Shown here: piece after piece, positions 1-63,194 of the stretch
Layout: every line of letters starts with the position of its first letter
Position numbering within the stretch: position 1 is the first letter of the stretch
Source of the DNA: Candidatus Pacearchaeota archaeon
GTDB lineage: Archaea > Nanobdellota > Nanobdellia > Pacearchaeales > GW2011-AR1
Reading direction: 5' to 3'
NCBI GenBank assembly: GCA_018304175.1
Contig: JAGVWT010000001.1
Coordinates: 1-63,194, forward strand
DNA: 63,194 nucleotides
Translations under genes and position numbers: made by a program
Notes under the pieces: model-generated
What the model was told of the DNA's origin: nothing
The model's database searches: none
Seen by the model: only the letters and a program-made list of their open reading frames with translations

Positions 1-138
1 TATTAACATTCTTTTTCCTTGTTCTTGAAGTGCTCCATGAGTTTCAGACCAGTTTTTTCCATGAAGAATTTTTTGCTTTGCTACGAGAATTCCTGATGGA
101 AGTTTTATGTAATCTCTTTCTGAATTATTAGATATCAT
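1..138 (-). CDS. hypothetical protein, partial (runs off left edge)
   Basis: Not in ORF track. Open frame from ATG at 138 to the window edge (MISNNSERDYIKLPSGILVAKQKILHGKNWSETHGALQEQGKRMLI...), starting 8 nt after the S-layer gene stop on the same strand. Confidence 0.6.
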   Translation of the reverse strand, partial: MISNNSERDYIKLPSGILVAKQKILHGKNWSETHGALQEQGKRMLI

Positions 139-145
139 CTTAGAA

Positions 146-1828
146 TTACTTCCTCAAAACTCTTACAACAACGACTATTATTGCGATGACTAAGATTATG
201 TTTAAAAATCCAAGTCCCCACAAATATGCATTTCCGCTGTTAATTGAAAATCCTGTAAATGGGAAGCCTACTGACTTTGGCGAGATTGTTACTGAAACTG
301 GTTGAGTCAAAACAAAATCTCCGTTTGAAAGAACTTCAATGTTGAAATTTTGTTCGCCTGAAGCATCAGCTTTTACATCAAAGTTTATTCTAACATCTTG
401 TGAACTTCCTGCTGCAACTGTAACTGTTTGAGGAACAACACTTGCAGAATTTGCCCATGGTGTATATGCTGAAGGATTTAATACATAATTAGATGAAGCG
501 CTTCCGAGATTTGTTACTGTTACTTTAACTACAAGAATTTCTCCTGCGTTTCCGCCAGATTCCAAAGCCGCAGATACCAACACATCTTCTTCAGAAACTG
601 CAGCAGCGCAATTTCCTTCAACTTTTAAGAATGCTTCAAATGATTCTTCAGAAACTCTGTCATAGGAATCATCATCTTTGTCATAATCATAATAAACAGC
701 CATTTGCAAAGTATATGTTTTCTCAGTTGCGCTATCTGGAACTGGGAATGAAAAATCAGCCCTTGCTTTTTCTCCTTCATCCAAGTCTCCGTTAATTATT
801 TCTTCAATATTAATTCCAAGTTCATTGTTTAAGAGGACAACTTTTATCTGGTCTTCAAAGTCTCTGTCTCCAATGTTGTAAATATCTGCACTGAATGAAG
901 CTGTTGCGCCACAGAATGCTGTTATTGGATTTGGATAACTGTTCTCATCGATAACAACCATTTTGTCTCTATCGCTTTCTTTGTCAACTTTTATATCAGC
1001 GAAATATTCAGAATCTCCAAAACCCCCTAAATCACTTGAGTGGTCAATGCACAAGTCTGATTCATCTCCATCAGGATATGCTTTTACAACCAAAATGTAA
1101 TCATCATCAGTAATTTCACTTGGGTTAACAATGAATTCAAAAAGGTAAAGTTCATCTTTTCCATCGTCGATGTCTCCAACTTCAACTTCTTCATTGTCTT
1201 TGCTTATCCAATTCATTTCGTCAATTATGTTTGAAGTTGAATCTTTTTTGAATAATCCTAATTCAAATATTACATTGTCCAAATCAATTCCTTTGTCGTT
1301 TTCAAGTTCAACTTCTACTTCTATTCTATCAAGAGCAAGCCAAGTGTCGTCGTCTCCTTCACCTGCATTAGTTATATCTACTTTCAAAACTAAACCAGAG
1401 TCATCAACACTTCCAGCAGAACAGAAAGAATTTATGAAAACAAGGTTCAAATCTTCACTGTTGCTTGAATTTCCTGTTTCAGATATTGTGTATAATTTTG
1501 TGAATTCTCCAACAGGGAAATTTGAAGGAACAGAAGTTGTTGCTGTTATTGCTGAAGAAGTAGCGCCTGCAGCAAGGTTTGATATGCTACTTGGGTTAAA
1601 GGAAACTGAAACTGAATTGCTTCCAGAAGTTATTGTTGTTGAACTCAAAGATAATGATAAAGTGTCTGTTGGATGGTCGTTTTTTATTGTGAAGTTTTCT
1701 GAGCTGTCTCCTTTTGAAAATGTTAAGGTTGTTGGACTAAGTGAGAAAGTGCCTGCGCTTGCGAATCCTATCATCAATGCAAGCATCAAAATTCCGACGC
1801 TGAAAATACTAAGGATTTTTGAATTCAT
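146..1828 (-). CDS. putative S-layer / secreted cell-surface protein
   Basis: 560 aa; N-terminal signal peptide (MNSKILSIFSVGILMLALMIGFASA), Ser/Thr-rich and acidic beta-rich Ig-like body, many N-x-S/T sequons, C-terminal TM helix with basic tail (...VVVVRVLRK); TATA-like TTTATAAA about 30 nt upstream. Confidence 0.75.
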   Translation of the reverse strand: MNSKILSIFSVGILMLALMIGFASAGTFSLSPTTLTFSKGDSSENFTIKNDHPTDTLSLSLSSTTITSGSNSVSVSFNPSSISNLAAGATSSAITATTSVPSNFPVGEFTKLYTISETGNSSNSEDLNLVFINSFCSAGSVDDSGLVLKVDITNAGEGDDDTWLALDRIEVEVELENDKGIDLDNVIFELGLFKKDSTSNIIDEMNWISKDNEEVEVGDIDDGKDELYLFEFIVNPSEITDDDYILVVKAYPDGDESDLCIDHSSDLGGFGDSEYFADIKVDKESDRDKMVVIDENSYPNPITAFCGATASFSADIYNIGDRDFEDQIKVVLLNNELGINIEEIINGDLDEGEKARADFSFPVPDSATEKTYTLQMAVYYDYDKDDDSYDRVSEESFEAFLKVEGNCAAAVSEEDVLVSAALESGGNAGEILVVKVTVTNLGSASSNYVLNPSAYTPWANSASVVPQTVTVAAGSSQDVRINFDVKADASGEQNFNIEVLSNGDFVLTQPVSVTISPKSVGFPFTGFSINSGNAYLWGLGFLNIILVIAIIVVVVRVLRK

Positions 1829-2005
1829 TTTTTGTAATCATTCTTGAGTTACTATGGTTTATAAATATTTCTATTCTGGAGAATATATATTTAAGCCAAA
1901 ATCACGAAATGTTTAAATATAGTTTTCCCGTTTATAAAAAAGATGGTGATAAAATGGCTTTAAAATTCAAAGTAAATCAAAGATATACATTAAACTTTAA
2001 TTAAA

Positions 2006-2392
2006 ATGGTTTTAAAGTCTAAAGAAAATACAATCGCCGCTTGGACATTTTTAATTGGTGTTGTGTTAGCTGTTGTTATAGGCCTTTCAACAACTCTTCT
2101 GCCAATTCCAGTGTTAATAACATATAGCAAGCAGATTTATGCAATACTTGTGCTTTTGGGAATTGTTGTTGGATTTATGAACGTCGGTAGCAGAGACTCA
2201 CAGACATTTATGATTGCTGGGGCTGTTCTTGTAGTTGTGAGCAGGTTTGGAATTGATGGGGTTACGGGAAGCTTAATTGGGATTGGAGTTGGTGATGCAG
2301 TAAGGTCTGTCTTCGGAGCGCTTTTAGCATTGTTCGCGCCAGCGACGATAATTGTGGCGTTGAAAACTGTTTTCTCTATTGCGAAGATTTAG
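2006..2392 (+). CDS. hypothetical integral membrane protein (about 4 TM)
   Basis: 128 aa, four hydrophobic Gly-rich segments; divergent from the S-layer gene. Confidence 0.7.
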   Translation: MVLKSKENTIAAWTFLIGVVLAVVIGLSTTLLPIPVLITYSKQIYAILVLLGIVVGFMNVGSRDSQTFMIAGAVLVVVSRFGIDGVTGSLIGIGVGDAVRSVFGALLALFAPATIIVALKTVFSIAKI

Positions 2393-2401
2393 AAAAAAGA
2401 A

Positions 2402-2623
2402 TTAAGGAATTCTGTTAAAAAGATGCTCGTATAATAAATAAGCAAAACCAGTAACTGAAGAGGATTGATAAGTACTCCAAATAGCTTTCTGAAGTTTCGT
2501 CCCATTATTGAGAATTGTTGGCTTGCTTCCATTTGCATCATAACTGCTATAATATATTCCTAAAAATGGGATCCACTCTTTCCAATCAACTTTTTCAAGT
2601 TTTTGTTCTAAGTTATTTCCCAT
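2402..2623 (-). CDS. small hypothetical protein
   Basis: 73 aa ORF filling the gap between genes; TATA-like box upstream; no recognisable motif. Confidence 0.5.
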   Translation of the reverse strand: MGNNLEQKLEKVDWKEWIPFLGIYYSSYDANGSKPTILNNGTKLQKAIWSTYQSSSVTGFAYLLYEHLFNRIP

Positions 2624-2717
2624 TTTGTTACAATCAACCCTTGCTTTTTAAACTTTATGAATTAAAAAATAAAGTTGGGAATAGAGGCTACTTATTGATA
2701 CAAGAAAGCAATCTTAT

Positions 2718-2972
2718 TTAATTAATTTCTTTCAAAACCTTTTTTCCTTTCCTTGTAATCTTATAGTATCTAAAATGAGGCGATTCTGGATTCTTACATT
2801 TGGATAATCCTTGTTCCTGCAAATCTAAAAATATTCTGCTGATTACTTCTCTATGTTTTGTTAGTTTATGGGCTAGAAAAGAAGCTATCTGTGGTTTTTT
2901 ATTTAACTCTTTTAATACTTCTAATCTTAATTTACTCCTTGCAAAAAAGATTAAAATATCATCGCTAGCCAT
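2718..2972 (-). CDS. winged helix-turn-helix transcriptional regulator (ArsR/MarR-like)
   Basis: 84 aa; RSKLRLEVLKEL...ASFLAHKL...VISRIFLDL..GL..C...RYYKITRKG is a typical archaeal wHTH pattern. Confidence 0.7.
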   Translation of the reverse strand: MASDDILIFFARSKLRLEVLKELNKKPQIASFLAHKLTKHREVISRIFLDLQEQGLSKCKNPESPHFRYYKITRKGKKVLKEIN

Positions 2973-3073
2973 AAAAATATAGCGTAATTTTCAGAATATA
3001 AGGGAGGGTGATAATCAGCGTAATGTTTATAAAGCCTAAAATTATACGTCATTATAAAATTAATACAATAAAA

Positions 3074-3601
3074 ATGATCTTAACATTGGATATAATAAAT
3101 ATAGCACTAGGGATAGGCATACTCTTCTTAATACTTCTAATTATTGTAGTTGGAATATCTAATAGAAAAGTGATAATAGAAAAAAGAACATACCCTCAAA
3201 TAACAAATAAAGAAAATAGTTTAAATAAAGAAAGTATGACAAAAACTGTTATAATAATAGGAATATTATTTTTTGCTACATCTATAGTTTTTGGGCTTCT
3301 TTTTGCAAACTATTTGTTAAATAAGAATACAGAAGAAGTAAATTCTATTTATAATAAAATTGTTCAAAATAATCTTTTAATGAATAAATTAAGAAATGAT
3401 GTTATCAAGGCAACTAAAAATGAGAATGATGTTATCAAGGCAACTAAAAATGAGAATTTAGAAAATTTAGATTTTCTTTTGTTATTAGAAAAACAATTAG
3501 AAATACTTGCTAAAGAAAATGAAGATTTAGAAGATGAAATGCGGGAATTAAGAAGAGAAATAAGAAATTTTATTGCAATATTTCCAGTGAATACATATTA
3601 A
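3074..3601 (+). CDS. hypothetical membrane-anchored protein (2 TM + coiled coil)
   Basis: ORF track starts at GTG 3008; ATG 3074 preferred because a TATA box lies at 3026-3033. Two hydrophobic helices and a C-terminal heptad-like region (LEKQLEILAKENEDLEDEMRELRRE). Confidence 0.6.
   Translation: MILTLDIINIALGIGILFLILLIIVVGISNRKVIIEKRTYPQITNKENSLNKESMTKTVIIIGILFFATSIVFGLLFANYLLNKNTEEVNSIYNKIVQNNLLMNKLRNDVIKATKNENDVIKATKNENLENLDFLLLLEKQLEILAKENEDLEDEMRELRREIRNFIAIFPVNTY
3395..3454 (+). repeat. perfect 30-bp in-frame tandem duplication
   Basis: AATGATGTTATCAAGGCAACTAAAAATGAG occurs at 3395-3424 and 3425-3454 and encodes NDVIKATKNE twice. Confidence 0.95.
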
Positions 3602-3602
3602 A

Positions 3603-4754
3603 ATGAATTCTGTTTTTGTAGTATATTTAGCAATTTATACTATTTTTGCTTTTGGATATATCTGGTATAGATATATTTTCTTATTAATTTTGAAAGAAAG
3701 ATATTTTCCATTTTGTACACACAAAAAAGTTACTGTGATTGTTCCTTTTTATAATGAAAAGCCACTATTAATAGAAAGAACAGTAAGGAAGATAAATGAA
3801 TGTTATGGAAAAAAACAGATTATTGTTATTGATGATGGTTCAAAAAGTAAAGAAAGTTATAATCAACTCAAAAAATTAAAGGAGGAAATTTCTTTTGAAT
3901 TAATAAGATACGACAAAAATAAAGGGAAAAGATATGCTCAATCCATTGGAGTTAAAAAGGCTGAAGGAGATATAATCATTACAGTTGATTCAGATACTAT
4001 TTTAGATAAACTTGCTATAATTAATCTTATTAAACCATTTTCTGACAAAAAAATTGGTGCTACAACTGGACAAGTAAGAGTGTTAAATAGAAATGAAAAT
4101 TTATTGACAAAAATGCAATCTGCAAGATATTTTAATGCATTTAATTTTGAAAGAAATAGTCAATCTAAATTTAGTGCTTTGACTTGTCTATCAGGACCAA
4201 TATCTGCATATAGAAAAGAAATATTATTAAAAATTATGGATGATTATACAACGCAGACTTTTTTAGGTATAAAATGTACTTATGGTGATGATAGGCACTT
4301 AACAACTCTTATTCTGAAAAATGGATTTAAAGTGTACTATGTAAAAGATGCTATTGCTTATACAGAAGTACCTAATAGTTTTAAAAAATTAATATCACAA
4401 CAAATAAGGTGGAAAAAATCATTTTTAAGAGAAAATTATTTAGTTAGTAAATTTATGTTTAAAAGAAGTAAAGCACTTTCCTTTGAGATATTTATTACTA
4501 CTTTCATAATATTTTTTAGTCTTTTTGCCAGAGTATTTTTAGTAATTTCTTTGTTTGTAGTTCCATTTTTCTTCTTATTAATTATTCCAATGATTTTGTT
4601 TATGTCTACTTTACATTCTTTGTATATTTTGTTTTATAAACCAAATGATTTTTTTTATAGTATTTTGTATTCTTTTCTGCATGTATTTGTCATTTATTGG
4701 TTGATTTTTATAGCTTTATTTACTTTAAAAGATAATAGATGGGGAACGAGGTAA
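3603..4754 (+). CDS. processive GT2 glycosyltransferase, class I hyaluronan synthase / NodC-like
   Basis: DDGS, NKGKRYAQ, TVDSDT, SGPISAYR, QTFLGIKCTYGDDRHLT and QQIRWKKSFLRE motifs; N- and C-terminal TM helices. Confidence 0.85.
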   Translation: MNSVFVVYLAIYTIFAFGYIWYRYIFLLILKERYFPFCTHKKVTVIVPFYNEKPLLIERTVRKINECYGKKQIIVIDDGSKSKESYNQLKKLKEEISFELIRYDKNKGKRYAQSIGVKKAEGDIIITVDSDTILDKLAIINLIKPFSDKKIGATTGQVRVLNRNENLLTKMQSARYFNAFNFERNSQSKFSALTCLSGPISAYRKEILLKIMDDYTTQTFLGIKCTYGDDRHLTTLILKNGFKVYYVKDAIAYTEVPNSFKKLISQQIRWKKSFLRENYLVSKFMFKRSKALSFEIFITTFIIFFSLFARVFLVISLFVVPFFFLLIIPMILFMSTLHSLYILFYKPNDFFYSILYSFLHVFVIYWLIFIALFTLKDNRWGTR

Positions 4755-4789
4755 ATAAGATTCTTTAAACAAAACTCAGCTAAGAAACA

Positions 4790-5173
4790 CTAATACAAAA
4801 GGTCTCTTTTTTCTTTTTTTTGTTCTGCTTCTTTGTGGATTTTTGCAAAAGAAGGCGTTGCAATTACTAAGTTTTCACCGAAGCCTGCAATTGTTCCTTC
4901 CATAGCTTCAATTGTCTTTTTGACTTTTGATATTGCTCTCTTAAGCTCTATTGAATCTTTTTGCTTTAGTGTTTTAATATCTATGATAGCGATTGTGTAT
5001 CCTTCTCTCAATGAGTTAAGAATTTGGTTAACATCATCGTAATGTGTCATAACAAAAAGCTTCACAATTACTTTTTTGTCTTTTTTTTCCTGTCCAACGT
5101 CAATTTCTAGATAGTCTTCCCCCATGTCATCAGACCTATCTGAAAAGGCTCTTTTTATTTTTTCAAAAACCAT
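4790..5173 (-). CDS. sepF: cell division protein SepF
   Basis: 127 aa; ILNSLREGYTIAIIDI...ELKRAISKVKK...GTIAG...VIATP is the SepF fold with an N-terminal amphipathic helix. Confidence 0.85.
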   Translation of the reverse strand: MVFEKIKRAFSDRSDDMGEDYLEIDVGQEKKDKKVIVKLFVMTHYDDVNQILNSLREGYTIAIIDIKTLKQKDSIELKRAISKVKKTIEAMEGTIAGFGENLVIATPSFAKIHKEAEQKKEKRDLLY

Positions 5174-5220
5174 ATATTATTGTATATGCAACTTATTTAT
5201 AAAGATTTCGTAACTTTTTG

Positions 5221-5535
5221 TTAATCTTTCATTGATTTCATTAAATCGTCTCTTAAAGCTTCGACTTTCTCTGAAACTACATCTTCCTGTTTTTCAATCG
5301 CCTTTATCCTCATGCTTAAGACCTCTCTCTTTTCAGACAGCTCTTTTTTTACAGAATTCTTGTCGGATTTTATCATTATGTTCCCAATAATCTTAAAAAC
5401 ATCGTCGGAGTTTTCTATTTCGCTTAATGCGCCCTCTGCTTCTGACAACTCCATCTGAAAAGACTGTTTTTGAAGAATCATATTGTGAAGTCTTTGCTCC
5501 ATAATTTGCATTTCCTGAATTTTTTCGTTGTTCAT
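5221..5535 (-). CDS. pfdB: prefoldin subunit beta
   Basis: 104 aa coiled coil with a central VFKIIGNIMIK hairpin. Confidence 0.9.
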   Translation of the reverse strand: MNNEKIQEMQIMEQRLHNMILQKQSFQMELSEAEGALSEIENSDDVFKIIGNIMIKSDKNSVKKELSEKREVLSMRIKAIEKQEDVVSEKVEALRDDLMKSMKD

Positions 5536-5536
5536 T

Positions 5537-5893
5537 TTAAATTCCTAATTTAACAAATCTATTGTTTATTCTTTGATAATAATCTGAACTATGGCTTACT
5601 TTACTCCAACCCAAATAGTTAAAATCAAAAAATTTTTGCGGTAAATATATTTCCTCATTACGTGCTTTTAAATCATCCAGCAAACATTCCGCAATCATTA
5701 CATCTTCGCCATGTTTTATAGCAAATTTAAAACTGCGCCAAGGTGGTCCGCCAATCATTTTGGAATTCCCTAATTTGTATATTCCCACATAAGTTTTACC
5801 GGCGATATTTATTTTAATAACATCTCCTAAAACTAAATTTTCTAGATATTTTCTGCCTTTTACTTCTTCTAAATCAATTACTTGTTCGTTCAT
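5537..5893 (-). CDS. orphan ~120-aa protein (paralog family member A), inserted between rpoP and pfdB
   Basis: ATG at 5893 preferred over TTG 5908. Aligns by eye with 24832..25194 and, more weakly, 32656..33021. Confidence 0.7.
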   Translation of the reverse strand: MNEQVIDLEEVKGRKYLENLVLGDVIKINIAGKTYVGIYKLGNSKMIGGPPWRSFKFAIKHGEDVMIAECLLDDLKARNEEIYLPQKFFDFNYLGWSKVSHSSDYYQRINNRFVKLGI

Positions 5894-5904
5894 TCTTATT
5901 TTTA

Positions 5905-6042
5905 TCAAACCGCCTTTATTTTCTTAACCCTGGTTCTTGGTTTATAGAAAATCTTGCTTCCGCAAAAAGGGCAGACAAATCTTTTGTCAAGGTTTTCACT
6001 CTTGATTTTTTTCTCGCATTTAAAACATTTGTATGTAGCCAT
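5905..6042 (-). CDS. rpoP: DNA-directed RNA polymerase subunit P (Rpo12)
   Basis: Missed by ORF track. MATYKCFKCEKKIKSENLDKRFVCPFCGSKIFYKPRTRVKKIKAV: YxCxxC...CPxCG zinc ribbon, directly after eL43 as in the conserved archaeal operon. Confidence 0.92.
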   Translation of the reverse strand: MATYKCFKCEKKIKSENLDKRFVCPFCGSKIFYKPRTRVKKIKAV

Positions 6043-6059
6043 GGTAAAATTAAAATTTT

Positions 6060-6284
6060 TTACTTTAAATAATAAACGCTCGCGGCAAATTTTTTACTGC
6101 AGGTTTTTCTTGAGCATTTCCAGATTCCTTTTGAAATTCTCTTCGCTCCGACTTTTCCACAAAAAGGACATTTCTGTTTTTTTCTTTGAAACTGCTCTAC
6201 TGCAACTAAAGTCGCCTTAACAGTTTTTCCGTATCGAGCTCCAAAACGTCCTGCTGATTTTGTTTTTTTTGATTTTGATGGCAT
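6060..6284 (-). CDS. rpl37ae: 50S ribosomal protein L37ae (eL43)
   Basis: SAGRFGARYGK...CPFCGK..KRISKGIWKC zinc ribbon; C-terminal helix shortened. Confidence 0.93.
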   Translation of the reverse strand: MPSKSKKTKSAGRFGARYGKTVKATLVAVEQFQRKKQKCPFCGKVGAKRISKGIWKCSRKTCSKKFAASVYYLK

Positions 6285-6314
6285 TTTTATTTCAAAAATT
6301 TATTTTCAAATTTA

Positions 6315-6387
6315 TGGGGCTGCCCGGATTTGAACCGGGGTCGTCAGGTCCCAAACCTGAAAGGCTACCAGGCTACCCCACAGCCCC
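6315..6387 (-). tRNA. tRNA-Pro (TGG)
   Basis: GGGGCTG..TCAGG-TT-TGG-GA-CCTGA..CCCGG-TTCAAAT-CCGGG-CAGCCCC-A cloverleaf; CCA not encoded; TATA-like box at 6411-6420. Confidence 0.97.
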
Positions 6388-6424
6388 TCGAAATTAAAAG
6401 GACTGTGTAAATTTATAAAACATT

Positions 6425-7135
6425 CTATTTTTTCGCTTTCTCTGCTTTCTTCTCTACTTTCTTTTCTGTTTCCTTGATTTCTTCTTTTGGCGCTTCTTCC
6501 TTCTTGCCTTCTTCTGCCGTCGGTGTTGTCGCTACAGCAGATGCTGCCTCGGCTGCTGCTTTTGCAGCTTCTTCCTGCTTGATTAATGCTTCTTGTTTTG
6601 CCTTTAATTCAGAGAAGAACTTTTCAAGATTAGCCTTTTTTTCCTCAGGAGTTTCTGTTTTTTCCTGAGAAATTTCCTTATCATACTTACCTTCATCTAT
6701 TTCTTCTTCAATTTCTTTAGGTGATTTGTTCTCGATTAAAATTCCTAAACTTCCGCAAGTTCCAACAACCATTTTTACTGCCAGCTTCAAATTTTTTGCT
6801 AGCATGTCTGGATATTTAGTTTTCGCGACAGATATTATCTGTTCTATTGATGCGTTTGCTACTTGGGATTTTTTTTGTATTCCAGAACCTTTTTCAATTC
6901 CAAGTTCTTTTTTTAATAATCCTGAAACAGGAGGAGAAGAAACCTTAATCATTATTGCTTTTGTCGCTGTGTCTATTTCTATTTCAACAGGAACTTTCAT
7001 TCCTTTGAAATCTTTTGTCGCTTCGTTAACTTTCTGTATAACAACATTCATGTTTATTCCTGCAGGCCCTAACTTTTGACTTAGTGCAGGACCAGGAGTC
7101 AAGTTTCCACCTTCAGCAAGTAATTTAATTTGCAT
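6425..7135 (-). CDS. rpl11: 50S ribosomal protein uL11 with long Ala/Glu/Lys-rich C-terminal extension
   Basis: EGGNLTPGPALSQKLGPAGIN, KGMKVPV, GTCGSLGI core; 236 aa, longer than a typical archaeal uL11. Confidence 0.95.
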   Translation of the reverse strand: MQIKLLAEGGNLTPGPALSQKLGPAGINMNVVIQKVNEATKDFKGMKVPVEIEIDTATKAIMIKVSSPPVSGLLKKELGIEKGSGIQKKSQVANASIEQIISVAKTKYPDMLAKNLKLAVKMVVGTCGSLGILIENKSPKEIEEEIDEGKYDKEISQEKTETPEEKKANLEKFFSELKAKQEALIKQEEAAKAAAEAASAVATTPTAEEGKKEEAPKEEIKETEKKVEKKAEKAKK

Positions 7136-7164
7136 TTTTTTCTCCTAAAAATTTTTTTGATATT

Positions 7165-7620
7165 TTATTCATTTTCATCTTCTTCGTCTCTCCTTATGAC
7201 TTTTATGTTATCTATTTTTACCGTTACTGGAAATTGAACAACAGCACCAAGGAGGCTTACAACAACTTCTTCCTTCTGTTTATCAACTCTTAAAACTTTT
7301 GCTTTTTCTCCTTTAAAAGTTTGTCCTATCATCTCAACAATATCTCCTTCCTTAATTGTTATGTCAGCAACCTCTGGCTCAAACATGTTTTTTATTTCGG
7401 CATAATCAACATCCTTTCCAATAATTCCTTTTATGTATGGTAGATTGAAAACAGCTTCTTCTGCTGACTCGCGATCTTCTGCTTCCAAAACTAAATATCC
7501 CCTAAGTCCATGAGTTCTTGAAACAGAATAAACATTCAGGTTTTTTTTCCCTGCTCTTTCAGCTATTAAATCTAAAGCTCTTTCTTCTTTATTCGTCGTA
7601 ACCTTTATTATAAATATCAT
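7165..7620 (-). CDS. spt5: transcription elongation factor Spt5 (NusG family)
   Basis: NGN domain (LRGYLVLEA) plus KOW (IKEGDIVEMIGQTFKGEKAKV). Confidence 0.95.
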   Translation of the reverse strand: MIFIIKVTTNKEERALDLIAERAGKKNLNVYSVSRTHGLRGYLVLEAEDRESAEEAVFNLPYIKGIIGKDVDYAEIKNMFEPEVADITIKEGDIVEMIGQTFKGEKAKVLRVDKQKEEVVVSLLGAVVQFPVTVKIDNIKVIRRDEEDENE

Positions 7621-7682
7621 TTTGTATCCACTAGGTTTTAATAATATGAATATAAGTGAAAAAATCGTTTATAAGTCTTTGG

Positions 7683-7862
7683 TTACACAAAAAAACCCAT
7701 TAATATTGAAATTAAAAATCCAACAGAGCCAACAACGAGAATTCCAACTGCAGAGATTTTCGTCACTGCTAAAAATTCTTTCCTCGTCGGTTTTTTCAAA
7801 ATATGCCAAACCCTTACAGACTGATGATAAAATGATGTAAGTTTTTGTGTTGTTTGATTCAT
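7683..7862 (-). CDS. secE: protein translocase subunit SecE (Sec61-gamma)
   Basis: Missed by ORF track. MNQTTQKLTSFYHQSVRVWHILKKPTRKEFLAVTKISAVGILVVGSVGFLISILMGFFV; RVW..LKKP..EF motif plus one TM; conserved position upstream of spt5. Confidence 0.93.
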   Translation of the reverse strand: MNQTTQKLTSFYHQSVRVWHILKKPTRKEFLAVTKISAVGILVVGSVGFLISILMGFFV

Positions 7863-7896
7863 GTCTTAATTAAAAAAATAGAGTTTTTAAGTTTAT

Positions 7897-8376
7897 TTAC
7901 ACATCCATCCAAAATACATTTGTCCTAAATTTATAAATGAGTTTTTGAGGGTATGATTTCTTCCATTTATTATTACTACCAGCTTTTCTGTATTTTATTT
8001 GAAATTTAAAGTTAACAACATCTATCTTATTTTTAGTAACATAATTTTCAAGCTTGATTTGATTGCTATTTTTTAGTTCTTTTAAGTCTAAATTCCCTTG
8101 AACATTAGTAAAAGGTTGAATTATCCAAGGAAATTCGCCCCCATACTTTCCTTCCTTAAATTCAAAAATTTGACCATTAACTTTAGCCCATAATTTTCCA
8201 CATAATTCAACTTCCACTTTACTTTTGTTTATTAAATTTGATATTAGTTTGGAAGTATTTTGGACTTGACTAGAATAAAAAGAAACAAAGGGTTCGTAAA
8301 TGTCTTTAGCAATTAAATATGTACAATAAGCATAAAATACCAAGACAATAAAAGTCAATAAATCTAATAAAAACAT
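7897..8376 (-). CDS. hypothetical protein with N-terminal TM, inserted between ftsZ and secE
   Basis: ATG at 8376 (TAA-A-ATG junction with ftsZ) preferred over the ORF-track start 8400. Confidence 0.6.
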   Translation of the reverse strand: MFLLDLLTFIVLVFYAYCTYLIAKDIYEPFVSFYSSQVQNTSKLISNLINKSKVEVELCGKLWAKVNGQIFEFKEGKYGGEFPWIIQPFTNVQGNLDLKELKNSNQIKLENYVTKNKIDVVNFKFQIKYRKAGSNNKWKKSYPQKLIYKFRTNVFWMDV

Positions 8377-8377
8377 T

Positions 8378-9481
8378 TTATTCAAAAAATTCAATTCCAA
8401 GTTCTTCTTCTATTTCCTTGTGTTTTTTGCTTTCAATTGATTCTCCGTGCCCAAGAATCTGCGAGGATTTTACTCCAGTGACTATCAACAAAATGCGGAT
8501 TGATTTTTCCATGTCAGGAGATATTTGTGCACCCCAAATCAATTTCGCTTCGGGACTTAACTTGTTTCCAATTGTTTCAACAATCATTTTGCATTCTTCT
8601 AAACTCATATCATTCCCTCCGACGATGTTAACCAATGCCCCTGTTGCATTTGAAACATCAACATCCAAAAGAGGATTTTGAATTGCTTTTGATACCGCAT
8701 CTAATGCCCTATGTTCTGTATCCGACTCTCCCATTCCTATCAGAGAAACTCCTCCATCAGCCATAACTGCCCTTACGTCTGCAAAATCCAGGTTTACAAG
8801 TCCTGAAGTTGTAACCAACTCTGTGATTCCTTTTACTGCGTTTGTTAGTATCTCGTCGGCAATTTTGAATGCTGTTTGCAACGGTAGATTTGGGGCTAGT
8901 TCAAGCAATTTATCATTTGGAATTACAATAAGTGTGTCAACAATAGATTCCATTTTTTCCAAACCATTCATTGCATTTTCAATTCTCTTCTTTCCCTCGA
9001 TTGTAAATGGAAGAGTCACAACACCGATAGTCAAGGCTTTTTGTTTTTTTGCCAAAGACGCAATTACGGGAGCGGCACCTGTTCCTGTTCCTCCCCCTAA
9101 ACCACATGTAATAAAAATCATATCACTTCCAGCAATTTTTTTCTTTATTTCTGCCTCTGATTCTTTTGCAGCTTCTTCTCCTATTTTTGGATTGCTTCCA
9201 GAACCTAATCCCTGAGTTAACTCCTTCCCTATGAGAATTTTTTGGTCTGCGTTTGTATAAAGCAGGTCCTGTGCATCAGTATTAACTGCAATCAATTCAC
9301 CCCCTTTAATTCCAATTTCTCGCATTCTACTCAAAGAATTATTTCCTCCACCACCAACGCCAATAACTTTTATCTTTGCCGTTTGCTTCTTCAACAATTC
9401 TTCTAGCTCTCTATCAATATCTCTAATTTCCGAACTCAAATCTGCTTCATGAGTAAACCCTTTTTGATCATAAATATCCAT
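8378..9481 (-). CDS. ftsZ: cell division protein FtsZ (FtsZ1 type)
   Basis: GVGGGGNN, NTDAQDL, GLGGGTGTGAAP tubulin signature, NLDFADV T7 loop; sits in the ftsZ-secE-spt5 context. Confidence 0.98.
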   Translation of the reverse strand: MDIYDQKGFTHEADLSSEIRDIDRELEELLKKQTAKIKVIGVGGGGNNSLSRMREIGIKGGELIAVNTDAQDLLYTNADQKILIGKELTQGLGSGSNPKIGEEAAKESEAEIKKKIAGSDMIFITCGLGGGTGTGAAPVIASLAKKQKALTIGVVTLPFTIEGKKRIENAMNGLEKMESIVDTLIVIPNDKLLELAPNLPLQTAFKIADEILTNAVKGITELVTTSGLVNLDFADVRAVMADGGVSLIGMGESDTEHRALDAVSKAIQNPLLDVDVSNATGALVNIVGGNDMSLEECKMIVETIGNKLSPEAKLIWGAQISPDMEKSIRILLIVTGVKSSQILGHGESIESKKHKEIEEELGIEFFE

Positions 9482-9531
9482 TATTTGTGAAATCTTCTAA
9501 TGTTTATAAGAATTATTGTGGTGTTTTTTGA

Positions 9532-10209
9532 TTATTTTTCTTTATTCTGTTCAATCTCTTTAATTTCTAACTCCAAGCCCAAAACATCCTTCAGCTTCTC
9601 GCTGAAAAGTTCTGTAAACTGCCTAAATGGTTTTTCAATTTCTAAAATAAGTTTCTTGTCTTTTATTTCAAATTTCAAATCTCTACGGAAAAGAAAGTTA
9701 ATCATCGCTTTTGTTTTTTCATTTAAATCATCGACTTTCCTTAAAATTTTTATTTTATAGAAAACTTTTTTTCCGGCGACAGGGTTGTTAAAATCAACAA
9801 TAATTCTTCCCCCTGAAATTGAAATTATCTTTGCAATTCTACCATCGAAATTAAATGTTGCTCCCTTAATTGGATTTATGTTGTTTTCCCTGAAAAGCTT
9901 CATCGGTATAATTTTTATCAGCTGATTGTTTCTTATTCCAAAAGCTTTTTCTGGAGGAAGTTCAATCAAATATTCTGTCGGTTTTGAGGGAATTAGTTTT
10001 CCTATGATAAAATCTTCGACACCTTTTAAGAACATTCCTTCTCCAAGGCAAAAAACAAATGGTTTTGATTCATGTGAATGTTCGTGATCATGGTTATGTT
10101 CTTTGTGTAATTCATCTAAATCCTCTTTTACGTTTGAATCAAAAACTTCACCATCTTCAGTTTTTCCAGTAAATTCTATTTCAATAAAGTCTTTTTGCTT
10201 CAATGTCAT
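9532..10209 (-). CDS. FKBP-type peptidyl-prolyl cis-trans isomerase (SlyD-like, long archaeal form)
   Basis: FIEIEFTGK.EDGEVFDSN, IELPPEKAFG, VDFNNPVAGKKVFY; internal His-rich loop. Confidence 0.9.
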   Translation of the reverse strand: MTLKQKDFIEIEFTGKTEDGEVFDSNVKEDLDELHKEHNHDHEHSHESKPFVFCLGEGMFLKGVEDFIIGKLIPSKPTEYLIELPPEKAFGIRNNQLIKIIPMKLFRENNINPIKGATFNFDGRIAKIISISGGRIIVDFNNPVAGKKVFYKIKILRKVDDLNEKTKAMINFLFRRDLKFEIKDKKLILEIEKPFRQFTELFSEKLKDVLGLELEIKEIEQNKEK

Positions 10210-10269
10210 TTCAATTTATTAGAGTTGAATTTTAAAAATCTTTATAAATGTACTTCTTCTTTTTTAAAA

Positions 10270-10656
10270 ATGGTTTTAAAGATAATTGATGCAACAGAGA
10301 TAAAAAATGGCACAAATATTATAGTTGATGGGATTCCATGCACAGTAAGAAGCATAGACATAAGCAAGACAGGAAAACACGGGCATGCAAAAGCCAGGAT
10401 AGAAGCTATTGGTATAATAAAAGGCCAAAAAAAAGTTTTTGTTGTTCCTGGACATGAAAAATTTGACGTGCCATTAGTCGAAAAAAGAAAAGCGCAAATT
10501 CTTTCTGTGGGTGATAAAGTAAACGTCATGGATTTAGAGAACTTTGAAAACTTTGACATTGATTGTCCTGAAGAATTAAAGGGTGAAATTTCAGAAAATT
10601 CAACTGTAGAATACTGGAACGTCGAGGGAGAAAAAGTAATCAAGAGAAAACTTTAA
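10270..10656 (+). CDS. eif5a: translation factor aIF5A (eIF5A/EF-P homolog)
   Basis: SKTGKHGHAK hypusine motif; ATG 10270 preferred over TTG 10195. Confidence 0.95.
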   Translation: MVLKIIDATEIKNGTNIIVDGIPCTVRSIDISKTGKHGHAKARIEAIGIIKGQKKVFVVPGHEKFDVPLVEKRKAQILSVGDKVNVMDLENFENFDIDCPEELKGEISENSTVEYWNVEGEKVIKRKL

Positions 10657-10711
10657 GAAGTTTTCCATCGCCTGTCTTTAGCAAGCTAAATGAGAGGAGA
10701 TTATAATTAAA

Positions 10712-10873
10712 ATGGCAAAAATACCTGAAGCTCAAAATAGACTTTTCAAGAATGTTTTTGTATGCAAGAATTGTCATGCTAAAATAAAAGCCAGTCATAT
10801 AAAAATTCTTGAAGGAAAAGTTAAATGCAGAAAATGTAAAAAACAGGCGTTCAGGCCTTTAAAAAAGAAATAA
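10712..10873 (+). CDS. rpl40e: 50S ribosomal protein L40e
   Basis: Missed by ORF track. MAKIPEAQNRLFKNVFVCKNCHAKIK...VKCRKCKKQAFRPLKKK, with CxxC...CRKC zinc ribbon. Confidence 0.9.
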   Translation: MAKIPEAQNRLFKNVFVCKNCHAKIKASHIKILEGKVKCRKCKKQAFRPLKKK

Positions 10874-10874
10874 A

Positions 10875-12296
10875 ATGGCTGTAGATTTTTTGGTTTATGA
10901 CATTGTATTCTTAGTTATATTTGTAATATTTTTGTTTATTTTCCTCCATTCTGGTAAGAAAAATCTGAAAAGAGAAGGTTTATTGTTGCTGTATAAAACA
11001 TCTTGGGGAATCAAATTAATAAATAAAATAGGTAAGAAAAATCCGGGTGTTTTCAAAGTTTTAAGTTATGTTTCCATCGCTACAGGATATCTTTTAATGG
11101 CTTTGATGATATATATGTTAGCAAAAATTGTACACATTTATATTTCTGCGCCTGAAATAGTTCGTGCAGTAAAAGTACCTCCGATAATTCCTTTAGTTCC
11201 CTATTTACCGCAGATCTTCAGTTTGGATTTTTTGCCACCGTTTTATTTCACTTATTGGATAGTTATAATAGCAGTTATAGCAATAACTCACGAGTTCTCC
11301 CACGGAATTTTTGCGGCTTATAATAATCTGAAGATAAAAACAACAGGATTTGGATTTTTCCCTTGGTTTTTACCAGTATTTCTAGCAGCTTTTGTTGAAC
11401 TAGATGAGAAAAAAATGGAAAAAAAGAAAAATTTTCCACAGCTAGCAATTCTTTCTGCCGGAACTTTTGCAAATGTTTTAACAGCAATATTTTTCTTCGT
11501 AGTAATCTGGATTTTCTTTTTTGCTGCTTTCACACCGTCAGGAGTTATATTTAATACATATCCATATTCTGTAGTAGATATTTCTAGCATTTCATCAGTA
11601 AATGGAATTCAAGTTGGTGAACCAACATATGAAAAAATTTCAGAACTGTTAAATGTGGATGGATTGAATAAGGTTGAAGCTAATGGAATAGCTTATGTAA
11701 CAACAAAAGACATATCATACAGGGAAGGAATTGTAGTCCTTTATTATGATGCACCTGCAATAAATGCCAATCTAGAAAGTGTTATATTTGGAGTGAATGG
11801 AGTAAATGTAAAAAGTGTAAATGAGCTAAGCAGTGAATTATCAAAATATTCTCCAGGAGAAAAAATTACGTTAAAAGTTTTAGGAGAAGATGGAGAAGGT
11901 TATGACATAGACATTGTCCTTGGAAAAAATCCGATAAATGAAAATTTAGCGTGGCTTGGAATTGGATTCACTAATCAAGAAAGAGATAGTACTCTTGGAA
12001 AACTTTTTTTATTATTATCATTCAAGGACCCAAATATCTATTACGAGGCAAAGTTTGACGGACTAAGTGTTTTCATTTATAATTTATTATGGTGGGTTGT
12101 CTTGATTAGTGTAAGCGTCGCATTAATTAACATGCTTCCCGTCGGTATTTTTGATGGCGGAAGATTTTTCTACTTGACGGTTCTTGGAATAACAAAAAGT
12201 GAAAAAATAGCTAAACTAGCATTTTCATTATCGACATATGCAATACTATTTATTTTATTTTTACTTCTTTTTTTCTGGGCAATCGCGTTCATATAG
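10875..12296 (+). CDS. site-2 protease (M50) with PDZ-like insert
   Basis: HEFSH zinc motif, AFVE, SAGTFAN, NMLPVGIFDGG; multiple TM helices. Confidence 0.93.
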   Translation: MAVDFLVYDIVFLVIFVIFLFIFLHSGKKNLKREGLLLLYKTSWGIKLINKIGKKNPGVFKVLSYVSIATGYLLMALMIYMLAKIVHIYISAPEIVRAVKVPPIIPLVPYLPQIFSLDFLPPFYFTYWIVIIAVIAITHEFSHGIFAAYNNLKIKTTGFGFFPWFLPVFLAAFVELDEKKMEKKKNFPQLAILSAGTFANVLTAIFFFVVIWIFFFAAFTPSGVIFNTYPYSVVDISSISSVNGIQVGEPTYEKISELLNVDGLNKVEANGIAYVTTKDISYREGIVVLYYDAPAINANLESVIFGVNGVNVKSVNELSSELSKYSPGEKITLKVLGEDGEGYDIDIVLGKNPINENLAWLGIGFTNQERDSTLGKLFLLLSFKDPNIYYEAKFDGLSVFIYNLLWWVVLISVSVALINMLPVGIFDGGRFFYLTVLGITKSEKIAKLAFSLSTYAILFILFLLLFFWAIAFI

Positions 12297-12364
12297 TTTA
12301 ATTTAGAAAAATATTTAAACTAAATTTGTATTATATTAACATTAAATAAAAAGAGGTTGAAAAA

Positions 12365-12430
12365 ATGGCAAAAAAAAGAAAGAAAGCATCAAAAAAGAAG
12401 TCAGCAAAGAAGAGAAGAAAAAAAAGATAA
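12365..12430 (+). CDS. candidate 21-aa Lys/Arg-rich peptide
   Basis: MAKKRKKASKKKSAKKRRKKR; GAGGT SD at 12353-12357; BRE/TATA-like GAAAAATATTTAAAC at 12306-12320; T-rich tract downstream. Confidence 0.6.
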   Translation: MAKKRKKASKKKSAKKRRKKR

Positions 12431-12460
12431 ATATTAATTTATTTTTTTATTTATAATTTG

Positions 12461-12811
12461 TTATAAAGTTGTTATTCCTTCTTTTGTTAAAGCTACAAAC
12501 CTAACTCCGACAGGGAGGTTTATAAGGGCTGAAATGAGAGCCATATGCTCTTTTCCATCGCCTGCAGCAATGCTTAGTGCAACTTCTGTTCCATCTATTT
12601 TCCCTTTTAGTTTTTTCAATAATTCTTCAACTAAATCTTTTATTTTCTTGCCGAGATCTACTTTTATAAATTCAAATTTTTTGTCAGCAGAAAAATTTTT
12701 AGCAGAATCTCCCCCAAGAATAATTATTTTCTCCCAATCTCCATATTTTATCAAACCCGAGACTTGAGACCATGTTTCTTTTCCTCCAGAAAGCATTGTA
12801 ACAAATTCCAT
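12461..12811 (-). CDS. conserved hypothetical protein
   Basis: 116 aa globular alpha/beta pattern (SIAAGDGKEHMALISAL); own TATA-like box upstream. Confidence 0.7.
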   Translation of the reverse strand: MEFVTMLSGGKETWSQVSGLIKYGDWEKIIILGGDSAKNFSADKKFEFIKVDLGKKIKDLVEELLKKLKGKIDGTEVALSIAAGDGKEHMALISALINLPVGVRFVALTKEGITTL

Positions 12812-12935
12812 TAAAAATTTAGATTAAATTAATTTATAAGTATTGTTGTTTTCAAAACAAATCTTTTGTAGTCTATTAAAATTAGAGTAAAAAGTTTTAT
12901 AAATGGAGTTTTAGTTGCATTTAGGTACCGTTGAA

Positions 12936-12986
12936 CTACATCACCGGCAGATATGTTCTATGCTGTTTGGTGTATAATGTAGGAGG
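12936..12986 (+). promoter_or_regulatory. candidate structured 5' leader of the rpl1-rpl10-rpl12 operon
   Basis: CTACAT(12936-41)/ATGTAG(12977-82), CACC/GGTG, GGCAG/CTGTT and ATA/TAT stems. The basal stem overlaps the first G of the GGAGG SD (12982-86). TATA TTTTATAAA at about 12896. Confidence 0.5.
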
Positions 12987-12992
12987 TAAACA

Positions 12993-13622
12993 ATGAAATT
13001 AGAAGAAGATTTGAAGAAAGCATTAGACGAACTAAGAAAGGAAAGGAAAAGAAAATTTGACCAATCAGTAGACTTAATTATAAATCTGCAGAAATATGAT
13101 ATCAAAAAAAATCTTCTGAACTTATTTGTTAAAATTCCTTATAAAATAAAAGACAAAAAAATTTGCGCATTCTTAGAAACAAAAAACAAGAACGTTGAAA
13201 CAGTAACAAAGGATGAATTTAAAAAATATTCCGACAAAAAAGCACTGAAAAAGCTTGTGAATAGTTTCGACTTCTTTATCTCTCAAGCTAATTTAATGGC
13301 TTCTGTAGCTACAACATTTGGAAGAGTTCTTGGACCTCTAGGAAAAATGCCTTCACCACAATTAGGTGTAATAATGGAAGTAAACGATAAAACAATAAAT
13401 GAACTAAAAGAAAAAATAAACAATAGTGTTAGGGTAAAAACAAAAGAAGGAAGTATAAAACTGGCCATTGGAAGAGAAAGTATGAAAGATGGGGAAATAA
13501 TTGAGAATATTGCCACTGTTTACAATGCAGTTACAAAAGCCCTTTCTAGAGAAAAAGATAATATAAAAAACATTGAAATAAAATTCACCATGACTAAACC
13601 AATTAAAATAAACATAAGATAA
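12993..13622 (+). CDS. rpl1: 50S ribosomal protein uL1
   Basis: RKFDQSVDLIINLQ, FGRVLGPLGKMP, TMTKPIKI. Confidence 0.95.
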   Translation: MKLEEDLKKALDELRKERKRKFDQSVDLIINLQKYDIKKNLLNLFVKIPYKIKDKKICAFLETKNKNVETVTKDEFKKYSDKKALKKLVNSFDFFISQANLMASVATTFGRVLGPLGKMPSPQLGVIMEVNDKTINELKEKINNSVRVKTKEGSIKLAIGRESMKDGEIIENIATVYNAVTKALSREKDNIKNIEIKFTMTKPIKINIR

Positions 13623-13626
13623 AAAC

Positions 13627-14481
13627 ATGACAAATAAAAAAGCACACGTGGCAAAGAAAAAAATTGAATCTGTTAAGGAATTGTCTGATTTAGTTAAAAA
13701 TAAAAAAACAATTTTGATTGTTTCAATAAAAAACATTCCTTCTTCGCAATTTCAGAAAATAAAAAAAGACTTAAGAGGAAAAGCAACAATAAAAGTTCCG
13801 AAAAAGAACCTAATATTAAAGGCAATAGATTCATCAAACAGCGAGGTATTGAACAAAATAAAAAGTAATATAAAAGAAGATACTGCTGTTTTGTTCTCGG
13901 ACATTGATGCTTTTGAGCTTGCTGCTGAATTAGTCGAAAAAAAGAGTTATATGAAAGCAAAAGCAGGGCAAATAGCCCCTAGTGATATAACAATAGAGGC
14001 TGGACCTACAGAGTTGCTCCCGGGACCTGCAATAACAGAGCTTAGCGTTCTTGGAATCAAAACTCAAATTGAAAAGGGAAAAATAACAATTAAAGAATCA
14101 AAGGTAATTGTCAAGAAAGATGAAGTAATATCAGATAACGCGGCGAATATAATGGGAAAATTAGATATAAAACCATTTTTAGTCGGCTTTATTCCTGTAG
14201 CTGCTTTTGACGTGAAAGAAAAAAAATTATATTTAAATATAAATATTAGCAAAGAAGAGGCTTTAGGTGAATTGAAGAATTTTTTTTCAAAAGCACTGGC
14301 ATTCGCTGTTGAATTATGTTATATTTCAGAAGATACAATAAAATTCCTAATTTCTAAAGCAGTAAGAAATAGAATAGCTTTGGAGAAGTTTGCCGTAGTG
14401 GAATCTTTAGAGAATGGAGAAGATTCACAAAAGCAGGAAGATAATCAAACTCCAAAAGTAAATCAAGGAGAAAACAACTAA
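13627..14481 (+). CDS. rpl10: 50S ribosomal protein uL10 (P0)
   Basis: KKIESVKEL, KAKAGQIAPSDITIEAGPTELLPGP, LDIKPF; C-terminal P-tail absent. Confidence 0.95.
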   Translation: MTNKKAHVAKKKIESVKELSDLVKNKKTILIVSIKNIPSSQFQKIKKDLRGKATIKVPKKNLILKAIDSSNSEVLNKIKSNIKEDTAVLFSDIDAFELAAELVEKKSYMKAKAGQIAPSDITIEAGPTELLPGPAITELSVLGIKTQIEKGKITIKESKVIVKKDEVISDNAANIMGKLDIKPFLVGFIPVAAFDVKEKKLYLNINISKEEALGELKNFFSKALAFAVELCYISEDTIKFLISKAVRNRIALEKFAVVESLENGEDSQKQEDNQTPKVNQGENN

Positions 14482-14482
14482 A

Positions 14483-14773
14483 ATGGAATACATATATGCG
14501 GCACTTTTACTGCATAAGACAGGAAAAGAAGTCAATGAACAGAATGTGAAAAGTGTTGTTGCAGCTAGCGGTTTGCAAGTAGATGAATCAAAAGTGAAGT
14601 CACTTGTAGCTAGTTTAAAAGGTGTTGATATCGACAAAGAGCTTGAAAGCGCGTCTTTGGTCACAACAACAATAGCAGCCCCTGCATTGGGAGCAACGAC
14701 TAAGAAAGAAGAAGCACCAAAAGAAGAAAAGAAAGAAGCTGCAGCAGAAGGACTTAGTGCTTTATTCGGATAA
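14483..14773 (+). CDS. rpl12: 50S ribosomal stalk protein P1 (aL12)
   Basis: MEYIYAALLLH start and EEKKEAAAEGLSALFG end. Confidence 0.97.
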   Translation: MEYIYAALLLHKTGKEVNEQNVKSVVAASGLQVDESKVKSLVASLKGVDIDKELESASLVTTTIAAPALGATTKKEEAPKEEKKEAAAEGLSALFG

Positions 14774-14857
14774 TTTTATTTTACAACGAAACACTAAGTC
14801 CCTCACTTTCATAGTCGAGAGTCTGAAAATTTTTAAATTGCGAAAACATTTATTTTT

Positions 14858-15004
14858 ATGAAGAAAAAAGAGATTTTCGGTATTTTAGCAGTAGTATCAT
14901 TAATATCAATGCTATTAACTCCTATTGATTCAACTTATTGGATTTATTTTTTAGTAATAGGAATATTTTTTGGAATTTTGTGGATAAAATCTAAAGCAAA
15001 TTGA
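14858..15004 (+). CDS. candidate 48-aa two-helix membrane peptide
   Basis: Missed by ORF track. MKKKEIFGILAVVSLISMLLTPIDSTYWIYFLVIGIFFGILWIKSKAN; BRE/TATA-like GAAAATTTTTAAAT about 25 nt upstream. Confidence 0.6.
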   Translation: MKKKEIFGILAVVSLISMLLTPIDSTYWIYFLVIGIFFGILWIKSKAN

Positions 15005-15008
15005 CACC

Positions 15009-15079
15009 TGTGTAGCATGAGGGGTACTACATTTCCCCTTACACTAACCCCGATGCAAACGAGATTAGTTCGCTACACA
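15009..15079 (-). ncRNA. candidate three-way-junction RNA with loop-loop pairing
   Basis: Minus strand: P1 TGTGTAGC/GCTACACA (8 bp), P2 CTAATCTCG/CGGGGTTAG (9 bp, 2 G-U), P3 AGGGG/CCCCT; loops UUUGCAU and AAAUGUAGUA can pair over 6 bp. Locally GC-rich. Confidence 0.4.
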
Positions 15080-15087
15080 CAAACACG

Positions 15088-15107
15088 GCCTGTATAGCTC
15101 AGTGGTA
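15088..15107 (+). repeat. duplicated 5' end of tRNA-Thr
   Basis: GCCTGTATAGCTCAGTGGTA matches 15154-15173 at 19/20; a shorter copy CCTGTGTAGC lies at 15007-15016. Confidence 0.9.
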
Positions 15108-15153
15108 AACTGAAAACTTTTATACTGAATTGTTTTCATACCACTTCGAGAAT

Positions 15154-15272
15154 GCCTGTGTAGCTCAGTGGTAGAGTAACTGATTCGTAGACAAAGCAAA
15201 GCTTTAACTTTTCCGCAAGCTTCGCGTTGCAGAAAAATCAGTAGGTCGGGAGTTCAAATCTCTCCACAGGCT
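15154..15272 (+). tRNA. tRNA-Thr (CGT) with 47-nt intron at 37/38 (15190-15236)
   Basis: GCCTGTG/CACAGGC acceptor, GCTC/GAGT D stem, ACTGA/TCAGT anticodon stem, TT-CGT-A loop, GGGAG-TTCAAAT-CTCTC T arm, U discriminator; TATA TTTTATA at 15118-15124. Confidence 0.88.
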
Positions 15273-15598
15273 TAATCTTGTATAATTCTCTCTAAATTTC
15301 TTTGTATTGTTAATCTCCTTTTATGTGCCTCATGAAACTCACTTGTTGGGATATTAGAAAAGCCACATTGTTCATCTGTTTCAGACCAGCTATGTTTTAT
15401 GGCATAAGGAAAAGCTTTCAATAAATCATCCCTATTAGAAAACTCGATTTTTCTATGAATAACTCTAAATTCATCAATAGTGTACTGATGAAGAATATAA
15501 TTTTCTTTTTGTCCTATTGAAATTAAAAGAGCTTCGACATAACTTCCTGATTCATCGTCAGCTGCGAATCTTAGTTGTTTCACTTGATAATCCATCAT
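15272..15598 (-). CDS. orphan hypothetical protein between two convergent tRNAs
   Basis: 108 aa; TATA-like box at about 15620; stop codon shares base 15272 with the tRNA-Thr discriminator. Confidence 0.55.
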   Translation of the reverse strand: MMDYQVKQLRFAADDESGSYVEALLISIGQKENYILHQYTIDEFRVIHRKIEFSNRDDLLKAFPYAIKHSWSETDEQCGFSNIPTSEFHEAHKRRLTIQRNLERIIQD

Positions 15599-15639
15599 GA
15601 ATTTTCTAATTAAATTGGATTTTTAAGATTATGTGTAAA

Positions 15640-15799
15640 TACGCCGTCACCAGGAATTGTAAGGAAACGGCGTTTCCTTGACATTCAACTTTCCCTCGAT
15701 ACTGAAACCAACTTCTAAACCCCTTGACGAAGTTGAGTTTAAACTGCTTTACGTGGTGACTGCAAAATTTTCAATTTTGATTACGCCGTCACCAGGAAT
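15640..15799. repeat. 18-bp direct repeat of the tRNA-Ser 3' end flanking a 124-bp insert (att-like)
   Basis: TACGCCGTCACCAGGAAT is identical at 15640-15657 and 15782-15799. Confidence 0.9.
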
Positions 15800-15865
15800 C
15801 GAACCTGGATGCCCGTGAGGGCCCTGGGCTCAAACCAGGTGGAATACCATTCTCCGCATGACGGC
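15784..15865 (-). tRNA. tRNA-Ser (TGA)
   Basis: GCCGTCA/TGACGGC acceptor, G discriminator, CCTGG-TT-TGA-GC-CCAGG anticodon arm, long variable arm GCCC-TCAC-GGGC, CCAGG-TTCGATT-CCTGG; D arm slightly irregular. Confidence 0.88.
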
Positions 15866-15901
15866 ATATTAATCAAGAACTAGCATTAATTAAAAAGATT
15901 T

Positions 15902-16222
15902 CTATGAGAAAAAGTTCCTAAATTTCCTAAAAAATTCCTTGATTGCAAATGGATTTCTCGTACTTATTCTTATTGGGTTGTTATTTTTATCATAAATTTC
16001 ATACGTTATCTTCGGCTTTTCTTTATCAGCAATATTTTTCTTTGATGTTTCCTCCAATTCCTTTTGCACCTCAATAATTGCTCTATCAACATCAGTTCTC
16101 GTATAGCCTTGAGAAACCAAAGCCCATTTCAAAGAGTCTGCGTTGTACCCTTTTGAAAGGTTTCTCCTTAAGTAATCAACTAATTTCTTCCTGTAGCTTA
16201 TATCTTTGATATCTTTCATCAA
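15902..16222 (-). CDS. conserved hypothetical protein
   Basis: 106 aa; LVDYLRRNLSKGY..DSLKWALVSQGY helical motif. Confidence 0.65.
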   Translation of the reverse strand: MMKDIKDISYRKKLVDYLRRNLSKGYNADSLKWALVSQGYTRTDVDRAIIEVQKELEETSKKNIADKEKPKITYEIYDKNNNPIRISTRNPFAIKEFFRKFRNFFS

Positions 16223-16252
16223 ATATTAAAGAGTAAGAAGTTTAAAAATATT

Positions 16253-17740
16253 TCAATGCCTGATTTTTATTGTTTTATTATTGTAATAAAATTTTAATGC
16301 TTCATTAAGCCTGTTTTCTGTTTCGGCATAAAGAGTTAACAATGTGTCTCTCTTACTGATTTTCTCACCAACCTTAAAGTTTAGGTATATTCCTGAAGAT
16401 TTGTCTCCTGGACATCCTAGAATTCTAGCCAAAGTAACTATATCTTTGTTGTTTATCTCCTTTATTTTTCCGTTGGTTTTGGCAGAAATGTTTTTTTTGA
16501 ATCTTGAAGGTTTTATTTTTTTAAAACTTCCGTTCTGTGCTTTTATTATTTGTTTAAATTTTTCAAACGCCTTTCCAGAATTTAATATCTCCTGCGCCAT
16601 TTTTCTCCCCTTTCCTTGTTTTGCTTTTCCAGTTATTTCAAATATCTTACCTGCAAGAAAAAGAGATTTGTCTTCTAAGTCTTTAGGCCCCCTACTCTTT
16701 GGATCTAAGATATTTATTATATCAATTAATTCCAAAGCTGGCCCTATCCCTCTTCCTATCGGCTGACTGCCTTCTGTCAAAACAATTTCTATTTTTTTAT
16801 GAAAATGTTTAGCAAGGTCTGTAAATTTTCTTTTCAGTTTTTCTGCTTTCTTTTTCGTTACTTTAGTATTTTTTCCGTAGGGAATATCAATTAAGATATA
16901 TCTGCTTCCGACGGCAATTTTTTTCGCCATTATTGAAGCTATCATTTGTGATTCAGGGTCTATTTTTAATTTTTTTTCAATCCTTATTATCTTTGAATCT
17001 GCCGGAACTAAATCTAAGGAACCACCCCACACTAAAAACGCGTTTGTTTTCCTGATAATTTCTTTAAGTTCTTTTATACTAAATTCAACATCAGCTATTG
17101 CTTCAATAACATCCGCTGTTCCGGCTTCGCTCGTTATAGCTCTTGATGAAGTTTTTGGGAATATTAATCCGCCGGCGGCACATATAGAGACTACTAACGG
17201 CGTTGTCCTATTTCCAGGAACTCCCCCTATCGAATGTTTATCGACAACAAATTCACTTTTCAGACTCAGCCTATTTCCATGCGATAATATTGACTCTATC
17301 ATGCTGATAAGTTCTCTCTCATTCATTCCATTCAAAGACATTCCTGCCACAAACAAAGATATTTCCGGCCCAGATATTGAATTGTTTATTATGTCATGAA
17401 TGATTTGGTCTATTTCCTTTTTGGTAATTGTTTTGTTGTAAAGTTTTTTCTTTATATAAGAAAGACTCTCACTTTCAGGAGAGATGTTAACATCAACAAC
17501 CTGCCCTTTTTTCAAATTCATCCTCTTTCTAACTTCAGTGGAGATAAGAACTTCATTTTCTTCCACAAGATTTCCTTCAACTGTATCAACAGAAGAAAAA
17601 GTTTTATGGATATGTCCTTCAAGGGTTTTAATTAAGATTATACCTTCGGTGTCAACTCCCAATTTAATTGCTGTCTCTCTGTTAAGCATGGAAACAGGTA
17701 AGCCTGCTGTCCACTTTGAAAATTTTACTTTTAACCTCAT
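16253..17740 (-). CDS. deoA: AMP phosphorylase (thymidine phosphorylase family, archaeal long form)
   Basis: VDKHSIGGVPGNRTT, KTSSRAITSEAGTAD, QPIGRGIGPALE; N-terminal extension typical of AMP phosphorylases. Confidence 0.9.
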   Translation of the reverse strand: MRLKVKFSKWTAGLPVSMLNRETAIKLGVDTEGIILIKTLEGHIHKTFSSVDTVEGNLVEENEVLISTEVRKRMNLKKGQVVDVNISPESESLSYIKKKLYNKTITKKEIDQIIHDIINNSISGPEISLFVAGMSLNGMNERELISMIESILSHGNRLSLKSEFVVDKHSIGGVPGNRTTPLVVSICAAGGLIFPKTSSRAITSEAGTADVIEAIADVEFSIKELKEIIRKTNAFLVWGGSLDLVPADSKIIRIEKKLKIDPESQMIASIMAKKIAVGSRYILIDIPYGKNTKVTKKKAEKLKRKFTDLAKHFHKKIEIVLTEGSQPIGRGIGPALELIDIINILDPKSRGPKDLEDKSLFLAGKIFEITGKAKQGKGRKMAQEILNSGKAFEKFKQIIKAQNGSFKKIKPSRFKKNISAKTNGKIKEINNKDIVTLARILGCPGDKSSGIYLNFKVGEKISKRDTLLTLYAETENRLNEALKFYYNNKTIKIRH

Positions 17741-17749
17741 TTAACACCT

Positions 17750-18790
17750 TTATTGATTATTTGGTTGAATAAAAACTCCGTTAATATTCTTTCCTCTATA
17801 AGCTTCTATTATTATGAATAGATATGCTATAACTAAAGGACCTAAAATAAATCCTATTAATCCAAAAATAAATAATCCTCCAATCATCCCAATAACTAAA
17901 ATCAATGGATGTATCCTCGTCATTCTGGAAACAAGCAATGGGCGCAGTATATTTTCAACTGTGCTAGAAATTATTCCAAATACAGCAACACCAAGTGCAG
18001 GAACATTATCTCCTGCAATAAAAAGAAAAACTGTAACTGGAAACCAAACAATTATTGTCCCAACTATAGGTAATATTCCTGCTAACATAGCAAGAAAAGT
18101 AAGTAAGAAAGCGTTATTTATTCCGAATATAAAAAATCCTAATCCTGCGATAATTCCTTGAACTATTCCAATCAAAACTTGCCCATAAACAACAGAAAAA
18201 GTTATTTCCCTTGATGATTTAAATAATTTTTCTTCAACATCCTTTGGGAATGGATTAAGTGTTTGCAAATAGTGAATAATTCTATCGCTGTCCCTCAATA
18301 CATAAAAAAAGGTAAAGAAAACAATGAATAACTGCATCATTACTAGAGGGAAATTTAATATAACTTCAGAAAATGAGTTAACAAGCGAATTCGCGGTTTT
18401 TGTTATAAAGGATTGAGATATAGAAGCAATCTCGTTAGAAACCTGACCTGATTCAAACAGCGACGGGAAAATGGATTTTAGCGGAGTGACAAAATCTGTT
18501 TTTTGGATTACTTGATATATTGAAAAAGCCTGTTCCAGGAATATTGGTGTAAAAAACCAGATTGGGAGTATTATCAGTAAAATTAAAAGAAAACATATTA
18601 TTCCTGCGGACAAGCTCTGCACTTTTATATATTTATTAACAAAAAGATATAATGGAAAAAAAACTACTGCAAGTATGACCCCCATAATTATTGAGAGTAA
18701 AATTGGCTTTAAGATTAGGAAAGATAAAATCAATAAAACCACAAGAACTCCAGTTATTGTTATCCTTCTTAAATAGTCGTTGTCCATCAA
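17750..18790 (-). CDS. AI-2E family transporter (UPF0118/PerM)
   Basis: 346 aa, about 8 TM; P.VG...VW.P and GG...FG..G.ILGP motifs. Confidence 0.9.
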   Translation of the reverse strand: MMDNDYLRRITITGVLVVLLILSFLILKPILLSIIMGVILAVVFFPLYLFVNKYIKVQSLSAGIICFLLILLIILPIWFFTPIFLEQAFSIYQVIQKTDFVTPLKSIFPSLFESGQVSNEIASISQSFITKTANSLVNSFSEVILNFPLVMMQLFIVFFTFFYVLRDSDRIIHYLQTLNPFPKDVEEKLFKSSREITFSVVYGQVLIGIVQGIIAGLGFFIFGINNAFLLTFLAMLAGILPIVGTIIVWFPVTVFLFIAGDNVPALGVAVFGIISSTVENILRPLLVSRMTRIHPLILVIGMIGGLFIFGLIGFILGPLVIAYLFIIIEAYRGKNINGVFIQPNNQ

Positions 18791-18862
18791 TTTGAATTGA
18801 GTTCAAAATTTATAAATTTATGTAATACTAAAATTTATAAGTAGAAATTTGTAGGATAAGAT

Positions 18863-19567
18863 ATGAATTTTATAAAAAAGATTTTTGATGATCAAATTGA
18901 TGATGAAGTTCATTCACAATTTCAGAAGTTTAGTAGGGGAGAATTCAAAAACAGAGCGATAGTTGAAGTGAAAAATTCTAACGGAAAGTACTCAATCAAG
19001 ACTTCTGCAGAATTTGCCAACGAACTTGTCAAAACCATCGCAGAAAAGCTTGGAGATAAAAAAACATTAGTAACTGGAGCTATTGTTTCTACGATGAATA
19101 TTGAAAACGACATAGAGTTTAAAGATAAAAAACAATTCCAAGGGGTAAAAAGGTACTTAATTGAGAATGAGGTATCTGGAAAAGATATTCTTAAATTAAT
19201 GGAAAAGTATCCAAAAGCATTTTTTGCACTGAGTTTTTCTGCAGAAGATACTGAATTGAAAATAAAACCAAAAGCTGCAAAATCAGCGAAGCCAAGTGTA
19301 AAAGAAGAGGCACCAAAGGCTGATTTCTGCTCCATTAAAACTAGTGATAGAAAGATTGCTGAAAGTTTTGTCTTTGATAGTCAAAGCTTCAAAAGTGCAA
19401 TGATAAGCCATGATTTCATCATAAACGAGATAGTTATTCCAAACGAATTAAAGAAAGAAAAAGATTTCTCAAAAATTCGAGAAATAGCTAAAAGGAAAGG
19501 TAAGATAATTAGGCATTTAAAAATTGACGGCAAGGAAATGAGAAAAGAGAAAGGATTTGAAGCATAA
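18863..19567 (+). CDS. conserved hypothetical protein
   Basis: 234 aa soluble, Lys-rich; no family recognised. Confidence 0.7.
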   Translation: MNFIKKIFDDQIDDEVHSQFQKFSRGEFKNRAIVEVKNSNGKYSIKTSAEFANELVKTIAEKLGDKKTLVTGAIVSTMNIENDIEFKDKKQFQGVKRYLIENEVSGKDILKLMEKYPKAFFALSFSAEDTELKIKPKAAKSAKPSVKEEAPKADFCSIKTSDRKIAESFVFDSQSFKSAMISHDFIINEIVIPNELKKEKDFSKIREIAKRKGKIIRHLKIDGKEMRKEKGFEA

Positions 19568-19577
19568 ATAGAAGTTT

Positions 19578-20345
19578 TTAATTTTTCGTAAAAATAAAAT
19601 TTCTTGAATCAAGTATTTTTTTGTTAAAAAAACCAGATTTTGCTAGAAATTCCTTTATTGGCTTTTCCTTTTTTTTATCTGTTATCTCTACTATTAACGT
19701 CGGTGAACCTCTTTTGAGTGTATTTAATGCTCCCTTCAAAACATTTAACTCAAAACCTTCAACATCAATTTTTATGACATCTATAGAATTTGGACTCAGG
19801 TTAAGATTATTACAGATAGTATCTAGTTTTTTTACTTTAATTTTTTCTTTTCTTGCGTTTTCTTTTTTCACAAGAGAACTCAACCCTTCGTTTTGAGGAA
19901 CAGAATATAATGTAGCATTTTCATTTTTATCAGAACAACCATATCCTATAATTGTTATTTTATCTTGCAAATTGTTTAACTTTACATTTTTTTTCAATTG
20001 TTCTAAAGTATATTTATTTGGCTCTATAGAAATGACCTTAGAACCTCTTTTAGCTAGAATTATGGAAAACCTTCCTATGTGCGCTCCGACATCAACTAAA
20101 ATTTTTGGTTTTAATTTCAATAATAAATTTGTAGTTTTTCTTTCGTAAAAATTTGATAAATGGGCAATGTCCATGCTTTTTTCCCTCGCTATAAATTTAG
20201 CGCCTTTTAGTCTAACTACTGCTTTTGGAAATTCTACTTTACGCCTTAGCCTATATAATAATACAGCTTTTATGTACTGAAAGTAATCTGTTCTTATCTG
20301 GAACAACACTGTAAAATACTTCAAAGATTCATCAATTTTTGTCAT
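19578..20345 (-). CDS. FkbM family SAM-dependent methyltransferase
   Basis: VDVGAHIGRFS, VISIEPN, IKIDVEGFELNVLKGA, P.LIVEI. Confidence 0.92.
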   Translation of the reverse strand: MTKIDESLKYFTVLFQIRTDYFQYIKAVLLYRLRRKVEFPKAVVRLKGAKFIAREKSMDIAHLSNFYERKTTNLLLKLKPKILVDVGAHIGRFSIILAKRGSKVISIEPNKYTLEQLKKNVKLNNLQDKITIIGYGCSDKNENATLYSVPQNEGLSSLVKKENARKEKIKVKKLDTICNNLNLSPNSIDVIKIDVEGFELNVLKGALNTLKRGSPTLIVEITDKKKEKPIKEFLAKSGFFNKKILDSRNFIFTKN

Positions 20346-20460
20346 AAAGAATTACGATATTCTCGGTTTTTATAATTTCTGCCCCTTAAAAAACCTTTTA
20401 AACCTACTTTTTCTATGTATTTTGTTCCAGGACTTAAAATGTTATCCGCATTATTAAGAA

Positions 20461-21414
20461 ATGCCTACAAGAAAATCACCAAGAAAGGGAAGTTTGCAGT
20501 TTTGGCCGAGGAAAAGGGCCAGAAAATTTCTGCCTAGTGTAAACTGGGATGTAATTAGTTCTGGGAAAAATCTCAATGGATTTTTATGCTACAAAGCTGG
20601 AATGGTCTCTGTTTCAGCCAAAGACAATACACCTAATTCTCTTATGAAAGGGAAAAAAATTGTCATTCCATGTACGATTCTTGAATGTCCCCCAATGAAG
20701 ATACTATCAATAAGGTTCTACAAAAACGGAAATGTTGTAAATGAATTTTTGGTTGAAAATATTGATAAAGAATTAAAAAGAAAGATAAGAATTCCAAAAG
20801 CAAAAAAACAAGACCTGAGTTATTTTGAAAAAAAAGATAATTATGATGATGTAAGAATAATCGTTTATTCTCAGGTAAAAAAAACAGGGATAAAAAAAAC
20901 ACCTGATTTAAGCGAGATAGGGCTTTCTGGAACTTTGGACGAAAAAATAAATTTTGTCAGGGAGAATTTGATTAAAGAAATTTCTGTTTTGGATGTTTTT
21001 GAAAAGGGGCAGTTGGTTGATTTAAGAGGTTTAACAAAAGGCCAGGGATTGCAAGGACCTGTTAAAAGATTTGGAATTACATTAAAATCTCACAAATCAG
21101 AAAAAGGACGAAGGCGTCCTGGAAGTTTAGGGCCTTGGCATCCAGCACGTGTTACATTCAGAGCCCCAATGGCTGGACAGATGGGAATGTATACAAGAAA
21201 TGTTTACAACAACAAAATAATTGATTTGGGAAAATCAGAGAATAAAGAAGAATTAAAAGGAATAAAGAATTTTGGAGATGTAAAAACAGATTATATAATT
21301 GTTAGGGGAAGTGTACAAGGACCTTCAAAAAGACAACTCATAATGACCTCTCCTTTAAGAAAAACTAAAAAGCAGTCAAAAAAGAATTTTGACTTATTGG
21401 AGATTATAAGATGA
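20461..21414 (+). CDS. rpl3: 50S ribosomal protein uL3
   Basis: PRKGSLQFWPRKRA, YKAGM, GPVKRFG, GSLGPWHP. Confidence 0.97.
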   Translation: MPTRKSPRKGSLQFWPRKRARKFLPSVNWDVISSGKNLNGFLCYKAGMVSVSAKDNTPNSLMKGKKIVIPCTILECPPMKILSIRFYKNGNVVNEFLVENIDKELKRKIRIPKAKKQDLSYFEKKDNYDDVRIIVYSQVKKTGIKKTPDLSEIGLSGTLDEKINFVRENLIKEISVLDVFEKGQLVDLRGLTKGQGLQGPVKRFGITLKSHKSEKGRRRPGSLGPWHPARVTFRAPMAGQMGMYTRNVYNNKIIDLGKSENKEELKGIKNFGDVKTDYIIVRGSVQGPSKRQLIMTSPLRKTKKQSKKNFDLLEIIR

Positions 21415-21470
21415 AAGTGAATCAAAGATTTTTATTTATCCGAATTAAATTTATGAGACAATTCAGATGA
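21411..21470 (+). CDS. candidate 19-aa bridging mini-ORF between rpl3 and rpl4
   Basis: MKVNQRFLFIRIKFMRQFR; ATGA overlaps with both the rpl3 stop (21411-14) and the rpl4 start (21467-70). Confidence 0.4.
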   Translation: MKVNQRFLFIRIKFMRQFR

Positions 21471-22270
21471 AAGCAAACATTTTGTCTATTGAAGGGGAAA
21501 AAATTAAGGAAATTACATTGCCAGAATATTTCTCTGAAAAAATAAGAGAAGACATAATCTCAAAAGTTCTTGAAGCAAAAAAAATAAGACAGCCTTACGC
21601 TCCAATGTTTGAGGCTGGAATGCAATATTCTGCAAGCGGAAAAATAAGACACAGAAGGCATGTTTGGAAAGGACATTATGGAAAAGGTGTTTCAAGAGTT
21701 CCAAGAAAAATTATGTCCAAAAGAGGTTCTAATTTTGTATGGGAAGGTGCGACAATTCCCGGAGCAAGAGGAGGAAGAAGAGCTCATCCTCCAAAAATTT
21801 TGTCAATAATAAAAAGAAAAAAACTTAACAAAAGAGAAATGAAGATGGCATTGAGTTCAGCATTAAGTGCAACCGCAAATGAAAAAGAGATACGCAAGAA
21901 ATATTCCAGCTTAAATAATTTTAAGGGAAAAGACCTTCCGTTTATAGTTGAATCAAAAATGGCTTCACTCAAAACAAAAGACTTATTTATAAGTTTAAAA
22001 AAAATTCTCGGAGAAGATCTTTTTGGAGTTGCATTAAAAAAGAAGAATGTCAGAAGCGGAAAAGGAAAAATGAGGGGGAGAAAATATAAGGCAAGCGCCG
22101 GATTGCTTATAGTAATTGGAAAAAATGAAAAAATGAAAGCAAATGCGTTTGACAGTTCAAACACTGAAAATTTGAGTGTTATAGATTTGGCTGAAGGAGG
22201 CCAGGGGAGATTAACAATTTACACAGAGCAAGCAATCAATGAATTAAATAAAAAACTAGGAGAAAAATAA
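21467..22270 (+). CDS. rpl4: 50S ribosomal protein uL4
   Basis: YGKGVSRVPR, GARGGRRAHPPK, GKGKMRGRKY, LAEGGQGRLTIYT. Confidence 0.97.
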   Translation: MKANILSIEGEKIKEITLPEYFSEKIREDIISKVLEAKKIRQPYAPMFEAGMQYSASGKIRHRRHVWKGHYGKGVSRVPRKIMSKRGSNFVWEGATIPGARGGRRAHPPKILSIIKRKKLNKREMKMALSSALSATANEKEIRKKYSSLNNFKGKDLPFIVESKMASLKTKDLFISLKKILGEDLFGVALKKKNVRSGKGKMRGRKYKASAGLLIVIGKNEKMKANAFDSSNTENLSVIDLAEGGQGRLTIYTEQAINELNKKLGEK

Positions 22271-22926
22271 TGGAACCAATAGCTTTAGATATTGAAACTT
22301 CTGGACTCGACAAAGTTAAGTGTGGAATCTGGCAGATAGGAGCAATTGATTTGAATAATCCAAAAAATTATTTTTTGGAAGAAGGAAGAATTGATGATGA
22401 AGATGTAATTGAAGAAGACGCATTAAAAATAATAGGGAAAACAAATGATTACTTGAGAAATCCTAAAAAAAAGTCACAGAAAGAATTAATCAATAACTTT
22501 TTCGTATGGATGGGAAAAATGCCCGTTAGGAATTTATTATGTCAAAATCCGCAATTTGACCTAACGTTTATAGAAATGAAAGCAAAAAAATATGGATTAA
22601 AGAAAACTTTCCAGCACAGAGCATTTGACCTTCACAGTATCGCGCAAGTAGTTTACAGAGTAATTAATGGTGATTTTCTTTTCAAGGAAGAAAAAGGAAC
22701 ATTTAGAAAAGAGTCTGACATGAATCTTACAAATATCTTGAATTTTTGCGGGCTTCCTGATAAAAGAATCTTACTTGGAAATGAAGGATTGATTAAAGAA
22801 GGTGAGCCACATAATGCACTTAATGACTGCAAACTTGCAGGCGAATGTTTTTATAGAGTACTAAATGGAAAGAATCTTTTTCCAGAATTTTCGCAGTATG
22901 AAATTCCGGGAGTATTAAGAAAATGA
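22270..22926 (+). CDS. DEDDh 3'-5' exonuclease (DnaQ/RNase T-like)
   Basis: ExoI DIETSG, ExoII QNPQFD, ExoIII HNALNDC; TAATG and ATGA overlaps with rpl4 and rpl23. Confidence 0.88.
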   Translation: MEPIALDIETSGLDKVKCGIWQIGAIDLNNPKNYFLEEGRIDDEDVIEEDALKIIGKTNDYLRNPKKKSQKELINNFFVWMGKMPVRNLLCQNPQFDLTFIEMKAKKYGLKKTFQHRAFDLHSIAQVVYRVINGDFLFKEEKGTFRKESDMNLTNILNFCGLPDKRILLGNEGLIKEGEPHNALNDCKLAGECFYRVLNGKNLFPEFSQYEIPGVLRK

Positions 22927-23165
22927 ACTTGAAGCCAATAACAACTGAAAAAGCAGTTATGCTGATTGAAAGAGAAAACGTTCTAGTTTTTGAAATGGAA
23001 AAAAGCGCAACAAAAAGCCAGATAAAAAAAGAGGTTGAAGACTTGTTTAATGTGAAGGTTGAAAAAGTTAGGACAATGATAAATGGAAATAAAAAAAATG
23101 CTTATGTTAAATTAAATAAAAGTTCGCCTGCAATTGACATAGCAACTAAATTGGGAATGATATGA
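22923..23165 (+). CDS. rpl23: 50S ribosomal protein uL23
   Basis: KPITTEKA, IKKEVEDLFNVKV..VRT, KKNAYVKL. Confidence 0.95.
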   Translation: MNLKPITTEKAVMLIERENVLVFEMEKSATKSQIKKEVEDLFNVKVEKVRTMINGNKKNAYVKLNKSSPAIDIATKLGMI

Positions 23166-23166
23166 A

Positions 23167-23868
23167 ATGGGTAAAAGAATAATTCAGCAAGCGAGAGGAC
23201 ATGGAAGTGGCACTTACAGAGTTAGGAGAGGAGCATATATTTTCAAGTTAAGATATCCTGTAAACCTAAAAGGAGAAGGAACAGTAATAAAACTAATGAA
23301 CTCGATGGGGCACACAGCGCCTGTCGCGAGAATAAAACACAATGGAGAAGACTTTTACATTCCTGCATTCACAAACATGGTTGAAGGACAAAAAATAAGC
23401 TTTGAATCAAATGAAGTTAAAGATGGAAACATAATGGAATTAGACAGGATCCCAATAAAAACAAGAATTTATTGCATAGAATCAGCTCCTGGAGATGGAG
23501 GAGTATTCATAAAAACTGGAGGAAGTTCTGCTGTTTTAAACAGAAAAGTTGGAGAAGATGTTTTCGTTTTAATGCCTTCAAAAAAAGAAAAAAGATTTCA
23601 TAAGAAATGTAGAGCAATAATTGGGGTTATTGCAGGAGGAGGACGTTTGGACAAGCCATTTATTAAAGCAGGGAAAAAATATCACTTAATGAAAACAAAA
23701 GGAAAATTATGGCCAAGAACATCGGCAATAAAAGTGAATGTAGTAGACCACCCATTTGGTTCTGGACGTGGTAAAAATCCAAAGAGAAAAATCGCTAAAA
23801 GAAATGCTCCTCCTGGAAAGAAAGTAGGCCACATAAGGCCAAGAAGAACTGGAAGGAAAAAAAAATAA
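23167..23868 (+). CDS. rpl2: 50S ribosomal protein uL2
   Basis: MGKRIIQQARG, WPRTSA..VN.VDHPFGSG, PPGKKVG. Confidence 0.97.
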   Translation: MGKRIIQQARGHGSGTYRVRRGAYIFKLRYPVNLKGEGTVIKLMNSMGHTAPVARIKHNGEDFYIPAFTNMVEGQKISFESNEVKDGNIMELDRIPIKTRIYCIESAPGDGGVFIKTGGSSAVLNRKVGEDVFVLMPSKKEKRFHKKCRAIIGVIAGGGRLDKPFIKAGKKYHLMKTKGKLWPRTSAIKVNVVDHPFGSGRGKNPKRKIAKRNAPPGKKVGHIRPRRTGRKKK

Positions 23869-23889
23869 AATGAAAAATAAATTAGAAAA

Positions 23890-24282
23890 ATGGTAGAAAA
23901 AAAACAATTTACATTTAGAGGAAAAACATTGCAGGAATTAAAAGGATTAGACACAAGAGAATTTGCAAAATACCTCAAATCAAGGCAAAGGAGATTTACG
24001 CTTAGACAATTCCAGGAGATAGAAAACTTCGTAAACAGTGCTGATGATAAAATAAAAAATAAAAAACCAGTGAAAACACATAAGAGGGATTTGATAATTG
24101 TCCCAAAAATGGTTGGAATGAAAATCCAGGTTTACAATGGGAGAAATTTTATGCCTGTTGAAATAACAGAAGAAACACTCGGACATCGTCTTGGTGAATT
24201 TGCACCAACTAGGGGAAAAGTAAAGCACGGAAAAGCGGGAGTTGGTGCGACAAAAGGAACAAAAGCACAGTCTAAAAAATAA
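23890..24282 (+). CDS. rps19: 30S ribosomal protein uS19
   Basis: [25 protein letters not shown]. Confidence 0.97.
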
Positions 24283-24290
24283 ACAATAAA

Positions 24291-24830
24291 ATGACAGAAA
24301 AAAAACAAAAAACAAAGGAAGAAAAAAGCAAAATTGAAAAAGAAATAGTTGAAGCTCAAAAAACAAAAGGAGCAAAAACTCCTGAAGTAAAAAAAGAGAT
24401 TAAAAAAGAAGAAACAAAAAGCAGACACCAAGATGCCATTCGGAAGAAAAAGACAGAAGTAGTTGTAAAATTCAGCAATTTGCATATTTCAACGAAGCAT
24501 TCAATAGCAGTAAGTAAATTCATTAAAGGAAAAACAATTGAGGGCGCAATAACAGACTTAGAAAAAGTTGTCTCAATGAAAAAAGCCGTGCCGATGAAAG
24601 GAGAAATTCCACATAGGAAAGGAATGATGTCTGGGAGATACCCAAAAAAAGCAGCGGAGCACTTCATAAAAATATTAAAGTCACTATCAGCAAACGCGAA
24701 CATAAATGGGATAGAGAATCCAATAATATCCGAAGCGATATCTAACTTTGGCCAGAGGCCTTACGGAAGATTCGGAAGTGTAAGAAAAAAAAGAACTCAT
24801 GTTAAATTAATTGCAAAGGAGAAAAAATAA
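24291..24830 (+). CDS. rpl22: 50S ribosomal protein uL22 with charged N-terminal extension
   Basis: ISTKHSIAVSKFIKGK, AVPMKGEIPHRKG, GRYPKKAA. Confidence 0.93.
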   Translation: MTEKKQKTKEEKSKIEKEIVEAQKTKGAKTPEVKKEIKKEETKSRHQDAIRKKKTEVVVKFSNLHISTKHSIAVSKFIKGKTIEGAITDLEKVVSMKKAVPMKGEIPHRKGMMSGRYPKKAAEHFIKILKSLSANANINGIENPIISEAISNFGQRPYGRFGSVRKKRTHVKLIAKEKK

Positions 24831-24831
24831 A

Positions 24832-25194
24832 GTGAAAAAGGAATTAGAAATTAAATTAGTTAACAATGCAGAAGATCTAGATAATTTGTCTACAGGAGAG
24901 GTTGTATCATTAAACATAGATGGAGAATCTCAATATGCAGTTTATCGAGGTATTGAAAATGGTGTTATGATTTTAGGATTTGGTGGGAATAGAGTCATAA
25001 ATGGAGATGATAAATTTTTATTCAGACACAATTATGGGGCAATTGAAGTCATTGGTTGTGAAAGAAGTAAAATATCAATATATGCGGGAGAATTATGTTT
25101 ACCTCCAACGGATTTAAGGCTTGGAGAAATGCCTCAACCTGGAACAAATGGATTTTACGAATTAGATAAATTACTGAAAGAGGTAGGACTATAA
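24832..25194 (+). CDS. orphan ~120-aa protein (paralog family member B), inserted between rpl22 and rps3
   Basis: GTG start after TAA-A; GGAG SD upstream; homologous by eye to 5537..5893. Confidence 0.75.
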   Translation: MKKELEIKLVNNAEDLDNLSTGEVVSLNIDGESQYAVYRGIENGVMILGFGGNRVINGDDKFLFRHNYGAIEVIGCERSKISIYAGELCLPPTDLRLGEMPQPGTNGFYELDKLLKEVGL

Positions 25195-25195
25195 A

Positions 25196-25861
25196 ATGGA
25201 AGAAAGAAAAATTGTAAAATTCAAGAAAGATGAGCATTCAATAAAAGAATATATAAAGAATTCTCTTGGAAAAGGAAAAATTAGCAAGATTAAAATAGAG
25301 TACACCCCCATCGGTGAAAAAGTGATAATATCAACACACAGACCAGGAATGATTATAGGAAGAGGGGGAGAAAGAATAAATGAATTGACAAGTACTTTGA
25401 AAAAAAGATTCACACTTGAAAATCCACATGTTGAAATAAATGAAATAGATCAGCCAGAATTTGATGCACAGATAATGGCTGATGAAATTGCATTGGCTCT
25501 TGAAAATTTCGGTCCATTGAAATTCAAAGTTATTGCTTACAAAACATTGAAAAAAATAATTAATTCTGGAGCTTTAGGGGCTGAGATAAGGTTAGGTGGA
25601 AAGCTCCCGGGAGCAAGAGCTAAATCCTGGAGATTTGCAGAAGGTTATTTGAAAAAAACTGGTGATAGTGCGAAAGTTGTTGACAGAGCAAAGTCTGTCG
25701 CTCAAACAAAACCTGGAACTGTAGGTGTTAAAGTTAGCATTTTGTCCCCGTATGTAGTTTTGAAAGACAAAATAGTAATCGATGAAAAATTGATTGAAAA
25801 AATAAAATCTCACAAAGATTTAATCAAGGAGAAACCAAAACATGGTAATAAAAATAAGTGA
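25196..25861 (+). CDS. rps3: 30S ribosomal protein uS3
   Basis: KH domain RPGMIIGRGG; IRLGGKLPGARA; GTVGVKV. Confidence 0.97.
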   Translation: MEERKIVKFKKDEHSIKEYIKNSLGKGKISKIKIEYTPIGEKVIISTHRPGMIIGRGGERINELTSTLKKRFTLENPHVEINEIDQPEFDAQIMADEIALALENFGPLKFKVIAYKTLKKIINSGALGAEIRLGGKLPGARAKSWRFAEGYLKKTGDSAKVVDRAKSVAQTKPGTVGVKVSILSPYVVLKDKIVIDEKLIEKIKSHKDLIKEKPKHGNKNK

Positions 25862-26015
25862 AATAAAAAAAATGAGTAAAGAGGAAAAGGAGAAAAAGCT
25901 CAAAGATTTGAAATTTGAAATGTTAAAATCTCGTGCAGGCACGACAAAAATAGGAAGTTCAAAAACAAAAGAAATTAAAAAAACAATTGCAAAAATACTC
26001 ACTTTAAATAAGTAA
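25842..26015 (+). CDS. rpl29: 50S ribosomal protein uL29
   Basis: Missed by ORF track. MVIKISEIKKMSKEEKEKKLKDLKFEMLK...TKEIKKTIAKILTLNK; expected position after rps3. Confidence 0.88.
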   Translation: MVIKISEIKKMSKEEKEKKLKDLKFEMLKSRAGTTKIGSSKTKEIKKTIAKILTLNK

Positions 26016-26016
26016 A

Positions 26017-26316
26017 ATGGAAATATGCCCAAAATGCGGCCTGCCAAAGCAGGCATGTGTATGCGAACAAATCGTAAAAAGTTCGCAAAAGATACAAGTG
26101 ACAACCGAGAGAAAAAAATATGGTAAGGTAGTTACAGTGGTTTCCGGATTCGACAGCGGAATTGACATAAAGAAAACCGCAAAAGCCCTGAAAAACGAGC
26201 TTGCTTGCGGAGGAACATACAAAGGTAACGCGATTGAGTTACAAGGAGACCACACGAAAAAAGTAAAATCTCTCTTAGTCAGATTAGGATTTGACGAAGA
26301 ATCAATAAGTGACTAA
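26017..26316 (+). CDS. sui1: translation initiation factor SUI1 (aIF1)
   Basis: CPKCGLP zinc ribbon; LKNELACGGT, IELQGDH. Confidence 0.95.
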   Translation: MEICPKCGLPKQACVCEQIVKSSQKIQVTTERKKYGKVVTVVSGFDSGIDIKKTAKALKNELACGGTYKGNAIELQGDHTKKVKSLLVRLGFDEESISD

Positions 26317-26327
26317 AATACACAAAA

Positions 26328-26705
26328 ATGGAAACCGAAAAAATAGCAATGGAAAAAGCCACAAAAAACTATGGCAAAAACTTAGCATCAGCTATAAAGA
26401 ATAATTGTAAAGATCAAAAATGTCCTTTCCACGGTTCTTTAAGAGTAAGAGGAAAAACTATTCAAGGCACAGTTACGAAAAAATTTCCAAAAAGAGTTGT
26501 TATTGTTTTTGAAAGAATAGTTTACGTAAGGAAATATGAAAGGTATAAAAAAACGAGAATCAAAATTCACGCACGACTTCCTGACTGCATAAGCAATGAA
26601 ATAAACATTGGAGACACTGCAATAGCTAAAGAGTGCAGGCCATTAAGCAAGATAATACATTTCGTTGTTGTTGATAAATTAAATTTAGGAGGAGTTAAAA
26701 AATGA
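26328..26705 (+). CDS. rps17: 30S ribosomal protein uS17
   Basis: CPFHGSLRVRG, KYERY, ECRPLSK..HFVV. Confidence 0.96.
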   Translation: METEKIAMEKATKNYGKNLASAIKNNCKDQKCPFHGSLRVRGKTIQGTVTKKFPKRVVIVFERIVYVRKYERYKKTRIKIHARLPDCISNEINIGDTAIAKECRPLSKIIHFVVVDKLNLGGVKK

Positions 26706-27103
26706 AAGCGATAAGTGCGAAAGCAACTAGGGGATTAAATCTTGGCTCAACAGTGATAGTTGCCGATAACAGCGGAGGAAAAATTGCAAGAATTGTCGGA
26801 GTAAAGAAGGGAAAAAGCAAAAAAGGGCGACAAGGAAGTGCGAAGATTGCAGATTGGGTAAAAGTCAGTATAAAAAAAGGGGACCCTGAAATGAGGGGGA
26901 AGGTTTTCGACGCTGTTGTAATAAAAATAAAAAAACCTTACAGAAGGTTAAATGGAGAACGAGTTGCGTTTGAAGAAAACGCTGTAGCAATATTAAAAGA
27001 TGATAAAGGAAATCCAAAAGGAACTCAAATAAAAGGTCCTGTCGCAAGAGAAGTAATGGAACGATGGGCACAAGTCGCGAAAATCGCGCAATCGGTGTAT
27101 TAA
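26702..27103 (+). CDS. rpl14: 50S ribosomal protein uL14
   Basis: VADNSGGK, FEENAVAIL..KG.PKGTQIKGPVARE. Confidence 0.96.
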   Translation: MKAISAKATRGLNLGSTVIVADNSGGKIARIVGVKKGKSKKGRQGSAKIADWVKVSIKKGDPEMRGKVFDAVVIKIKKPYRRLNGERVAFEENAVAILKDDKGNPKGTQIKGPVAREVMERWAQVAKIAQSVY

Positions 27104-27104
27104 A

Positions 27105-27506
27105 ATGAATCAATATAATCAATTAAATCCAAACTATTGCCTTGAAAGAGAAAAATGGACAAAGAGTAAATTATGCAGGATAATGGACAAAACAGAAAAG
27201 GCAAGAGATAGAATAGATGAAAGAGTGAAAAAAGGGGAAATAAGTGATGTGAAAGGAGAAATAATGAAGACCATACACATGGAATTTATGTGTATTGCAC
27301 AGTCAGGGATTTTTTTAAATGGAAAGGGAGACATTCAAGGAGCATCTGTATTAATGAGTGATGCACTTAGATGTAAAAATAAAATGTATTCTATGTTAAC
27401 ATACAGTATTGGTTCTATGACAAAAAAAGATATTGATTATTTCGTAAAAAGAGCTGAACGCATTTATGAGTTAGGTCTAAAAAATACCAGGATGTACCTT
27501 AGTTAA
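27105..27506 (+). CDS. orphan helical protein inserted between rpl14 and rpl24
   Basis: 133 aa; flanked on both sides by TTAAAATGAA junctions; no family recognised. Confidence 0.7.
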   Translation: MNQYNQLNPNYCLEREKWTKSKLCRIMDKTEKARDRIDERVKKGEISDVKGEIMKTIHMEFMCIAQSGIFLNGKGDIQGASVLMSDALRCKNKMYSMLTYSIGSMTKKDIDYFVKRAERIYELGLKNTRMYLS

Positions 27507-27507
27507 A

Positions 27508-27903
27508 ATGAAAAAAAATTTTTCAAAACACTGGAAAGAAAGTAAACAGCCTCGAAAGCAGAGGAAATATTTAGCTAAAGCTCCACTCCATTTAAGAAAG
27601 AAATTTGTAAGTGTGAATTTATCAAAGGATTTAAGAAAAAAATACGAAAAAAGAAATATCTCTGTTAGAAAGGGAGATACTGTAAAGATAGTTAGGGGAA
27701 AATTTAAAAATAAGCAAGGGAAAGTTACAGAAGTGAAGCTGAAAACAGCGACATTAAATGTTGAAGGAATTCAAGTTTCTAAGAGAGATGGTTCAAAAGC
27801 TAATGTGAAACTTCAACCATCAAACCTTCAAATTATTGAGCTAAATCTTCAAGACAAAGAAAGAATAAAATCAAAGAAAACGGAGAATAAAAATGCACCT
27901 TAA
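27508..27903 (+). CDS. rpl24: 50S ribosomal protein uL24
   Basis: SKQPRKQRKY...APLH; VRKGDTVKIVRGKFK KOW motif. Confidence 0.96.
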   Translation: MKKNFSKHWKESKQPRKQRKYLAKAPLHLRKKFVSVNLSKDLRKKYEKRNISVRKGDTVKIVRGKFKNKQGKVTEVKLKTATLNVEGIQVSKRDGSKANVKLQPSNLQIIELNLQDKERIKSKKTENKNAP

Positions 27904-28546
27904 AAGACAAGAAGTGCCAAAAAACTGGCCAATACCTAGAAAGGGAGGTGTGTATGTAGTCAGACCAAGCTCAAAAGCTGATGAGGGACTTCCAATATTA
28001 ATTATATTGAGAGATTTGCTCAAAGTTGCCCAGAACAGGAAAGAAGTAAAAAGAGCAATAAATCTTAAGCAAGTTTTGATAAACCTTAGTCCTGTAAGAA
28101 ATGACAATCAAAATACAAGTTTGTTTGATGTTATAACAATTGTTCCTTCGAAAAAAAACTATAGGATTGATTTGACTGAAAATGGAAAATTCACAGCTAA
28201 AGAAATAAGTGAAAAAGAATCTATAAAAAAAATTTCAAAAGTAATGAAAAAAACAACCTTAAAAAAAGGAAAAACCCAGATTAATTTGAGCGACGGTAAT
28301 AATTTCATTTCTGATGTAAAGTGTGATACAAATGACTCTGCATTAATAAATTTAAAAGATAAGAAGATAGAGAAAATAATTGAATTAAAAGACAAGGCGA
28401 ATGCAATTGTAACAAAAGGAAAGCACACTGGTAAAAAAGGAATAATCAATAATATAGATTCAAAAAATAGAATGGCCCAAGTAAAAACTCCTAATGGAGA
28501 AATCAATGTTTTAATTAAACAATTAATGGTGATTGAAAATGATTAA
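27893..28546 (+). CDS. rps4e: 30S ribosomal protein S4e
   Basis: MHLKRQEVPKNWPI.RK; KGK.QINL.DG.N; GKHTGK.G.I. Confidence 0.95.
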   Translation: MHLKRQEVPKNWPIPRKGGVYVVRPSSKADEGLPILIILRDLLKVAQNRKEVKRAINLKQVLINLSPVRNDNQNTSLFDVITIVPSKKNYRIDLTENGKFTAKEISEKESIKKISKVMKKTTLKKGKTQINLSDGNNFISDVKCDTNDSALINLKDKKIEKIIELKDKANAIVTKGKHTGKKGIINNIDSKNRMAQVKTPNGEINVLIKQLMVIEND

Positions 28547-29042
28547 AAATAATAAAAAAATGAAAATTGAGAAAGTTGTCTTGAGTATAGGGGGTATGGG
28601 AGACTCCTTAGAAAAAGGATTCAAACTTCTAAAAATCCTTACCGGAAGAAAACCTGCAAAAATGAAAACTTCTCCCAACAGAAGAATTCCTGCTTTGGGA
28701 GTAAAGCCTAATATGGAGGTTGGGGCGGTTGTAACAATTAGGAAAAATATACCTGAAATCCTTAAAAGGATGCTTGTTACAATTGATAACACTTTAAAGA
28801 AAAAACAAATGAGCGAAAATAATTTTTCATTTGGTATTGAAGAGTATATAGAAATTCCCGGAATAGAATATCAAAGAGATATTGGAATAAGGGGGTTGGA
28901 TGTTACAGTAGTGTTCAAAAGGGATGGAAGAAGGGTAAGATTAAAAAAAATAAAAAGGGGAAAAATCCCTGCAAGGCAAAAAATATCCAAAGAGGAAATA
29001 ATTAAATTTATGGAAGAAAATTTCCAGACTAAATTTATTTAA
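28539..29042 (+). CDS. rpl5: 50S ribosomal protein uL5
   Basis: IEKVVLSIG, LTGRKP, FSFGIEEYIEIPGIEY..DIGI.GLDV; start could be 28539 or 28560. Confidence 0.96.
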   Translation: MIKNNKKMKIEKVVLSIGGMGDSLEKGFKLLKILTGRKPAKMKTSPNRRIPALGVKPNMEVGAVVTIRKNIPEILKRMLVTIDNTLKKKQMSENNFSFGIEEYIEIPGIEYQRDIGIRGLDVTVVFKRDGRRVRLKKIKRGKIPARQKISKEEIIKFMEENFQTKFI

Positions 29043-29061
29043 TTAAATAAACAAAACTAAA

Positions 29062-29292
29062 ATGACAGCAAGTGATTGGAAAAAAATACTGAAACAACTG
29101 AGGAGCAAACCAGCAGTAATGGAAAAGTTCCTGCGTCATAACAAACCAAAAGAAAGAACGACGGGTATTGCGAAAAGAAAATGTGAGAGGTGTGGAAGGT
29201 TTGGGGCACATATAAAACTTTATGATTTAAATTTTTGCAGACATTGTTTTAGGGAAATAGCGGAGGAAATAGGGTTCAAAAAATACAGTTAA
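29062..29292 (+). CDS. rps14: 30S ribosomal protein uS14 (Zn-binding)
   Basis: CERCG...CRHCFRE.A..IGFKKY. Confidence 0.95.
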   Translation: MTASDWKKILKQLRSKPAVMEKFLRHNKPKERTTGIAKRKCERCGRFGAHIKLYDLNFCRHCFREIAEEIGFKKYS

Positions 29293-29293
29293 A

Positions 29294-29674
29294 ATGTCAC
29301 AAGATATCGTCGCTGATGCACTAAATATGATAAAAAATGCCAAGAAGGCAAGAAAGGATACTGTGAGGACTGACAAGATGTCAAATTTATTAATAGAAAT
29401 ACTTAAAATTATGAAACAAAAAAATGCAATAAAAAAATACAAAATTAATAGCAAAGAAAAACAAATTGAAATAACGATTGGAGAGATTTTTGATTGTAAA
29501 GCAATAAAACCAAGATTCAGCGTCAACAAAAAAAATATTGATAAGTATATAAGAAGGTATCTTCCGGCTAGAAATGTTGGAACAATAATAATCTCAACAA
29601 ATAAAGGACTGATGACACATCAAGAAGTTATAGAAGAAGAAACAGGAGGAAGCTTAATAGCTTATTTTTATTAA
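29294..29674 (+). CDS. rps8: 30S ribosomal protein uS8
   Basis: DIVADALNMIKNA; IKPRFSV; IISTNKGLMTH.E. Confidence 0.96.
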   Translation: MSQDIVADALNMIKNAKKARKDTVRTDKMSNLLIEILKIMKQKNAIKKYKINSKEKQIEITIGEIFDCKAIKPRFSVNKKNIDKYIRRYLPARNVGTIIISTNKGLMTHQEVIEEETGGSLIAYFY

Positions 29675-29675
29675 A

Positions 29676-30218
29676 ATGAAAAGAAAAATTTCCAAGGAGA
29701 TAACAATTCCAGAAGGAGTTCAAATAGAATCAAGTGGAAGCACTATTACTGTAAAAGGAAAAGAAGGGGAATTAAAAAGAAAGTTTGGTTCTAAAAATAT
29801 TATATTCAGGAAAGAAAACAGTAAATTTTTTATAGAATGTAAAAAAGCGACAAAAAATGAAAAGAAGAGGATAAACACTATAAATGCCCACGTAAAAAAT
29901 ATGATTAAAGGTGTTCAAGAAGGATTCGAATACAAATTAAAGATTTGCTCGAGCCACTTCCCTATGACTGTAGAAGTAAAAGGAAGAGATATTTCTGTAA
30001 AGAACTTCCTTGGAGAAAAAATTCCAAGAGTCTCAAAACTTCCTGAAGGGGCTGATATTGAAATAAAAGGAGATGTAATAACAGTCAAGGCACTTGATAA
30101 GGAGCTTGCGGGACAAACTGCAGCAGCCATAGAAAGAATAACTAAGATAAGGGAAAAAGACAGAAGGGTTTTCCAAGACGGAATTTTCATTGTGGAGAAA
30201 GGAGGAGTAAAAATATGA
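29676..30218 (+). CDS. rpl6: 50S ribosomal protein uL6
   Basis: IPEGVQI; SHFPMTV; NFLGEK.PR; DRRVFQDGIFI. Confidence 0.97.
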   Translation: MKRKISKEITIPEGVQIESSGSTITVKGKEGELKRKFGSKNIIFRKENSKFFIECKKATKNEKKRINTINAHVKNMIKGVQEGFEYKLKICSSHFPMTVEVKGRDISVKNFLGEKIPRVSKLPEGADIEIKGDVITVKALDKELAGQTAAAIERITKIREKDRRVFQDGIFIVEKGGVKI

Positions 30219-30589
30219 CTAAAAAATTTGTCAGAAGAATTTGGAGTAGATACAGCAGATTAGGAAAAAGAAGAAAAAGAAAACAGAGATGGAAAAGACC
30301 TACGGGAAGAGACAATAAAATGAGGGAAAGGAGGAGAGGATACCCTGTAAGAGTTGAAATAGGGTACAAGCAAGATAAAAAAAATAGAAACAAGGTAGAA
30401 GGAAAAGGTTTAGTTTTAGTAAGGAATGTTTCGGAATTGAATAAACTTAATAAAAATGATGTGGCCGTCATTGCTAAAATAGGAAAGAAAAAAAAGATTG
30501 AAATTGCAAAAATGGCAGAAGAAATGAAATTGCAAGTTTACAATCTAAACACCAAAAAATTACTTAAAAACACGGGGAAGAAAAAATGA
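30215..30589 (+). CDS. rpl32e: 50S ribosomal protein L32e
   Basis: WKRPTGRDNKMR; V.IGY; LVRNVSEL. Confidence 0.94.
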   Translation: MTKKFVRRIWSRYSRLGKRRKRKQRWKRPTGRDNKMRERRRGYPVRVEIGYKQDKKNRNKVEGKGLVLVRNVSELNKLNKNDVAVIAKIGKKKKIEIAKMAEEMKLQVYNLNTKKLLKNTGKKK

Positions 30590-31023
30590 ATTTAGGAAAA
30601 AAGAAAAAACTTGCAGCACGAACTTTAAATGTAGGAAAAAACAGGATTGTATTTGTAAACTCAAGGATTAACGAGATTAAAGAAGCAATAACAAAACAAG
30701 ATATAAGAGATTTAAATAAATCCGGAGCAATAATAGTAAAGAGGATAAAGGGAAGTAAGAAAAAAGAAAAAAGAAAATATAGAAGAAGTCCTGGAAACAT
30801 AAGGAAAAAAGTTTCAAAAAGAAAAAAAGAGTATGTAACATTAACCAGAAAATTAAGAAGTTATGTATCAGAGTTAAAAAAACAAGAAAAGATTTCTGTC
30901 CAAGATTACTTGGATATAAGAAAAAAGATTAGGAATAGGTATTTTAGAAGTAAGGTCAATCTAAAAGAATACATCGGAGAATTAAAGACAGAAGGAGCTG
31001 TCAAGAAAAAGAAAAGAAAATGA
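30586..31023 (+). CDS. rpl19e: 50S ribosomal protein L19e
   Basis: KKKLAARTLNVGKNRI; IKEAITKQDIRDL; RKLRSY. Confidence 0.95.
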   Translation: MNLGKKKKLAARTLNVGKNRIVFVNSRINEIKEAITKQDIRDLNKSGAIIVKRIKGSKKKEKRKYRRSPGNIRKKVSKRKKEYVTLTRKLRSYVSELKKQEKISVQDYLDIRKKIRNRYFRSKVNLKEYIGELKTEGAVKKKKRK

Positions 31024-31517
31024 AAACGCTTAAAAGAAGAAGGATTGAAAATAAGACAGATTACTCTAAAAGATTAAAGTTGTTAAAAGGTAATGTCCCA
31101 AGAGTTGTATTTAGAAAGACAAACAAGTACATTATTGCACAATATGTTACAAGTGAAAAAACCCAAGACAATATTGAAATAGGTATCAGCTCAAAAAAAC
31201 TGATTAATTATGGCTGGCCTAAAGAATTTGAAAATAGCTTGAAATCAATTCCTGCAGCATACCTTACTGGATTATTAATGGGGAAAAATATTATAAAAGA
31301 GAAAAAACAAACTCCTGTACTTGACTTAGGAATGATGCGTGCATTAAAAAAATCGAGGGCTTATGGGTTCTTGAAAGGTGTTGTTGACGCTGGTGTAAAA
31401 ATACCCCATGATAAAAAAGTTTTTCCGGAAGAAAGCAGAATTGAAGGAAAAAACTTAAAAGAAGATTTTTCTGAATTTTTTAAAAAAATTAAATCAAACG
31501 TAGAAAAAAATGCCTAA
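31020..31517 (+). CDS. rpl18: 50S ribosomal protein uL18
   Basis: RRRIENKTDY.KRL.LL; RVVFRKTNK; PAAYLTGLL.G. Confidence 0.96.
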   Translation: MKTLKRRRIENKTDYSKRLKLLKGNVPRVVFRKTNKYIIAQYVTSEKTQDNIEIGISSKKLINYGWPKEFENSLKSIPAAYLTGLLMGKNIIKEKKQTPVLDLGMMRALKKSRAYGFLKGVVDAGVKIPHDKKVFPEESRIEGKNLKEDFSEFFKKIKSNVEKNA

Positions 31518-32241
31518 AAAAAATACAGAAGAAGTTGTCGAAGAGAAAAAGGAAGAATTGGTAGAAGAAATAAAAGAAACTCCTAAAAAAACTGAAAAGA
31601 TAGAAGAGAATATTATTGGATGGGGACCAAAAACAAAACTTGGGAAAGATGTTAAAGACGGAAAAATAAAAAGTATTGATGAAATAATTTATAGTGGAAA
31701 AAAAATATTGGAAAGTGAAATTGTTGATAAATTGATTAATGTTAAAATAGACGTTATAAATATTGGCCAGGCAAAAGGAAAATTCGGTGGAGGAAAGAGG
31801 AGAATATGGAGGCAAACACAAAGGAAAACAAAAGAAGGAAACATTCCAAAATTCTCAACAATGGCAGTTATTGGAGATGAGGATGGACACGTCGGAGTTG
31901 GAATGGGAAAGGCAAAGGAAACACTTCCAGCGAGGGAAAAAGCAATAAGAAAAGCTAAGCTAAATATAATAAAAATAAAAAGAGCCTGTTCAAGTTTTGA
32001 CTGTTCATGTAATGAACTACATTCAGTTCCATTTAAGGTTGAGGGAAAAGCAGGAAGTGTGAGAATAACTATAATTCCTGCAGCACAAGGAACTGGATTG
32101 GTTGCTGCAAGTGAATTAAGAAAGGTTTTGAGTCTTGCTGGAATAAAAGATGTCTATACAAGAACAACAGGAAAGAAAAGGACTACATTCAACTTAGTAA
32201 AAGCGTGCATGAACGCACTTGAAAAAACAAACAGAATATGA
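31510..32241 (+). CDS. rps5: 30S ribosomal protein uS5
   Basis: W.PKTKLG; GD.DGHVGVG; HSVPFKV.GK.GSV; A.GTGLV. Confidence 0.97.
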   Translation: MPKKNTEEVVEEKKEELVEEIKETPKKTEKIEENIIGWGPKTKLGKDVKDGKIKSIDEIIYSGKKILESEIVDKLINVKIDVINIGQAKGKFGGGKRRIWRQTQRKTKEGNIPKFSTMAVIGDEDGHVGVGMGKAKETLPAREKAIRKAKLNIIKIKRACSSFDCSCNELHSVPFKVEGKAGSVRITIIPAAQGTGLVAASELRKVLSLAGIKDVYTRTTGKKRTTFNLVKACMNALEKTNRI

Positions 32242-32654
32242 TTTGTATAATAAGAATAAGCGGACAGGTAGGACTAAAAAAAGAAATAGTTGAAACCCTC
32301 AATAGGTTAAGGTTAAAAAGAAAATATTCCTGCGTAGTTTTGAATCCAAGCGAAAAAAATTTAGGAATGATAAAAAAAGTAAGGGATTTTGTCGCTTTCG
32401 GAGAATTAAGCGATGTAGATTTTGAAAATCTCATAAAGGCTAGAGGGCAACCTATAGAAAAATCAAAAAAAATCGACGCTAAAGATGCTGTTGAAAAAAT
32501 AAAAAAAGGAAAGAAATACGAAGAGTTAAACCTCAAACCTTTTTTCAGACTTCATCCACCTAGAAAAGGGATAAACAGCAAACTGCATTTTCCAAAAGGA
32601 GTTCTAGGAAATCACAAAGAAAAAATAAATGATTTGTTAAAAAGGATGTTGTAA
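32238..32654 (+). CDS. rpl30: 50S ribosomal protein uL30 (archaeal long form)
   Basis: IIRISGQV...ETL..LRL; GMIKKV.DFV.FGE; FFRLHPPRKG. Confidence 0.95.
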   Translation: MICIIRISGQVGLKKEIVETLNRLRLKRKYSCVVLNPSEKNLGMIKKVRDFVAFGELSDVDFENLIKARGQPIEKSKKIDAKDAVEKIKKGKKYEELNLKPFFRLHPPRKGINSKLHFPKGVLGNHKEKINDLLKRML

Positions 32655-32655
32655 A

Positions 32656-33021
32656 ATGATTAATGGAAAATTAAGATACGGGGGAGTTTATGATGCAGTT
32701 ATTGGATACAAAGGAAAACCGGTAAAAGTAAAATACTTTGGGAGATTAGAAAGAAGAGGGCTATCAAAAAGAAATGTGATTTTGGGATTTAGAAAAATTA
32801 ATGATTGGAATATTGGAGAAATATTTGCTTATAGGTTTAGTGATGAAGATTTCAAATTTGATGATTTTGGAAGGTTAAATATTGTTTATGCTGATAAATA
32901 TGAATTAAAGAAGATTGAAGATAGATACTTGCATTGGTTGGCTGATAAGCAAGGAATTAGCATAGAAGAGTTAATAACCGGTAAACCTAATTTAATAGCA
33001 AGTTCTGGAGTTGCAGCATAA
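32656..33021 (+). CDS. orphan ~120-aa protein (probable distant paralog, member D), inserted between rpl30 and rpl15
   Basis: 121 aa; LxxGxV...Gx6YxG and ILGF motifs shared with 24832..25194. Confidence 0.7.
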   Translation: MINGKLRYGGVYDAVIGYKGKPVKVKYFGRLERRGLSKRNVILGFRKINDWNIGEIFAYRFSDEDFKFDDFGRLNIVYADKYELKKIEDRYLHWLADKQGISIEELITGKPNLIASSGVAA

Positions 33022-33022
33022 G

Positions 33023-33496
33023 ATGATAAAGACAAAAAAACGTAAAAGGTCGTCGAGAATGCATGGAAGAAAAATGGGAACTCATGGCTACGGCTCTAGA
33101 AAAAAACACAAAAAATCAGGGCATCATGGGGGAGGCGGAATGAGTGGAAGTGGAAAAAGAGCTGACCACAAAAAAACCCTTGTCACAAAGCTTTATGGCC
33201 ACGGATACTTCGGAAAGCAGGGAATAACAAGTAGGGGAACAAAAATAGACAAAAGAAAAAGAATAAACTTGCCGGATATAGAGTTTAATTTGGACACGTA
33301 TGTAAAAAGGGGAATTGCAAAAAAGACAGGCAGTGAATTTGAGATTGATTTAGGTGAATATAAAATTTTGGGTGGCAATGAAAGTTACAAGCTAAAAAAT
33401 AAACTGAAAATAAAATGCAAAGAAGCTTCAGAATCAGCTGTTGAAAAAGTAAAAAATGCCGGCGGCGAGATTATAACTGCTTCAAAAAAATTGTAG
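33023..33496 (+). CDS. rpl15: 50S ribosomal protein uL15
   Basis: RMHG...THGYG..KKH...G..GG.G.SG; YFGK.G; KILG; SAVEKV..AGG. ATG 33023 preferred over TTG 33011. Confidence 0.96.
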   Translation: MIKTKKRKRSSRMHGRKMGTHGYGSRKKHKKSGHHGGGGMSGSGKRADHKKTLVTKLYGHGYFGKQGITSRGTKIDKRKRINLPDIEFNLDTYVKRGIAKKTGSEFEIDLGEYKILGGNESYKLKNKLKIKCKEASESAVEKVKNAGGEIITASKKL

Positions 33497-33505
33497 GAAT
33501 AAAAA

Positions 33506-34942
33506 ATGGATTTAAAAAACATTTTAACATACATCCCAGAAGTAAAAAAACCAGACGAAAAAAAACTTAGTTTCGGCGTCAAATTCAAGTGGACTTTAAT
33601 TGTGCTTATTTCTTTTTTTGTCCTTGCGAATATTCCTCTTTTTGGATTATCAGGCAACGCTTTAGCTAGATTTGAATATTTAGCAATAATCCTTGGGACA
33701 GAATTTGGAAGTATAATTTCCCTTGGTGTTGGTCCAATTGTTATGGCTTCTATTATCTTGCAGTTATTAACTGGTTCCAGAATTATGGATATTGACACAA
33801 CAACAGAAGAAGGAAAAAAATTCTTCCAGGGAATACAAAAATTACTTATTTTGTTCTTTATAGTATTTGAAGCATTTGTCTACGTTATGATGCAAGGACT
33901 TCAGGCAGCTTCCGGATTTACAGCTATTGTTATATTGCAGCTTATTTTAGGTGGGTTGGCTATATTTTATATGGACGGGCTTACCAGTAAATGGGGATTC
34001 GGTTCAGGAGTAAGTTTATTCATTGGTGCTGGAGTTAGCTGGAGATTAATGACAAGTGCATTCCAATTCGTGAACCAGCAAGGAGAAAACTGTCTCGTTA
34101 ATTTCGCGAATGTTGCGTGTTCTGGAAAAGTTTTTGTTTTGATACAGGCAATAATGAACAGGTTCACAATTGAATTCATGTCTGCTTTTGCCGCAATTCT
34201 TGTTACAATACTTATATTTGTCTTAGTTGTCTGGGCACAATCAATGAAAGTTGAGATTCCTCTATCTTTTGGAAGAATAAGAGGATATGGAATAAAGTAT
34301 CCTTTACAATTTTTCTACACCTCAGTTATTCCAGTTATCTTAACGGCTGCGCTCGTCGCGAACTTACAGCTTTTTGCAGGAATGTTTGAAAATGCAGCAG
34401 CACCGTGTTTATCAAGTGGAGTTGAATGCACTGGAATGGCAAAATTCGCATCATATTTCAGCTTCTTGGGAAGTTTTGTCGAGGGCGTACCGGTAGGAGG
34501 ATTAGCATTTTGGATTGGTTCAACAAACCTTTTAGATTTAATAATAAGGGGAGGATTCCTACCAATTTATTTGCTTCAAGGATTTTTCCATATAGCATTT
34601 TTTGTTTTCTTCTCAACACTATTTGCAGTGTTTTGGGTTAAAACATCTGGAATGGATGCAAAATCCCAAGCACATAAAGTTGCTGCTTCTGGTTTGCACA
34701 TTACAGGATTCAGACAGGATGAAAGAGTCCTTGAAAGTATTTTTGAGAGATACATAATGCCTTTAACAGTGATGGGAGGAATAGCAATAGGACTTTTGGC
34801 GTCGGTGACTGACTTGTTAGGAGCTTTAGTTTCTGGAACTGCAATTCTGCTTGTAATAATGATTATGTATCAATTCTTCCAGAACATCGCAAAGCATCAA
34901 GCAGAAATGAATCCTGCAATGAGAAAAGTTTTTGGTGGTTAA
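33506..34942 (+). CDS. secY: protein translocase subunit SecY
   Basis: LG.GPIV.ASII.QLL.G; KWG.GSG.SLFI; YP..FFYTSVIP.IL; GT.ILL. Confidence 0.97.
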   Translation: MDLKNILTYIPEVKKPDEKKLSFGVKFKWTLIVLISFFVLANIPLFGLSGNALARFEYLAIILGTEFGSIISLGVGPIVMASIILQLLTGSRIMDIDTTTEEGKKFFQGIQKLLILFFIVFEAFVYVMMQGLQAASGFTAIVILQLILGGLAIFYMDGLTSKWGFGSGVSLFIGAGVSWRLMTSAFQFVNQQGENCLVNFANVACSGKVFVLIQAIMNRFTIEFMSAFAAILVTILIFVLVVWAQSMKVEIPLSFGRIRGYGIKYPLQFFYTSVIPVILTAALVANLQLFAGMFENAAAPCLSSGVECTGMAKFASYFSFLGSFVEGVPVGGLAFWIGSTNLLDLIIRGGFLPIYLLQGFFHIAFFVFFSTLFAVFWVKTSGMDAKSQAHKVAASGLHITGFRQDERVLESIFERYIMPLTVMGGIAIGLLASVTDLLGALVSGTAILLVIMIMYQFFQNIAKHQAEMNPAMRKVFGG

Positions 34943-35008
34943 ATAGTTTTAAAAACAACTTTTACTTTTTTAAAAAATGATAAAAATAAAATTAGGAGAA
35001 TTTGAAAA

Positions 35009-35410
35009 ATGATAAAAGAATTAATGATTGCATACCCCATTTACAGTGTTATTATTGCTGGTTTTCTTATCACACTAGCAATGACTTTGGTTACAAAATA
35101 TTTTACAGACCAAAAAAGAATGAAAGAGCTCAGAACAGGACAGAAAGAGCTTCAAAAAAATCTTAGAGAGAGAAAAGGTGATATAAAGGCGCAAGAAAAA
35201 ATCAACAAGGACATGATGAATATGACTTTTGAAATGATGAAACACTCTTTCAAACCTTTAATTATAACTGCCATTCCAATAATCTTATTAATTTGGTGGT
35301 TAAAGGGAGTTTATATAGATACTACACTAGGAAGTTCTTGGATTTGGTGGTATATAGGCTCTGCAATTATTTCCAGCATAGTATTAAGGAAAGTTTTAGA
35401 CGTCGCTTAG
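35009..35410 (+). CDS. DUF106 / EMC3-TMCO1 (Oxa1 superfamily) membrane protein
   Basis: TM-coiled coil-TM-TM architecture; FKP..IT.IP; W..WY; follows secY. Confidence 0.88.
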   Translation: MIKELMIAYPIYSVIIAGFLITLAMTLVTKYFTDQKRMKELRTGQKELQKNLRERKGDIKAQEKINKDMMNMTFEMMKHSFKPLIITAIPIILLIWWLKGVYIDTTLGSSWIWWYIGSAIISSIVLRKVLDVA

Positions 35411-35459
35411 CTTTAATAAAAACCTGAAAATTTAAAAGCCCTTTTTTGTTGGTTCTTTT

Positions 35460-35873
35460 ATGGATAAGGAAAAGAAAAGTTTAGAAGTTGAAAAACAAAA
35501 AGAGCAAGAGAATTTATTCAAGTTAAGTTTGTTTGAACAGCAATTAAGGCAGATGCATGAACAGATTGAAGCAGTTGAATCAGGAATAAAAGAGCTTAAT
35601 TTACTAAGTGAAGGCTTAAAAGAACTGGTAAAGTCCGGGGGAAAGGAGATATATGCCCCAATTGGAAGAGGAATTTTTATCAAGTCAAAAATTTTATCTG
35701 AGGAACTTTTAGTGGATGTTGGAAATAAAAATCTCGTTAAAAAAGACATACCAAAAACGCAGGAACTAATTAAAATTCAAATTGAAAAGCTTGAAGAAAT
35801 AAAAAAAGAAATTGATGCTAATCTAGATTCGGTAAGCAAGGAAGTTGAGAGATTAATCCATGGTATTAACTAA
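35460..35873 (+). CDS. pfdA: prefoldin subunit alpha
   Basis: Coiled coils flanking EIYAPIGRGIFIK...LLVDVGNKNLVKK. Confidence 0.92.
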   Translation: MDKEKKSLEVEKQKEQENLFKLSLFEQQLRQMHEQIEAVESGIKELNLLSEGLKELVKSGGKEIYAPIGRGIFIKSKILSEELLVDVGNKNLVKKDIPKTQELIKIQIEKLEEIKKEIDANLDSVSKEVERLIHGIN

Positions 35874-36678
35874 CTTTTTTCAAAAAAGAATTGTAGCTTA
35901 AAACTCCATATTCAGATATTATGGCTTTTATGTATTTCTTTGGAACAAATTCAAATGCAGGATTTTTAATTTTCACATTTTTTGGAGCTTTATCCCATAT
36001 TTCATTCAAAGACCTTTGTTCTATGAGAATTTTTTCTTTTGTGAATTTCCAAGAATCAGCCACAACATAAAAAGGGATTTTTTCATCCATGGCAACCCTA
36101 GCAACAATTTCAGAACCGACTTTATTAATCACACCACTTTTTAATAGCGCATCTGCTCCAATAAATACTGCATTTACTTTTTTTGCGCCCTGCTCTCCTG
36201 ATAATGCAACCCCTATAGCAGAATCAACAAACATAGTCGACTTTATACCGGCGTTTCTTAATTCTCTCGCAGTTTTCCTTCCTTGATACAAAGGTCTAGT
36301 CTCTGTGAGATAGACTTCAAATTTTTTCCTTTTTTTGTGAGCATAAATAAGTGCATTAGAAACATTTGTCGAATGACAATGAGTGAAAACCACGGAGTTT
36401 TTTCTTATTAATTTTAAGACAAATTTATTTATTTTTTCTTGTGTTGAATCAAAGTGATTTAAAATTTCTTTTTCAGTGTAAGTGCCAGTCATATCAAGGA
36501 CATTTTGCATCATCGGTTCTGTAGGTCTTGAATTAAAAAGGATTTTTTTTGCCTTTTTTGAAGGAACCAAAAAATAAGCTTTGATTGCTGCTTCTGCTAT
36601 GTTTCTAGCACCCTGAATTTTAACACTTTTTATATCTTTGACAATTTTGTTGAATTTTTTTTCTTTATGGTTCATCAT
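35866..36678 (-). CDS. ribose-1,5-bisphosphate isomerase (eIF-2B alpha/beta/delta family)
   Basis: IQGARNIA, SRPTEP, THCHS (catalytic Cys position), ETRP, GAD, NKVGS; real start about 36678, since the ORF-track extension overlaps the opposite gene. Confidence 0.82.
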   Translation of the reverse strand: MMNHKEKKFNKIVKDIKSVKIQGARNIAEAAIKAYFLVPSKKAKKILFNSRPTEPMMQNVLDMTGTYTEKEILNHFDSTQEKINKFVLKLIRKNSVVFTHCHSTNVSNALIYAHKKRKKFEVYLTETRPLYQGRKTARELRNAGIKSTMFVDSAIGVALSGEQGAKKVNAVFIGADALLKSGVINKVGSEIVARVAMDEKIPFYVVADSWKFTKEKILIEQRSLNEIWDKAPKNVKIKNPAFEFVPKKYIKAIISEYGVLSYNSFLKKVS

Positions 36679-36740
36679 TTCTTGAAAAAGGCGCGAACAT
36701 TTAAAAATTCTCTTTTTCTCATAGAACGATGCTAGAATCC

Positions 36741-37595
36741 ATGGTGAATCCAAAGAGATTGGAAAAAGGGCCATTAAAAATGCTTTTTGTTGGAATAGTC
36801 TACGCTTCATTATCTCTGCTTTTAGTAAAATGGTTTTTTTCTGGAGATACAGTATTGTATGAATATGCAGGAATGCTCGTAGTAACTTTCTCTGTCTTAT
36901 TTTCATTGCCTTTCATGTATTTCCTTATAAGAAATCAGGAAGATTTAGACGAACATGTTGGGGGATTTTTTGGTGTTTGGAAAATGCATAAAGATGCAAT
37001 TTTTGCTTTCATGTGGCTTTTCCTTGGTTTTGTAATTGCATTTTCATTTTGGAATATTGTTTTGCAGGATGAAAATTTATTCAATGCACAAATTGAGACC
37101 TATTGCATGATAAACAATCCTGGAAGCATTGAAGATTGTGTTTCAAAATATTCTATCGGAGAGTTAAATACTGACAGTTTGACTGGATCTACAACAAATG
37201 AAACAAGATTTATTTCTATAATAAGTAATAATATCTACGTTATGATTTTTACTTTGATATTCTCGCTCATATTTGGCGCTGGAGCAATTTTTATTTTGTC
37301 ATGGAATGCTAGCGTTATAGCTACAGCGATAGGGATATTTACGAAATACCAAATAACAGGAATCCCAATAGGCATCGCAAGGTATATGATTCATGGAATT
37401 CCCGAGATAGCTGCATACTTTGTCACTGCTTTGGCAGGTGGAATGTTTGGTGTTGGAATATTAAGGCATGGAGTAAGAAACAAAATTTTCTTAAGGATTG
37501 TTGAAAATACAGTTATACTTATTTTCATAGCGATGATATTTCTTCTTTTAGCAGGAGTGATTGAAGTTTACATAACTCCTTTTATATTTGGATAA
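36741..37595 (+). CDS. SpoIIM-like (DUF95) membrane protein
   Basis: I..NN..V...; FG.G...IL.WNASVI; HGIPEI.AY...ALAGG; LAG.IE.YITP. Confidence 0.85.
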   Translation: MVNPKRLEKGPLKMLFVGIVYASLSLLLVKWFFSGDTVLYEYAGMLVVTFSVLFSLPFMYFLIRNQEDLDEHVGGFFGVWKMHKDAIFAFMWLFLGFVIAFSFWNIVLQDENLFNAQIETYCMINNPGSIEDCVSKYSIGELNTDSLTGSTTNETRFISIISNNIYVMIFTLIFSLIFGAGAIFILSWNASVIATAIGIFTKYQITGIPIGIARYMIHGIPEIAAYFVTALAGGMFGVGILRHGVRNKIFLRIVENTVILIFIAMIFLLLAGVIEVYITPFIFG

Positions 37596-37647
37596 TTTTT
37601 CAGTTAAGTTTCATAAGTTTTAAAAGTAACAAAGCACAAAATAACAC

Positions 37648-38655
37648 ATGGAGTTTATAACATTACTTCCAATTATAGTAAGTTTTTTTGTAACTTTTTT
37701 CTTTATACCTCTTTGGATTAAAAAGGCGAGGGCAAGAGGTTTTTTATGGAAAGATATGAATAAATACGAAAGCAAAGAAAATGTTGCGGCTTCTGGAGGA
37801 ATCGTTGTAGTTTTATCGTTTGTCTTGGGAATTTTAATTTACATTGGAGTAAAATCTTTCTTAACAGAATCACAAGATTTCACAATAATAAGTATGTTTG
37901 CATTGTTGACTGTGATTCTTATTCTAACAATCATTGGAGTTATTGATGATTTATGGGGTTGGACTACAGGAGGCATGTCTAAAAAATGGAGATTAATCTT
38001 GGCTTTGTTTGCCTCAATACCAATAATTGTGATTAATGTTGGAGAATCAACAATGAATCTTCCTTTTTTTGGGGTTGTTCACTTTGGAATTTTTTATCCT
38101 TTGTTCCTTATTCCCTTAGGAATTGTTGGAGCAACTACAACATATAATTTTCTTGCCGGATTTAATGGATTGGAAACAAGCCAGGGAATTTTAATTTTAA
38201 CCTTCTTATCTTTTGTTGCATACATAACAGGTTCTGCATGGCTGTCTGTCGTCGGTATGACTATGGTTGCCTCGCTGATTGCATTTTATATTTTTAATAA
38301 ATATCCCGCAAAAGTTTTTCCTGGAGATTCTTTAACATGGAGTGTTGGGGCATTAATTGCAATAATGGCAATTCTTGGAAACTTCGAAAAAATCGCTACA
38401 TTTGTTTTCATACCTTATTTCATAGAAACGGCTTTAAAATCCAGGGGAAAATTGGAAAAACAATCATTCGGAAAGCCGAATAAAGACAATAGTCTTGAAT
38501 TAAAGTATAATAAAATTTACGGGCTTACACACTTAAGCATTTATATATTAAAAAAAATAAAACCTAGCAAAAAAGTTTATGAAAAGGATGTTGTTTATTT
38601 AATAAACGTTTTTCAGTTGTTAATTATCCTAATTGCATTTGTGATATTTTTGTGA
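37648..38655 (+). CDS. aglH: UDP-GlcNAc:polyprenyl-phosphate GlcNAc-1-P transferase (AglH/GPT, MraY-like)
   Basis: IGVIDDL, NFLAGFNGLE, YPAKVFPGDSLT; about 10 TM; adjacent to aglB. Confidence 0.85.
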   Translation: MEFITLLPIIVSFFVTFFFIPLWIKKARARGFLWKDMNKYESKENVAASGGIVVVLSFVLGILIYIGVKSFLTESQDFTIISMFALLTVILILTIIGVIDDLWGWTTGGMSKKWRLILALFASIPIIVINVGESTMNLPFFGVVHFGIFYPLFLIPLGIVGATTTYNFLAGFNGLETSQGILILTFLSFVAYITGSAWLSVVGMTMVASLIAFYIFNKYPAKVFPGDSLTWSVGALIAIMAILGNFEKIATFVFIPYFIETALKSRGKLEKQSFGKPNKDNSLELKYNKIYGLTHLSIYILKKIKPSKKVYEKDVVYLINVFQLLIILIAFVIFL

Positions 38656-38689
38656 ACACTAACTTTTTAAAGAAAACCCTGTTATTTAA

Positions 38690-41392
38690 ATGATGTCTGA
38701 TAATTTGATAAAATTCAAGTTTAATGAGAATTGGCAAAACAACAAATTGTGGATTTACATATCACTAGCATTACTTGTCTTAATAGTAATTCTTGGCACT
38801 TATATAAGGACAACAAACATTGATGATTTGAAGAGTTCTATCACTGGAGAATATGTATTGGGTCCTGACTTGGATCCTTTCTTGTTCCTTAGAGTTGCTG
38901 GAGAAATAGTTGAACATGGTGAACCATTGAAACCAGACTATATGAGATACTTAGGAATGGCTAATCCTTACTATAATTTCGTGCCTTTTGGTATTGCGTA
39001 CTTGTATAAATTTCTAAATTTGTTTTCTGGCGATATAACATTAGAATATGTTGCAATAATCTTTCCTGTGATTTTTTTTGGATTAAGTATTGTTTCATTT
39101 TTCTTTTTAGTCAGAGAAATATTTCACAATAGAGAAGAATTTCAGAAAGATGCTATTGCTGTTATCGCTTCGGGGCTTTATTCAGTCATGCCTGTTTTGC
39201 AACATAGGACGACCGCGGGAATACCTGAATTAGAGAGTGCAGGATTATTTTTCTTTTGGCTTTCGTTTTTCCTTTTTTTGAAAGCCTGGAATAACAAAAA
39301 AAAGATTTTAAAGATTGATAAAAGTTATTTGTTTGGTTTGGGAGCTGGAATTTCAACCTGTCTTATGGTATTCACATGGGGAGGATTCAGATTTATTTTT
39401 ATATCCATAGCTTTTGCAGTTTTTGTAGCATTTTTCTTCGGAAAAGTTGGTAATAAAGAAACTGTGATTTATTCTTTGTGGTTTATACCTTCGGTTTTTT
39501 TCTTTTCATATATTTATGGTGGGAGTTTTTTTGATTTGACTGGTCCAATAATACCAGTATTTGTTTTTCTAATGTTGATAATTAATGTTTTTATTGGCGA
39601 AAAGCTTGAAAAAAAAGCTAAAGAATTAACCAAAAGGAAATGGATGAGTAAAGAAGTAATTGTTTTTATTTTAACAATACTTTTGGGATTTATTTCTGCA
39701 TTGATACTAAACCCTGATTTTGCATTAGGGATTTTTGCAGATTTGGGAAAACAATTGTTAAATCCTCTTGGAACTAGTAGAATAGGATCAACAGTAGCCG
39801 AAAATAAAGCGCTTTACCTAACAGACCTATTTTCTAGTTTAGGTAAGAGTTTTTTTTGGATGTTCTTTTTTGGAGCAATATTATTATTTTATGAAGCAGT
39901 AAAACATTTAGAAAAAAAGGAAAAAGCAATCTTAACAGGTTCATTTATCTTATTTATTACAGGATTTATTTTTTCAAAGTATTCTTCAGACAGTGTTTTC
40001 AATGGAGAAAATTTCATAAGTCAAACAATTTATTTCGGCTCAATTATTGTTTTAGTCGGGTCTTTTGTATATGTCTATTTAAAAAATCTAGACGCCAAAG
40101 AGAAACTTGATAAATTCAGAGAAATAGAATTTTCATATTTTTTTGTGTTCGCTTTGTTGATATTAATGATGGTCGCTTCGAGAAGCATAATAAGGTTAAT
40201 TTTGATATCTTCTCCTGTTTTTATAATTCCGGCGGCATTTTTACCAGTTATATTGTTGAATTATAATCTAAAAACAAAAGACGAATTCTGGAAAATTTGT
40301 TTTTTGTTAATATTATTGGTTAGTTTGTTTTACACAGGGATTACCTTTAATAATTATGAAGAGGCAACTGCTCTTTCGGTTAAGTCTACTATTCCAAATC
40401 AGTATTATACCCAGTGGGAAAAAGCAATGTTTTGGGTTCGCGAAAATACTCCTGAAAAATCAATATTTGTCCACTGGTGGGATTATGGATATTGGGTACA
40501 AACAATAGGTCAAAGACCGACGGTAACTGATGGCGGACATTCGATAAAACACTGGGACCATTTAACAGGAAGGTATTTACTCACAACTCCAAATCCTGAA
40601 ACAGCTTTGAGTTTGATGAAAACATACAATGTTTCATATCTACTTATTGATTCTACAGATTTAGGAAAATATCCTGCATACAGCTCAATAGGAAGTGATG
40701 AAAACGGAAGGGATAGATTGTCAAATATACCATTAATCCCTCTTTTCGATACCCAAGAAACAGATACAGGTACTTTAAAAGTTTATCAAGGCGGGACATC
40801 TGTCGATGAAGATATGTTTTATGAATATTCTGGTAAGGAGATATTTCTTCCGGAAGGAAAAGCGATAATGGCAGGAGTTTTAATTGAGATGACTGATGAT
40901 GAATCTAACGAGTTTAGTGAATTTTCGCAGCCAATAGGAGCATTTGTGTATAACAACCAGCAATTCAATATTCCACTAAGATATATGTATTTCAATGAGG
41001 AATTAGTTGACTTTGGCGGAGGACTTGATGCAACTGTTATAATAATGCCGACGATAAATCAAAATGGTGAACAAATTAACATAGATGGACTTGGAATGGT
41101 TATATATTTGTCTCAAAAAGTTTCGAAAAGTTTGTTTGCACAGCTTTATTTGCTTGATGATAGCTTTGAGAACTATGATACTGTAAAATTAGTCCACTCA
41201 GAAGAAGACCCATTAATTGTCAGCTTAAATTCTCAGGGGGCTAACATAAAGGACTTCGTATATTTTGGAGGATTTAGGGGACCCATAAAAATCTGGGAAG
41301 TTTCTTATCCAGATAATATTTTAGAGAAAGAAGAATTCTTAAAAAAGGCTGGGAATTACGCTGAGTTGGATGATTTTGTTTTTGTAAAATAG
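38690..41392 (+). CDS. aglB: oligosaccharyltransferase AglB (STT3)
   Basis: DLDP, STVAE (TIXE-like), WWDYG, DLGK (DK motif); about 13 TM plus a soluble C-terminal domain. Confidence 0.96.
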   Translation: MMSDNLIKFKFNENWQNNKLWIYISLALLVLIVILGTYIRTTNIDDLKSSITGEYVLGPDLDPFLFLRVAGEIVEHGEPLKPDYMRYLGMANPYYNFVPFGIAYLYKFLNLFSGDITLEYVAIIFPVIFFGLSIVSFFFLVREIFHNREEFQKDAIAVIASGLYSVMPVLQHRTTAGIPELESAGLFFFWLSFFLFLKAWNNKKKILKIDKSYLFGLGAGISTCLMVFTWGGFRFIFISIAFAVFVAFFFGKVGNKETVIYSLWFIPSVFFFSYIYGGSFFDLTGPIIPVFVFLMLIINVFIGEKLEKKAKELTKRKWMSKEVIVFILTILLGFISALILNPDFALGIFADLGKQLLNPLGTSRIGSTVAENKALYLTDLFSSLGKSFFWMFFFGAILLFYEAVKHLEKKEKAILTGSFILFITGFIFSKYSSDSVFNGENFISQTIYFGSIIVLVGSFVYVYLKNLDAKEKLDKFREIEFSYFFVFALLILMMVASRSIIRLILISSPVFIIPAAFLPVILLNYNLKTKDEFWKICFLLILLVSLFYTGITFNNYEEATALSVKSTIPNQYYTQWEKAMFWVRENTPEKSIFVHWWDYGYWVQTIGQRPTVTDGGHSIKHWDHLTGRYLLTTPNPETALSLMKTYNVSYLLIDSTDLGKYPAYSSIGSDENGRDRLSNIPLIPLFDTQETDTGTLKVYQGGTSVDEDMFYEYSGKEIFLPEGKAIMAGVLIEMTDDESNEFSEFSQPIGAFVYNNQQFNIPLRYMYFNEELVDFGGGLDATVIIMPTINQNGEQINIDGLGMVIYLSQKVSKSLFAQLYLLDDSFENYDTVKLVHSEEDPLIVSLNSQGANIKDFVYFGGFRGPIKIWEVSYPDNILEKEEFLKKAGNYAELDDFVFVK

Positions 41393-41446
41393 TAATTTCT
41401 GAAACACGTGTTTGAATTCCATAATCTTTAAAACATAACACCTTCT

Positions 41447-42505
41447 ATGAAAAATATGAGGATAGCGTTTGTCAATGATACTTTTATCGAGGGAAATGGA
41501 GTAAGTACTGTAATTTATGAGCTAGCAAGAAGATTGGGAAAAATTCATGATGTTTTTATTATCGCTCCTGAAATTGACATGCCGGAAGATAATTTTAAGA
41601 TAATAAAAATCAAAGGTAGAAAATTGTTGTCTAGTAATTCTTTAAATGACTCAATACAATATTTTCCAAATTTAATCAGGTTAAGAAAAGAAATATTGAA
41701 TTTGCATAAGAAATACAATTTTGATATTTTTAATGTTCATCACTCATCATTAAATCCCGCATTTTTTAGTTTGCCTTCAGTTATTACATGGCATGGATCT
41801 CCATTTTCCAAAAATATTTTTAGGGTTTATCTTAATAAAGCAATACTTTTAACCCTTAGAAAAAAACCAGTTTCTCTTGTAATTTCTGATTATATGAAGG
41901 AAAACCTATCAAAAATAATTCATAGAGACAAAATAAAAGTTGTTTACAATGGGGTTAGTGAAGAATTCAATCCAAAAAAGAAAGATAAGAAATTTATGCT
42001 TTTTGTAGGGCGTCTTGAAAATCACAAATCAGTGCATGAGTTAATCAGGTTAAGTAAGGAAATTAATTTTCCAATATACATAGTCGGTTCTGGGCCATTA
42101 GAACCTAAATTAAAGAATTATGCAAAACTAATTAACGCAGATAAAGTATCTTTTCTTGGGAAAATATCTAAAAAAGAATTAATTAAAAATTATCAAGAAT
42201 GCAGTTTTTTCATTTCTGCCTCAAAATGGGAGGGTTTTGGGCTTATTTTTATAGAGGCTGCTGCTTGCAGAAAACCTTCAATAGGGTATAAAAGAGGATC
42301 AATTTCTGAAGTTATTTTAAATGAAAAAACAGGTTTTCTGGTTGATAACTATGACAACCTAAAAGAAAAAGCAGTTTTATTGATAAACAATAAAAAATTA
42401 AGAGAAAAAATGGGAAAAGAAGCATTAAGATATTCAAAAAAATTTAGCTGGGAAAATTCCGCCAAAGAATATGAAAAAATATTCAAGAGTATTTCTTCTG
42501 CTTGA
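41447..42505 (+). CDS. GT4 family glycosyltransferase
   Basis: FVGRLENHKS; SKWEGFGLIFIEAAAC (EX7E). Confidence 0.92.
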   Translation: MKNMRIAFVNDTFIEGNGVSTVIYELARRLGKIHDVFIIAPEIDMPEDNFKIIKIKGRKLLSSNSLNDSIQYFPNLIRLRKEILNLHKKYNFDIFNVHHSSLNPAFFSLPSVITWHGSPFSKNIFRVYLNKAILLTLRKKPVSLVISDYMKENLSKIIHRDKIKVVYNGVSEEFNPKKKDKKFMLFVGRLENHKSVHELIRLSKEINFPIYIVGSGPLEPKLKNYAKLINADKVSFLGKISKKELIKNYQECSFFISASKWEGFGLIFIEAAACRKPSIGYKRGSISEVILNEKTGFLVDNYDNLKEKAVLLINNKKLREKMGKEALRYSKKFSWENSAKEYEKIFKSISSA

Positions 42506-43328
42506 TTTTCTCTTTGTGAATTAAATAGCCAAGATAGATGTTATAAATAAAAGTTTTCGCTACGACATTAAAACCTTTATTTCCTTCTTTCCAAGCTCCT
42601 TCGTAAAACATTTGTTTGAAAAAAACCAATAAGGCATATATTGTATTGTTTATAACAGGCAACTTTGTTCTGATTTTTATTTTCAATGGAAAGTTTTTTT
42701 TATCATACTGAAATGTTGGGAATTCTTTAAAATCTTTTAGAAGATTTTTTGCCTGACTTGGAGCATATCTTTTCATAACCTTTTCTCTAAAACCCTTAAA
42801 ACCAACATCCTGATTTTCTTTTGGTTTGTGAATTATTATGTAATTTGTTTTTTTGACCTTTCCTGAAGAAACATTTAGTGTCATATCAAACCCTGGAAAA
42901 CCAAGGTAAGAAATTTTTGATTTTCTCGCCAATGCAACTTTTCTCGGCCAAGTTTTTGTAACAGATTTTTTTCCATCCCAAAGAGGATGAATAAAGCTAT
43001 ATGCATCTATTTCATTATTTTGAATTAATTTTCTTATGTTTTTTCTTAGTTCATCAGAGAGGGATTCGTCGTCGTCTAATTTTAGAACCCATTCATACTT
43101 TGCTTTTCGCAAACCAAAGGCAAATGGAAATACACTACGACCTTTTCTTTTAGGAAGAGAATAAACCTTTTTTGTGAACTTTCTTGCGATTTTCAGTGTA
43201 TTATCGCTACAGGGGCCATCATGAACAACAATAATTTCATCAACAATTCCTTTAATACTTTCAAAAGTTTCTTTTATGGTTTTCTCGCCGTGATAAACAG
43301 GGATTACTGCAGATATTCTGTTTTGCAT
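42483..43328 (-). CDS. GT2 family glycosyltransferase
   Basis: ISAVIPVYHGE; IIVVHDG..DNT; WVLKLDDDE. Confidence 0.9.
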   Translation of the reverse strand: MQNRISAVIPVYHGEKTIKETFESIKGIVDEIIVVHDGPCSDNTLKIARKFTKKVYSLPKRKGRSVFPFAFGLRKAKYEWVLKLDDDESLSDELRKNIRKLIQNNEIDAYSFIHPLWDGKKSVTKTWPRKVALARKSKISYLGFPGFDMTLNVSSGKVKKTNYIIIHKPKENQDVGFKGFREKVMKRYAPSQAKNLLKDFKEFPTFQYDKKNFPLKIKIRTKLPVINNTIYALLVFFKQMFYEGAWKEGNKGFNVVAKTFIYNIYLGYLIHKEKIKQKKYS

Positions 43329-43400
43329 TTTTAAAACAGAAGAAAGTGGTTTATAAATTTCGTGAAAGTGAGAGACAAGTATTTTAAAAGGATTGGCTAG

Positions 43401-44816
43401 TTAGCAACTACCCGGAACATCTTGGACATATAATGCCTGTGCTGTTTTACTTTTCTCTTTCCAGCGAGGATCAAATCTGTAGGCATTTTTTTCTCCAGCA
43501 ACTCCGCGAATATATTCTGCCCATGATTGGATTTGCTCTGGTAGAGGATTTATATGAAGATAGTGTGAAGCCCATTCTCCAGGTCTTCCAATAGTTTGAT
43601 ACCATTCAAAGGTTTTTACCTTTCTAAATCTGAAATCAAATTTTTTTGAATATCCGCTTTCATCTGAATAATCCCAAATAGGAGACCCAGGAAGTGGGAC
43701 AAAAACATGAACACCGACGGAATCAACAGGCGATTCTCTAATAAATCTTGCCATTGTTTCTATCGAATCGTCTGTCTCTCCAGGTAAACCAACAATCATT
43801 TGTGCTCTTACACGCATGCCTACTGTCTTTGCAGCAATTATAGCTTCCATATTTTCTTCATATGTTGTCTCTTTTTCTATTCTTCTTAAGATTCTATCAT
43901 CAGCATGTTCAATTCCATAAGTAATCTGCTTACAACCAGCATCATACATTCTTTTGTAAAGATTAAGCTTTCTGTTAAATGTTGGAGGCACATCTACTCT
44001 TCCAAGACAATGCCAATCGAAAGAAAACTCTTTTTGCAATTCATCAAATTTATTACATAATCTATTAACTTGTTTTTCTGAAACAATGAATATATCATCA
44101 AACATGTAAAATCTATTGCAGTTATATTTTTCTCCGAGATGCCTCATTTCATTAAAAACATCAGAATCTTCCCTATAACGAACACGAAAATTTGAAAGAG
44201 TCATTTGAGCACAAAAACCACATTTGAATGGACAACCACGAGAAGTAATCAGATGTCCTTCTTTTATTTCATCTCTTGAATCTCCCCAAACATTTGCATT
44301 AGTTCCAACACGATGATATTGATCAATGTCAATAAGTTCCCTCGCAGGCCAAGGAAGTTTTTGCATTTCGGCTTCAGGAATCATTGGTGCATCAATAATA
44401 CCTCTTTTAAGTCCATTCAACTGTCCGCGGGTAATTTTCAGCATTTCTACTTCACCATCGCCCTTAACAACATAATCTGCTCCGAGATTTAAAGTGTGTT
44501 CTGGCATGGCTGAAGCATGATAACCTCCCATGACAATTAAAGCATTTGGCTGCCTTTCTCTTATTCGCTGTGCAACTTTTTCTGCAAGATGGGCTTGAGG
44601 CGTAGTAAGACTGATTCCATAAATATCTGCGTATTTCAAATTATCATCCCATTTATCTTCTGTCAAACCACACAAATCAGATACTGTAGTTTCTATGTTG
44701 TTTTGTTGCAGATATGAAGCAATACCTAAAACTCCTAAATTAGGCAAGTCCTTATCATCAATAAGCCACGGACTAGGAAGAGTTATCATATTCACTGATT
44801 TGTCTAAACTTCTCAT
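43401..44816 (-). CDS. cobalamin-binding radical SAM protein (class B methyltransferase-like)
   Basis: PNLGVLGIASYL, IVMGGYHAS, VVKGDGE B12 domain; TSRGCPFKCGFC (CxxxCxxC); IVGLPGET. Confidence 0.92.
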   Translation of the reverse strand: MRSLDKSVNMITLPSPWLIDDKDLPNLGVLGIASYLQQNNIETTVSDLCGLTEDKWDDNLKYADIYGISLTTPQAHLAEKVAQRIRERQPNALIVMGGYHASAMPEHTLNLGADYVVKGDGEVEMLKITRGQLNGLKRGIIDAPMIPEAEMQKLPWPARELIDIDQYHRVGTNANVWGDSRDEIKEGHLITSRGCPFKCGFCAQMTLSNFRVRYREDSDVFNEMRHLGEKYNCNRFYMFDDIFIVSEKQVNRLCNKFDELQKEFSFDWHCLGRVDVPPTFNRKLNLYKRMYDAGCKQITYGIEHADDRILRRIEKETTYEENMEAIIAAKTVGMRVRAQMIVGLPGETDDSIETMARFIRESPVDSVGVHVFVPLPGSPIWDYSDESGYSKKFDFRFRKVKTFEWYQTIGRPGEWASHYLHINPLPEQIQSWAEYIRGVAGEKNAYRFDPRWKEKSKTAQALYVQDVPGSC

Positions 44817-44855
44817 TTTAATAAAGATAGGAGGATTTAGTATTTTTTAAATATA

Positions 44856-45866
44856 TCAGTCAGTTTTAACAGATAACTCTTTCATTATGTTTATATATCC
44901 TTTAACTACATTATTAATGTCTGTTTTTTTCTTAACTTTTTTCATGGTTTTTAAGGCATCTTTCCAAACTTTTTTTCCAAATGTTTTCTTAGCATAATCA
45001 AGTGTTTTTATAACTGATTGAAAATCTGTATTTGTAAGATATGGATAATTTTCCCCGAGAAGCTCAACTACTGAAGAATCACGAGAAGTTATAATATTGG
45101 CTCCTATCGCAGACGCCGTAGCAACTTTTGTCGATGGCTTATATAAAAACTCGTAAGAGCCTTCTTTTCTCATGGAATAAAGGCAATTAAATTTCTCCTT
45201 GACTTTTAATTGTTCTAAAAAATTTTGGACTAAAATTAATTCCGGTATCTTATCAGCAAAAAGAACTTTATTTGGGGCGCCACCAAAATATACTAAGGTA
45301 AATTTTTTATTTTGTTTTTTTGCTTTCAATTTGCCAAACTTTGGATCCCAATGATGGTACATAACAAACGATTTTGTTCTTTGAAAAAGATAATGTTTAA
45401 AATCATTTTGCATTCTTTTGTTAGGGAATATTATTCCATGACATATCTTTCCTTGATTTTCTAACAAGTTTGGTCTTGCATCATCAAGAACATTATAGAC
45501 AAGGATACAATTTTTTTTAATCGCCCTTATAACATCACTAAAAGGAAAATATTTGACAAAAATCACCATTGAGTTATCTATGTCTTCTGGGAGTTTTCTT
45601 ACATATACTTCCGAATTTATCCCTCTTTTTTTTAAAGCATCACATGGCTGATGGCCATTCATGGTTATCGTTCCTTTCAAATCCTTTACCAAAAATATAA
45701 CTTTTTTTATTTTTCTATTGTAACCTATATTTTGATAATCTTTATTTTTTGAAATCCATCTCTTTATTAGCAAATAATCAATAAAATTTTCCAAACCAAG
45801 TTTTTTGTTATTTTTGAAGAATAATAAAAGGGCCAAGATATTCTTTACTTTTTTTCTATTGTCCAT
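44856..45866 (-). CDS. divergent GT-B-like protein
   Basis: IIFPNK; LVYFGG; KPSTKVATASAIGANIITS resembles the GT-B C-terminal KPxxK..AxG motif. Confidence 0.55.
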   Translation of the reverse strand: MDNRKKVKNILALLLFFKNNKKLGLENFIDYLLIKRWISKNKDYQNIGYNRKIKKVIFLVKDLKGTITMNGHQPCDALKKRGINSEVYVRKLPEDIDNSMVIFVKYFPFSDVIRAIKKNCILVYNVLDDARPNLLENQGKICHGIIFPNKRMQNDFKHYLFQRTKSFVMYHHWDPKFGKLKAKKQNKKFTLVYFGGAPNKVLFADKIPELILVQNFLEQLKVKEKFNCLYSMRKEGSYEFLYKPSTKVATASAIGANIITSRDSSVVELLGENYPYLTNTDFQSVIKTLDYAKKTFGKKVWKDALKTMKKVKKKTDINNVVKGYINIMKELSVKTD

Positions 45867-45867
45867 T

Positions 45868-46692
45868 TTATTTCAGTAAAAACCTTTGAATTTTGCTGTC
45901 TTTCCATATATCAACTATTTTTTCCTTTAAACTAAGTTTTATAGGTTTTGGTGCTTTTTTTGGATTTAAACTCATTATTATATGAAAAGATTTTTCACTT
46001 TCTTCTGGGCCCCTAATATACTGTCCATTAAAGTAAGGATAAAAATTTTCTAAATTATACATCCCATGTTCTGCAAACTTTTTAACCCACCATTTTTTTG
46101 GTTTTTGAGTTCTATGAAATTCAATATCACTAACCATATCGGAATAATTAGCCACACTTGCTATGAACAGGCCTTCTTCTAAGAGATGTTTTTTTATGTT
46201 TTCAATTAGGCTGCCTATTTGATTTTCTTCTAAATGTTCCAAAACCTCCCATGCCGTTATAACATGGAATTTGATAATTTGTTTGGGTTTTTTTTTAGTT
46301 ATGGAAAAATCTTTTGTAATATCGCAGGTAAATAATGAATCTGGAATTATTGGCCATTCAGCCCTGTGCATTTTTTTTGAGTAGTCACTACCTTCTAAAC
46401 CAACTGCAAAACAACCATCATTGATACATGCCCTTACAAAACCCCCTCCTGCACACCCTAAATCTAGAATTTTTAAATTTCCAGTGATTTGTCCTGAATA
46501 TTTAGGATAAAATAATCTGTAAAGTTTAAAATTGAACAACCAATTTGTAGAATTATCATGTTTTGAACCTTTTGGATAAAGATAGTCATTCGAATCGTAG
46601 GCTATCATTCGTTCGCATTTTAGAATTATATCTTTAGGAAAAATTTCTCCTGTTTTTTCTTTATTTTGCATTTTAAACATTGTCTGTTGCAA
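45868..46692 (-). CDS. class I SAM-dependent methyltransferase
   Basis: ILDLGCAGGG; VGLEGS; CDIT; VITAWEVLEHL. Confidence 0.9.
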   Translation of the reverse strand: MQQTMFKMQNKEKTGEIFPKDIILKCERMIAYDSNDYLYPKGSKHDNSTNWLFNFKLYRLFYPKYSGQITGNLKILDLGCAGGGFVRACINDGCFAVGLEGSDYSKKMHRAEWPIIPDSLFTCDITKDFSITKKKPKQIIKFHVITAWEVLEHLEENQIGSLIENIKKHLLEEGLFIASVANYSDMVSDIEFHRTQKPKKWWVKKFAEHGMYNLENFYPYFNGQYIRGPEESEKSFHIIMSLNPKKAPKPIKLSLKEKIVDIWKDSKIQRFLLK

Positions 46693-49600
46693 ATTTTATT
46701 TGATTTAATAGCCACCTCGACCCATTAACTCCTTTATATTGTAATCCTTTTGCTAAAGTGATGCTAACTTGCTCTTTATTATTAATGTCATACTCATTTA
46801 CTGAAAAGCTTCCCACTCCTTTTAATAAGGAATTGTCTACTGAATCTAAATCACCCATGTCTCCTATTTTAACTATTTCATCAACCAATAAATCGTTAGC
46901 GTTTGCGAAATGTGTTAAAGCAAATTCCTTATTAATTTCTTTTTTAGATATTACAATAGAACCTGAAGTTTGTGCAGAATTACTTTTATTGACTGCTAGA
47001 GGTATGTTCATTATCCTGAACATAGAATTTATTTTGTTAACGTATCCATTTTGAATATTTGGGTTTTTTGGTAGAATGTGTAGTTTATAATCTGTTACAA
47101 TATAGTCATCTTCAAGCTTCAAGACATTTTTCCTGAGTATTTTTAATGCAGTTTCTAAAACATATTGCGGCATTTTTTCATCATACATTTTTTTACTAAC
47201 TCCATAATCTAACCTGTAACAATATGAAGCATTTTCTGGATAAATATAAAATTTTGATTTGGAAGATATTTTAAGATTCTTATGAGAAATAATTTTGTGA
47301 ATAAGTTTTTCAGTCAAAGAATTGTTCTGCCTGACAGTCATAATACCCACAGGAATGTTATTATTCGATAACTTCACAAGAAGTTCAACAATATCATTCG
47401 GAACTTCATTATCTTCGTTTGTTATGGTTTCATCTACATCTATAGATAACCCTTTGTAAACTTTCTTTAGATATTCATCTAATCTTGATAAATGTTGTCT
47501 TATATTATACTCCTCAAAACTTAAGTTTAATACACTCTCTTTTGAATTTTGTATTTCATCATTAAGTTCTTTCATATATTGTTCAACCATCTCAACTTCT
47601 TCTTGTGTATTGAATCCTGCACATTCTTTCGGATCTGCACTGGCAATACCAACAATTTCTTTTTCTAGACTTGTCAACTTTGGAATCAATTTTAAAAAAT
47701 TAAGCTCGGAAATAGTTCCTTTTTCTATTCCAGAATCATTTACTAATTGTTTAAGTGCTTCAAGAACTTCTTTTGATTTAAATATGAATATACTAGCATC
47801 ATGTTCTCCAAAATCCCTTTTTTGTCCTGGATTTTCTTTGGTTATAAAAACATCAATTATTTTCCCATCATTATCCCTTATTAACCCTGCATAAGGATTT
47901 TTTTCCCAGCATGTTGGGATTGTTATAACTGAACTTTCTAAAGCCTGATGTATAGCACAGGTTAAGTTTATTGTTTCTGATCTTATATTTGTAATATCAC
48001 CCCAAGACAAAAAGATATCTCCATCAAAATCGGAGAACTCTTTTTTTAGAACATCAAAAAAACTCATAGCAGTTCCCCTAAGATCTTTTGTTATGATTAC
48101 TTTGGCATTGTAACTGGGATAATTTTCAGACCAGCCCTCAAGCTTTTTTATATCATTTTCATTGACGACAACAATTGGTTTTTCATCAATTTTGTAGTAT
48201 TTTTCTAATAAATAAGCTAAATTCGCTTTACCATTGATTGGATAAATTATTTTAGGTATATCTGATTTAAGTCGAGTTCCCTTACCAGCACCTAAAATAA
48301 TAACTTTTATCGGTCTCTTCGGTTTAAACTTGTCTACTCCACTAATACCCAATATCTCATCAATTAATCTTTTTATTCTAGACTCTTTTTCCTTATACAA
48401 AAAAGGGTTATTTAATAACTGCCTTAGTTGTTCTCTCTTATTCTCAATTTTGTTTATTTTTTCTTTTTTGATTAATTTTCCTTTATTAACTCTATAACCA
48501 ATGTCATCTATCATTTTAAGAGAATGAATAATCTGCGCTAGAAGCTTATGTTGGTGTTTCATATGGTATTGTGAATCTTCTTCAACACTTACCTCAATTA
48601 ACTCAACACCACATTGAGAAAGATACTTTTTATCTATAGGCAATCTATTAGCATTTATTACTCCATCGGTTCTATAACCATGAGTATTTATTATTATATA
48701 ATCTATTTCTGTTTTTTGACCATTATTTGTTTCATGATTAATATATTTTTCAAGTTCAACTAAATTTTCTCCCAAAGTATGAAAACCTCTTTCTCTTATT
48801 AAATTAGCCACAAATATTTTCAATGAATTAGAGTTATTCAGTGCCTCTGAAATTCCCTTAGTAACCAACGTTGGAGTCAAACTAGAATGGAATGTTGTTG
48901 GAGGAAATATTATTAATTCTGATTGCTTAATTGAATCAATCGCTTCTTCTGTCGCTTCTGGATAAACTGCAAAATTTGATTTTATATAATTAATTTTATC
49001 ATTTATCGAAGGTAATAAGTTAAATTGTCTTATATCTGCATCACCTAATGGCTTTTTTACTAAAAATATTTCAGATATCTCTTCATTAAGATGATCAAAT
49101 ACAACTTCTGCTTCGCAGTTCAATAGATTTCCTTTTTCAGTCACTGCAATTAACCATAATGGTTCTTGATTATTCAGAAATATTTTTCCGGATAGGCCAA
49201 AAAACTCAATTAGCTTATTATTTGTAAAATGATAATCCTTATTATAATGAAAATGAGCTCCAACATAAATCATATTCCTTATTCCATAATCTCGTAAGTC
49301 ATAAACCTGATTATATTTTGTTTCCCAAGTAGAGATTGCCCTTTCAAATTCTGTGAGAAAAACACGTAATTGTGTCTTGATTGATACATCTGTCTTATTA
49401 AGAAAATCATTTATCAAACCTGATTTTTCATGATCTGTTATTGCTAACCTCAAATCACTTCTCAATTGTTCAGAGGTTTTTGTTATGGGCAGACGATATT
49501 CTAAAAAGCTTCTCAGTTCTTGTTTAGAATCCCCCATAAGAGCCACTATATTTTTAGCAATATCTGATGGACCTAAAAGATTCAAGTTTCTTCTTATATG

Positions 49601-50035
49601 TCCTGTGCTTTTTCCGTCATCATAAGCATTAACTAATAAAGTTATGTCCGCCCCCATTTCAAGCAGGCCTTTTGTCAATCTATTTGAGCCAGTTCCTCCG
49701 GAAAACATCGTCAATTTTCCATTGAAAAAAAACCCTTCATTAAATACAGCATCATAAATCTTTGTGATATCTCTATCTTCCACGCTGTAACCTTTTACAT
49801 CCCTATATTTTGATTCTAAAATAAATATTATGTCATCTATGTCGGATAGTATGGAATTATTTTTAATAAAATCGACTAAATCTTCTTCATTTTTTGTCAA
49901 AATATCTACTAGTCTTTTATTGTTTAAAGATGGGAACACTAAATTATTAGCCAACTCTTTTATTATTGAATTGATTTTGTCAATAGGATCAAAATTTTTT
50001 GTTACTCCATTTAATTGACTCATCAAGCCATCCAT
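46673..50035 (-). CDS. three-domain fusion: YvcK/CofD-like + GlmU-type nucleotidyltransferase + HAD phosphatase
   Basis: FSGGTGS / VNAYDDGKSTG / PSD (YvcK/CofD); ILGAGKGTRLKSDIPKIIYPINGK and WGD (NTP transferase); SIDVDETI, IMTVR, KIGDMGDLDSVD (HAD motifs). Confidence 0.85.
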   Translation of the reverse strand: MDGLMSQLNGVTKNFDPIDKINSIIKELANNLVFPSLNNKRLVDILTKNEEDLVDFIKNNSILSDIDDIIFILESKYRDVKGYSVEDRDITKIYDAVFNEGFFFNGKLTMFSGGTGSNRLTKGLLEMGADITLLVNAYDDGKSTGHIRRNLNLLGPSDIAKNIVALMGDSKQELRSFLEYRLPITKTSEQLRSDLRLAITDHEKSGLINDFLNKTDVSIKTQLRVFLTEFERAISTWETKYNQVYDLRDYGIRNMIYVGAHFHYNKDYHFTNNKLIEFFGLSGKIFLNNQEPLWLIAVTEKGNLLNCEAEVVFDHLNEEISEIFLVKKPLGDADIRQFNLLPSINDKINYIKSNFAVYPEATEEAIDSIKQSELIIFPPTTFHSSLTPTLVTKGISEALNNSNSLKIFVANLIRERGFHTLGENLVELEKYINHETNNGQKTEIDYIIINTHGYRTDGVINANRLPIDKKYLSQCGVELIEVSVEEDSQYHMKHQHKLLAQIIHSLKMIDDIGYRVNKGKLIKKEKINKIENKREQLRQLLNNPFLYKEKESRIKRLIDEILGISGVDKFKPKRPIKVIILGAGKGTRLKSDIPKIIYPINGKANLAYLLEKYYKIDEKPIVVVNENDIKKLEGWSENYPSYNAKVIITKDLRGTAMSFFDVLKKEFSDFDGDIFLSWGDITNIRSETINLTCAIHQALESSVITIPTCWEKNPYAGLIRDNDGKIIDVFITKENPGQKRDFGEHDASIFIFKSKEVLEALKQLVNDSGIEKGTISELNFLKLIPKLTSLEKEIVGIASADPKECAGFNTQEEVEMVEQYMKELNDEIQNSKESVLNLSFEEYNIRQHLSRLDEYLKKVYKGLSIDVDETITNEDNEVPNDIVELLVKLSNNNIPVGIMTVRQNNSLTEKLIHKIISHKNLKISSKSKFYIYPENASYCYRLDYGVSKKMYDEKMPQYVLETALKILRKNVLKLEDDYIVTDYKLHILPKNPNIQNGYVNKINSMFRIMNIPLAVNKSNSAQTSGSIVISKKEINKEFALTHFANANDLLVDEIVKIGDMGDLDSVDNSLLKGVGSFSVNEYDINNKEQVSITLAKGLQYKGVNGSRWLLNQIKFATDNV

Positions 50036-50186
50036 GAAATAATCTCGGATATTTCTTTAAAAAACTTTATGATATTAGATAACTATCTTCTGTCACCAAA
50101 AATAAGTGATAGTATCTTATTCAGATGTATAAATTCATAAGCTTTTTAATTTCATTAAATAATTATTTTTGTGATTTAATAGTAAA

Positions 50187-51281
50187 ATGAATAAAAAAAT
50201 TAAAGTTTATTTGCAGTATCCTTGGAAATATCCTGATTCGCCATATTACAAGTATTTAATTAAAAATCCACCTAATAATATTGAATATCTGAATACAAAA
50301 AATCAAAAAGGAGTTTTAACAAACTCTAGACAGCTTTTTTTTTCTCATAACATTAAAAGGACTATAAGAAGCCTGATTTTTTTGTTAAAAATTCCCATAT
50401 TGAACGTAAGACATACAAAATCCAAAGAGAAATTTGATTTGATACACTGCGCACATTGTCTTTCAAAAAATACTGATAAGCCATGGGTTGTCGATTTCGA
50501 AGGAGACTGGCAGTTTTTCTTGGGACATGAAAATGATCTTGTTAGGAAAAGAGCTAAAAAACTATTGATAAATAAAAACTGTAAAAAGATAATTGTATGG
50601 ACTTGCGCAGCTAAAAAAAGAATTCTAAAGAAATTTCCAGAGATAAAAGAAAAAATAGATGTTATTTACCCAGCGATTCCTCTTCCAAAAGAAAAGAGAA
50701 AAGAGCACCGAGGAATAAATCTTCTTTTTGTAGGAAGGTATTTCTTTAGAAAAGGAGGCTTGCACGCATTGGGGGCAATTAATAGATTAACGAAAAAGTA
50801 TGGAGACGTAAAAGGAATTATTGTTTCTGACACTCCCGAAAACATTAAAAAGAGATATTTGAAAAATGAAAGGATAAACTTTTATGATTTAATGGGACAG
50901 GAAAAACTGTTTAATGAAATTTACCCAATATGTGACGTATTTGTGTATCCAGGATATAAAGATAGTTTCGGATTCTCAATGTTGGAAGCAATGTCTTTTG
51001 GAATTCCTATTGTAACTGTTGATGGTTTCGCGAGGAATGAAATTGTTGGTGATGATAAAACCGGATTTATAGTAAAAGAGAATGTAACTAAACAGGAAAT
51101 GATGAAATATAATGAAAAAATTACTGAGAAAATCATAGATTTAACTGAAAAACTTATTAAAAACAAAAAACTAAGAGAAAAAATGTCAAAAAATTGCGTA
51201 AACATTATAAAATATGGGAAGTTCTCTATAAAAGAAAGGAATAAAAAACTGGAGAAAGTATATGAAGAAGCTTTAAAATAA
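50187..51281 (+). CDS. GT4 family glycosyltransferase
   Basis: LFVGRYFFRKGG; DSFGFSMLEAMSFGIPIV. Confidence 0.92.
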   Translation: MNKKIKVYLQYPWKYPDSPYYKYLIKNPPNNIEYLNTKNQKGVLTNSRQLFFSHNIKRTIRSLIFLLKIPILNVRHTKSKEKFDLIHCAHCLSKNTDKPWVVDFEGDWQFFLGHENDLVRKRAKKLLINKNCKKIIVWTCAAKKRILKKFPEIKEKIDVIYPAIPLPKEKRKEHRGINLLFVGRYFFRKGGLHALGAINRLTKKYGDVKGIIVSDTPENIKKRYLKNERINFYDLMGQEKLFNEIYPICDVFVYPGYKDSFGFSMLEAMSFGIPIVTVDGFARNEIVGDDKTGFIVKENVTKQEMMKYNEKITEKIIDLTEKLIKNKKLREKMSKNCVNIIKYGKFSIKERNKKLEKVYEEALK

Positions 51282-51283
51282 AG

Positions 51284-52528
51284 ATGTTTGAAATAAAAAA
51301 TTGTCGTATATGTGGATCTGAAAATCTCTCTTTTATAATCTCTCTTGGAAATCAATATGTTACTGGTTTTATTAAATCTGAAAAAGAACAGATGAAAATT
51401 CCAAGAGTTCCTCTTGAACTTGTTCTATGTGGGGAATGTAAAGTTTTACAACTAAAACATAACGCACCTCCGGAATCAATGTGGGACGAGCAGTATTGGT
51501 ACAAATCAGGGATAAGTACAACTATCAAAAAAGATTTGAAGGATATTGTTGAGAAATCACTTAAATTAATTGACTTAAACGAAAATGATATTGCTGTAGA
51601 TATTGGATGTAATGACGGAACCTTGCTTGGATTTTATACCAAAGGAAAGCTCATCGGATTTGAACCTTCAAAAAATGTAGCTAAAGAAGCCAAAGAAAAA
51701 GGATTTAATGTAATAAACAATTTTTTCAATGCAAAAAATTTCAAAGAAGAATTTGTAGATAAAAAGGCGAAGATAATTACTGCAATTTCAATGTTCTATG
51801 ACTTGGAAAATCCTAATGAATTTCTCAGAGACATTAATGAAATTTTAGATAATGATGGATTATTTGTAATTCAGCAAAATTATCTTGCAACAATGTTAGA
51901 ATATAACGCATTTGATAATATATGTCATGAACATAGAGAGTATTATTCACTATCTTCATTGAAAAATCTTTTAGAAAAACATAATCTAGAAATATTTGAT
52001 GCTGAACTAAATGATATAAATGGGGGAAGTATAAGAACGTACATAAAAAAAATTGGGAATGAAAAAATCAATCCATTTAGTGAATCTAAATCAAGAATAA
52101 ATGGGATAATTGAAAGAGAGCAAAAAATTGGACTGAATACAATAAATCCATATCTTGAATTTGCTTTAAGAATTGACAAAATAAGAGAAGATTCGATGAA
52201 TTTTCTGGAAGAAGAAAAATCAAATGGTAAAAAAATTTGGATTTATGGCGCATCAACAAGAGGGAATGTTATACTTCAATATTTTGGACTAAATTCCAAT
52301 ATCATTGATTTTATCGCCGATAAAAATCAAGATAAATGGGGAAAGAAAACAATAGGAAGTTTAATTCCTATAACTTCTCCAGAAGAAATGAGGAAAACAA
52401 ATCCAGATTATCTTTTGGTTAATACATGGCATTTCTTCGAAGAAATAAAGGAGCAGGAAAAAGAATATTTTGAAAAAGGAGGGATTTTAATAACAGCATT
52501 GCCTAAATTTAGGATAGTAAAAAAATAG
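51284..52528 (+). CDS. NDP-sugar C-methyltransferase (Zn-binding, TylC3/NovU-like)
   Basis: CRICGS...C..C Zn site; DIGCNDG; ICHEH; YGASTRGN. Confidence 0.88.
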   Translation: MFEIKNCRICGSENLSFIISLGNQYVTGFIKSEKEQMKIPRVPLELVLCGECKVLQLKHNAPPESMWDEQYWYKSGISTTIKKDLKDIVEKSLKLIDLNENDIAVDIGCNDGTLLGFYTKGKLIGFEPSKNVAKEAKEKGFNVINNFFNAKNFKEEFVDKKAKIITAISMFYDLENPNEFLRDINEILDNDGLFVIQQNYLATMLEYNAFDNICHEHREYYSLSSLKNLLEKHNLEIFDAELNDINGGSIRTYIKKIGNEKINPFSESKSRINGIIEREQKIGLNTINPYLEFALRIDKIREDSMNFLEEEKSNGKKIWIYGASTRGNVILQYFGLNSNIIDFIADKNQDKWGKKTIGSLIPITSPEEMRKTNPDYLLVNTWHFFEEIKEQEKEYFEKGGILITALPKFRIVKK

Positions 52529-52531
52529 TAA

Positions 52532-53401
52532 TTATTTGTCTTTATTATACTGGTTTCTTAAAATTTCAAGCCCTTCCTCAAAAGAATGTGTTTTTAATCC
52601 CAGATTTTCTATTTTCGATATATCCAAAGTTGTATTAAATGGGATTTTCATTTCAATTTCTGATTTTTCATTTGTTTGTATTGATGAAATTTTTGACTCA
52701 TCCCTAACTACTTTCTCTAAACTTTTTAAAAAATCAATCATTTTTACTCTGGTTGGTCCAGCAACATGAAATAAACCCCTTTGATTTTTCTTCAAGATAA
52801 ATAAAATAGCGCTTACAACATCATCAGCCAAGACAGGTTGCCTCATTTGATCAGGAGCTTTTAATTTTACTTCATTTCCAGATAATATTGAACCTCCAAA
52901 AACACCATTTTTTTCACCTTTTCCATTGTAACCATACATTGCATCTACCCTTATTACGATTGAATTTTTATAACTTAAAATCTCCTTCTCAGCCAACACT
53001 TTTGTTTTTCCATATTCATTCTCAGGATTAGGTAAGTCAGATTCGTTGTAATTTCCTTTCTTTCCGTCGAAGATATATGTTGAAGAAAAAAATACCATAA
53101 CTGAATTGATTGTTTTACATGCTTCTAAAATATTTTTTGCTGTTTCGTAATTCAATCTCCTACATAAATCTGGATTTTTTTCGCATGCAACAGAACTTGT
53201 TAATGCTATAGTATCTATAACAATATCTGGCTTATTATCATTTAGAAATTTTTTTATATCACCAGGAATTGTGGCGTCCAAATGCATTAATCCTTCCTTT
53301 TTGTTGTCAGAATAAGTTCCAATTACCTCGTGATTTTTTGATAGAAAGTTAAACAGCTTTGTTCCTAAAAATCCTGAGGCTCCAATTACCACTATTTTCA
53401 T
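52532..53401 (-). CDS. RmlD-like NDP-4-keto-sugar reductase (extended SDR)
   Basis: GASGFLG; SSTYIFDG; YGKTK (YxxxK). Confidence 0.88.
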   Translation of the reverse strand: MKIVVIGASGFLGTKLFNFLSKNHEVIGTYSDNKKEGLMHLDATIPGDIKKFLNDNKPDIVIDTIALTSSVACEKNPDLCRRLNYETAKNILEACKTINSVMVFFSSTYIFDGKKGNYNESDLPNPENEYGKTKVLAEKEILSYKNSIVIRVDAMYGYNGKGEKNGVFGGSILSGNEVKLKAPDQMRQPVLADDVVSAILFILKKNQRGLFHVAGPTRVKMIDFLKSLEKVVRDESKISSIQTNEKSEIEMKIPFNTTLDISKIENLGLKTHSFEEGLEILRNQYNKDK

Positions 53402-54501
53402 TTTAAAAGAGAAAGGTAAATATCTTTATATCTTTTGGTCACTGCCCTCCAACTATTCTCTTTCATGTACCTTTCGCATTCTTTTACCATTTTTTTGTAA
53501 TTTTTTGATTTTATACATTCGTGAACTAGTCTAGAATAATTACTTTCATTTTCTGCTGTCTTTATACAACCATAATTCTTTTCTATATCTGTAAAAAAAG
53601 GAATACTACTTGAGATAACTGGTTTTTTTGTAGCAATTGCATGTGTAAATATCCCACTACCAATTCCTCCTCTATAAGGCAACATAACGAAATCAGCTGC
53701 TGAGAAGTAAAGCCACCATTTCGGCATTTTATCATTCAGTGACGATATGTCGAATCTAACATATTCCGACAAATTCTGATGCTTAACTTCCCTCATTAAA
53801 TTTTCTATTATTCCTGACAATCTCTTTTTTTTCTCATCATTTACTGGATCTGGATTTGAAGCAATCAATAGTGTTTTCCCTATTTTATCCGCTTGCCCCA
53901 CAATTATATCTGTGCCTTTTCCGTATTGGAGATTTCCTATGATCAAGTATACATTGCTTTTTATTTTAAGAGATTTTTTTGCTTTGTTTTTCTCTGTTAT
54001 TTTTACACCTTCGATTATCCCTTGCGGTAAAACAACTATCTTTCTTTTTGGAACATTATACCAATTTACCAAAGTTGGTACAAAAAAGTTCGAATGTACA
54101 AAAATTAAATCAGATCCGTAATTTATCACTCGGTTTTGAAAAATATAAAGCAATTTTCTAAATATTGTTTTTATAAAGTTACTGTGAAACTTTTCATTCA
54201 ATGGTAAAATATTGTGCATAGTAGTAATCACTTTGTAATTTCTTGGTAAGATGAAATATAAATAAATTAAAAAATAAGGCAGCCCATAATAGCCTAATAG
54301 ATTATATTCGTGCTGAATATGGACAATATCATAACTCTTAAATTTTGGAAATAATTTAAAAAATGAGATTGGTAATCCCCTTTCATAAGTTACAAAGTCC
54401 ATATCAATTTTATTTATTTTTGCTGCTTTAACAAGTTCTTCAGAATAACCAGATATTGCCTTTTCTGATTTTCTTGAGGGGGTGACCATTGCTACTTTCA
54501 T
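53398..54501 (-). CDS. GT4-like glycosyltransferase
   Basis: DIVHIQHEY; TTMHN; GNLQYGKG; ADFVMLPY; KPVISS. Confidence 0.85.
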   Translation of the reverse strand: MKVAMVTPSRKSEKAISGYSEELVKAAKINKIDMDFVTYERGLPISFFKLFPKFKSYDIVHIQHEYNLLGYYGLPYFLIYLYFILPRNYKVITTMHNILPLNEKFHSNFIKTIFRKLLYIFQNRVINYGSDLIFVHSNFFVPTLVNWYNVPKRKIVVLPQGIIEGVKITEKNKAKKSLKIKSNVYLIIGNLQYGKGTDIIVGQADKIGKTLLIASNPDPVNDEKKKRLSGIIENLMREVKHQNLSEYVRFDISSLNDKMPKWWLYFSAADFVMLPYRGGIGSGIFTHAIATKKPVISSSIPFFTDIEKNYGCIKTAENESNYSRLVHECIKSKNYKKMVKECERYMKENSWRAVTKRYKDIYLSLLK

Positions 54502-54502
54502 C

Positions 54503-55537
54503 TTAATAAGAATCTATAATTTCTTTTATTTTCTCCAATGCTTCTTCTGAAATCTCTTTTTTCTTAGAATTATTTATTTTACTTCGCCAATAATCAATAG
54601 TTTTCCTTAAACCTTCTTCAGGAGACATTGTTTGTCGCCAACCAAGAATTCTTTGCGCTTTTGATGCATCCAAAACTAAATATGGCTGATCTGATTTTAA
54701 TGGGCGAGATGGATATCCTGGGGGATATTCTCCAAAATGTATTTTTTCTAAAGGAAAGTTTATTTGTTCTGCAATTTTTAATGTCCACTCTTTGTTAGTG
54801 TATCCTTTCCCTCCGGCAATGTTAAATACCTGTCCTTTCGCATTTGGAGATTTCATGGCAAGCAAGTAAGAATTAACATGATCGTCAACATACATATAAT
54901 CCCTCACAGAGTCTGGCGCTCCTATGTAAATATCGTTTCCTTTGAGCATTTCTGTTATCAGATATTCAGTAAAAAAACTATCATCATATTTTCTTCCAAA
55001 AGTATTTGAGTTTCTTAAAAGAACTCCGTTAAAATCGTAGATATAAAAAAGCATTCTCATGTACATATCCATTGAAGCTTTTGCAACTGCATAAGGACTT
55101 GAAGGCTCTAAACGTAAATCTTCAGTTGACGGCGACATTGAATTTTGGATTCCATAAACTTCTGCTGTTGATGCCACAATAAGCCTTACTTTTTCAACAC
55201 CATATAAATCCAATATAGCTTCCACAATATTTACTGTCCCTAAAAATGTGTTTTTTTGATAATCAAAAGGGTGTTCAAAACTTAATCTTACGGGAGACAA
55301 TGCTGCTAAGTGAAAAACTACTTCTGGCCCAACTTTTTTCAATGAGTTTCTTACAGAAAAATAATCTGTCGTGTCGCATGTTATTAATTTTATTTTATCT
55401 TTTATGTCATCTAAACATTTTAGGTCTCTTCCAACAACATGCCTAACAAATCCATACACTTCCTGTCCTTCTTCAACAAGTTTATGAGCTAATTCCGCAC
55501 CTATAAATCCAGTAATTCCTGTGATTAAAACCCTCAT
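54503..55537 (-). CDS. NDP-sugar 4,6-dehydratase (GDP-mannose/dTDP-glucose type)
   Basis: TGITGFIG; HLAA.S.V..SF; ASTAEVYG; SPYAVAK; RDYMYVDD. Confidence 0.9.
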   Translation of the reverse strand: MRVLITGITGFIGAELAHKLVEEGQEVYGFVRHVVGRDLKCLDDIKDKIKLITCDTTDYFSVRNSLKKVGPEVVFHLAALSPVRLSFEHPFDYQKNTFLGTVNIVEAILDLYGVEKVRLIVASTAEVYGIQNSMSPSTEDLRLEPSSPYAVAKASMDMYMRMLFYIYDFNGVLLRNSNTFGRKYDDSFFTEYLITEMLKGNDIYIGAPDSVRDYMYVDDHVNSYLLAMKSPNAKGQVFNIAGGKGYTNKEWTLKIAEQINFPLEKIHFGEYPPGYPSRPLKSDQPYLVLDASKAQRILGWRQTMSPEEGLRKTIDYWRSKINNSKKKEISEEALEKIKEIIDSY

Positions 55538-55667
55538 ATTTTCTGAGAGGTAATTTTATTTATAAGATTAGTGGTACTGAAGTTCATGGATTATCAATTC
55601 ATAAATTTTAAAAATAAGAAATTTTATGAAAACAAAAGGCATAATCAGGATAATAAGGAAAGATTAA

Positions 55668-56063
55668 AAGCTAAAAATATACACTTCATCACCTGACGAA
55701 TTTAAGGATCTGGAAGTGGAAGTTGAAAAAGCAACAAAAGAAACTATGTCAAATCCAAATATTATCACCACTGTTTGTAGAGCAGGATGGGGGGCAGTAA
55801 CTGATGGAATCATGGCTGGAAAGGGAGTTATGCTAGTTAATACTGGAAAGGGGGATGATCCTGAAATTATACTTAACACAAAAAAACTTGTAGATTATGG
55901 TTTTGCTTCGGTAATTGACGAAAGACCTATAAAAGAGGTAATGCAAGAAGCAGTTAATAAATCGCAAAATGTTTCGGCTTTCTTAGATAAAAGCATGCAA
56001 GAATATGGAACTATAGAAGGTCCCATATATGCTGGAAAGAGATTGGCTAGAGAATTAAAATAA
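55668..56063 (+). pseudogene. isolated GT28/MurG-like C-terminal domain (truncated or split glycosyltransferase)
   Basis: CRAGWGAVTDGIMAGKGVMLV...PEIILNTKKL resembles GT28_C; the frame is open back only to a TAA at 55665, with GTG 55716 the first start. Confidence 0.5.
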
Positions 56064-56073
56064 ATTAAATAAA

Positions 56074-56922
56074 ATGAATTACTCCCCTCCAAACTACAAC
56101 GAAGACTTTAGAGACCGGATTGCAATTGTTACAGGAGCTGCATCTGGGATAGGAAGGTCAATAGCAGAAGGATTATCATATCATAGAGCACAAATTTGCA
56201 TGTTGGATACTAACGAAACAAAGGGGCATGATGTTTTGAATAATTTAAGAAAAAATTCTCCAAGTTCTGAATTTTATGAAACAGATGTTTCTGATAGAGA
56301 AAATGTGAAGAAAACAATTGAAAAAATTGTTTCAGAGCAAGGGGCTCCTTGGATTCTTGTTAATAATGCAGGCATAGAATATAATGATGATGGAAATTTA
56401 ATAACAATGCCTGAAGAAAAAGCAGATGAAATCTTAAACACAAACCTTCAAGGATACCTAAATATGCTAAGATCTGTTGTTCCCTATATGATAAAGAATG
56501 GAGGGGGAAGAATCGTAAATGTAAGCTCAGTTCAAGGAATTCAGTCATTTAAACCAGGAACAATTTATCAGATAGTAAAGGCAGGGATTCCTGCTATAGC
56601 AAGAAATATGGCTTTGGAGTATGGAAGACAGAATATAAAAGTTAATACTATTTCACCAGGAGCAATTAAGACAGAAGGAATGGGTGATGCAAGAATAAAT
56701 AGAGATGGAGTAAATAGTTTGAGAAGTTTAATTCCTATTGGAAGAAGAGGCCATTCTGAAGAGATAGCAGATGTCACTCTATTTTTATTGTCTGAAAAAT
56801 CGTCATATATTTACGGTCAAAATATAATTGTTGATGGAGGATTATTAACCCATAGGCAACTTGGAGGGTTAGGTGTTCCTGAAAAACCTGTTGATAACGA
56901 CCCTGAACCTAACCTATTCTAA
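56074..56922 (+). CDS. classical short-chain dehydrogenase/reductase
   Basis: TGAASGIG; LVNNAG; VNVSS; YQIVK (YxxxK); VNTISPG; GRRG..EEIA. Confidence 0.92.
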   Translation: MNYSPPNYNEDFRDRIAIVTGAASGIGRSIAEGLSYHRAQICMLDTNETKGHDVLNNLRKNSPSSEFYETDVSDRENVKKTIEKIVSEQGAPWILVNNAGIEYNDDGNLITMPEEKADEILNTNLQGYLNMLRSVVPYMIKNGGGRIVNVSSVQGIQSFKPGTIYQIVKAGIPAIARNMALEYGRQNIKVNTISPGAIKTEGMGDARINRDGVNSLRSLIPIGRRGHSEEIADVTLFLLSEKSSYIYGQNIIVDGGLLTHRQLGGLGVPEKPVDNDPEPNLF

Positions 56923-56966
56923 TTAATCACAACAATACTTAAAAGGGGAAAAATTATAAAATAAAA

Positions 56967-57563
56967 ATGACTGATAAAATAACAGAATTTAAAACGGTAG
57001 AAAATCCTTTTTTCATGGAATCTATTGAAAATGGCACAGATTTAGAAACTTTAAGATATAAGGGACGAGGGGAAGCAGTTTATGCAGACGGAAGGCAAGT
57101 TCTTGTAAGGAGTTGTCATGATGCTCTTGTTTCTTGTGATAATGATTATGGAAGAATGGGAATTTTATTAGTAAGAAGAAATGCAGAACCTGCAAGAGGA
57201 TATTTATGGTCTTTAGGGGGATTTTTTGATAGAGGAGTTCCTACAAACACAAGTCTTGCTTCAAGGATAAAAGGTGAAAGTGGATTAGAAGTTAATGAAG
57301 AAAGTTTTGTTGTTCTAGGGCATATAAGAGCGATGTGGAATACAACACCAAATAAAGAAGCCGAACAAAAAAAACTCCCGTTAGGAATTGATGATACTGG
57401 TTTGCTTTTTTATGCTAAAAGTTCTGGTGGAAAATTAAATCTTGACAAATTGCATGATAGACCAAAAATTATAACGCCAGGTATGTATACAACAGATTTC
57501 AGAGAAAGCTTACACCCTTATATCTCAATGGGGATGGATAGAGCAATACCGCTATTAAAATAA
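56967..57563 (+). CDS. degenerate Nudix protein, GDP-mannose mannosyl hydrolase-like
   Basis: LLVRRNAEPARGYLWSLGGFFDRG...RIKGESGL echoes the GDPMH R..PA.G.W..PGG...E.GL pattern. Confidence 0.6.
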   Translation: MTDKITEFKTVENPFFMESIENGTDLETLRYKGRGEAVYADGRQVLVRSCHDALVSCDNDYGRMGILLVRRNAEPARGYLWSLGGFFDRGVPTNTSLASRIKGESGLEVNEESFVVLGHIRAMWNTTPNKEAEQKKLPLGIDDTGLLFYAKSSGGKLNLDKLHDRPKIITPGMYTTDFRESLHPYISMGMDRAIPLLK

Positions 57564-57671
57564 AAGATAATTTTTCTTTTAAAAAGAATTTTTACTAATT
57601 TTTCTTCTATAAGATTTAATATAGAACTCAACTCCATAAAACTTTTTAAAACAAATCTTTATTGATGTTAG

Positions 57672-58481
57672 ATGATTTTAAATTCTGCACTAATACTTGC
57701 CGGAGGGAAAGGAACTAGGTTTGAAGAAAGAACAGAAGATTTACCTAAACCACTGATTCCTGTAAGAGGAAAGCCAATACTCGAAAGAATAATTGAATGG
57801 CTTAAAAGCAATGGAGTTACTAATATAATTATAGGTGTAGCATATAAAAAAGAAATGATTATGAATTATTTTGGAGATGGAAGTGATTTTGGAGTTAGGA
57901 TTAATTATGTGGAACACAGTCAAGAAGGTGGGACAGAAGATGCATTTAAAACAGACATTGAACAGGTATTTGAAAAAGGACTAATTAACGAAGAGAATTT
58001 TTATGCAATGAACGGCGACCAAATAACTGATTTGCAACTAGAAGGGCTAACTAATGCGCATTTGAGAAATAGCCCCATAGTAACTTTGGTAAGTGTTAAA
58101 TTAAAAACTAATTTTGGAGTTATTAACTTAAACGACAGGAGCCAAGTAATAGAATTTAAAGAAAAAGGAGAAGTTCATGATAAAATGATTAATTCTGGGA
58201 TTTATGTGTTCAATAAAAAGATAAAAGATTACCTTGAAGGAGAGAATATAGAGGAAAATGCTTTCAGAAAATTAATTAAGGAAGGAAAAATATATTCTTT
58301 TTACTACGACGGTGTTTGGCTTACGGTAAATGATAAAAATGAGTTGAAAAAAGCTGAGGAATTTGTAAAAGATTTTGATGTATTAAACATAAAAAATAGT
58401 AAAAATTTAGAATTTGGGGGTTCAAAAGAAAAAGAAGTTATAGAAAAAATAAGAAATGTTTTAAATGAATTAGTAAAATGA
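57672..58481 (+). CDS. sugar-1-phosphate nucleotidyltransferase
   Basis: LILAGGKGTRF...LPKPLIPVRGKPIL; NGD; INSGIY. Confidence 0.92.
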   Translation: MILNSALILAGGKGTRFEERTEDLPKPLIPVRGKPILERIIEWLKSNGVTNIIIGVAYKKEMIMNYFGDGSDFGVRINYVEHSQEGGTEDAFKTDIEQVFEKGLINEENFYAMNGDQITDLQLEGLTNAHLRNSPIVTLVSVKLKTNFGVINLNDRSQVIEFKEKGEVHDKMINSGIYVFNKKIKDYLEGENIEENAFRKLIKEGKIYSFYYDGVWLTVNDKNELKKAEEFVKDFDVLNIKNSKNLEFGGSKEKEVIEKIRNVLNELVK

Positions 58482-58930
58482 AAATATTAATTGTGTTAAG
58501 GAAATGGAATGATAATGAAGGTGTTGGGAATGATGTTAAAAAAATCAAAGAGAAATTTGAGTTAAAAGGACATAAAGTTGATATAATTTCAAGAGAAGAT
58601 GACTTAAACATAACATCCCTTTCTGGCTCTATGGGAAGTTTAAAGGAAACAATTAGAAGAAAAGACGAAGTAGAAAACTATGATATCATTTATACACAAG
58701 ATTGGAGCATTGCGTTTCCACTTCTCATCCCGATCAGAATATTTAAAGAAAAACACTATTGTCTTTTTCACAAAATCCAGGGAGAAGGAGAAAATGGAGA
58801 AAACTCGGGAATATTTCAGAGAATTGTTGGTAATATGTTAGGAGAAAAACTTTTGGTAAAAACAGAGAGTTTAAAAAAAATGTTTCCTAAAGCAATATTT
58901 TCTCCTGATGGCATAAATATAAGGACTTAA
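58478..58930 (+). CDS. stand-alone GT4 N-terminal domain protein
   Basis: Shares GH.VDI.SREDDL and YDIIYTQD.S.A.PL..P with the N-half of 60284..61240; ends with no donor-binding domain. Confidence 0.65.
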   Translation: MKILIVLRKWNDNEGVGNDVKKIKEKFELKGHKVDIISREDDLNITSLSGSMGSLKETIRRKDEVENYDIIYTQDWSIAFPLLIPIRIFKEKHYCLFHKIQGEGENGENSGIFQRIVGNMLGEKLLVKTESLKKMFPKAIFSPDGINIRT

Positions 58931-58995
58931 CATATGTTATTCTCTTTCATAATTTTTAAATAAGGGATAAATTCTTGATTCATATAAAAAGTAAA

Positions 58996-60309
58996 ATGAA
59001 AATTGCTATTTTTGGTATGGGTTATGTCGGCTCTGTCAGTGCTGTTTGTTTAGCTGAACTGGGACATCAGGTTATCTGCAACGACATAAAAAAGAAAAAA
59101 GTTGACGAAATAAATCTAGGAATTCCTCCAATTAAAGAACCTGGTTTAGGAGATTTACTAAAAAAGCATGCTGGAAAAAATATATTTGCTACAACAGACA
59201 TAAACGAAGCTGTTGATAAATCAGATATTGGAATAATTTGTGTCGGCACACCTTTAGGTTACGATGACAGACTGGATAATTCAAGAGTTCACATGGTTTT
59301 TAATGACATAATAAGTAATGTAAAAAAACCTTATATAATATTAATAAGGAGCACTGTTTCTCCCGGAACTATCGATTTTCTAAAAAATAAAATTAAAGAT
59401 AAAGAAATAAAAATAGTAATGAATCCTGAATTTTTAAGAGAAGGAAGTGCTATAGAAGATTTTTTTAATCCAAGTTTAATGGTCATAGGCTCTTCAGACA
59501 ATGAGACTATAGACAAAATTAGAATGATGTATTGGGGAGTTAATGGGCAAATAATCTTAACTAATGAAAAAGTTGCTGAAATGATAAAATATGTTAATAA
59601 CTCATGGCATGCTCTAAAAATTTCTTTCGCAAATGAAATAGGGAGTATTGCTTCAAGGCTTGAAATAAACCCTCAAGAACTTATGGAAGTTTTTTCAAAT
59701 GATAATAAACTTAATATTTCAAAAAAATATCTTAAACCCGGCTTCGCGTATGGTGGTTCTTGCCTGCCAAAAGACACTTCTGCATTAGTCAATATGGCCC
59801 ATAAAGAGGGCTTAAACATTCCACTAATTGATTCAATAGACAAAAGTAATCAGGAACATATTAACAGGGCATTAAAAATTATTTTGAGTACTAACTATAG
59901 AGAAATAGGAATAATCGGCTTATCTTTCAAATATGACGGAACATCTGGAGACATAAGGGGAAGTCCAACGTTGACATTAATAAATAAACTTACAGAAACT
60001 GGGTTTGTAAGATTATTTGATAAAGGATACAACATAAAAGTTTATGATCCGTATATGGATGTCGACGAATTTAACAATTACCTTCCTTTCTTAAAAGATA
60101 TAAAAGAGGAAAATCTTGACAAGCTTGTGCAAAATTCAAAGTTAATTGTTATTGGAAATTTTATGCCCGATTTAAAAAATCTAATCAATAAGCTAGAAGA
60201 CCACCACATAATCCTTGATTTGCAGGGGGCAATTAATCCTTCTGACATAAAAAAAGGAAAATACTTAAGCTTGTATAATAAAAATGAAGATATTAATTGT
60301 TTTACTTAG
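58996..60309 (+). CDS. UDP-glucose/GDP-mannose 6-dehydrogenase family (AlgD-like)
   Basis: GMGYVG; ICVGTP; NPEFLREGSA; GGSCLPKD catalytic Cys. ATG 58996 preferred over 58975. Confidence 0.93.
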   Translation: MKIAIFGMGYVGSVSAVCLAELGHQVICNDIKKKKVDEINLGIPPIKEPGLGDLLKKHAGKNIFATTDINEAVDKSDIGIICVGTPLGYDDRLDNSRVHMVFNDIISNVKKPYIILIRSTVSPGTIDFLKNKIKDKEIKIVMNPEFLREGSAIEDFFNPSLMVIGSSDNETIDKIRMMYWGVNGQIILTNEKVAEMIKYVNNSWHALKISFANEIGSIASRLEINPQELMEVFSNDNKLNISKKYLKPGFAYGGSCLPKDTSALVNMAHKEGLNIPLIDSIDKSNQEHINRALKIILSTNYREIGIIGLSFKYDGTSGDIRGSPTLTLINKLTETGFVRLFDKGYNIKVYDPYMDVDEFNNYLPFLKDIKEENLDKLVQNSKLIVIGNFMPDLKNLINKLEDHHIILDLQGAINPSDIKKGKYLSLYNKNEDINCFT

Positions 60310-61240
60310 AATTCCCGGCGGTGTTGGAAGGGCAAACACGGAAATAGCAAATGCATTAAGAAAAAAAGGGCATGAAGTTGATATTTTATCAAGAGAAGAT
60401 GATTTACAAAAATATTCTTTAAAAGGGGGTTTTCTTCCGATAAGAAGAAAAGTTAAGAAGTTGATGAAAGAAAAAAATTATGATATAATTTACACTCAAG
60501 ACTATAGTTGCGCACTTCCATTGATATTACCATACCCAATTTTTTTGAGAAAGCACTTTTATTGTTCAATTGGCGTAAAATGGGGAAAAGATATTCATAC
60601 ACTCCTACAAAATTTTACAGGTAAATTTATGAGAAGAAAAGTTATAGTTCTGTTTCACCATAACAAAAAAAGATTTCCGAGGGCACATGTTATTTATCGC
60701 GCAGTGAATATTGAAAAATTTAGACCACTAAACAAAAAAAGAGATTCTTTTGGGTGGATAAATAAATTCTCTGAAATGGGTAATCAGAAAATTTATGAAA
60801 AAGTTGCAAAGGAACTTGAATTAAAACCGCTGTCTGCTGGAAACCCTGGGAGAGAAACAAAATCGAAGGATAAAAACAAAGGAAAAGTGGTATATCATTC
60901 TTTTGATAAATTCTCTGACATGAACGAATTCTATAATAAATGTAAGGTTTTCATAAATTTAGCAACTCCCGACGCTGGTTTTAATCTTTCGTGGCTTGAG
61001 GCAATGTCTGCAGGCGTCCCTATTGTAATAGGCAATAATAATGGAGCTGGCCCAATAATGCCATTTGACAAGATAGATAAATGGAAAAACGAAAGAGACT
61101 TTGAAGCGCAAATAAAAAAAATATTAAAAAATCCAAAAAAAATAAACTATAGAAGGTGGCTTATAGATAATGGCTTCACATGGGATAGAGTTGCTGATGA
61201 ACTTCTAATGATATTTAAAAGTGATGGAAAAAATGTTTGA
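60284..61240 (+). CDS. GT4-like glycosyltransferase
   Basis: YNKCKVFINL; AGFNLSWLEAMSAGVP; TWDRVA. Confidence 0.85.
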   Translation: MKILIVLLRIPGGVGRANTEIANALRKKGHEVDILSREDDLQKYSLKGGFLPIRRKVKKLMKEKNYDIIYTQDYSCALPLILPYPIFLRKHFYCSIGVKWGKDIHTLLQNFTGKFMRRKVIVLFHHNKKRFPRAHVIYRAVNIEKFRPLNKKRDSFGWINKFSEMGNQKIYEKVAKELELKPLSAGNPGRETKSKDKNKGKVVYHSFDKFSDMNEFYNKCKVFINLATPDAGFNLSWLEAMSAGVPIVIGNNNGAGPIMPFDKIDKWKNERDFEAQIKKILKNPKKINYRRWLIDNGFTWDRVADELLMIFKSDGKNV

Positions 61241-62168
61241 AGAAAAACTTAGTGAAATATCTGAAAAATTCAAAAACTCTCAAAAAAAGAAATACTACAT
61301 ATTAAAGCATAAAAAGCATAAGAGAGAAGTATACTTCCAAAATAAAGAAAACGCTGTTAATTTTATGAGAGTAAAATTTAATTCCCCCCTTAAAAGAATT
61401 ATCTATTTTTTTATTAAAATAGGATTACTTCAACCATTCTTGAAAAATGTTTATTTAGCAGAGAATTTTGGTGATGTAATTTTTGTCGCAGGACAAATAA
61501 AGGGATTTAAACTAAAAGATAAAAAAGTTATATCATTCCCTTTACTTGGAAAAAACGAAGATTTCATAAAATCAAAGAAATTTCAAGAAAAATTTGCGCT
61601 AGAGGGGTTTGCTCCAAAAATCTTTGAGATAAATAAGAATAAAATTTATTCGATAGAAGAGATGCTAACAGTTTATCAAGAAAATGATGATTCTGGATTA
61701 ATTAAAAGACTAATGGAATTTTATAACTCTCAGGGAATTAAGAAAATTTCTTTAAAAGAGCATCTAAAAAAAATAAACAAAAGAATAAAAAAAAGCCCTT
61801 ACAAAAATTATATAAAAAGCGTTCTTAAAAGAATGAATTTGTCTGGAAAAAAATTTGTAGTAACAACACTTCATGGAGATTTTTCAAGAGGACAGATTTT
61901 ATTAAAAGAAGGAAAATATGTTTTTGTTGATTGGAATCCTGAAGTAGATTTAATAACTTATGACTTAGTGAGGTTTTTTGAATCAGATCCTTATCTTTTA
62001 AAAAACAAAAAGTTCTTAACACTATTGAATTTATACCCTGAAGATATAAAAAAGAATATAAGGGATTACATAATCTTATCAGATATATATGGGATAATCA
62101 AAAAAAATGTGCTTTATCCCCATACAATAAAAAGAGTAGAATTTACTCTCAATTGTAAGACTTATTAA
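61221..62168 (+). CDS. aminoglycoside/choline phosphotransferase-like kinase
   Basis: FAPKI; LHGDFSRGQI (Brenner motif variant); FVDWN; YDLVRF. Confidence 0.7.
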   Translation: MMEKMFEEKLSEISEKFKNSQKKKYYILKHKKHKREVYFQNKENAVNFMRVKFNSPLKRIIYFFIKIGLLQPFLKNVYLAENFGDVIFVAGQIKGFKLKDKKVISFPLLGKNEDFIKSKKFQEKFALEGFAPKIFEINKNKIYSIEEMLTVYQENDDSGLIKRLMEFYNSQGIKKISLKEHLKKINKRIKKSPYKNYIKSVLKRMNLSGKKFVVTTLHGDFSRGQILLKEGKYVFVDWNPEVDLITYDLVRFFESDPYLLKNKKFLTLLNLYPEDIKKNIRDYIILSDIYGIIKKNVLYPHTIKRVEFTLNCKTY

Positions 62169-63194
62169 AATAAAACATTAAGATAAGATAAACGAAATTG
62201 CTAGTTATTGTAGCAAATACTGCACCATAGACAGCGGCTAATTGACTATAATTTACCAACCAGGATATCAAGATATAGTTTAATATTACATTTAGTATAG
62301 ATGATATAATCAAAGATTTTGTTATGACCAATGGTTTTCCAATTGCTGTTAAATAAGTTGAAAAAAGAGCGTTAGCCGACATGATTATCAAAACAACCGA
62401 GAATATTCTTAAGATTTCTACTGATGGAGCATATAATTCTCCAAATACTATATTTATGAGTAGTGGGGCAAATATTAAAAAGAAAACCATTAAAATTATT
62501 GATAGAGTCATAATAATTTCCCTTGACTTTCTAAAAAGCGGCTCAAGCTTATTTCTCGTCAGTCTACTAAATATGGGAAGAAGTGCTGCTGAAAAAGTTA
62601 TAATGGGAATTGATGCCCCAATAAAACTAAATGCAGCAGAGTAGTATCCAATAAATTCTCCGTCGACAAAACCACCAAGCATTATTTTGTCTATATAGCT
62701 GAAAAAAATCCCGGATAGTGCAGTTACAGAAACAGCAAGGATGAACTTATTCAAGTTGCTTTTTTCTCTTTTCGTGATATTGGATTTTTTGTGTTCCAGA
62801 AAAGTTAAAGTTTTTTTAGAAAAGGAAAATAAAAACAAAAAAGAGATAAAGGCAGCAGTTGATAATGCCAATACAATGTAAAACATAAGTAATTCTTCAT
62901 TAACTAAATAATTCAGTGAAAGAAATATTACTGAAGAAACGAAAATTATTCTTAATGTCTGAAAAATTATTTCTTGTGTAAATATAAGCTCGAATTTATT
63001 GATTGACTGATAAGAAGACTTCAATATGCTTGAAATTTCCATAAAAAACAGGTAAACAGATCCTGCAATTAACGCCAGAAAAAGCGGTTTTTGATAGAAG
63101 CTTGTTGCTAAAAAATGTGCAGAAATCATTAAAATAAAAATGACCAGCACTAGCAATAATATTTTTAATTTTATGATATAAGTAAAATAGCTTT
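62149..63194 (-). CDS. Wzx/MATE-like flippase (polysaccharide export), 5' partial
   Basis: IDKIMLG..GYYSAA; LLPIFSRL; Y..S..IL.I; N.ILNY.LI; GA..AT. The frame stays open to the right edge. Confidence 0.88.
   Translation of the reverse strand, partial: SYFTYIIKLKILLLVLVIFILMISAHFLATSFYQKPLFLALIAGSVYLFFMEISSILKSSYQSINKFELIFTQEIIFQTLRIIFVSSVIFLSLNYLVNEELLMFYIVLALSTAAFISFLFLFSFSKKTLTFLEHKKSNITKREKSNLNKFILAVSVTALSGIFFSYIDKIMLGGFVDGEFIGYYSAAFSFIGASIPIITFSAALLPIFSRLTRNKLEPLFRKSREIIMTLSIILMVFFLIFAPLLINIVFGELYAPSVEILRIFSVVLIIMSANALFSTYLTAIGKPLVITKSLIISSILNVILNYILISWLVNYSQLAAVYGAVFATITSNFVYLILMFYFNKSYN

What the first reader, a model, noticed from the sequence alone, without database searches (positions are those of the whole stretch)
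3603..4754. Class I hyaluronan-synthase-like gene in a DPANN archaeon, on an AT-rich patch
Seen: NKGKRYAQ, TVDSDT, NLLTKM..ARY.NAF..ER..QS, SGPISAYR, QTFLGIKCTYGDDRHLT and QQIRWKKSFLRE, in a region visibly more AT-rich than the core operons. Known (recalled motifs): streptococcal HasA has NKGKRHAQ, TVDSDT, QTFLG, GDDRCLT and QQNRWNKSFFRE; vertebrate HAS has C(T/S)FGDDRHLT; NodC has GEDRHLT and QQLRWARS. The match fits HAS better than NodC. Inference: a horizontally acquired synthase for a hyaluronan- or chitin-like capsule, co-translated with a membrane-anchored coiled-coil partner (TAA-A-ATG junction). It could help host attachment or masking. A UDP-Glc/GDP-Man dehydrogenase at 58996 is a possible uronic-acid source.
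Basis: partly seen in the sequence, partly recalled or inferred. Interest (0 to 1): 0.75.

Follow-up and report, generated by a model that had tools for sequence, protein, structure and literature searches.

The report
Acquired HAS/NodC-like polysaccharide synthase cassette
A tiny archaeon has picked up a 2.4-kb, very AT-rich gene island that encodes a membrane sugar-polymer synthase resembling hyaluronan synthases, always paired with a small membrane-anchored partner protein; it belongs to an untested branch of the family, so whether it makes hyaluronan, chitin or something else is still open.

Summary
ORF 3603-4754 (+, 383 aa) carries every quoted motif, sits 1 nt after a membrane/coiled-coil ORF, and lies in the most AT-rich 2.4 kb of the 544-kb genome.

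- HAS-like: best solved-structure matches are Chlorella-virus and Xenopus HAS by sequence (E 1e-45) and by fold (pLDDT 92.9, TM 0.80-0.85). All CvHAS substrate and metal residues are kept except H174 (N here). At positions where NodC differs from HAS it has the HAS state.
- Not a demonstrable HAS: a careful tree puts it in an uncharacterised clade outside the clade that holds HasA, eukaryotic/viral HAS and NodC. AU tests reject pairing it with any of them.
- Horizontal acquisition is well supported. Five relatives keep the flanking genes but have 58 bp to 1.6 kb at this site. Synthase GC3 is 14.6% against 26.5 ± 3.8%.
- The partner+synthase pair is conserved, tightly spaced, and co-varies with the synthase subclade.
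- The NDP-sugar dehydrogenase is 54 kb away in a separate glycan cluster. No close relative has one adjacent; some have a deacetylase or GlmU.

Verdict: new variant of a known kind. The product is probably GlcNAc-containing; chitin-like is slightly favoured over HA-like.

The parts
2393..4789 (.). 2.4-kb low-GC island inserted between a conserved membrane-protein gene (2006-2392) and sepF (4790-5173)
   Evidence: The same-genus genome G001 has 58 bp between these two genes. G025 has 120 bp, G008 about 717 bp, G004 about 760 bp and G003 about 1.6 kb. None of the four island ORFs gives a tblastn hit in those stretches. The island is 25.1% GC, and none of the 1686 genome windows of 2.4 kb is lower. 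No flanking direct repeats, tRNA or integrase were found.
2402..2623 (-). 73-aa ORF of unknown function inside the island
   Evidence: ORF list. No Pfam match. No homologue in the syntenic relatives. It may or may not be a real gene.
2718..2972 (-). 84-aa winged-helix-type DNA-binding protein, divergent from the cassette; candidate local regulator
   Evidence: Sub-threshold Pfam match to HVO_A0261_N (E 3.8e-6, 27 bits against a cut-off of 35). Absent from the syntenic relatives. The regulatory role is inferred from the divergent arrangement only.
2973..3073 (.). 101-bp divergent intergenic region with TATA-like A/T boxes (TTTATAAA at 3026-3033, ATTATAAAATTAAT at 3050-3063)
   Evidence: Read directly from the sequence. 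Promoter function is inferred, not tested.
3074..3601 (+). Partner protein, 175 aa from the ATG at 3074 (the listed GTG at 3008 would add 22 residues that no homologue has). It has two N-terminal TM helices, a long helical/coiled-coil domain and a C-terminal tail ...AIFPVNTY.
   Evidence: Hydropathy and sequence. AF2 model with pLDDT 70.9: helices 3-39, 46-121 and 128-168, tail disordered. No Pfam or NCBIfam family. Homologous type-A partners sit directly upstream of the synthase in L008, L010 and L124. The K/R-rich loop between the TM helices suggests an N-out/C-out topology (inference).
3395..3454 (+). Perfect 30-bp tandem duplication inside the partner gene (NDVIKATKNE twice)
   Evidence: the repeat finder family D3, 100% identity. 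Absent from homologous partners.
3599..3605 (+). TAA-A-ATG junction: partner stop and synthase start 1 nt apart
   Evidence: Sequence. The equivalent spacing in relatives ranges from -4 to +3 nt in nine of the other eleven pairs found (outliers +33 and +96 nt).
3603..4754 (+). 383-aa membrane-integrated GT2 synthase of the HAS/NodC/chitin-synthase superfamily. It has one N-terminal TM, a GT-A domain, interface helices, two further TM helices, and ends at the WGTR gating-loop motif.
   Evidence: Pfam GT2 and Chitin_synth_2. PDB sequence search: CvHAS E 1e-45, XlHAS1 4e-42. AF2 pLDDT 92.9. Foldseek: XlHAS1/CvHAS E 1e-24, TM 0.80-0.85. Residue table. Trees and AU tests.
58975..60309 (+). Nucleotide-sugar dehydrogenase (UDP-glucose 6-dehydrogenase-like). 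It is a possible but unlinked source of UDP-GlcA and is not part of the island.
   Evidence: NCBIfam NDP-sugDHase 351 bits (above cut-off). Best equivalogs are AglM at 255 bits and TuaD at 248 bits, both below their cut-offs. It is the only member of this family in the genome. It sits in a cluster with a sugar nucleotidyltransferase, a GT4, dehydratase/reductase genes and a flippase-like gene at 52-63 kb.

Best explanation
Positions 2393-4789 are a recently acquired gene island. It carries a small divergent DNA-binding protein and a two-gene operon: a membrane-anchored helical partner (3074-3601) translationally coupled to a 383-aa processive family-2 glycosyltransferase (3603-4754).

The synthase belongs to an uncharacterised clade found mostly in DPANN archaea, with some CPR and actinobacterial members. 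This clade lies just outside the clade that contains streptococcal HasA, viral/vertebrate HAS and rhizobial NodC.

Shown here:
- The fold and every UDP-sugar, metal, acceptor and gating-loop residue of Chlorella-virus HAS are present except H174, which is N here, as in HasA and NodC.
- The gene was gained at this site.
- The partner-synthase pair is conserved.

Inferred:
- The enzyme sits in the membrane with its GT-A domain in the cytoplasm.
- It uses UDP-GlcNAc, the donor common to all characterised relatives, possibly with a second UDP-sugar.
- It builds a beta-linked GlcNAc-containing oligo- or polysaccharide.
- The chain is passed outward through a path formed by its three TM helices and interface helices.
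- The partner's last TM helix stands in for the TMH1 that HAS enzymes have and this protein lacks.
- The partner's helical domain and conserved C-terminal tail lie outside the cell at the exit.

On product identity I lean as follows: chitin-like poly-GlcNAc about 0.4, hyaluronan-like or another GlcNAc/uronic-acid polymer about 0.3, something else about 0.3.
For: Enzyme class and fold:
- Pfam GT2 and Chitin_synth_2.
- phmmer against the PDB gives CvHAS 159.6 bits and XlHAS1 148 bits. Genuine HasA gives only 104 and 123 bits against the same entries.
- AF2 pLDDT is 92.9. The top 13 Foldseek hits are all HAS structures, E 1e-20 to 1e-24 and TMq 0.76-0.85, against 1e-13 for chitin synthases and 1e-12 for BcsA.

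Active site (residue roles from PMC12987647 and PMC11750622):
- Y50, E52, K109, D129xD131, R184, C195, G198, Y227-G228-D229-D230, R269-W270, S273, R276 and W380-G-T-R383 match CvHAS Y91, E93, K177, D201xD203, R256, C267, G270, Y299-GDD, R341-W342, S345, R348 and W454-R457.
- R175 and R184 match XlHAS1 R287 and R296, which flank GlcA-2. NodC has E at the first of these.

Placement:
- The careful tree puts the query in a 9-row clade (100/99) within a 17-row clade (94/90).
- All characterised enzymes fall in a separate 18-row clade (100/98). AU tests agree.

Gain at this site: empty site in five syntenic relatives, and a GC and GC3 outlier. The closest homologues sit in different contexts, next to an IS transposase or toxin-antitoxin genes.

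Partner:
- A small membrane-protein gene sits directly upstream, with spacing of -4 to +3 nt, in ten of the twelve pairs found.
- Partner type A or B tracks the synthase subclade.
- Partner-bearing archaeal synthases have one N-terminal TM, whereas HasA and CvHAS have two.
- A C-terminal motif (two hydrophobic residues, P, 2-7 residues, then Y or S as last residue) occurs in 8 of 13 partners against 0.3-0.6% of ORFs.

GlcNAc lean: a deacetylase overlaps or abuts the synthase in L013 and L017 and lies nearby in L010, and GlmU is adjacent in L011. No dehydrogenase is adjacent in this clade.
Against: - No biochemical data exist for any member of this clade, so donor sugars, linkage and chain length are all inferred.
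- The assembly lacks GlmS and any PGM/PMM-type mutase. UDP-GlcNAc could not be made de novo and would have to come from a host. The assembly is 88% complete, so absence is not proven.
- NodC has the same minimal three-TM topology and does not export its product (PMC4132801). A secretion path is therefore not guaranteed.
- The TMH1-substitute idea rests on topology arguments and crude hydropathy counts. Some partner-less relatives (Lactococcus plasmid enzyme, NodC) also have a single N-terminal TM.
- The C-terminal motif was defined after looking at the sequences.
- The deacetylase association is seen in only 3 of about 11 distinct loci, and none of the three is among the closest relatives (62-67% identical).
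Confidence: 0.6

Rival explanations
1. It is a true class I hyaluronan synthase. It alternates UDP-GlcNAc and UDP-GlcA, the latter supplied by the dehydrogenase at 58975-60309, and extrudes a hyaluronan capsule.
For: - Closest solved relatives by sequence and by fold are HAS enzymes.
- It has the HAS state at every position where HAS and NodC differ: R175, F180, D229 and WGTR. It even has the viral/vertebrate state at C195, C225 and Y227, where HasA deviates.
- Both arginines that contact GlcA-2 in XlHAS1 are conserved (PMC11750622).
- The genome has one UDP-Glc-dehydrogenase-like gene.
- A related Lactococcus plasmid enzyme (38% identity) sits beside a dehydrogenase.
Against: - It lies outside the clade holding every proven HAS, and AU tests reject union with HasA, Cv/Xl HAS or both.
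- The HAS-like residues are shared by the whole uncharacterised clade, so they are probably ancestral.
- No member of its clade has a dehydrogenase adjacent.
- Two genomes with clade members show no dehydrogenase at all, although both are incomplete.
- Its own dehydrogenase lies in a separate glycan cluster 54 kb away.
- It lacks TMH1 and the GLYG motif of class I HAS.
Confidence: 0.22
2. It is a chitin or chito-oligosaccharide synthase that uses UDP-GlcNAc only, as NodC or a minimal chitin synthase does. The product is either kept inside for further modification or secreted as a chitin-like layer.
For: - Its topology matches NodC: one N-terminal TM plus two C-terminal TMs and an interface helix (PMC4132801).
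- Pfam Chitin_synth_2 scores 71 bits.
- Polysaccharide deacetylase genes overlap or abut the synthase in L013 and L017 and lie nearby in L010. GlmU is adjacent in L011.
- No dehydrogenase is linked within the clade.
- From my own knowledge, not checked here: class I HAS enzymes are reported to make chitin oligomers when given UDP-GlcNAc alone.
Against: - The NodC model score of 240 bits is far below the 550 cut-off. It is no higher than what real HasA (230 bits) gives.
- The protein has GDDR and WGTR, not GEDR and WLSR, and R rather than E at the IFH1 position.
- The AU test rejects union with NodC.
- There is no nodA/nodB-type context and no PF01522 gene in this genome.
- Fold similarity to true chitin synthases is much weaker than to HAS.
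- The NodC 'ruler' positions are not diagnostic. L19 aligns with A16. The R349 column holds R, K or H in all families, including HAS.
Confidence: 0.38
3. It makes a different polymer that neither model predicts. Examples are a Glc/GlcA polymer like pneumococcal type 3, a GlcNAc/GlcNAcA polymer, or a lipid-linked glycan.
For: - The clade is separate from all characterised enzymes.
- A sister branch of the superfamily is regularly preceded by a divergent NDP-sugar dehydrogenase with a VGLGYVGLP motif, which hints at uronic-acid chemistry unlike HA.
- The genome lacks hexosamine synthesis genes but has a sugar-1-P nucleotidyltransferase and a dehydrogenase.
Against: The acceptor collar that holds GlcNAc in XlHAS1 and CvHAS is fully conserved: Y176, F180, C195, W270, S273, D230 and R231. 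All characterised relatives use UDP-GlcNAc.
Confidence: 0.2
4. The island is an assembly or binning artefact, or the genes are silent cargo with no role in this organism.
For: The composition is extremely atypical.
Against: - The island lies in the middle of a 63-kb contig, with syntenic genes on both sides.
- The identical protein is recorded on 11 contigs in the public collection, the longest 68 kb.
- Both ORFs are intact, and all catalytic residues are present.
Confidence: 0.05

Closest known systems
Class I-NR hyaluronan synthases (Chlorella virus CvHAS/A98R, vertebrate HAS1-3; PDB 7SP6-7SPA, 8SMM-8SNE, 9YQ2-9YQ5)
   Same: GT-A catalytic domain with DxD, GDDR, QxxRW and WGTR motifs. All substrate-, metal- and acceptor-contacting residues match, including both IFH1 arginines, the switch-loop Cys and the priming-loop Cys. 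These are the best matches by sequence (E 1e-45) and by fold (TM 0.80-0.85).
   Different: About 185 residues shorter. It lacks TMH1 and the two C-terminal TM helices after the gating loop, and ends exactly at WGTR. Its N-terminal TM has FGY in place of GLYG. It lies in a different clade (AU p 1e-5). It is encoded with a separate membrane partner. No link to UDP-GlcA supply has been shown.
Streptococcal HasA (class I-R hyaluronan synthase; S. pyogenes, S. equi, S. uberis)
   Same: Similar small size and the same C-terminal end at WGTR. Shared motifs are NKGKRxAQ, TVDSDT, QTFLG, GDDRxLT and QQxRWxKSF.
   Different: HasA has two N-terminal TM helices and is encoded beside hasB (UDP-Glc dehydrogenase). 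It has V, V and I where the query and Cv/Xl HAS have C, C and Y. It forms its own 100/100 clade that excludes the query (AU p 2e-4). The pXO1 hasA hit (35% identity) was seen but not fetched.
Rhizobial NodC chito-oligosaccharide synthase (NCBIfam TIGR04242)
   Same: Same minimal topology: TM1, GT domain, interface helix, two TMs and IF3. It is the best NCBIfam hit at 240 bits, aligned end to end (PMC4132801).
   Different: The score is under half the 550-bit cut-off and equals what real HasA scores. NodC has GEDR, WLSR, E at the IFH1 arginine position and C at the collar Phe. There is no nodAB context. The AU test rejects union (p 1.4e-4).
Two-subunit bacterial exopolysaccharide synthases (PgaC-PgaD, IcaA-IcaD, BcsA-BcsB)
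   Same: A processive GT2 synthase is encoded next to a small membrane-anchored accessory protein in one operon. This is an analogy from established knowledge of those systems.
   Different: The partner here is upstream rather than downstream. It is unrelated in sequence and has no Pfam match. It is predicted to carry an extracellular helical domain. The synthase itself is distant from PgaC (117 bits against a 422 cut-off), which serves as the outgroup in the trees.

Membership tests
Class I hyaluronan synthase | GT2 GT-A domain with DxD(T), GDDR, QxxRW and WGT(R/SGRK) motifs, plus the UDP, metal and acceptor residues defined in the CvHAS and XlHAS1 structures | tested here: met
   D129-S-D131-T, G228-D-D-R231, Q266-Q-I-R-W270 and W380-G-T-R383 are present. 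18 of the 19 listed CvHAS residues are identical; H174 is N, as in HasA (residue roles from PMC12987647 and PMC11750622).
Class I hyaluronan synthase | Overall fold superimposable on solved HAS structures | tested here: met
   AF2 pLDDT 92.9. The top 13 Foldseek hits are XlHAS1 or CvHAS, E 1e-20 to 8e-25 and TMq 0.76-0.85.
Class I hyaluronan synthase | Phylogenetic placement inside, or as exclusive sister of, a clade of experimentally proven HAS | tested here: not met
   The query lies outside the 18-row clade (100/98) that holds HasA, Cv/Xl HAS and NodC. AU tests reject query+HasA (2e-4), query+Cv/Xl HAS (1e-5) and query+all HAS (5e-55).
Class I hyaluronan synthase | N-terminal TMH1-TMH2 pair with the GLYG motif | tested here: not met
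   There is a single N-terminal helix (residues 2-28) before the GT domain. The aligned motif reads AFGYIW. HasA and CvHAS have two TM helices there.
Class I hyaluronan synthase | Genetic linkage to UDP-glucose dehydrogenase (hasB next to hasA in streptococci) | tested here: not met
   The only dehydrogenase is 54 kb away in another cluster. None is adjacent in 11 loci of the query's clade.
Class I hyaluronan synthase | Alternating transfer of GlcNAc and GlcA; hyaluronidase-sensitive product | not testable with these tools
   This needs enzyme assays.
NodC chito-oligosaccharide synthase | Score at or above the curated cut-off of NCBIfam TIGR04242 (550 bits) | tested here: not met
   240.5 bits. 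As controls, S. pyogenes HasA scores 229.7 and PBCV-1 HAS 150.7.
NodC chito-oligosaccharide synthase | NodC-specific residue states (GEDR, WLSR, QLFRG, RST after QxxRW) and nodA/nodB neighbours | tested here: not met
   The query has GDDR, WGTR, QTFLG and KKS. There is no PF01522 gene in the genome. The AU test rejects union with NodC.
PgaC/IcaA poly-beta-1,6-GlcNAc synthase | Score at or above the cut-off of TIGR03937 (422 bits) | tested here: not met
   116.9 bits. PgaC is the outgroup in the trees. A different gene of this genome (contig C14, 70695-71924) is the PgaC-like one at 184.6 bits, which is also below the cut-off.
Pfam Chitin_synth_2 (PF03142) / processive GT2 superfamily | Score above the Pfam gathering threshold (27 bits) | tested here: met
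   71.4 bits over residues 110-338. This places it in the broad superfamily only and says nothing about the product.

The most novel reading that the evidence does not exclude
The cassette is a two-subunit synthase for hyaluronan or a related GlcNAc/uronic-acid polymer. The separately encoded partner supplies the TMH1 and extracellular element that single-chain HAS enzymes carry themselves. Spread by transfer among DPANN and CPR episymbionts, it lets them coat themselves in a host-compatible acidic glycan. In this reading the clade represents the prokaryotic stock from which viral/eukaryotic class I-NR HAS and NodC later specialised.
Probability: 0.12. Interest if true: 0.8.

Novelty: new variant of a known kind. 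Interest (0 to 1): 0.5.

Why it matters
Hyaluronan synthesis is known only from vertebrates, a few pathogenic bacteria and chloroviruses, and its evolutionary origin is unsettled. This protein comes from a large, untested clade of minimal HAS/NodC-type enzymes. My first search found more than 1000 relatives. At the active site these enzymes resemble viral and vertebrate HAS more closely than streptococcal HasA does.

These enzymes are very small (380 aa). They could be convenient models for how one active site chooses its sugars and how a three-TM core exports a polymer.

The conserved, translationally coupled partner suggests a split architecture that has not been described for HAS or NodC.

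For DPANN biology, a laterally acquired surface-polysaccharide cassette in a 0.5-Mb genome that cannot make its own hexosamine points to a function worth paying for with host-derived sugars. Candidates are attachment, protection or masking. Any of the product outcomes (HA, chitin or a new polymer) would be new for this lineage. I found no paper in the searchable library that links HAS-type enzymes to DPANN.

Tried and rejected
- Literature: three searches for hyaluronan synthase, NodC or chitin synthase together with DPANN lineages found nothing relevant.
- AT-richness as a by-product of membrane-protein composition: rejected, because GC3 alone is 3 sd below the genome mean.
- Mobile-element signatures: no flanking direct or inverted repeats beyond AT-rich noise, and no tRNA or integrase in the 2.4 kb.
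- Viral origin: the phage collection gave only distant GT2 hits. IMG/VR relatives are at most 38% identical, mostly giant-virus and chlorovirus HAS-like genes.
- The metagenome-contig scan with the single protein returned one true relative only.
- NodC 'molecular ruler' residues as a predictor of chain length: not diagnostic.
- Substrate supply as a discriminator: GlmS, PGM/PMM-type mutases and PF01522 are all absent, so neither product is favoured.
- Genome-wide co-occurrence with dehydrogenases: 4 of 6 genomes, which is uninformative.
- Partner annotation: no Pfam or NCBIfam family for any partner type. The AF2 model of the partner gives helices only.
- Earlier scan notes held nothing on this locus.
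- They return no genomic context and would not have changed the verdict.
Full report
**1. What is there**

The upstream ORF stops at TAA 3599-3601, and one A separates it from the synthase ATG. The interval is strikingly AT-rich. Windows of 1 kb at 3-5 kb are 24-26% GC against about 31-33% elsewhere. Over the whole 544-kb assembly, the 2.4 kb between 2393 and 4789 is the lowest of 1686 windows of that size (25.1% against 32.9 ± 1.9). Synthase GC3 is 14.6% against 26.5 ± 3.8% for 291 long ORFs, and the partner's GC3 is 14.3%. The bias is therefore at synonymous sites and is not a by-product of a hydrophobic protein.

**2. What kind of enzyme it is**

- Pfam gives GT2 families plus Chitin_synth_2.
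- The best NCBIfam model is NodC at 240.5 bits, far below its 550-bit cut-off. PgaC/IcaA scores 117. As a control, authentic S. pyogenes HasA scores 229.7 and PBCV-1 HAS 150.7 on the same NodC model. The sub-threshold NodC hit is simply what any member of this superfamily gives.
- Against PDB sequences the best matches are Chlorella-virus HAS (E 1e-45, 159.6 bits, query 94-383 aligned to 163-458) and Xenopus HAS1 (4e-42). Chitin synthases reach only 1e-10.
- Genuine HasA matches those HAS structures less well (104 and 123 bits).
- An AlphaFold2 model built on 48 homologues is confident (pLDDT 92.9, pTM 0.90). Its 13 best Foldseek hits are all HAS structures (E down to 8e-25, TMq 0.76-0.85). 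After them come an archaeal mannosyltransferase (1e-15), chitin synthases (1e-13) and BcsA (1e-12). No NodC structure turned up in either PDB search.

**3. Residue-level comparison**

I obtained verified reference sequences as follows:
- HasA of S. pyogenes, S. equi and S. uberis. My remembered bait turned out 100% identical to the database entry.
- NodC from three annotated sym plasmids.
- CvHAS and XlHAS1 segments from the HMMER output, plus full-length chlorovirus HAS from IMG/VR loci.
- PgaC as outgroup.

Residue roles come from PMC12987647 and PMC11750622. The query keeps CvHAS Y91, E93, K177, D201/D203, R256, C267, G270, Y299, G300-D-D302, R341-W342, S345, R348 and W454-G-T-R457. Only H174 differs; it is N, as in HasA and NodC.

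At the positions where HAS enzymes and NodC differ, the query has the HAS state every time:
- XlHAS1 R287 is E in NodC.
- F292 is C in NodC.
- The first D of GDDR is E in NodC.
- G and T of WGTR are L and S in NodC.

At three positions it has the viral/vertebrate state where HasA has diverged (C307, C337 and Y299-equivalent). However, all sampled members of the query's own clade share these states. They are most simply read as ancestral for this part of the superfamily, with NodC and HasA as the derived lineages.

The two 'molecular ruler' residues proposed for NodC (L19 and R349, PMC4132801) do not discriminate. L19 aligns with A16, but HasA also has L there. The R349 column holds R, K or H in every family, including the polymer-forming HAS enzymes.

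**4. Phylogeny**

A first search found 1159 relatives. The best are 56-67% identical, 380-385 aa long and unnamed, or named Nanoarchaeota, Woesearchaeota or Pacearchaeota. IMG labels several of them 'hyaluronan synthase/N-acetylglucosaminyltransferase'. A scan of species-representative genomes shows the wider family in other groups as well. These include CPR bacteria (Berkelbacteria, 42%), Actinomycetota, Bathyarchaeota and Thermoplasmatota.

A careful maximum-likelihood tree (59 rows, LG+C20+F+G4) recovers a HAS/NodC-like superfamily (100/100). Inside it:
- A clade whose members are mostly preceded by a divergent NDP-sugar dehydrogenase (100/98).
- A 38-row clade (97/95) that splits three ways:
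  - (i) a small clade that includes a deacetylase-linked gene;
  - (ii) a 17-row clade (94/90) holding the query's 9-row group (100/99) and a second DPANN group, with Berkelbacteria and Gaiellaceae;
  - (iii) an 18-row clade (100/98) that holds every characterised enzyme: Firmicute HasA, Cv/Xl HAS, NodC and a Lactococcus plasmid enzyme.

AU tests reject forcing the query's group together with HasA (p 2e-4), Cv/Xl HAS (1e-5), NodC (1.4e-4) or all HAS (5e-55).

Within clade (iii) the proven HA synthases are not monophyletic. The product of the common ancestor, and so of the outgroup clade, cannot be inferred. The gene is neither a generic IcaA-type GT2 nor a NodC nor a demonstrable HAS. It is an untested sister lineage.

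**5. Horizontal acquisition**

Among 60 species representatives of the same genus, family and order, none has an orthologue. The best are 34% and 31% identical. The rest match a different, roughly 410-430-aa GT2 that this genome also has on contig C14, and which is PgaC/IcaA-like.

The flanks are conserved: S-layer-like gene, membrane-protein gene 2006-2392, sepF, prefoldin, eL43, uL11, Spt5 and FtsZ. In the same-genus genome the membrane gene and sepF are 58 bp apart. In four family members the gap is 120 bp, about 717 bp, about 760 bp and about 1.6 kb. None of the four island ORFs is found in those gaps.

The nearest homologues of the synthase sit in unrelated contexts. One lies 1.6 kb from a DDE transposase. 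Another lies among HicA, PemK and VapB-type genes.

Gain of a 2.4-kb island at a variable intergenic spot is therefore the parsimonious reading; I put it at about 0.85. No terminal repeats or integrase were found, so the mechanism of insertion is unknown.

**6. The partner**

Homologue lengths (148-175 aa) support the ATG at 3074 as the start. From there the upstream ORF encodes two TM helices, a long helical segment and a short tail. The AF2 model has pLDDT 70.9, with helices 3-39, 46-121 and 128-168. It matches no Pfam or NCBIfam family.

In every archaeal relative I looked at, a small membrane-protein gene lies directly upstream on the same strand. Of the twelve pairs found, ten have a stop-to-start spacing of -4 to +3 nt.

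The partners are of at least two kinds:
- Type A has two TMs plus a coiled coil, with tails ending IFPVNTY, IVPTPNY, ILPGAHY or IVSGPHY. It accompanies the query's subclade.
- Type B has one N-terminal TM plus a 120-250-aa domain, with tails ending TPVFVS, SPIFVS or ILPSGSGIVS. It accompanies the other DPANN subclade.

Gaiellaceae and one same-order genome have further variants. A C-terminal pattern (two hydrophobic residues, P, 2-7 residues, then Y or S as the last residue) is present in 8 of 13 partners against 0.3-0.6% of ORFs. I defined this pattern after seeing the sequences.

Partner-bearing archaeal synthases have a single N-terminal TM, where HasA and CvHAS have two. By the positive-inside rule, the partner's C-terminal domain is outside the cell. 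NodC's equivalent TM1 runs out-to-in (PMC4132801), so the synthase N-terminus is outside too.

This fits a split version of the HAS layout TMH1, extracellular loop, TMH2. In that version the partner contributes the missing helix and an enlarged outer element. This is inference only. It was not tested here, and it is weakened by partner-less enzymes that also have one N-terminal TM (NodC and the Lactococcus plasmid enzyme).

**7. Which product**

*For a uronic-acid polymer.* The IFH1 arginines are conserved. One UDP-Glc-dehydrogenase-like gene is present (351 bits on the subfamily model, AglM/TuaD-like).

*Against a uronic-acid polymer.* That gene lies 54 kb away, in a cluster with a nucleotidyltransferase, a GT4, dehydratase/reductase genes and a flippase-like gene. 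No locus of the query's clade has a dehydrogenase beside the synthase. Dehydrogenase adjacency is common in a different branch of the superfamily and in the Lactococcus plasmid.

*For a GlcNAc homopolymer.* A deacetylase gene overlaps the synthase in L013 and abuts it in the Nanoarchaeota single-cell genome L017. One lies 2 kb away in L010. GlmU is divergent from the pair in L011.

*Uninformative.* The genome lacks GlmS, PGM/PMM-type mutases and CE4 deacetylases, so precursors must come from outside in either case. Genome-wide co-occurrence with dehydrogenases is 4 of 6.

I therefore commit only to a GlcNAc-containing beta-glycan. Chitin-like is somewhat more likely than HA-like.

**8. Limits**

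- No eukaryotic chitin synthase or pneumococcal Cps3S sequence could be added to the tree.
- Model coordinates could not be inspected for a channel.
- The pXO1 hasA hit seen was deliberately not fetched.

**Verdict**

This is a new variant of a known kind, of moderate interest.

Noticed in passing
genome contig C14:70695-71924 (outside the window): A second processive GT2 of 409 aa, PgaC/IcaA-like (184.6 bits, below cut-off). This one is conserved across most family- and order-level relatives, unlike the island synthase.
   Followed up: partly
L099 (same-genus genome G001), L021, L023, L025, L029, L035, L037, L046, L064 and others: In a sister branch of the superfamily (Actinomycetota, CPR, Elusimicrobia, Hadesarchaea, Bathyarchaeota and one same-genus DPANN), the synthase is immediately preceded by a full-length but divergent NDP-sugar dehydrogenase. 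It carries a VGLGYVGLP motif and is 22-27% identical to UGDH. This looks like a conserved two-gene unit for an unknown uronic-acid polymer.
   Followed up: partly
L034 (Luedemannella flava, Micromonosporaceae), match at 2738-3763: In the careful tree this actinobacterial protein is the sister of the Chlorella-virus plus Xenopus HAS pair (100/96). It is a possible nearest prokaryotic relative of class I-NR HAS.
   Followed up: no
P0077 (547 aa homologue): A family member 48% identical over 68% of the query carries an extra Pfam hit (PF14890), which I recall to be an intein splicing domain. That would suggest an intein inserted in a synthase gene.
   Followed up: no
L005:2759-5176 (Lactococcus plasmid pUCCL639B) and L019 (Pseudolactococcus laudensis): A dairy Lactococcus plasmid carries a nucleotide-sugar dehydrogenase plus a 397-aa HAS/NodC-like synthase next to an IS3 transposase. 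The synthase is 38% identical to the query and also ends at WGTR. It looks like a mobile capsule or EPS pair.
   Followed up: partly
window 2393-4789 compared with L116, L118-L121: The intergenic spot between the membrane-protein gene and sepF varies from 58 bp to 1.6 kb among relatives, so it seems to be a recurrent insertion site. I did not examine the contents of the longer gaps in G003, G004 and G008.
   Followed up: no
L016:1617-2390 (Berkelbacteria): The ORF ending 2 nt before the synthase contains a GGKCLPKD-type stretch, typical of UDP-glucose dehydrogenases, followed by a TM helix. It is possibly a truncated or repurposed dehydrogenase fragment acting as the partner.
   Followed up: no
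window 52532-63194: A surface-glycan cluster. It holds RmlD-like and dTDP-glucose-dehydratase-like genes, GT4 genes, an SDR, a sugar-1-P nucleotidyltransferase, the NDP-sugar dehydrogenase and a MATE/Wzx-like flippase that runs off the contig end.
   Followed up: partly
window 3395-3454: A perfect 30-bp tandem duplication inside the partner gene, absent from homologues. This suggests a very recent slippage event.
   Followed up: partly

Follow-up and report, generated by a model that had tools for sequence, protein, structure and literature searches.

We propose, with a probability of roughly 0.7, that the 71-nt three-way junction at 15009-15079 is the folded core of a gene-less cassette of ~81 nt (15007-15087) lying in the original transcription unit of tRNA-Thr(CGU). 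The window, by which we mean the whole 63,194-nt stretch analyzed, is contig 12 of a DPANN archaeal genome of 544 kb (32% G+C, 88% complete). The start of the tRNA is repeated at 15007, 15088, and 15154, and thus the closing stem of the junction consists of a leftover piece of the tRNA gene and its complement; immediately behind the first comes an unrelated second cassette built to the same plan. With equal confidence, we posit that the element is a modular cassette with a fixed order of parts that would move by site-specific DNA insertion. The initial annotation had considered both a stand-alone structured noncoding RNA and a mobile-element sequence of unknown class. The latter pointed in the right direction, as a repeated insertion cassette has one of its copies here; the former is not supported, given a closing stem of this origin and no mark of an RNA gene in its own right. 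The parts of the locus are listed in Table 1.

Table 1. Features of the tRNA-Thr(CGU) locus and its neighbors (positions in the window)
Feature	Position	Strand	Description
48-aa hydrophobic protein gene	14858..15004	+	Upstream neighbor, outside the cassette
Stump 1	15007..15016	+	Leftover copy of tRNA-Thr positions 2-11 (CCTGTGTAGC); 5' strand of the closing stem
P1	15017..15041	+	Conserved module hairpin, TGAGGGG / variable loop / CCCCTTA; the G-rich hairpin of the initial annotation
Box 1, CCCCTTACACTAACCCC	15035..15051	+	Region of the "UGUAA linker" on the other strand; (nearly) invariant columns in alignment A1
P2	15043..15069	+	Variable second hairpin; the long hairpin (loop UUUGCAU) of the initial annotation
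Arm B, GCTACACA	15072..15079	+	Target-specific; pairs with tRNA positions 4-11 in the stump to give the 3' strand of the closing stem
Spacer of cassette 1, CAAACACG	15080..15087	+	Homologous to the spacer at the tRNA-Thr paralogue on contig 13
Cassette 2, without the module	15088..15153	+	Same architecture: stump 2, hairpin, arm B2
tRNA-Thr(CGU)	15154..15272	+	Intact; ~49-nt intron at the canonical position; RF00005, 58.5 bits
Cassette 3	15640..15781	+	At the 3' end of tRNA-Ser(UGA) (15784-15865, minus strand)

The sequence CCTGTGTAGC occurs as three direct copies, at 15007, 15089, and 15155, and the closing stem forms by pairing of 15009-15016 with 15072-15079. Between these strands, the 3' side of P2 carries a second box (AAACGAGATTAG, related to TTTAAACYGATT) that is common to cassettes of other subfamilies. 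Cassette 2 begins with a longer stump (15088-15107, 20 nt, matching tRNA positions 1-20 with one mismatch) and ends with an arm at 15139-15150 (TACCACTTCGAG); it also contains a strong BRE/TATA-like sequence, GAAAAC-TTTTATAC, at 15112-15125, which places the TATA at -36 to -29 of the tRNA. Cassette 3 repeats the design at the other end of a gene: its stump (15640-15657) is an 18-nt copy of the tRNA-Ser 3' end (the last 16 nt plus 2) located 142 nt downstream, and the 124 nt between the copies hold a P1-type hairpin starting at 15658, then box 2 (GTTTAAACTG) and the arm TGGTGAC. The 48-aa open reading frame upstream is a conserved small-protein gene: its syntenic counterpart in G001, a genome of the same genus, is 58% identical and has no cassette behind it. 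A type I toxin-antitoxin arrangement at this locus is therefore unlikely.

The fold itself is real. On the minus strand, RNAfold closes 15009-15079 with an 8-bp stem and places within it a 10-bp hairpin with the loop UUUGCAU and, after a GUA linker, a G-rich hairpin of 5 bp (loop AAAUGUAGUA); the energy is -28.2 kcal/mol (z = -4.5), and none of 200 shuffles equals it. The three-way junction described earlier is therefore present where it was placed and exceeds chance, with the correction that the long hairpin has 10 bp rather than 9. The plus strand forms the mirror junction at -21.9 kcal/mol (z = -4.0); since both strands fold beyond chance, stability does not pick one of them. The kissing loops proposed for this junction fare less well: the 6-bp complementarity exists in the window copy, but 11% of composition-preserving loop shuffles reach it, and three paralogous copies show 2 bp at most. 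A loop match that is at chance level and absent from the paralogues provides no evidence of a tertiary contact.

Do the wobble pairs select a strand where stability does not? The initial annotation counted four G-U pairs in favor of the minus strand, whereas the minus-strand fold contains only two, both in the 10-bp hairpin; the plus strand of the window copy has one, in the lowest pair of the G-rich hairpin. With all copies considered, the minus strand is not favored by this asymmetry. The lowest pair of P1, read in module (plus) orientation, is G-U in 16, A-U in 11, and G-C in 1 of the 28 distinct copies, and in those 16 the other strand would carry C-A. On the opposite strand, two G-U pairs occur in P2 of both the window copy and its contig 5 paralogue, and the wobbles of closing stems run in both directions, split about 4:6. 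As a counterpoint to any strand-specific account, including one built on a folded single strand of DNA, wobble pairs single out neither strand. What does emerge from the comparison of copies is support for the P1 hairpin from covariation: 91% of the cells in alignment A3 are paired, four pairs are changed on both sides, none of 500 shuffles reaches the observed share of paired cells or the covariation score, and slid controls are clearly lower. The search for homologs and covariation yielded 13 genomic copies, further metagenome copies, and a covarying P1.

These observations bear on the proposal of a stand-alone small RNA from the minus strand with kissing loops and an SRP-Alu-like or riboswitch-like fold, a reading to which we give next to no credence. 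The stable minus-strand fold, the retention of the two G-U pairs of the long hairpin in the contig 5 paralogue, and a palindromic TATA-like box at 15118-15125 that could in principle fire leftwards all fit it. Against these stand the chance-level loop pairing and its lack of conservation, a closing stem that is a tRNA gene fragment with its complement and varies with the neighboring tRNA, a module that is sense to the host tRNA in 35 of 41 tRNA-linked metagenome copies, and the absence of the element from the orthologous locus in the same genus. Nor does an SRP resemblance survive: Rfam contains no family matching 15009-15079 at the gathering score or even at E<=10, the SRP covariance models (Archaea_SRP RF01857 and relatives) find nothing in 14700-15500 at E<=10, and the genome encodes its own SRP RNA elsewhere (contig 11, 854-1118, 74.9 bits). 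The "UGUAA linker," taken at first for a joint like the SRP U-turn, belongs to box 1 of the repeat family read on the other strand. A purine riboswitch was likewise considered and rejected, having no Rfam match and, as neighbors, a small membrane-protein gene and a tRNA gene rather than the leader position of a purine gene. What the window element has in common with the SRP Alu domain and the purine riboswitch is only a general shape, a three-way junction with two hairpins; it differs from them in having neither a covariance-model match nor a conserved loop-loop pairing, in a genome with a separate SRP RNA. In sum, the SRP-like, kissing-loop, minus-strand reading is unsupported.

The module that the window element carries consists of the G-rich hairpin and box 1 (TGAGGGG, loop, CCCCTTACACTAACCCC) and occurs in 13 copies in the 544-kb genome; the window copy scores 53.5 bits against model R1. 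Four copies, including that of the window, lie upstream of tRNA genes; in each, a copy of tRNA positions 1-13 comes before the module, and a second hairpin, the stump complement, a spacer of 8 to 21 nt, and the intact tRNA come after it. Another four lie behind tRNA genes in inverted orientation, with a stump that copies tRNA positions ~52-73. The others comprise one in the intron of tRNA-Asp(GUC), one in RNase P RNA, one in frame in Trm5, and two in intergenic DNA. Among 60 relatives, the module has 0 and 1 copies in two same-genus genomes and few in the 58 others; the module is amplified in this lineage. It is also found in 112 metagenome contigs, with at least 82 copies in metagenomes. Of 82 distinct metagenome copies, 21 lie upstream of a tRNA in sense, 9 are intronic, 5 lie downstream in sense, and 6 are antisense. 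For the other 41, no tRNA was called within 160 nt; some of these adjoin intron-containing tRNAs missed by the caller, and others lie in coding genes or RNase P RNA. The module pattern had no match in viral contigs, and literature searches turned up no description of the family. The cassette family is widespread and apparently undescribed.

Some settings of the module deserve separate description. The tRNA-Asp(GUC) gene (contig 14, 126735-126871) has a 65-nt intron that holds the module within a perfect helix-bulge-helix-bulge-helix motif; because of this intron, the whole-genome tRNA pass missed the gene. An orthologous intron bearing the module is present in G022, a genome of another genus. 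In protein genes (the copies at contig 16, ~560-740, and at loci L084, L086, L100, L120, L144, and L146), the module is antisense, in frame, and directly before the motif IV strand "FDxIxx(D/N/M)xP," and the hosts are three SAM methyltransferase families, Trm5/TYW2, RsmB/F, and a small MTS type. The DNA at these sites (ATCAAA / TCGAA) resembles the reverse complement of the tRNA T-loop, a sequence likeness that suggests that the methyltransferase genes offer secondary target sites.

How constant is the cassette around the module? Among 33 tRNA genes, a 5' stump accompanies nine, a 3' stump accompanies six, and two have both. We examined 18 cassettes, drawn from these stump-bearing loci together with a contig 4 locus outside the 33 and the first cassette of the window, and all 18 have a single polarity: stump, hairpin module, target-complementary arm, spacer, intact gene. 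In finer detail, the order is stump, P1-type hairpin, pyrimidine box, second hairpin with the TTTAAACYGATT box, arm, spacer, and gene, and it is kept even where the P1 sequence is quite different. The order is identical at tRNA 5' ends, where the module is sense, and at 3' ends, where it is inverted. The cassettes measure ~66 to 170 nt, with stems of 6 to 12 bp. The duplicated repeats are 10 to 25 nt long and are bounded by the end of the tRNA, starting within 4 nt of +1 or ending 1 to 2 nt past the discriminator base, as expected if the tRNA segment borne by the cassette were the only sequence shared with the target. Such a fixed order from stump to gene is what site-specific insertion would give, and a folded single strand is a possible substrate for it.

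At 15 loci or more, the arm differs according to the tRNA. Examples of stump and arm are TGTGTAGC/GCTACACA, CTGTAGC/GCTACAG, GATTTGAAC/GTTCAAATC, ATTGAAC/GTTCAAT, GTCACCA/TGGTGAC, AACTTAGC/GCTAAGTT, and AATCCTACCG with its complement. When arms are cross-tabulated against targets, the match to the arm's own target is the highest or tied for the highest in most rows. One exception is at ~3.0 kb on contig 14, where the arm matches 11 nt of the paralogous tRNA on contig 8 but 6 nt of its own stump, and both repeat copies carry the local allele; this locus has more the look of a duplicated target site. Among metagenome copies in which stump and gene are not identical, there is one case of an arm that matches the stump and another of an arm that matches the gene. 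Such joint variation of arm and stump across tRNAs is not explained by a transposon that has fixed ends and simply duplicates its target. Miniature inverted-repeat transposable elements (MITEs) were rejected as a candidate class: the cassettes have neither conserved terminal inverted repeats nor a target-site duplication of fixed length, and their arms vary with the target.

The insertion character of the cassettes shows where a related genome lacks them. The syntenic tRNA-Thr(CGU) of the same-genus genome G001 has neither cassette nor intron, and the same is true of tRNA-Thr(CGU) in G004, from another genus. In RNase P RNA (contig 17, ~7350-7420), a 61-nt insert with the module lies between P5 and P7, where G001 has a 9-nt joint; the insert is closed by pairing of CCAC in the 5' flank with GTGG at the insert end. 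The Trm5 insert, in frame and 58 aa long, is missing from Trm5 of G002, G004, and G006. A metagenome relative has an insert in its RNase P RNA with a CCACC/GGTGG stem that covaries. At the population level, metagenome contig L096 has two tandem 100-nt units (stump plus cassette) where the assembly has one (contig 8, 22950-23074), with flanks 100% identical to contig 8 on both sides; this difference reflects either a copy-number polymorphism or a collapse in the assembly. Population contigs from four DNA runs carry the same allele at the window locus, with no empty allele, circle, or polymorphism, and the joints found in these contigs come from tRNAs of other organisms. A search of metagenome contigs for the pattern of the empty-site allele gave no match.

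Partial duplications of tRNA ends are the classic footprint of tyrosine integrases, the genome has two tyrosine recombinases, and the duplicated segments (13 to 25 nt) are of the size of a minimal core site. Could the cassettes, then, be att-site scars of tRNA-integrating viruses or plasmids that have been mostly deleted, with no mobile minicassette at all? We regard this as unlikely. It would have to account for about 18 units of uniform size (66 to 170 nt) with common hairpin modules in a single 544-kb genome, and for the module occurring without any duplication in tRNA introns, in RNase P RNA, and in frame in methyltransferase genes. Further, no integrase fragments lie beside the cassettes, viral contigs have no match to the module, and double-stranded attP sites do not have a target-complementary arm.

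The promoters of the tRNA genes provide another view of which copy of the gene end came first. In cassette-free tRNA genes of this genome, a TATA-like hexamer recurs with great regularity, its start lying at -30 to -32. Of the nine 5' cassette loci, four have the hexamer before the stump at -30 to -33, and four more have it at -35 to -37. Because in about half of the loci the TATA is at its native distance from the stump, not from the gene, the stump marks the old gene start. Judged from this promoter spacing, transcription probably runs through the cassette in sense and makes it a long leader. At the window locus, cassette 2 brings its own BRE/TATA, and thus cassette 1 may lie outside the main pre-tRNA; the TATA-like box of cassette 2 may serve as the present promoter of tRNA-Thr.

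A transcribed leader invites an explanation at the RNA level, in which the cassette would be a pre-tRNA element, either spliced out through a bulge-helix-bulge or regulating or chaperoning tRNA-Thr maturation. The native promoter before the stump at many loci, the sense bias of the module in metagenomes, and its presence inside the perfect tRNA-Asp intron motif and in introns of relatives are in keeping with such a role. We nevertheless consider it very unlikely. Neither the window cassette nor the other seven module-bearing end cassettes contain a strict bulge-helix-bulge with a sensible product; a scan of the 13 module loci on both strands gave only the tRNA-Asp intron as a convincing case, the rest being AT-rich chance matches. 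The four 3'-end copies in the genome are antisense to their tRNA, copies also occur in protein-coding genes, and orthologous tRNAs work without a cassette. The ~49-nt intron of tRNA-Thr(CGU) itself has no strict bulge-helix-bulge motif, and a relaxed scan found none either.

Insertion at the DNA level has several described counterparts, each of which matches the cassettes in part. Integration of CTXphi leaves one functional target and two inverted, nonfunctional target-like copies (PMC3089051), and both CTXphi attP(+) and integron attC are folded single-stranded sites for tyrosine recombinases (PMC3089051, PMC3442271, PMC4792948). The cassettes are similar in that in all 18 a target-like copy is followed by a loop and an inverted copy, after which the remainder of the element leads to a regenerated target, and in that structure is conserved more than sequence. 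They differ in that their stems are far shorter than the 28-bp dif-like site and their target is the end of a tRNA gene rather than dif or attI. By analogy with these systems, the cassettes may pass through a single-stranded intermediate and depend on a recombinase.

The cassettes also resemble the tRNA-targeting integrative elements of archaea and bacteria, which use tyrosine integrases and leave partial tRNA duplications as attL/attR, and their integrase-less, cis-mobilizable derivatives: insertion is at a tRNA end, the incoming copy of that end keeps the gene intact, and the direct repeat (13 to 25 nt) is confined to tRNA sequence. In contrast to those elements, a cassette is ~66 to 170 nt long, has no genes and no linked integrase, carries hairpins beside the stump and an internal arm complementary to it, and occupies both tRNA ends, introns, RNase P RNA, and coding genes. 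A third comparison is with the Rickettsia palindromic elements and the MITE/REP repeats, which are short, gene-less, hairpin-forming, and multicopy, occur in RNA genes and in frame in protein genes, and are amplified in particular lineages. The cassettes share their shortness, hairpins, copy number, sites, and lineage-specific amplification; unlike MITE/REP repeats, they have an arm tailored to each target and a strong preference for tRNA gene ends. Archaea also have bulge-helix-bulge tRNA introns, for which "intron transposition" is known in the Thermoproteales. The published work on Caldiarchaeum includes a model of tRNA gene disruption (PMC3293823). Like archaeal mobile tRNA introns, the module occupies true introns (in tRNA-Asp and in tRNAs of relatives), and related sequences are found at different tRNA positions, whereas the window copy lies outside the mature tRNA, has no bulge-helix-bulge, and is flanked by a duplicated gene end. 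None of these nearest described systems combines the small size, the regenerated gene end, and the target-complementary arm.

In the mechanism that we propose, the cassette would spread as DNA, inserting site-specifically and leaving the tRNA gene whole. It would bring along the duplicated tRNA end as its att-like stretch of homology, in the manner of integrase attP sites, where a tRNA segment provides the homology with the target. Following the logic of CTXphi attP(+) and integron attC, the stem of stump and arm could act as a double-stranded mimic of the target in a folded single-stranded insertion intermediate. The same stem may also mask the stump in the pre-tRNA leader and so prevent it from competing with the real 5' or 3' end for the acceptor stem. 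The stem would serve as an insertion mimic, as a mask for the stump, or as both. In addition, the arm would make the insert a closed domain of its own, as happens in RNase P RNA and in the tRNA-Asp intron. Which enzyme might do the work? The genome has two tyrosine recombinases, one of them XerA, both on contigs other than that of the window. The second, accessory recombinase has a close homologue in 1 of the 60 relatives and does not co-occur with the module, and the repeats around it contain no module-like site. Neither a Y1 (IS200/IS605) transposase nor a reverse transcriptase was found in the 88%-complete genome. As a counterpoint to the proposed mechanism, no mobilizing enzyme is linked to the family, and stems of 6 to 12 bp are shorter than a full tyrosine-recombinase core site.

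A bolder version of this model, which we put forward as a tentative idea against the odds, is that DPANN archaea harbor, in these cassettes, a new class of mobile DNA without genes. A folded single strand or a guide-like arm, with a stem that reproduces the end of a tRNA gene, would direct a host recombinase or repair enzyme to tRNA ends, to T-loop-like sites in methyltransferase genes, and to RNase P RNA, and the inserted units would seed tRNA introns and tRNA gene fragments.

If the family is as it appears, a minimal archaeal genome has, at about half of its tRNA genes, small parasitic inserts whose construction spares the host from harm: each would resupply the gene end that it displaces, and its arm would pair with the leftover stump. 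Such a family bears on the origin of archaeal tRNA introns, split tRNAs, and tRNA gene fragments, on the persistence of mobile DNA in genomes with almost no transposase genes, and on the processing of pre-tRNAs with long structured leaders. There are practical consequences for annotation as well. The regular TATA hexamer can serve as a reference when promoters are called in this genome, and the cassettes would account for many DPANN annotations of "structured RNA" or "partial tRNA" that are false.

Follow-up and report, generated by a model that had tools for sequence, protein, structure and literature searches.

Organization of the locus

Examination of a 63,194-nucleotide stretch of DNA from Candidatus Pacearchaeota archaeon (GCA_018304175.1 JAGVWT010000001.1:1-63194), hereafter the window, revealed a single gene coding for a CofD-like domain, a nucleotidyltransferase (NTase) and a HAD-IIB domain (Table 1). 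The host is an archaeon with a tiny genome (544 kb). The uninterrupted reading frame was recovered in the coordinates and frame given by an earlier annotation made from the nucleotides alone, hereafter the sequence-only reading. Four parts can be distinguished in the product: an N-terminal helical domain, a YvcK/CofD-fold domain, a GlmU-type NTase and the HAD-IIB domain. The AF2 model of the whole fusion has a mean pLDDT of 82.5 and a pTM of 0.74.

Table 1. Features of the fusion gene and of neighbouring genes, in positions of the window.
Feature	Position	Strand	Basis or remark
CofD-like / NTase / HAD-IIB fusion gene (P0001)	46673..50035	-	1120 aa, ATG start, no internal stop
N-terminal helical domain (about residues 15-100)	49736..49993	-	alignment A1 and model
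YvcK/CofD-fold domain (residues 105-505)	48521..49723	-	profiles, alignment, Foldseek
Beta-hairpin and helical hairpin module (residues 508-572)	48320..48514	-	alignment and model
GlmU-N-type sugar-1-phosphate NTase domain (residues 574-826)	47558..48316	-	profiles, alignment, Foldseek
Flexible linker (residues 827-843)	47507..47557	-	pLDDT <50; length varies in A1
HAD-IIB domain (residues 858-1115)	46691..47464	-	profiles, alignment, Foldseek
SAM-dependent methyltransferase, 274 aa	45868..46692	-	start overlaps end of fusion gene by 20 nt (46673-46692)
GT-B-fold glycosyltransferase, 336 aa	44856..45866	-	fold evidence
B12-binding radical SAM enzyme, 471 aa	43401..44816	-	related to MJ_1487, HpnJ, PhpK
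GT2 (GT-A) glycosyltransferase, 281 aa	42483..43328	-	last gene of co-directional run
AglH/MraY-family phosphoglycosyl transferase	37648-38655	+	
AglB/STT3 oligosaccharyltransferase	38690-41392	+	

The fusion gene belongs to a co-directional run that extends to the GT2 gene at 42483; after the overlap with the methyltransferase gene, the successive spacings are 1, 39 and 72 nt. This tight arrangement agrees with the operon previously proposed for the fusion, the methyltransferase, the GT-B protein and the B12 radical SAM enzyme, and the fold of the GT-B protein, a member of a small family with no Pfam match, was confirmed. In the orthologue context L006, the methyltransferase orthologue adjoins the fusion and is followed by that of the GT-B protein; the B12 radical SAM gene is kept beside the fusion and the 281-aa GT2 also has an orthologue. 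As regards the GT-B family, P0163 may lie on the P0003 contig, since a 5,476-bp contig is listed for both. The AglH/MraY-family and AglB/STT3 genes (37648..41392) mark the locus as an archaeal N-glycosylation cluster and, together with the syntenic cluster of L006, they bear out the earlier placement of the fusion inside a glycan cluster. The L006 synteny could be owed to common descent and not to a functional link.

Domain architecture of the fusion protein

Profile matches, Foldseek matches and intact catalytic residues support the three enzymatic domains that had been recognized from motifs, and the catalytic motifs of all three are invariant across eight orthologues (33-56% identity; alignment A1). 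The conserved N-terminal helical domain, absent from the earlier description, occurs in 8 of 14 triple fusions and is modelled with a pLDDT of about 87-91; no family match was found for residues 15-100 or thereabouts.

The closest match of the CofD-like domain, in sequence as well as in structure, is YvcK/GlmR/CuvA (UPF0052, TIGR01826). PF01933 (CofD) matched residues 109-481 with an E-value of 1.6e-31, TIGR01826 gave an E-value of 1.7e-30 with a score (106.5 bits) below the subfamily cut-off of 196, and Foldseek retrieved the YvcK structures 2ppv, 2hzb and 2o2z (E 2e-16 to 1e-13, TMt 0.80-0.84). A helical insertion of ~100 residues relative to YvcK brings the domain to about 400 aa. From these matches it is predicted to be of the YvcK/GlmR type, nearer to these proteins than to the CofD of F420 biosynthesis. 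Identity with F420 CofD was rejected because the TIGR01819 score (21.6 bits) falls below the equivalog cut-off of 257.45 and because no CofE (PF01996) was found in the 544-kb genome, with the controls matched in three F420-using archaea.

The GGTG, DDG...PxD and N411 motifs are common to the domain and YvcK/GlmR. Invariant positions among the eight orthologues include G113, G114, G116, N136-G145 (NAYDDGKSTG), L154-I159 (LGPSDI), N411, R414-G417 (RERG) and H494. The nucleotide contacts of YvcK are T13, N217, Y264 and R300 in Bacillus halodurans numbering (PMC5482804). The first two correspond to T115, kept in seven of the eight orthologues, and N411, kept in all; Y264 aligns to a gap and R300 to the non-conserved K493, next to the invariant H494. 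In GlmR the catalytic triad consists of D40, D41 and N198, and activity requires the DD pair (PMC10128056); this pair corresponds to the invariant D139/D140, and the N198 position is occupied by an invariant Thr (T389). In FbiA, two Asp residues (D45 and D57) bind the catalytic metal (PMC7253369). In a computed alignment D139/D140 and D158 match the DD...PGD motif of the YvcK structures, and on motif grounds they are the likely equivalents of FbiA D45/D57. Because these Asp residues match YvcK, the GlmR-essential DD pair and probably the FbiA metal ligands, the CofD-like domain looks catalytic, and the many polar residues that are invariant across orthologues only 33% identical suggest catalysis rather than binding alone.

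The NTase domain was aligned with positions 2-240 of TIGR01173 over residues 577-825 (E 1.2e-23; 83.7 bits, under the cut-off of 366.85), PF12804 and PF00483 exceeded their cut-offs (match residues 576-825) and Foldseek returned a GlmU match (E 2e-14). With GlmU it has in common the fold, the G-x-G-K-G-T-R motif, K595 (K25 in GlmU), W-G-D (Y103-G-D105), E-H-(K)-D and E...G-x-N. The key residues are G584, R588, K595, W678-G-D680, G743-E-H-D746, E804 and G807-F-N809; invariance in the eight orthologues extends to G584, R588, K595, W678-G-D680, H745-D746, E804 and N809. In contrast to GlmU, no hexapeptide-repeat match indicative of the C-terminal left-handed beta-helix acetyltransferase was found in the fusion, where the HAD domain follows instead, and a conserved hairpin/helix module precedes the NTase.

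The coiled linker of the sequence-only reading was upheld in part. Residues 508-572, directly before the NTase, form a conserved and confidently modelled beta-hairpin with two helices, whereas a flexible and poorly conserved linker does exist, at residues 827-843. The hairpin/helix module travels with the NTase, being also N-terminal to the equivalent domain in the giant proteins P0135 and P0151.

The C-terminal domain matched the HAD-IIB model TIGR01484 over residues 860-1072 (E 6.9e-7) at 29.5 bits, below the cut-off of 41.8, and Pfam Hydrolase_3 matched the HAD of four of the eight orthologues. Foldseek assigned it to the C2-cap fold through HAD-IIB structures 4bnd and 4dwo (E about 1e-8). 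With HAD-IIB phosphomannomutase (PMM), the alpha-PGM 4bnd and Cof-type sugar phosphatases it shares this cap and all four HAD motifs: D866-x-D868 (I), T900 (II; Ser in two orthologues, with R902 invariant), K1036 (III) and D1059...D1067 (IV), the last with the i+8 (D-x7-D) spacing of PMM. It differs from this group by the sub-threshold TIGR01484 score and by the absence of any PF03332 match in the fusion protein. The domain may be an upstream mutase, because its best structural match is 4bnd, a PMM-like atypical alpha-phosphoglucomutase whose GDMTQPGGND segment aligns gap-free with motif IV, because the HAD-IA domains of variant fusions score highest against the beta-phosphoglucomutase family, and because no classical phosphohexomutase was found in the genome. 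Against this role, the profile matches phosphatases (3niw, 4qjb) and mutases about equally. By motif comparison, the HAD-IA variants probably lack the distal-phosphate Arg of beta-PGM.

Related fusions and genomic neighbourhoods

Fourteen proteins, mostly representatives of 50%-identity clusters, have the same three-domain architecture with 33-56% identity (Woesearchaeota, Omnitrophota, WOR-1). The architecture, unfamiliar to the sequence-only reading, is thus rare but not unique, and public databases already list its members, as hypothetical proteins without a name; a literature search found no characterised example.

Other relatives carry the domains in different orders, namely CofD-HAD(IIB)-NTase (P0036, P0028), HAD(IA)-NTase-CofD-GT2 (P0024), NTase-CofD-GT2 (P0025), NTase-CofD, CofD-HAD and CofD-GT2. 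A tree of the CofD-like domains unites the triple fusions in a single clade (SH-aLRT 85-91) and places the permuted and HAD-IA forms elsewhere, which points to at least three independent fusions in different orders. Adjacent [HAD-NTase] and [CofD-GT2] genes were found in a relative of the same family, and separate CofD-like, HAD, GT2 and NTase genes in a Prochlorococcus polysaccharide locus. Across 80 species genomes of the CofD-like clade, an NTase gene lay within 6 kb of the CofD-like gene on the same strand in 71, a HAD gene in 67 and a GT2 gene in 61. Repeated independent fusion and neighbourhood in most carrier genomes thus support the earlier suggestion that the three activities form one pathway.

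With a long-clade (about 400 aa) CofD-like domain and a dedicated NTase and HAD, the fusion belongs to this unnamed CofD-like/NTase/HAD/GT2 cassette, from which it differs by being one polypeptide and by having HAD-IIB instead of the usual HAD-IA. The window GT2 resembles the cassette-type polyprenyl-phosphate (AglJ/ArnC-like) GT2 only generically: it matched the cassette GT2 profile at 30 bits over the generic N-terminal part only and has 22% identity to the fused GT2. In L007 and L004 the orthologues have glycosyltransferases as neighbours. The contexts L003, L005 and L024 contain none, and a glycan acceptor is therefore not universal.

Discussion

We tentatively favour a reading in which the NTase would make an NDP-sugar, the HAD would supply its substrate or trim the product, and the CofD-like domain would hand the phospho-sugar on to an acceptor, either a glycan or a lipid-linked one, with release of NMP. 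The protein would then be a self-contained cytoplasmic module of three enzymes. Judging from its intact catalytic motifs, the GlmU-type NTase would condense NTP and sugar-1-phosphate into an NDP-sugar. The HAD-IIB domain would either provide the sugar-1-phosphate, through a PMM-like 6-to-1 mutase reaction or removal of the distal phosphate from a bisphosphate, or strip a leftover phosphate after the transfer; rather than acting last, as in the activate-transfer-dephosphorylate order of the sequence-only reading, it could equally come first in the pathway and feed the NTase, whether by PMM-like phosphomutase activity or by bisphosphate phosphatase activity. The YvcK/CofD-fold domain would bind the NDP-activated product and, with Asp-bound Mg2+ as in CofD/FbiA, allow an acceptor hydroxyl to attack the beta-phosphate, yielding a sugar (or other X) linked by a phosphodiester to a glycan or lipid-linked sugar. 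At this locus the acceptor would be a dolichol-linked N-glycan precursor made by the neighbouring GT2, GT-B and GT1 enzymes; it would also receive methyl groups from the co-transcribed methyltransferase and B12 radical SAM enzyme ahead of its transfer to protein by AglB.

Synthesis of NDP-X followed by transfer of phospho-X is the logic of LicC/LicD, TarI/TarL and IPCT/DIPPS, each with a dedicated NTase and a phosphodiester-installing transferase that releases NMP, and in di-myo-inositol phosphate (DIP) synthesis a phosphatase is the final enzyme of the pathway. In fold the transferases are unrelated, with LicD, TagF-like GT-B and CDP-alcohol transferase on one side and CofD/YvcK on the other, and none of these systems has an obligatory HAD and GT2. 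CofC/CofD (FbiD/FbiA) likewise pairs an NTase making an NDP-activated phospho-compound with a PF01933-fold transferase; Asp-containing N-terminal motifs are conserved in both, and the proposed chemistry would be the same, an acceptor OH attacking the beta-phosphate as NMP leaves. In the CofD reaction, the hydroxyl directly attacks the beta-phosphate of the NDP-activated donor delivered by the partner NTase (PMC7253369). The fusion differs in having an NTase of GlmU (sugar-1-phosphate) rather than CofC type, an added HAD, a domain of about 400 aa with the helical insertion, and a context of glycan rather than deazaflavin synthesis.

Several observations count against the favoured reading. YvcK/GlmR are reported to bind UDP-sugars and to transfer uridyl groups, not to form phosphodiesters (PMC5482804, PMC10128056), two of the four YvcK nucleotide contacts (Y264, R300) and GlmR N198 do not appear to be conserved, the window GT2 is not clearly of cassette type, and the equal fit of the HAD to phosphatases and mutases weakens the upstream-mutase step. 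Since the domain is of the YvcK/GlmR rather than the F420-CofD type, a role as sensor or accessory uridyltransferase is possible. The HAD (as mutase) and the NTase would in that case supply NDP-sugar to the glycosyltransferases of the cluster, and the YvcK-like domain would form no phosphodiesters but would bind the NDP-sugar as a sensor or channel, or serve as an accessory nucleotidyltransferase, as reported for Listeria GlmR.

Such a supply module, the main alternative though a less likely one, is consistent with the domain scoring highest against the YvcK subfamily model and structures and with the conservation of T115 and N411. UDP-Glc and UDP-GlcNAc are ligands of YvcK (PMC5482804). UDP-GlcNAc is produced by GlmR, and a block in a GT2/GtcA/YfhO sugar-decoration pathway suppresses the effect of losing GlmR (PMC10128056). 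The frequent fusion of the clade to ArnC/AglJ-type GT2 domains is a parallel to this suppression, and YvcK/GlmR and the present clade are both connected with UDP-sugar metabolism and with the decoration by sugars that polyprenyl-phosphate GT2 enzymes drive (PMC10128056). The supply role would also account for orthologues outside glycan clusters and suits a genome lacking a classical phosphohexomutase. However, with a dedicated NTase already in the protein another would be redundant, the top UDP-GlcNAc-binding residues of YvcK (Y265 and R301 in Bacillus subtilis) have no conserved equivalents, the domain misses the subfamily cut-off and carries the ~100-residue insertion, and the invariant polar residues suggest more than binding. 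Further differences from YvcK/GlmR are that the fusion is archaeal, with its own NTase and HAD, and that no YvcJ/WhiA-type neighbours were seen among the genes annotated at 35.9-61.2 kb.

The phosphodiester might instead be soluble, as in DIP synthesis: NDP-X would be made, phospho-X transferred to a phosphorylated small molecule and the product dephosphorylated by the HAD-IIB domain, giving a small solute or cofactor-like compound and not a glycan decoration. In solute syntheses of two steps the last one typically falls to a HAD-IIB enzyme (MPGP, SPP, T6PP), weak similarity to the IPCT domain of IPCT/DIPPS was seen in the NTases of relatives, the product of CofD is itself a small-molecule phosphodiester, and the three-domain unit stands alone in the glycosyltransferase-free contexts. 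We nonetheless regard this as improbable, given that the clade partners are polyprenyl-phosphate-type GT2 in polysaccharide and N-glycan loci with flippases and GT-C enzymes, that the window gene sits in the middle of the agl cluster and that solute-related genes are absent nearby. The artefact envisaged by the sequence-only reading, in which three genes would have been merged by read-through or mis-assembly, can safely be dismissed, since gene calling gave the exact 1120-aa product on 11 contigs in four collections (NCBI, JGI, Logan, ENA), the 14 divergent proteins of the same architecture include one on a 1.03-Mb contig (L024), and the linker module between the domains is conserved and well folded.

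The coupling of the three activities, by fusion and by neighbourhood, therefore identifies the triple fusion as a rare archaeal version, in fused form, of a glycan module that is widespread but uncharacterised, and places it among the variants of a far larger cassette found in the surface-sugar gene clusters of many microbes.

Identification of the triple fusion

P0001, the fusion protein of the window, is encoded by an ATG-initiated frame of 1120 codons free of stops, which confirms the triple fusion described in the sequence-only reading. The suspicion that read-through or an assembly error had joined separate genes was not borne out. The identical 1120-aa product occurs on 11 contigs (NCBI, JGI, Logan, ENA), and this recurrence, together with divergent proteins sharing the architecture, one of them on a 1.03-Mb contig (L024), led us to reject assembly read-through. 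The host genome is DPANN-sized (544 kb, 17 contigs, completeness ~88%) and has a G+C content of ~30%.

A word-indexed search recovered seven full-length orthologues (33-56% identity), and when 1.84 billion cluster representatives were searched exhaustively with a profile and the hits sorted by domain content, 14 proteins showed the order CofD-NTase-HAD(IIB). Among species-representative genomes, the full fusion was found in Candidatus Omnitrophota (3 genomes), WOR-1 and one further bacterium; one closer homologue carries the name Woesearchaeota. None of 300 further genomes from the order to which the window belongs contained the fusion, and its distribution is therefore patchy.

Profile searches placed the CofD domain (PF01933, E 1.6e-31) at residues 109-481 of P0001, a GlmU-N-type NTase (TIGR01173, E 1.2e-23) at residues 576-825 and a HAD-IIB domain (TIGR01484, E 6.9e-7, under its cut-off) at residues 860-1072; Pfam Hydrolase_3 was matched in four of the eight orthologues. 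The top NCBIfam model for the CofD-like domain was YvcK (TIGR01826, E 1.7e-30), the F420 CofD model reaching only 9e-5. An AlphaFold2 model built on an alignment of eight orthologues (mean pLDDT 82.5, pTM 0.74) was compared with the PDB using Foldseek. The CofD-like domain matched the YvcK structures 2ppv, 2hzb and 2o2z (E 2e-16, TMt 0.80-0.84), the NTase matched GlmU (E 2e-14), and the C-terminus matched 4bnd, a PMM-like alpha-phosphoglucomutase (4.4e-9), and 4dwo, a HAD from Bacteroides (1.4e-8). The model also contains a folded N-terminal helical domain (residues ~15-100) missing from the sequence-only reading. In place of the coiled linker proposed there, residues 508-572 form a conserved beta-hairpin and helical hairpin rather than a simple coiled coil, and the only real flexible linker of the model is at residues 827-843.

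The invariant columns of the eight-sequence alignment are those predicted to be catalytic. In the CofD-like domain they comprise G113, G114, G116, N136-G145 (NAYDDGKSTG), L154-I159 (LGPSDI), N411, R414-G417 (RERG) and H494, with T115 kept in seven sequences; in the NTase, G584, R588, K595, W678-G-D680, H745-D746, E804 and G807-F-N809; and in the HAD domain, D866-x-D868, R902, K1036, D1059 and D1067. The HAD motif II residue T900 is replaced by Ser in two orthologues.

Genomic setting of P0001 and its orthologues

P0001 does lie inside a glycan cluster, here an archaeal N-glycosylation cluster with AglH/MraY, AglB/STT3 and GT genes (Table). Judging from the gene content of its deoxysugar branch, a C-methylated deoxysugar is a probable component of the N-glycan.

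Table. Coordinates of features in the window and at orthologue loci
Locus	Position (nt)	Strand	Feature
Window	3603-4754	+	383-aa processive GT2; most similar to the chitooligosaccharide synthase NodC (TIGR04242, 240 bits; cut-off 550)
Window	37648		AglH/MraY-family transferase
Window	38690		AglB/STT3
Window			Several further GT1 and GT2 enzymes of the N-glycosylation cluster
Window	43401-44816	minus	B12 radical SAM enzyme; matches, all below cut-offs, to the MJ_1487 family, hopanoid HpnJ and PhpK-type P-methyltransferases
Window	44856-45866	minus	336-aa protein; no Pfam or NCBIfam match
Window	46673-50035	minus	P0001
Window	51284-55537, 57672-58481 (genes at 51284, 52532, 54503, 57672)		NDP-6-deoxy, C-methyl sugar branch: sugar C-methyltransferase (Methyltransf_13/14 pair), RmlD-like reductase, 4,6-dehydratase, Arch_glmU/RmlA-like NTase
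Window			UDP-glucose dehydrogenase, same cluster
Window	window's edge		Flippase-like gene
L001	10001-23015		P0008, flanked by an MFS transporter and a giant ORF (>3748 aa)
L003	10001-13597		P0005, extra N-terminal hydrophobic segment (~35 residues), then sequence absent from other orthologues
L004	1391-14540		Bacterial orthologue P0009, then Glyco_transf_21-type GT2, 2486-aa polyketide synthase, fatty-acid desaturase
L023	1819-10536		2905-aa ORF containing the module
L074	6-19288		ORF of at least 6427 aa containing the module

Downstream of P0001 on the same strand follow a SAM methyltransferase, the 336-aa protein, the B12 radical SAM enzyme and a GT2, the first overlapping P0001 by 20 nt and the others spaced by 1, 39 and 72 nt. 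An earlier guess of GT-B for the 336-aa protein was borne out by its model (pLDDT 86), which has this fold and most resembles GtfC (4w6q), SenB (8jjn; a selenosugar synthase) and GlgM. Among 5.8 billion proteins, its tiny family accounts for 15 hits; the family adjoins the triple fusion at two loci, the window and the archaeal L006, and proteins P0163 and P0003, each listed on a 5,476-bp contig, may share a third. Phosphonate or P-methylation chemistry is not favoured for the radical SAM enzyme, the PhpK-type matches lying far under cut-off and being typical of B12-radical SAM cross-matching; a scan of the window's genes between 35.9 and 61.2 kb found no PEP mutase. L006, whose orthologue is 43% identical, has the same gene set around the fusion in rearranged order. 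This set was missing at the bacterial orthologue loci examined and is common only with L006, and therefore cannot be claimed as part of a core system. Elsewhere in the window, the NodC-like GT2 is unexpected for a 0.55-Mb archaeal genome.

The orthologue loci are diverse. Giant ORFs enclose the complete CofD-NTase-HAD module in Candidatus Omnitrophota, and the 19-kb locus L074 is a single frame. The 7695-aa representative P0151 carries the linker and NTase; no additional Pfam domains were found in the related 2866-aa giant protein P0015. The setting of P0009 suggests a glycolipid rather than a protein glycan. The surroundings of P0008 at L001 are bacterial (genes for ribosomal protein S16, KhpA, IspH), and the hydrophobic segment of P0005 may be a membrane anchor.

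Predicted functions of the three domains

The NTase domain retains the GlmU pyrophosphorylase motifs and can therefore safely be predicted to synthesise an NDP-sugar from NTP and sugar-1-phosphate. It is not a true GlmU, the acetyltransferase domain being absent from P0001.

The CofD-like domain is of the YvcK/GlmR type, yet falls under every curated cut-off and differs from YvcK by its own helical insertion of ~100 residues. D139/D140 and D158 align with the DD...PGD motif of YvcK structures. The DD pair is required for the uridyltransferase activity of GlmR (PMC10128056). In FbiA, D45 and D57 are the two Asp holding the catalytic metal, which assists a hydroxyl in attacking the NDP-activated donor at its beta-phosphate (PMC7253369); from the motifs, we infer that the Asp residues of P0001 are equivalent to D45/D57. 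YvcK has four nucleotide contacts, T13, N217, Y264 and R300 (PMC5482804), the first two of which are kept in P0001 as T115 and N411, whereas the other two, Y264 and R300, are not conserved. The main rival to the reading favoured below, and less likely than it, is that the domain acts as a GlmR-like sensor or accessory, with the module only supplying an NDP-sugar. A role as F420 CofD is excluded because the equivalog score fails and the genome is without CofE.

All four HAD motifs are present in the C-terminal domain, which may be a mutase feeding the NTase. Consistent with this, 4bnd is the top structural match, motif IV aligns gap-free with the PMM-type GDMTQPGGND of 4bnd in a profile search against the PDB, and the HAD-IA domains of variant fusions best match the beta-phosphoglucomutase family in NCBIfam scans. 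The genome also lacks a classical phosphohexomutase despite another sugar-1-P NTase, the window encoding at least two sugar-1-phosphate nucleotidyltransferases: alpha-D-phosphohexomutase (PF02878) was not detected in the 88%-complete genome and is present in 14 of 14 control genomes. Hexose-1-phosphate could come from a HAD-type mutase or by uptake from a host. However, phosphatases score equally well against the PDB, every score is below cut-offs, and in a check of the cap motif the HAD-IA variants apparently lack the distal-phosphate Arg of beta-PGM.

A widespread cassette

P0001 is a rare, fused archaeal form of a cassette that is widely distributed and consists of a CofD-like protein, a dedicated NTase, a HAD and usually a GT2, fused or as neighbouring genes. 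Other fusions of the same parts are a permuted CofD-HAD(IIB)-NTase, HAD(IA)-NTase-CofD-GT2, NTase-CofD-GT2, NTase-CofD and CofD-HAD, and CofD-GT2 fusions are very numerous; where a GT2 is fused, it is of the type that makes polyprenyl-phosphate sugars (AglJ, ArnC, PpgS). All 14 triple fusions group together in a single clade (SH-aLRT 85-91) when 152 CofD-like domains are placed on a maximum-likelihood tree. Because the permuted and HAD-IA forms branch in other clades, fusion of these three enzyme types must have happened independently on three or more occasions.

In one genome from the same family as the window, an [HAD-IA-NTase] gene adjoins a [CofD-GT2] gene, flanked by GT-C (PMT_2), Wzx flippase and HldE-like genes, and in Prochlorococcus the CofD-like protein, HAD, GT2 and NTase are four separate genes within a polysaccharide locus. 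We surveyed 80 species genomes with the P0001-type CofD-like clade for partners encoded no more than 6 kb away and in the same direction. An NTase was found in 71, a HAD in 67 (62 type IA, 5 type IIB) and a GT2 in 61, with NTase, HAD-IA and GT2 together in 54. The alternative fusion orders, the independent joinings and this census support the view that the three activities belong together. No characterised example of the fusion or cassette was found in the literature searched.

Possible role and significance

We rate the system as CofC/CofD-style logic in the YvcK branch, shifted to glycan synthesis and with a HAD added. The interpretation given in the sequence-only reading is supported in part. 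The reading we favour is tentative, quite possible if short of probable: the NTase would produce an NDP-sugar, the HAD domain would supply or finish a phosphorylated intermediate, and the CofD-like domain would move the phospho-sugar onto a glycan or lipid-linked acceptor as NMP leaves. In the window's archaeon this acceptor would be the N-glycan precursor. Soluble phosphodiester synthesis by P0001, suggested by orthologues in loci without a GT, is a minor and improbable alternative.

Transfer to a glycan or lipid-linked acceptor also enters a fuller and more doubtful reading, in which the CofD-like domain might be an unrecognised class of soluble glycan phosphotransferase within a complete 'phosphoglycosylation' module. 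Its pathway, just as speculative, would run from sugar-6-P through sugar-1-P and NDP-sugar to acceptor-O-P-sugar with the HAD as PMM-like mutase. The product, on a similarly uncertain footing, might be a phosphodiester-linked sugar, methylated later, on the N-glycan of the window's DPANN archaeon, and the module might have moved between Woesearchaeota, Omnitrophota (inside giant proteins) and WOR-1.

Proteins of the YvcK/GlmR type occur widely, and in Firmicutes and mycobacteria they are important for virulence and for the integrity of the cell envelope; their biochemical role is disputed. The clade of P0001, through its repeated fusion to a dedicated NTase, to a HAD and in many cases to a lipid-carrier GT2, provides a 'Rosetta stone' for the use of NDP-sugars by this fold. 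The triple fusion is the most compact test object, and P0001 is of moderate to high interest because one soluble polypeptide could settle the function of the YvcK branch; the unfused cassette is also present in cultured organisms (Sphingomonas, Novosphingobium, Geomonas, Prochlorococcus), which opens the way to genetics. Should the CofD-like domain prove to make phosphodiesters, it would represent a new class of glycan-decorating enzyme, and phosphate-linked sugars would be predicted on the N-glycans of DPANN archaea.
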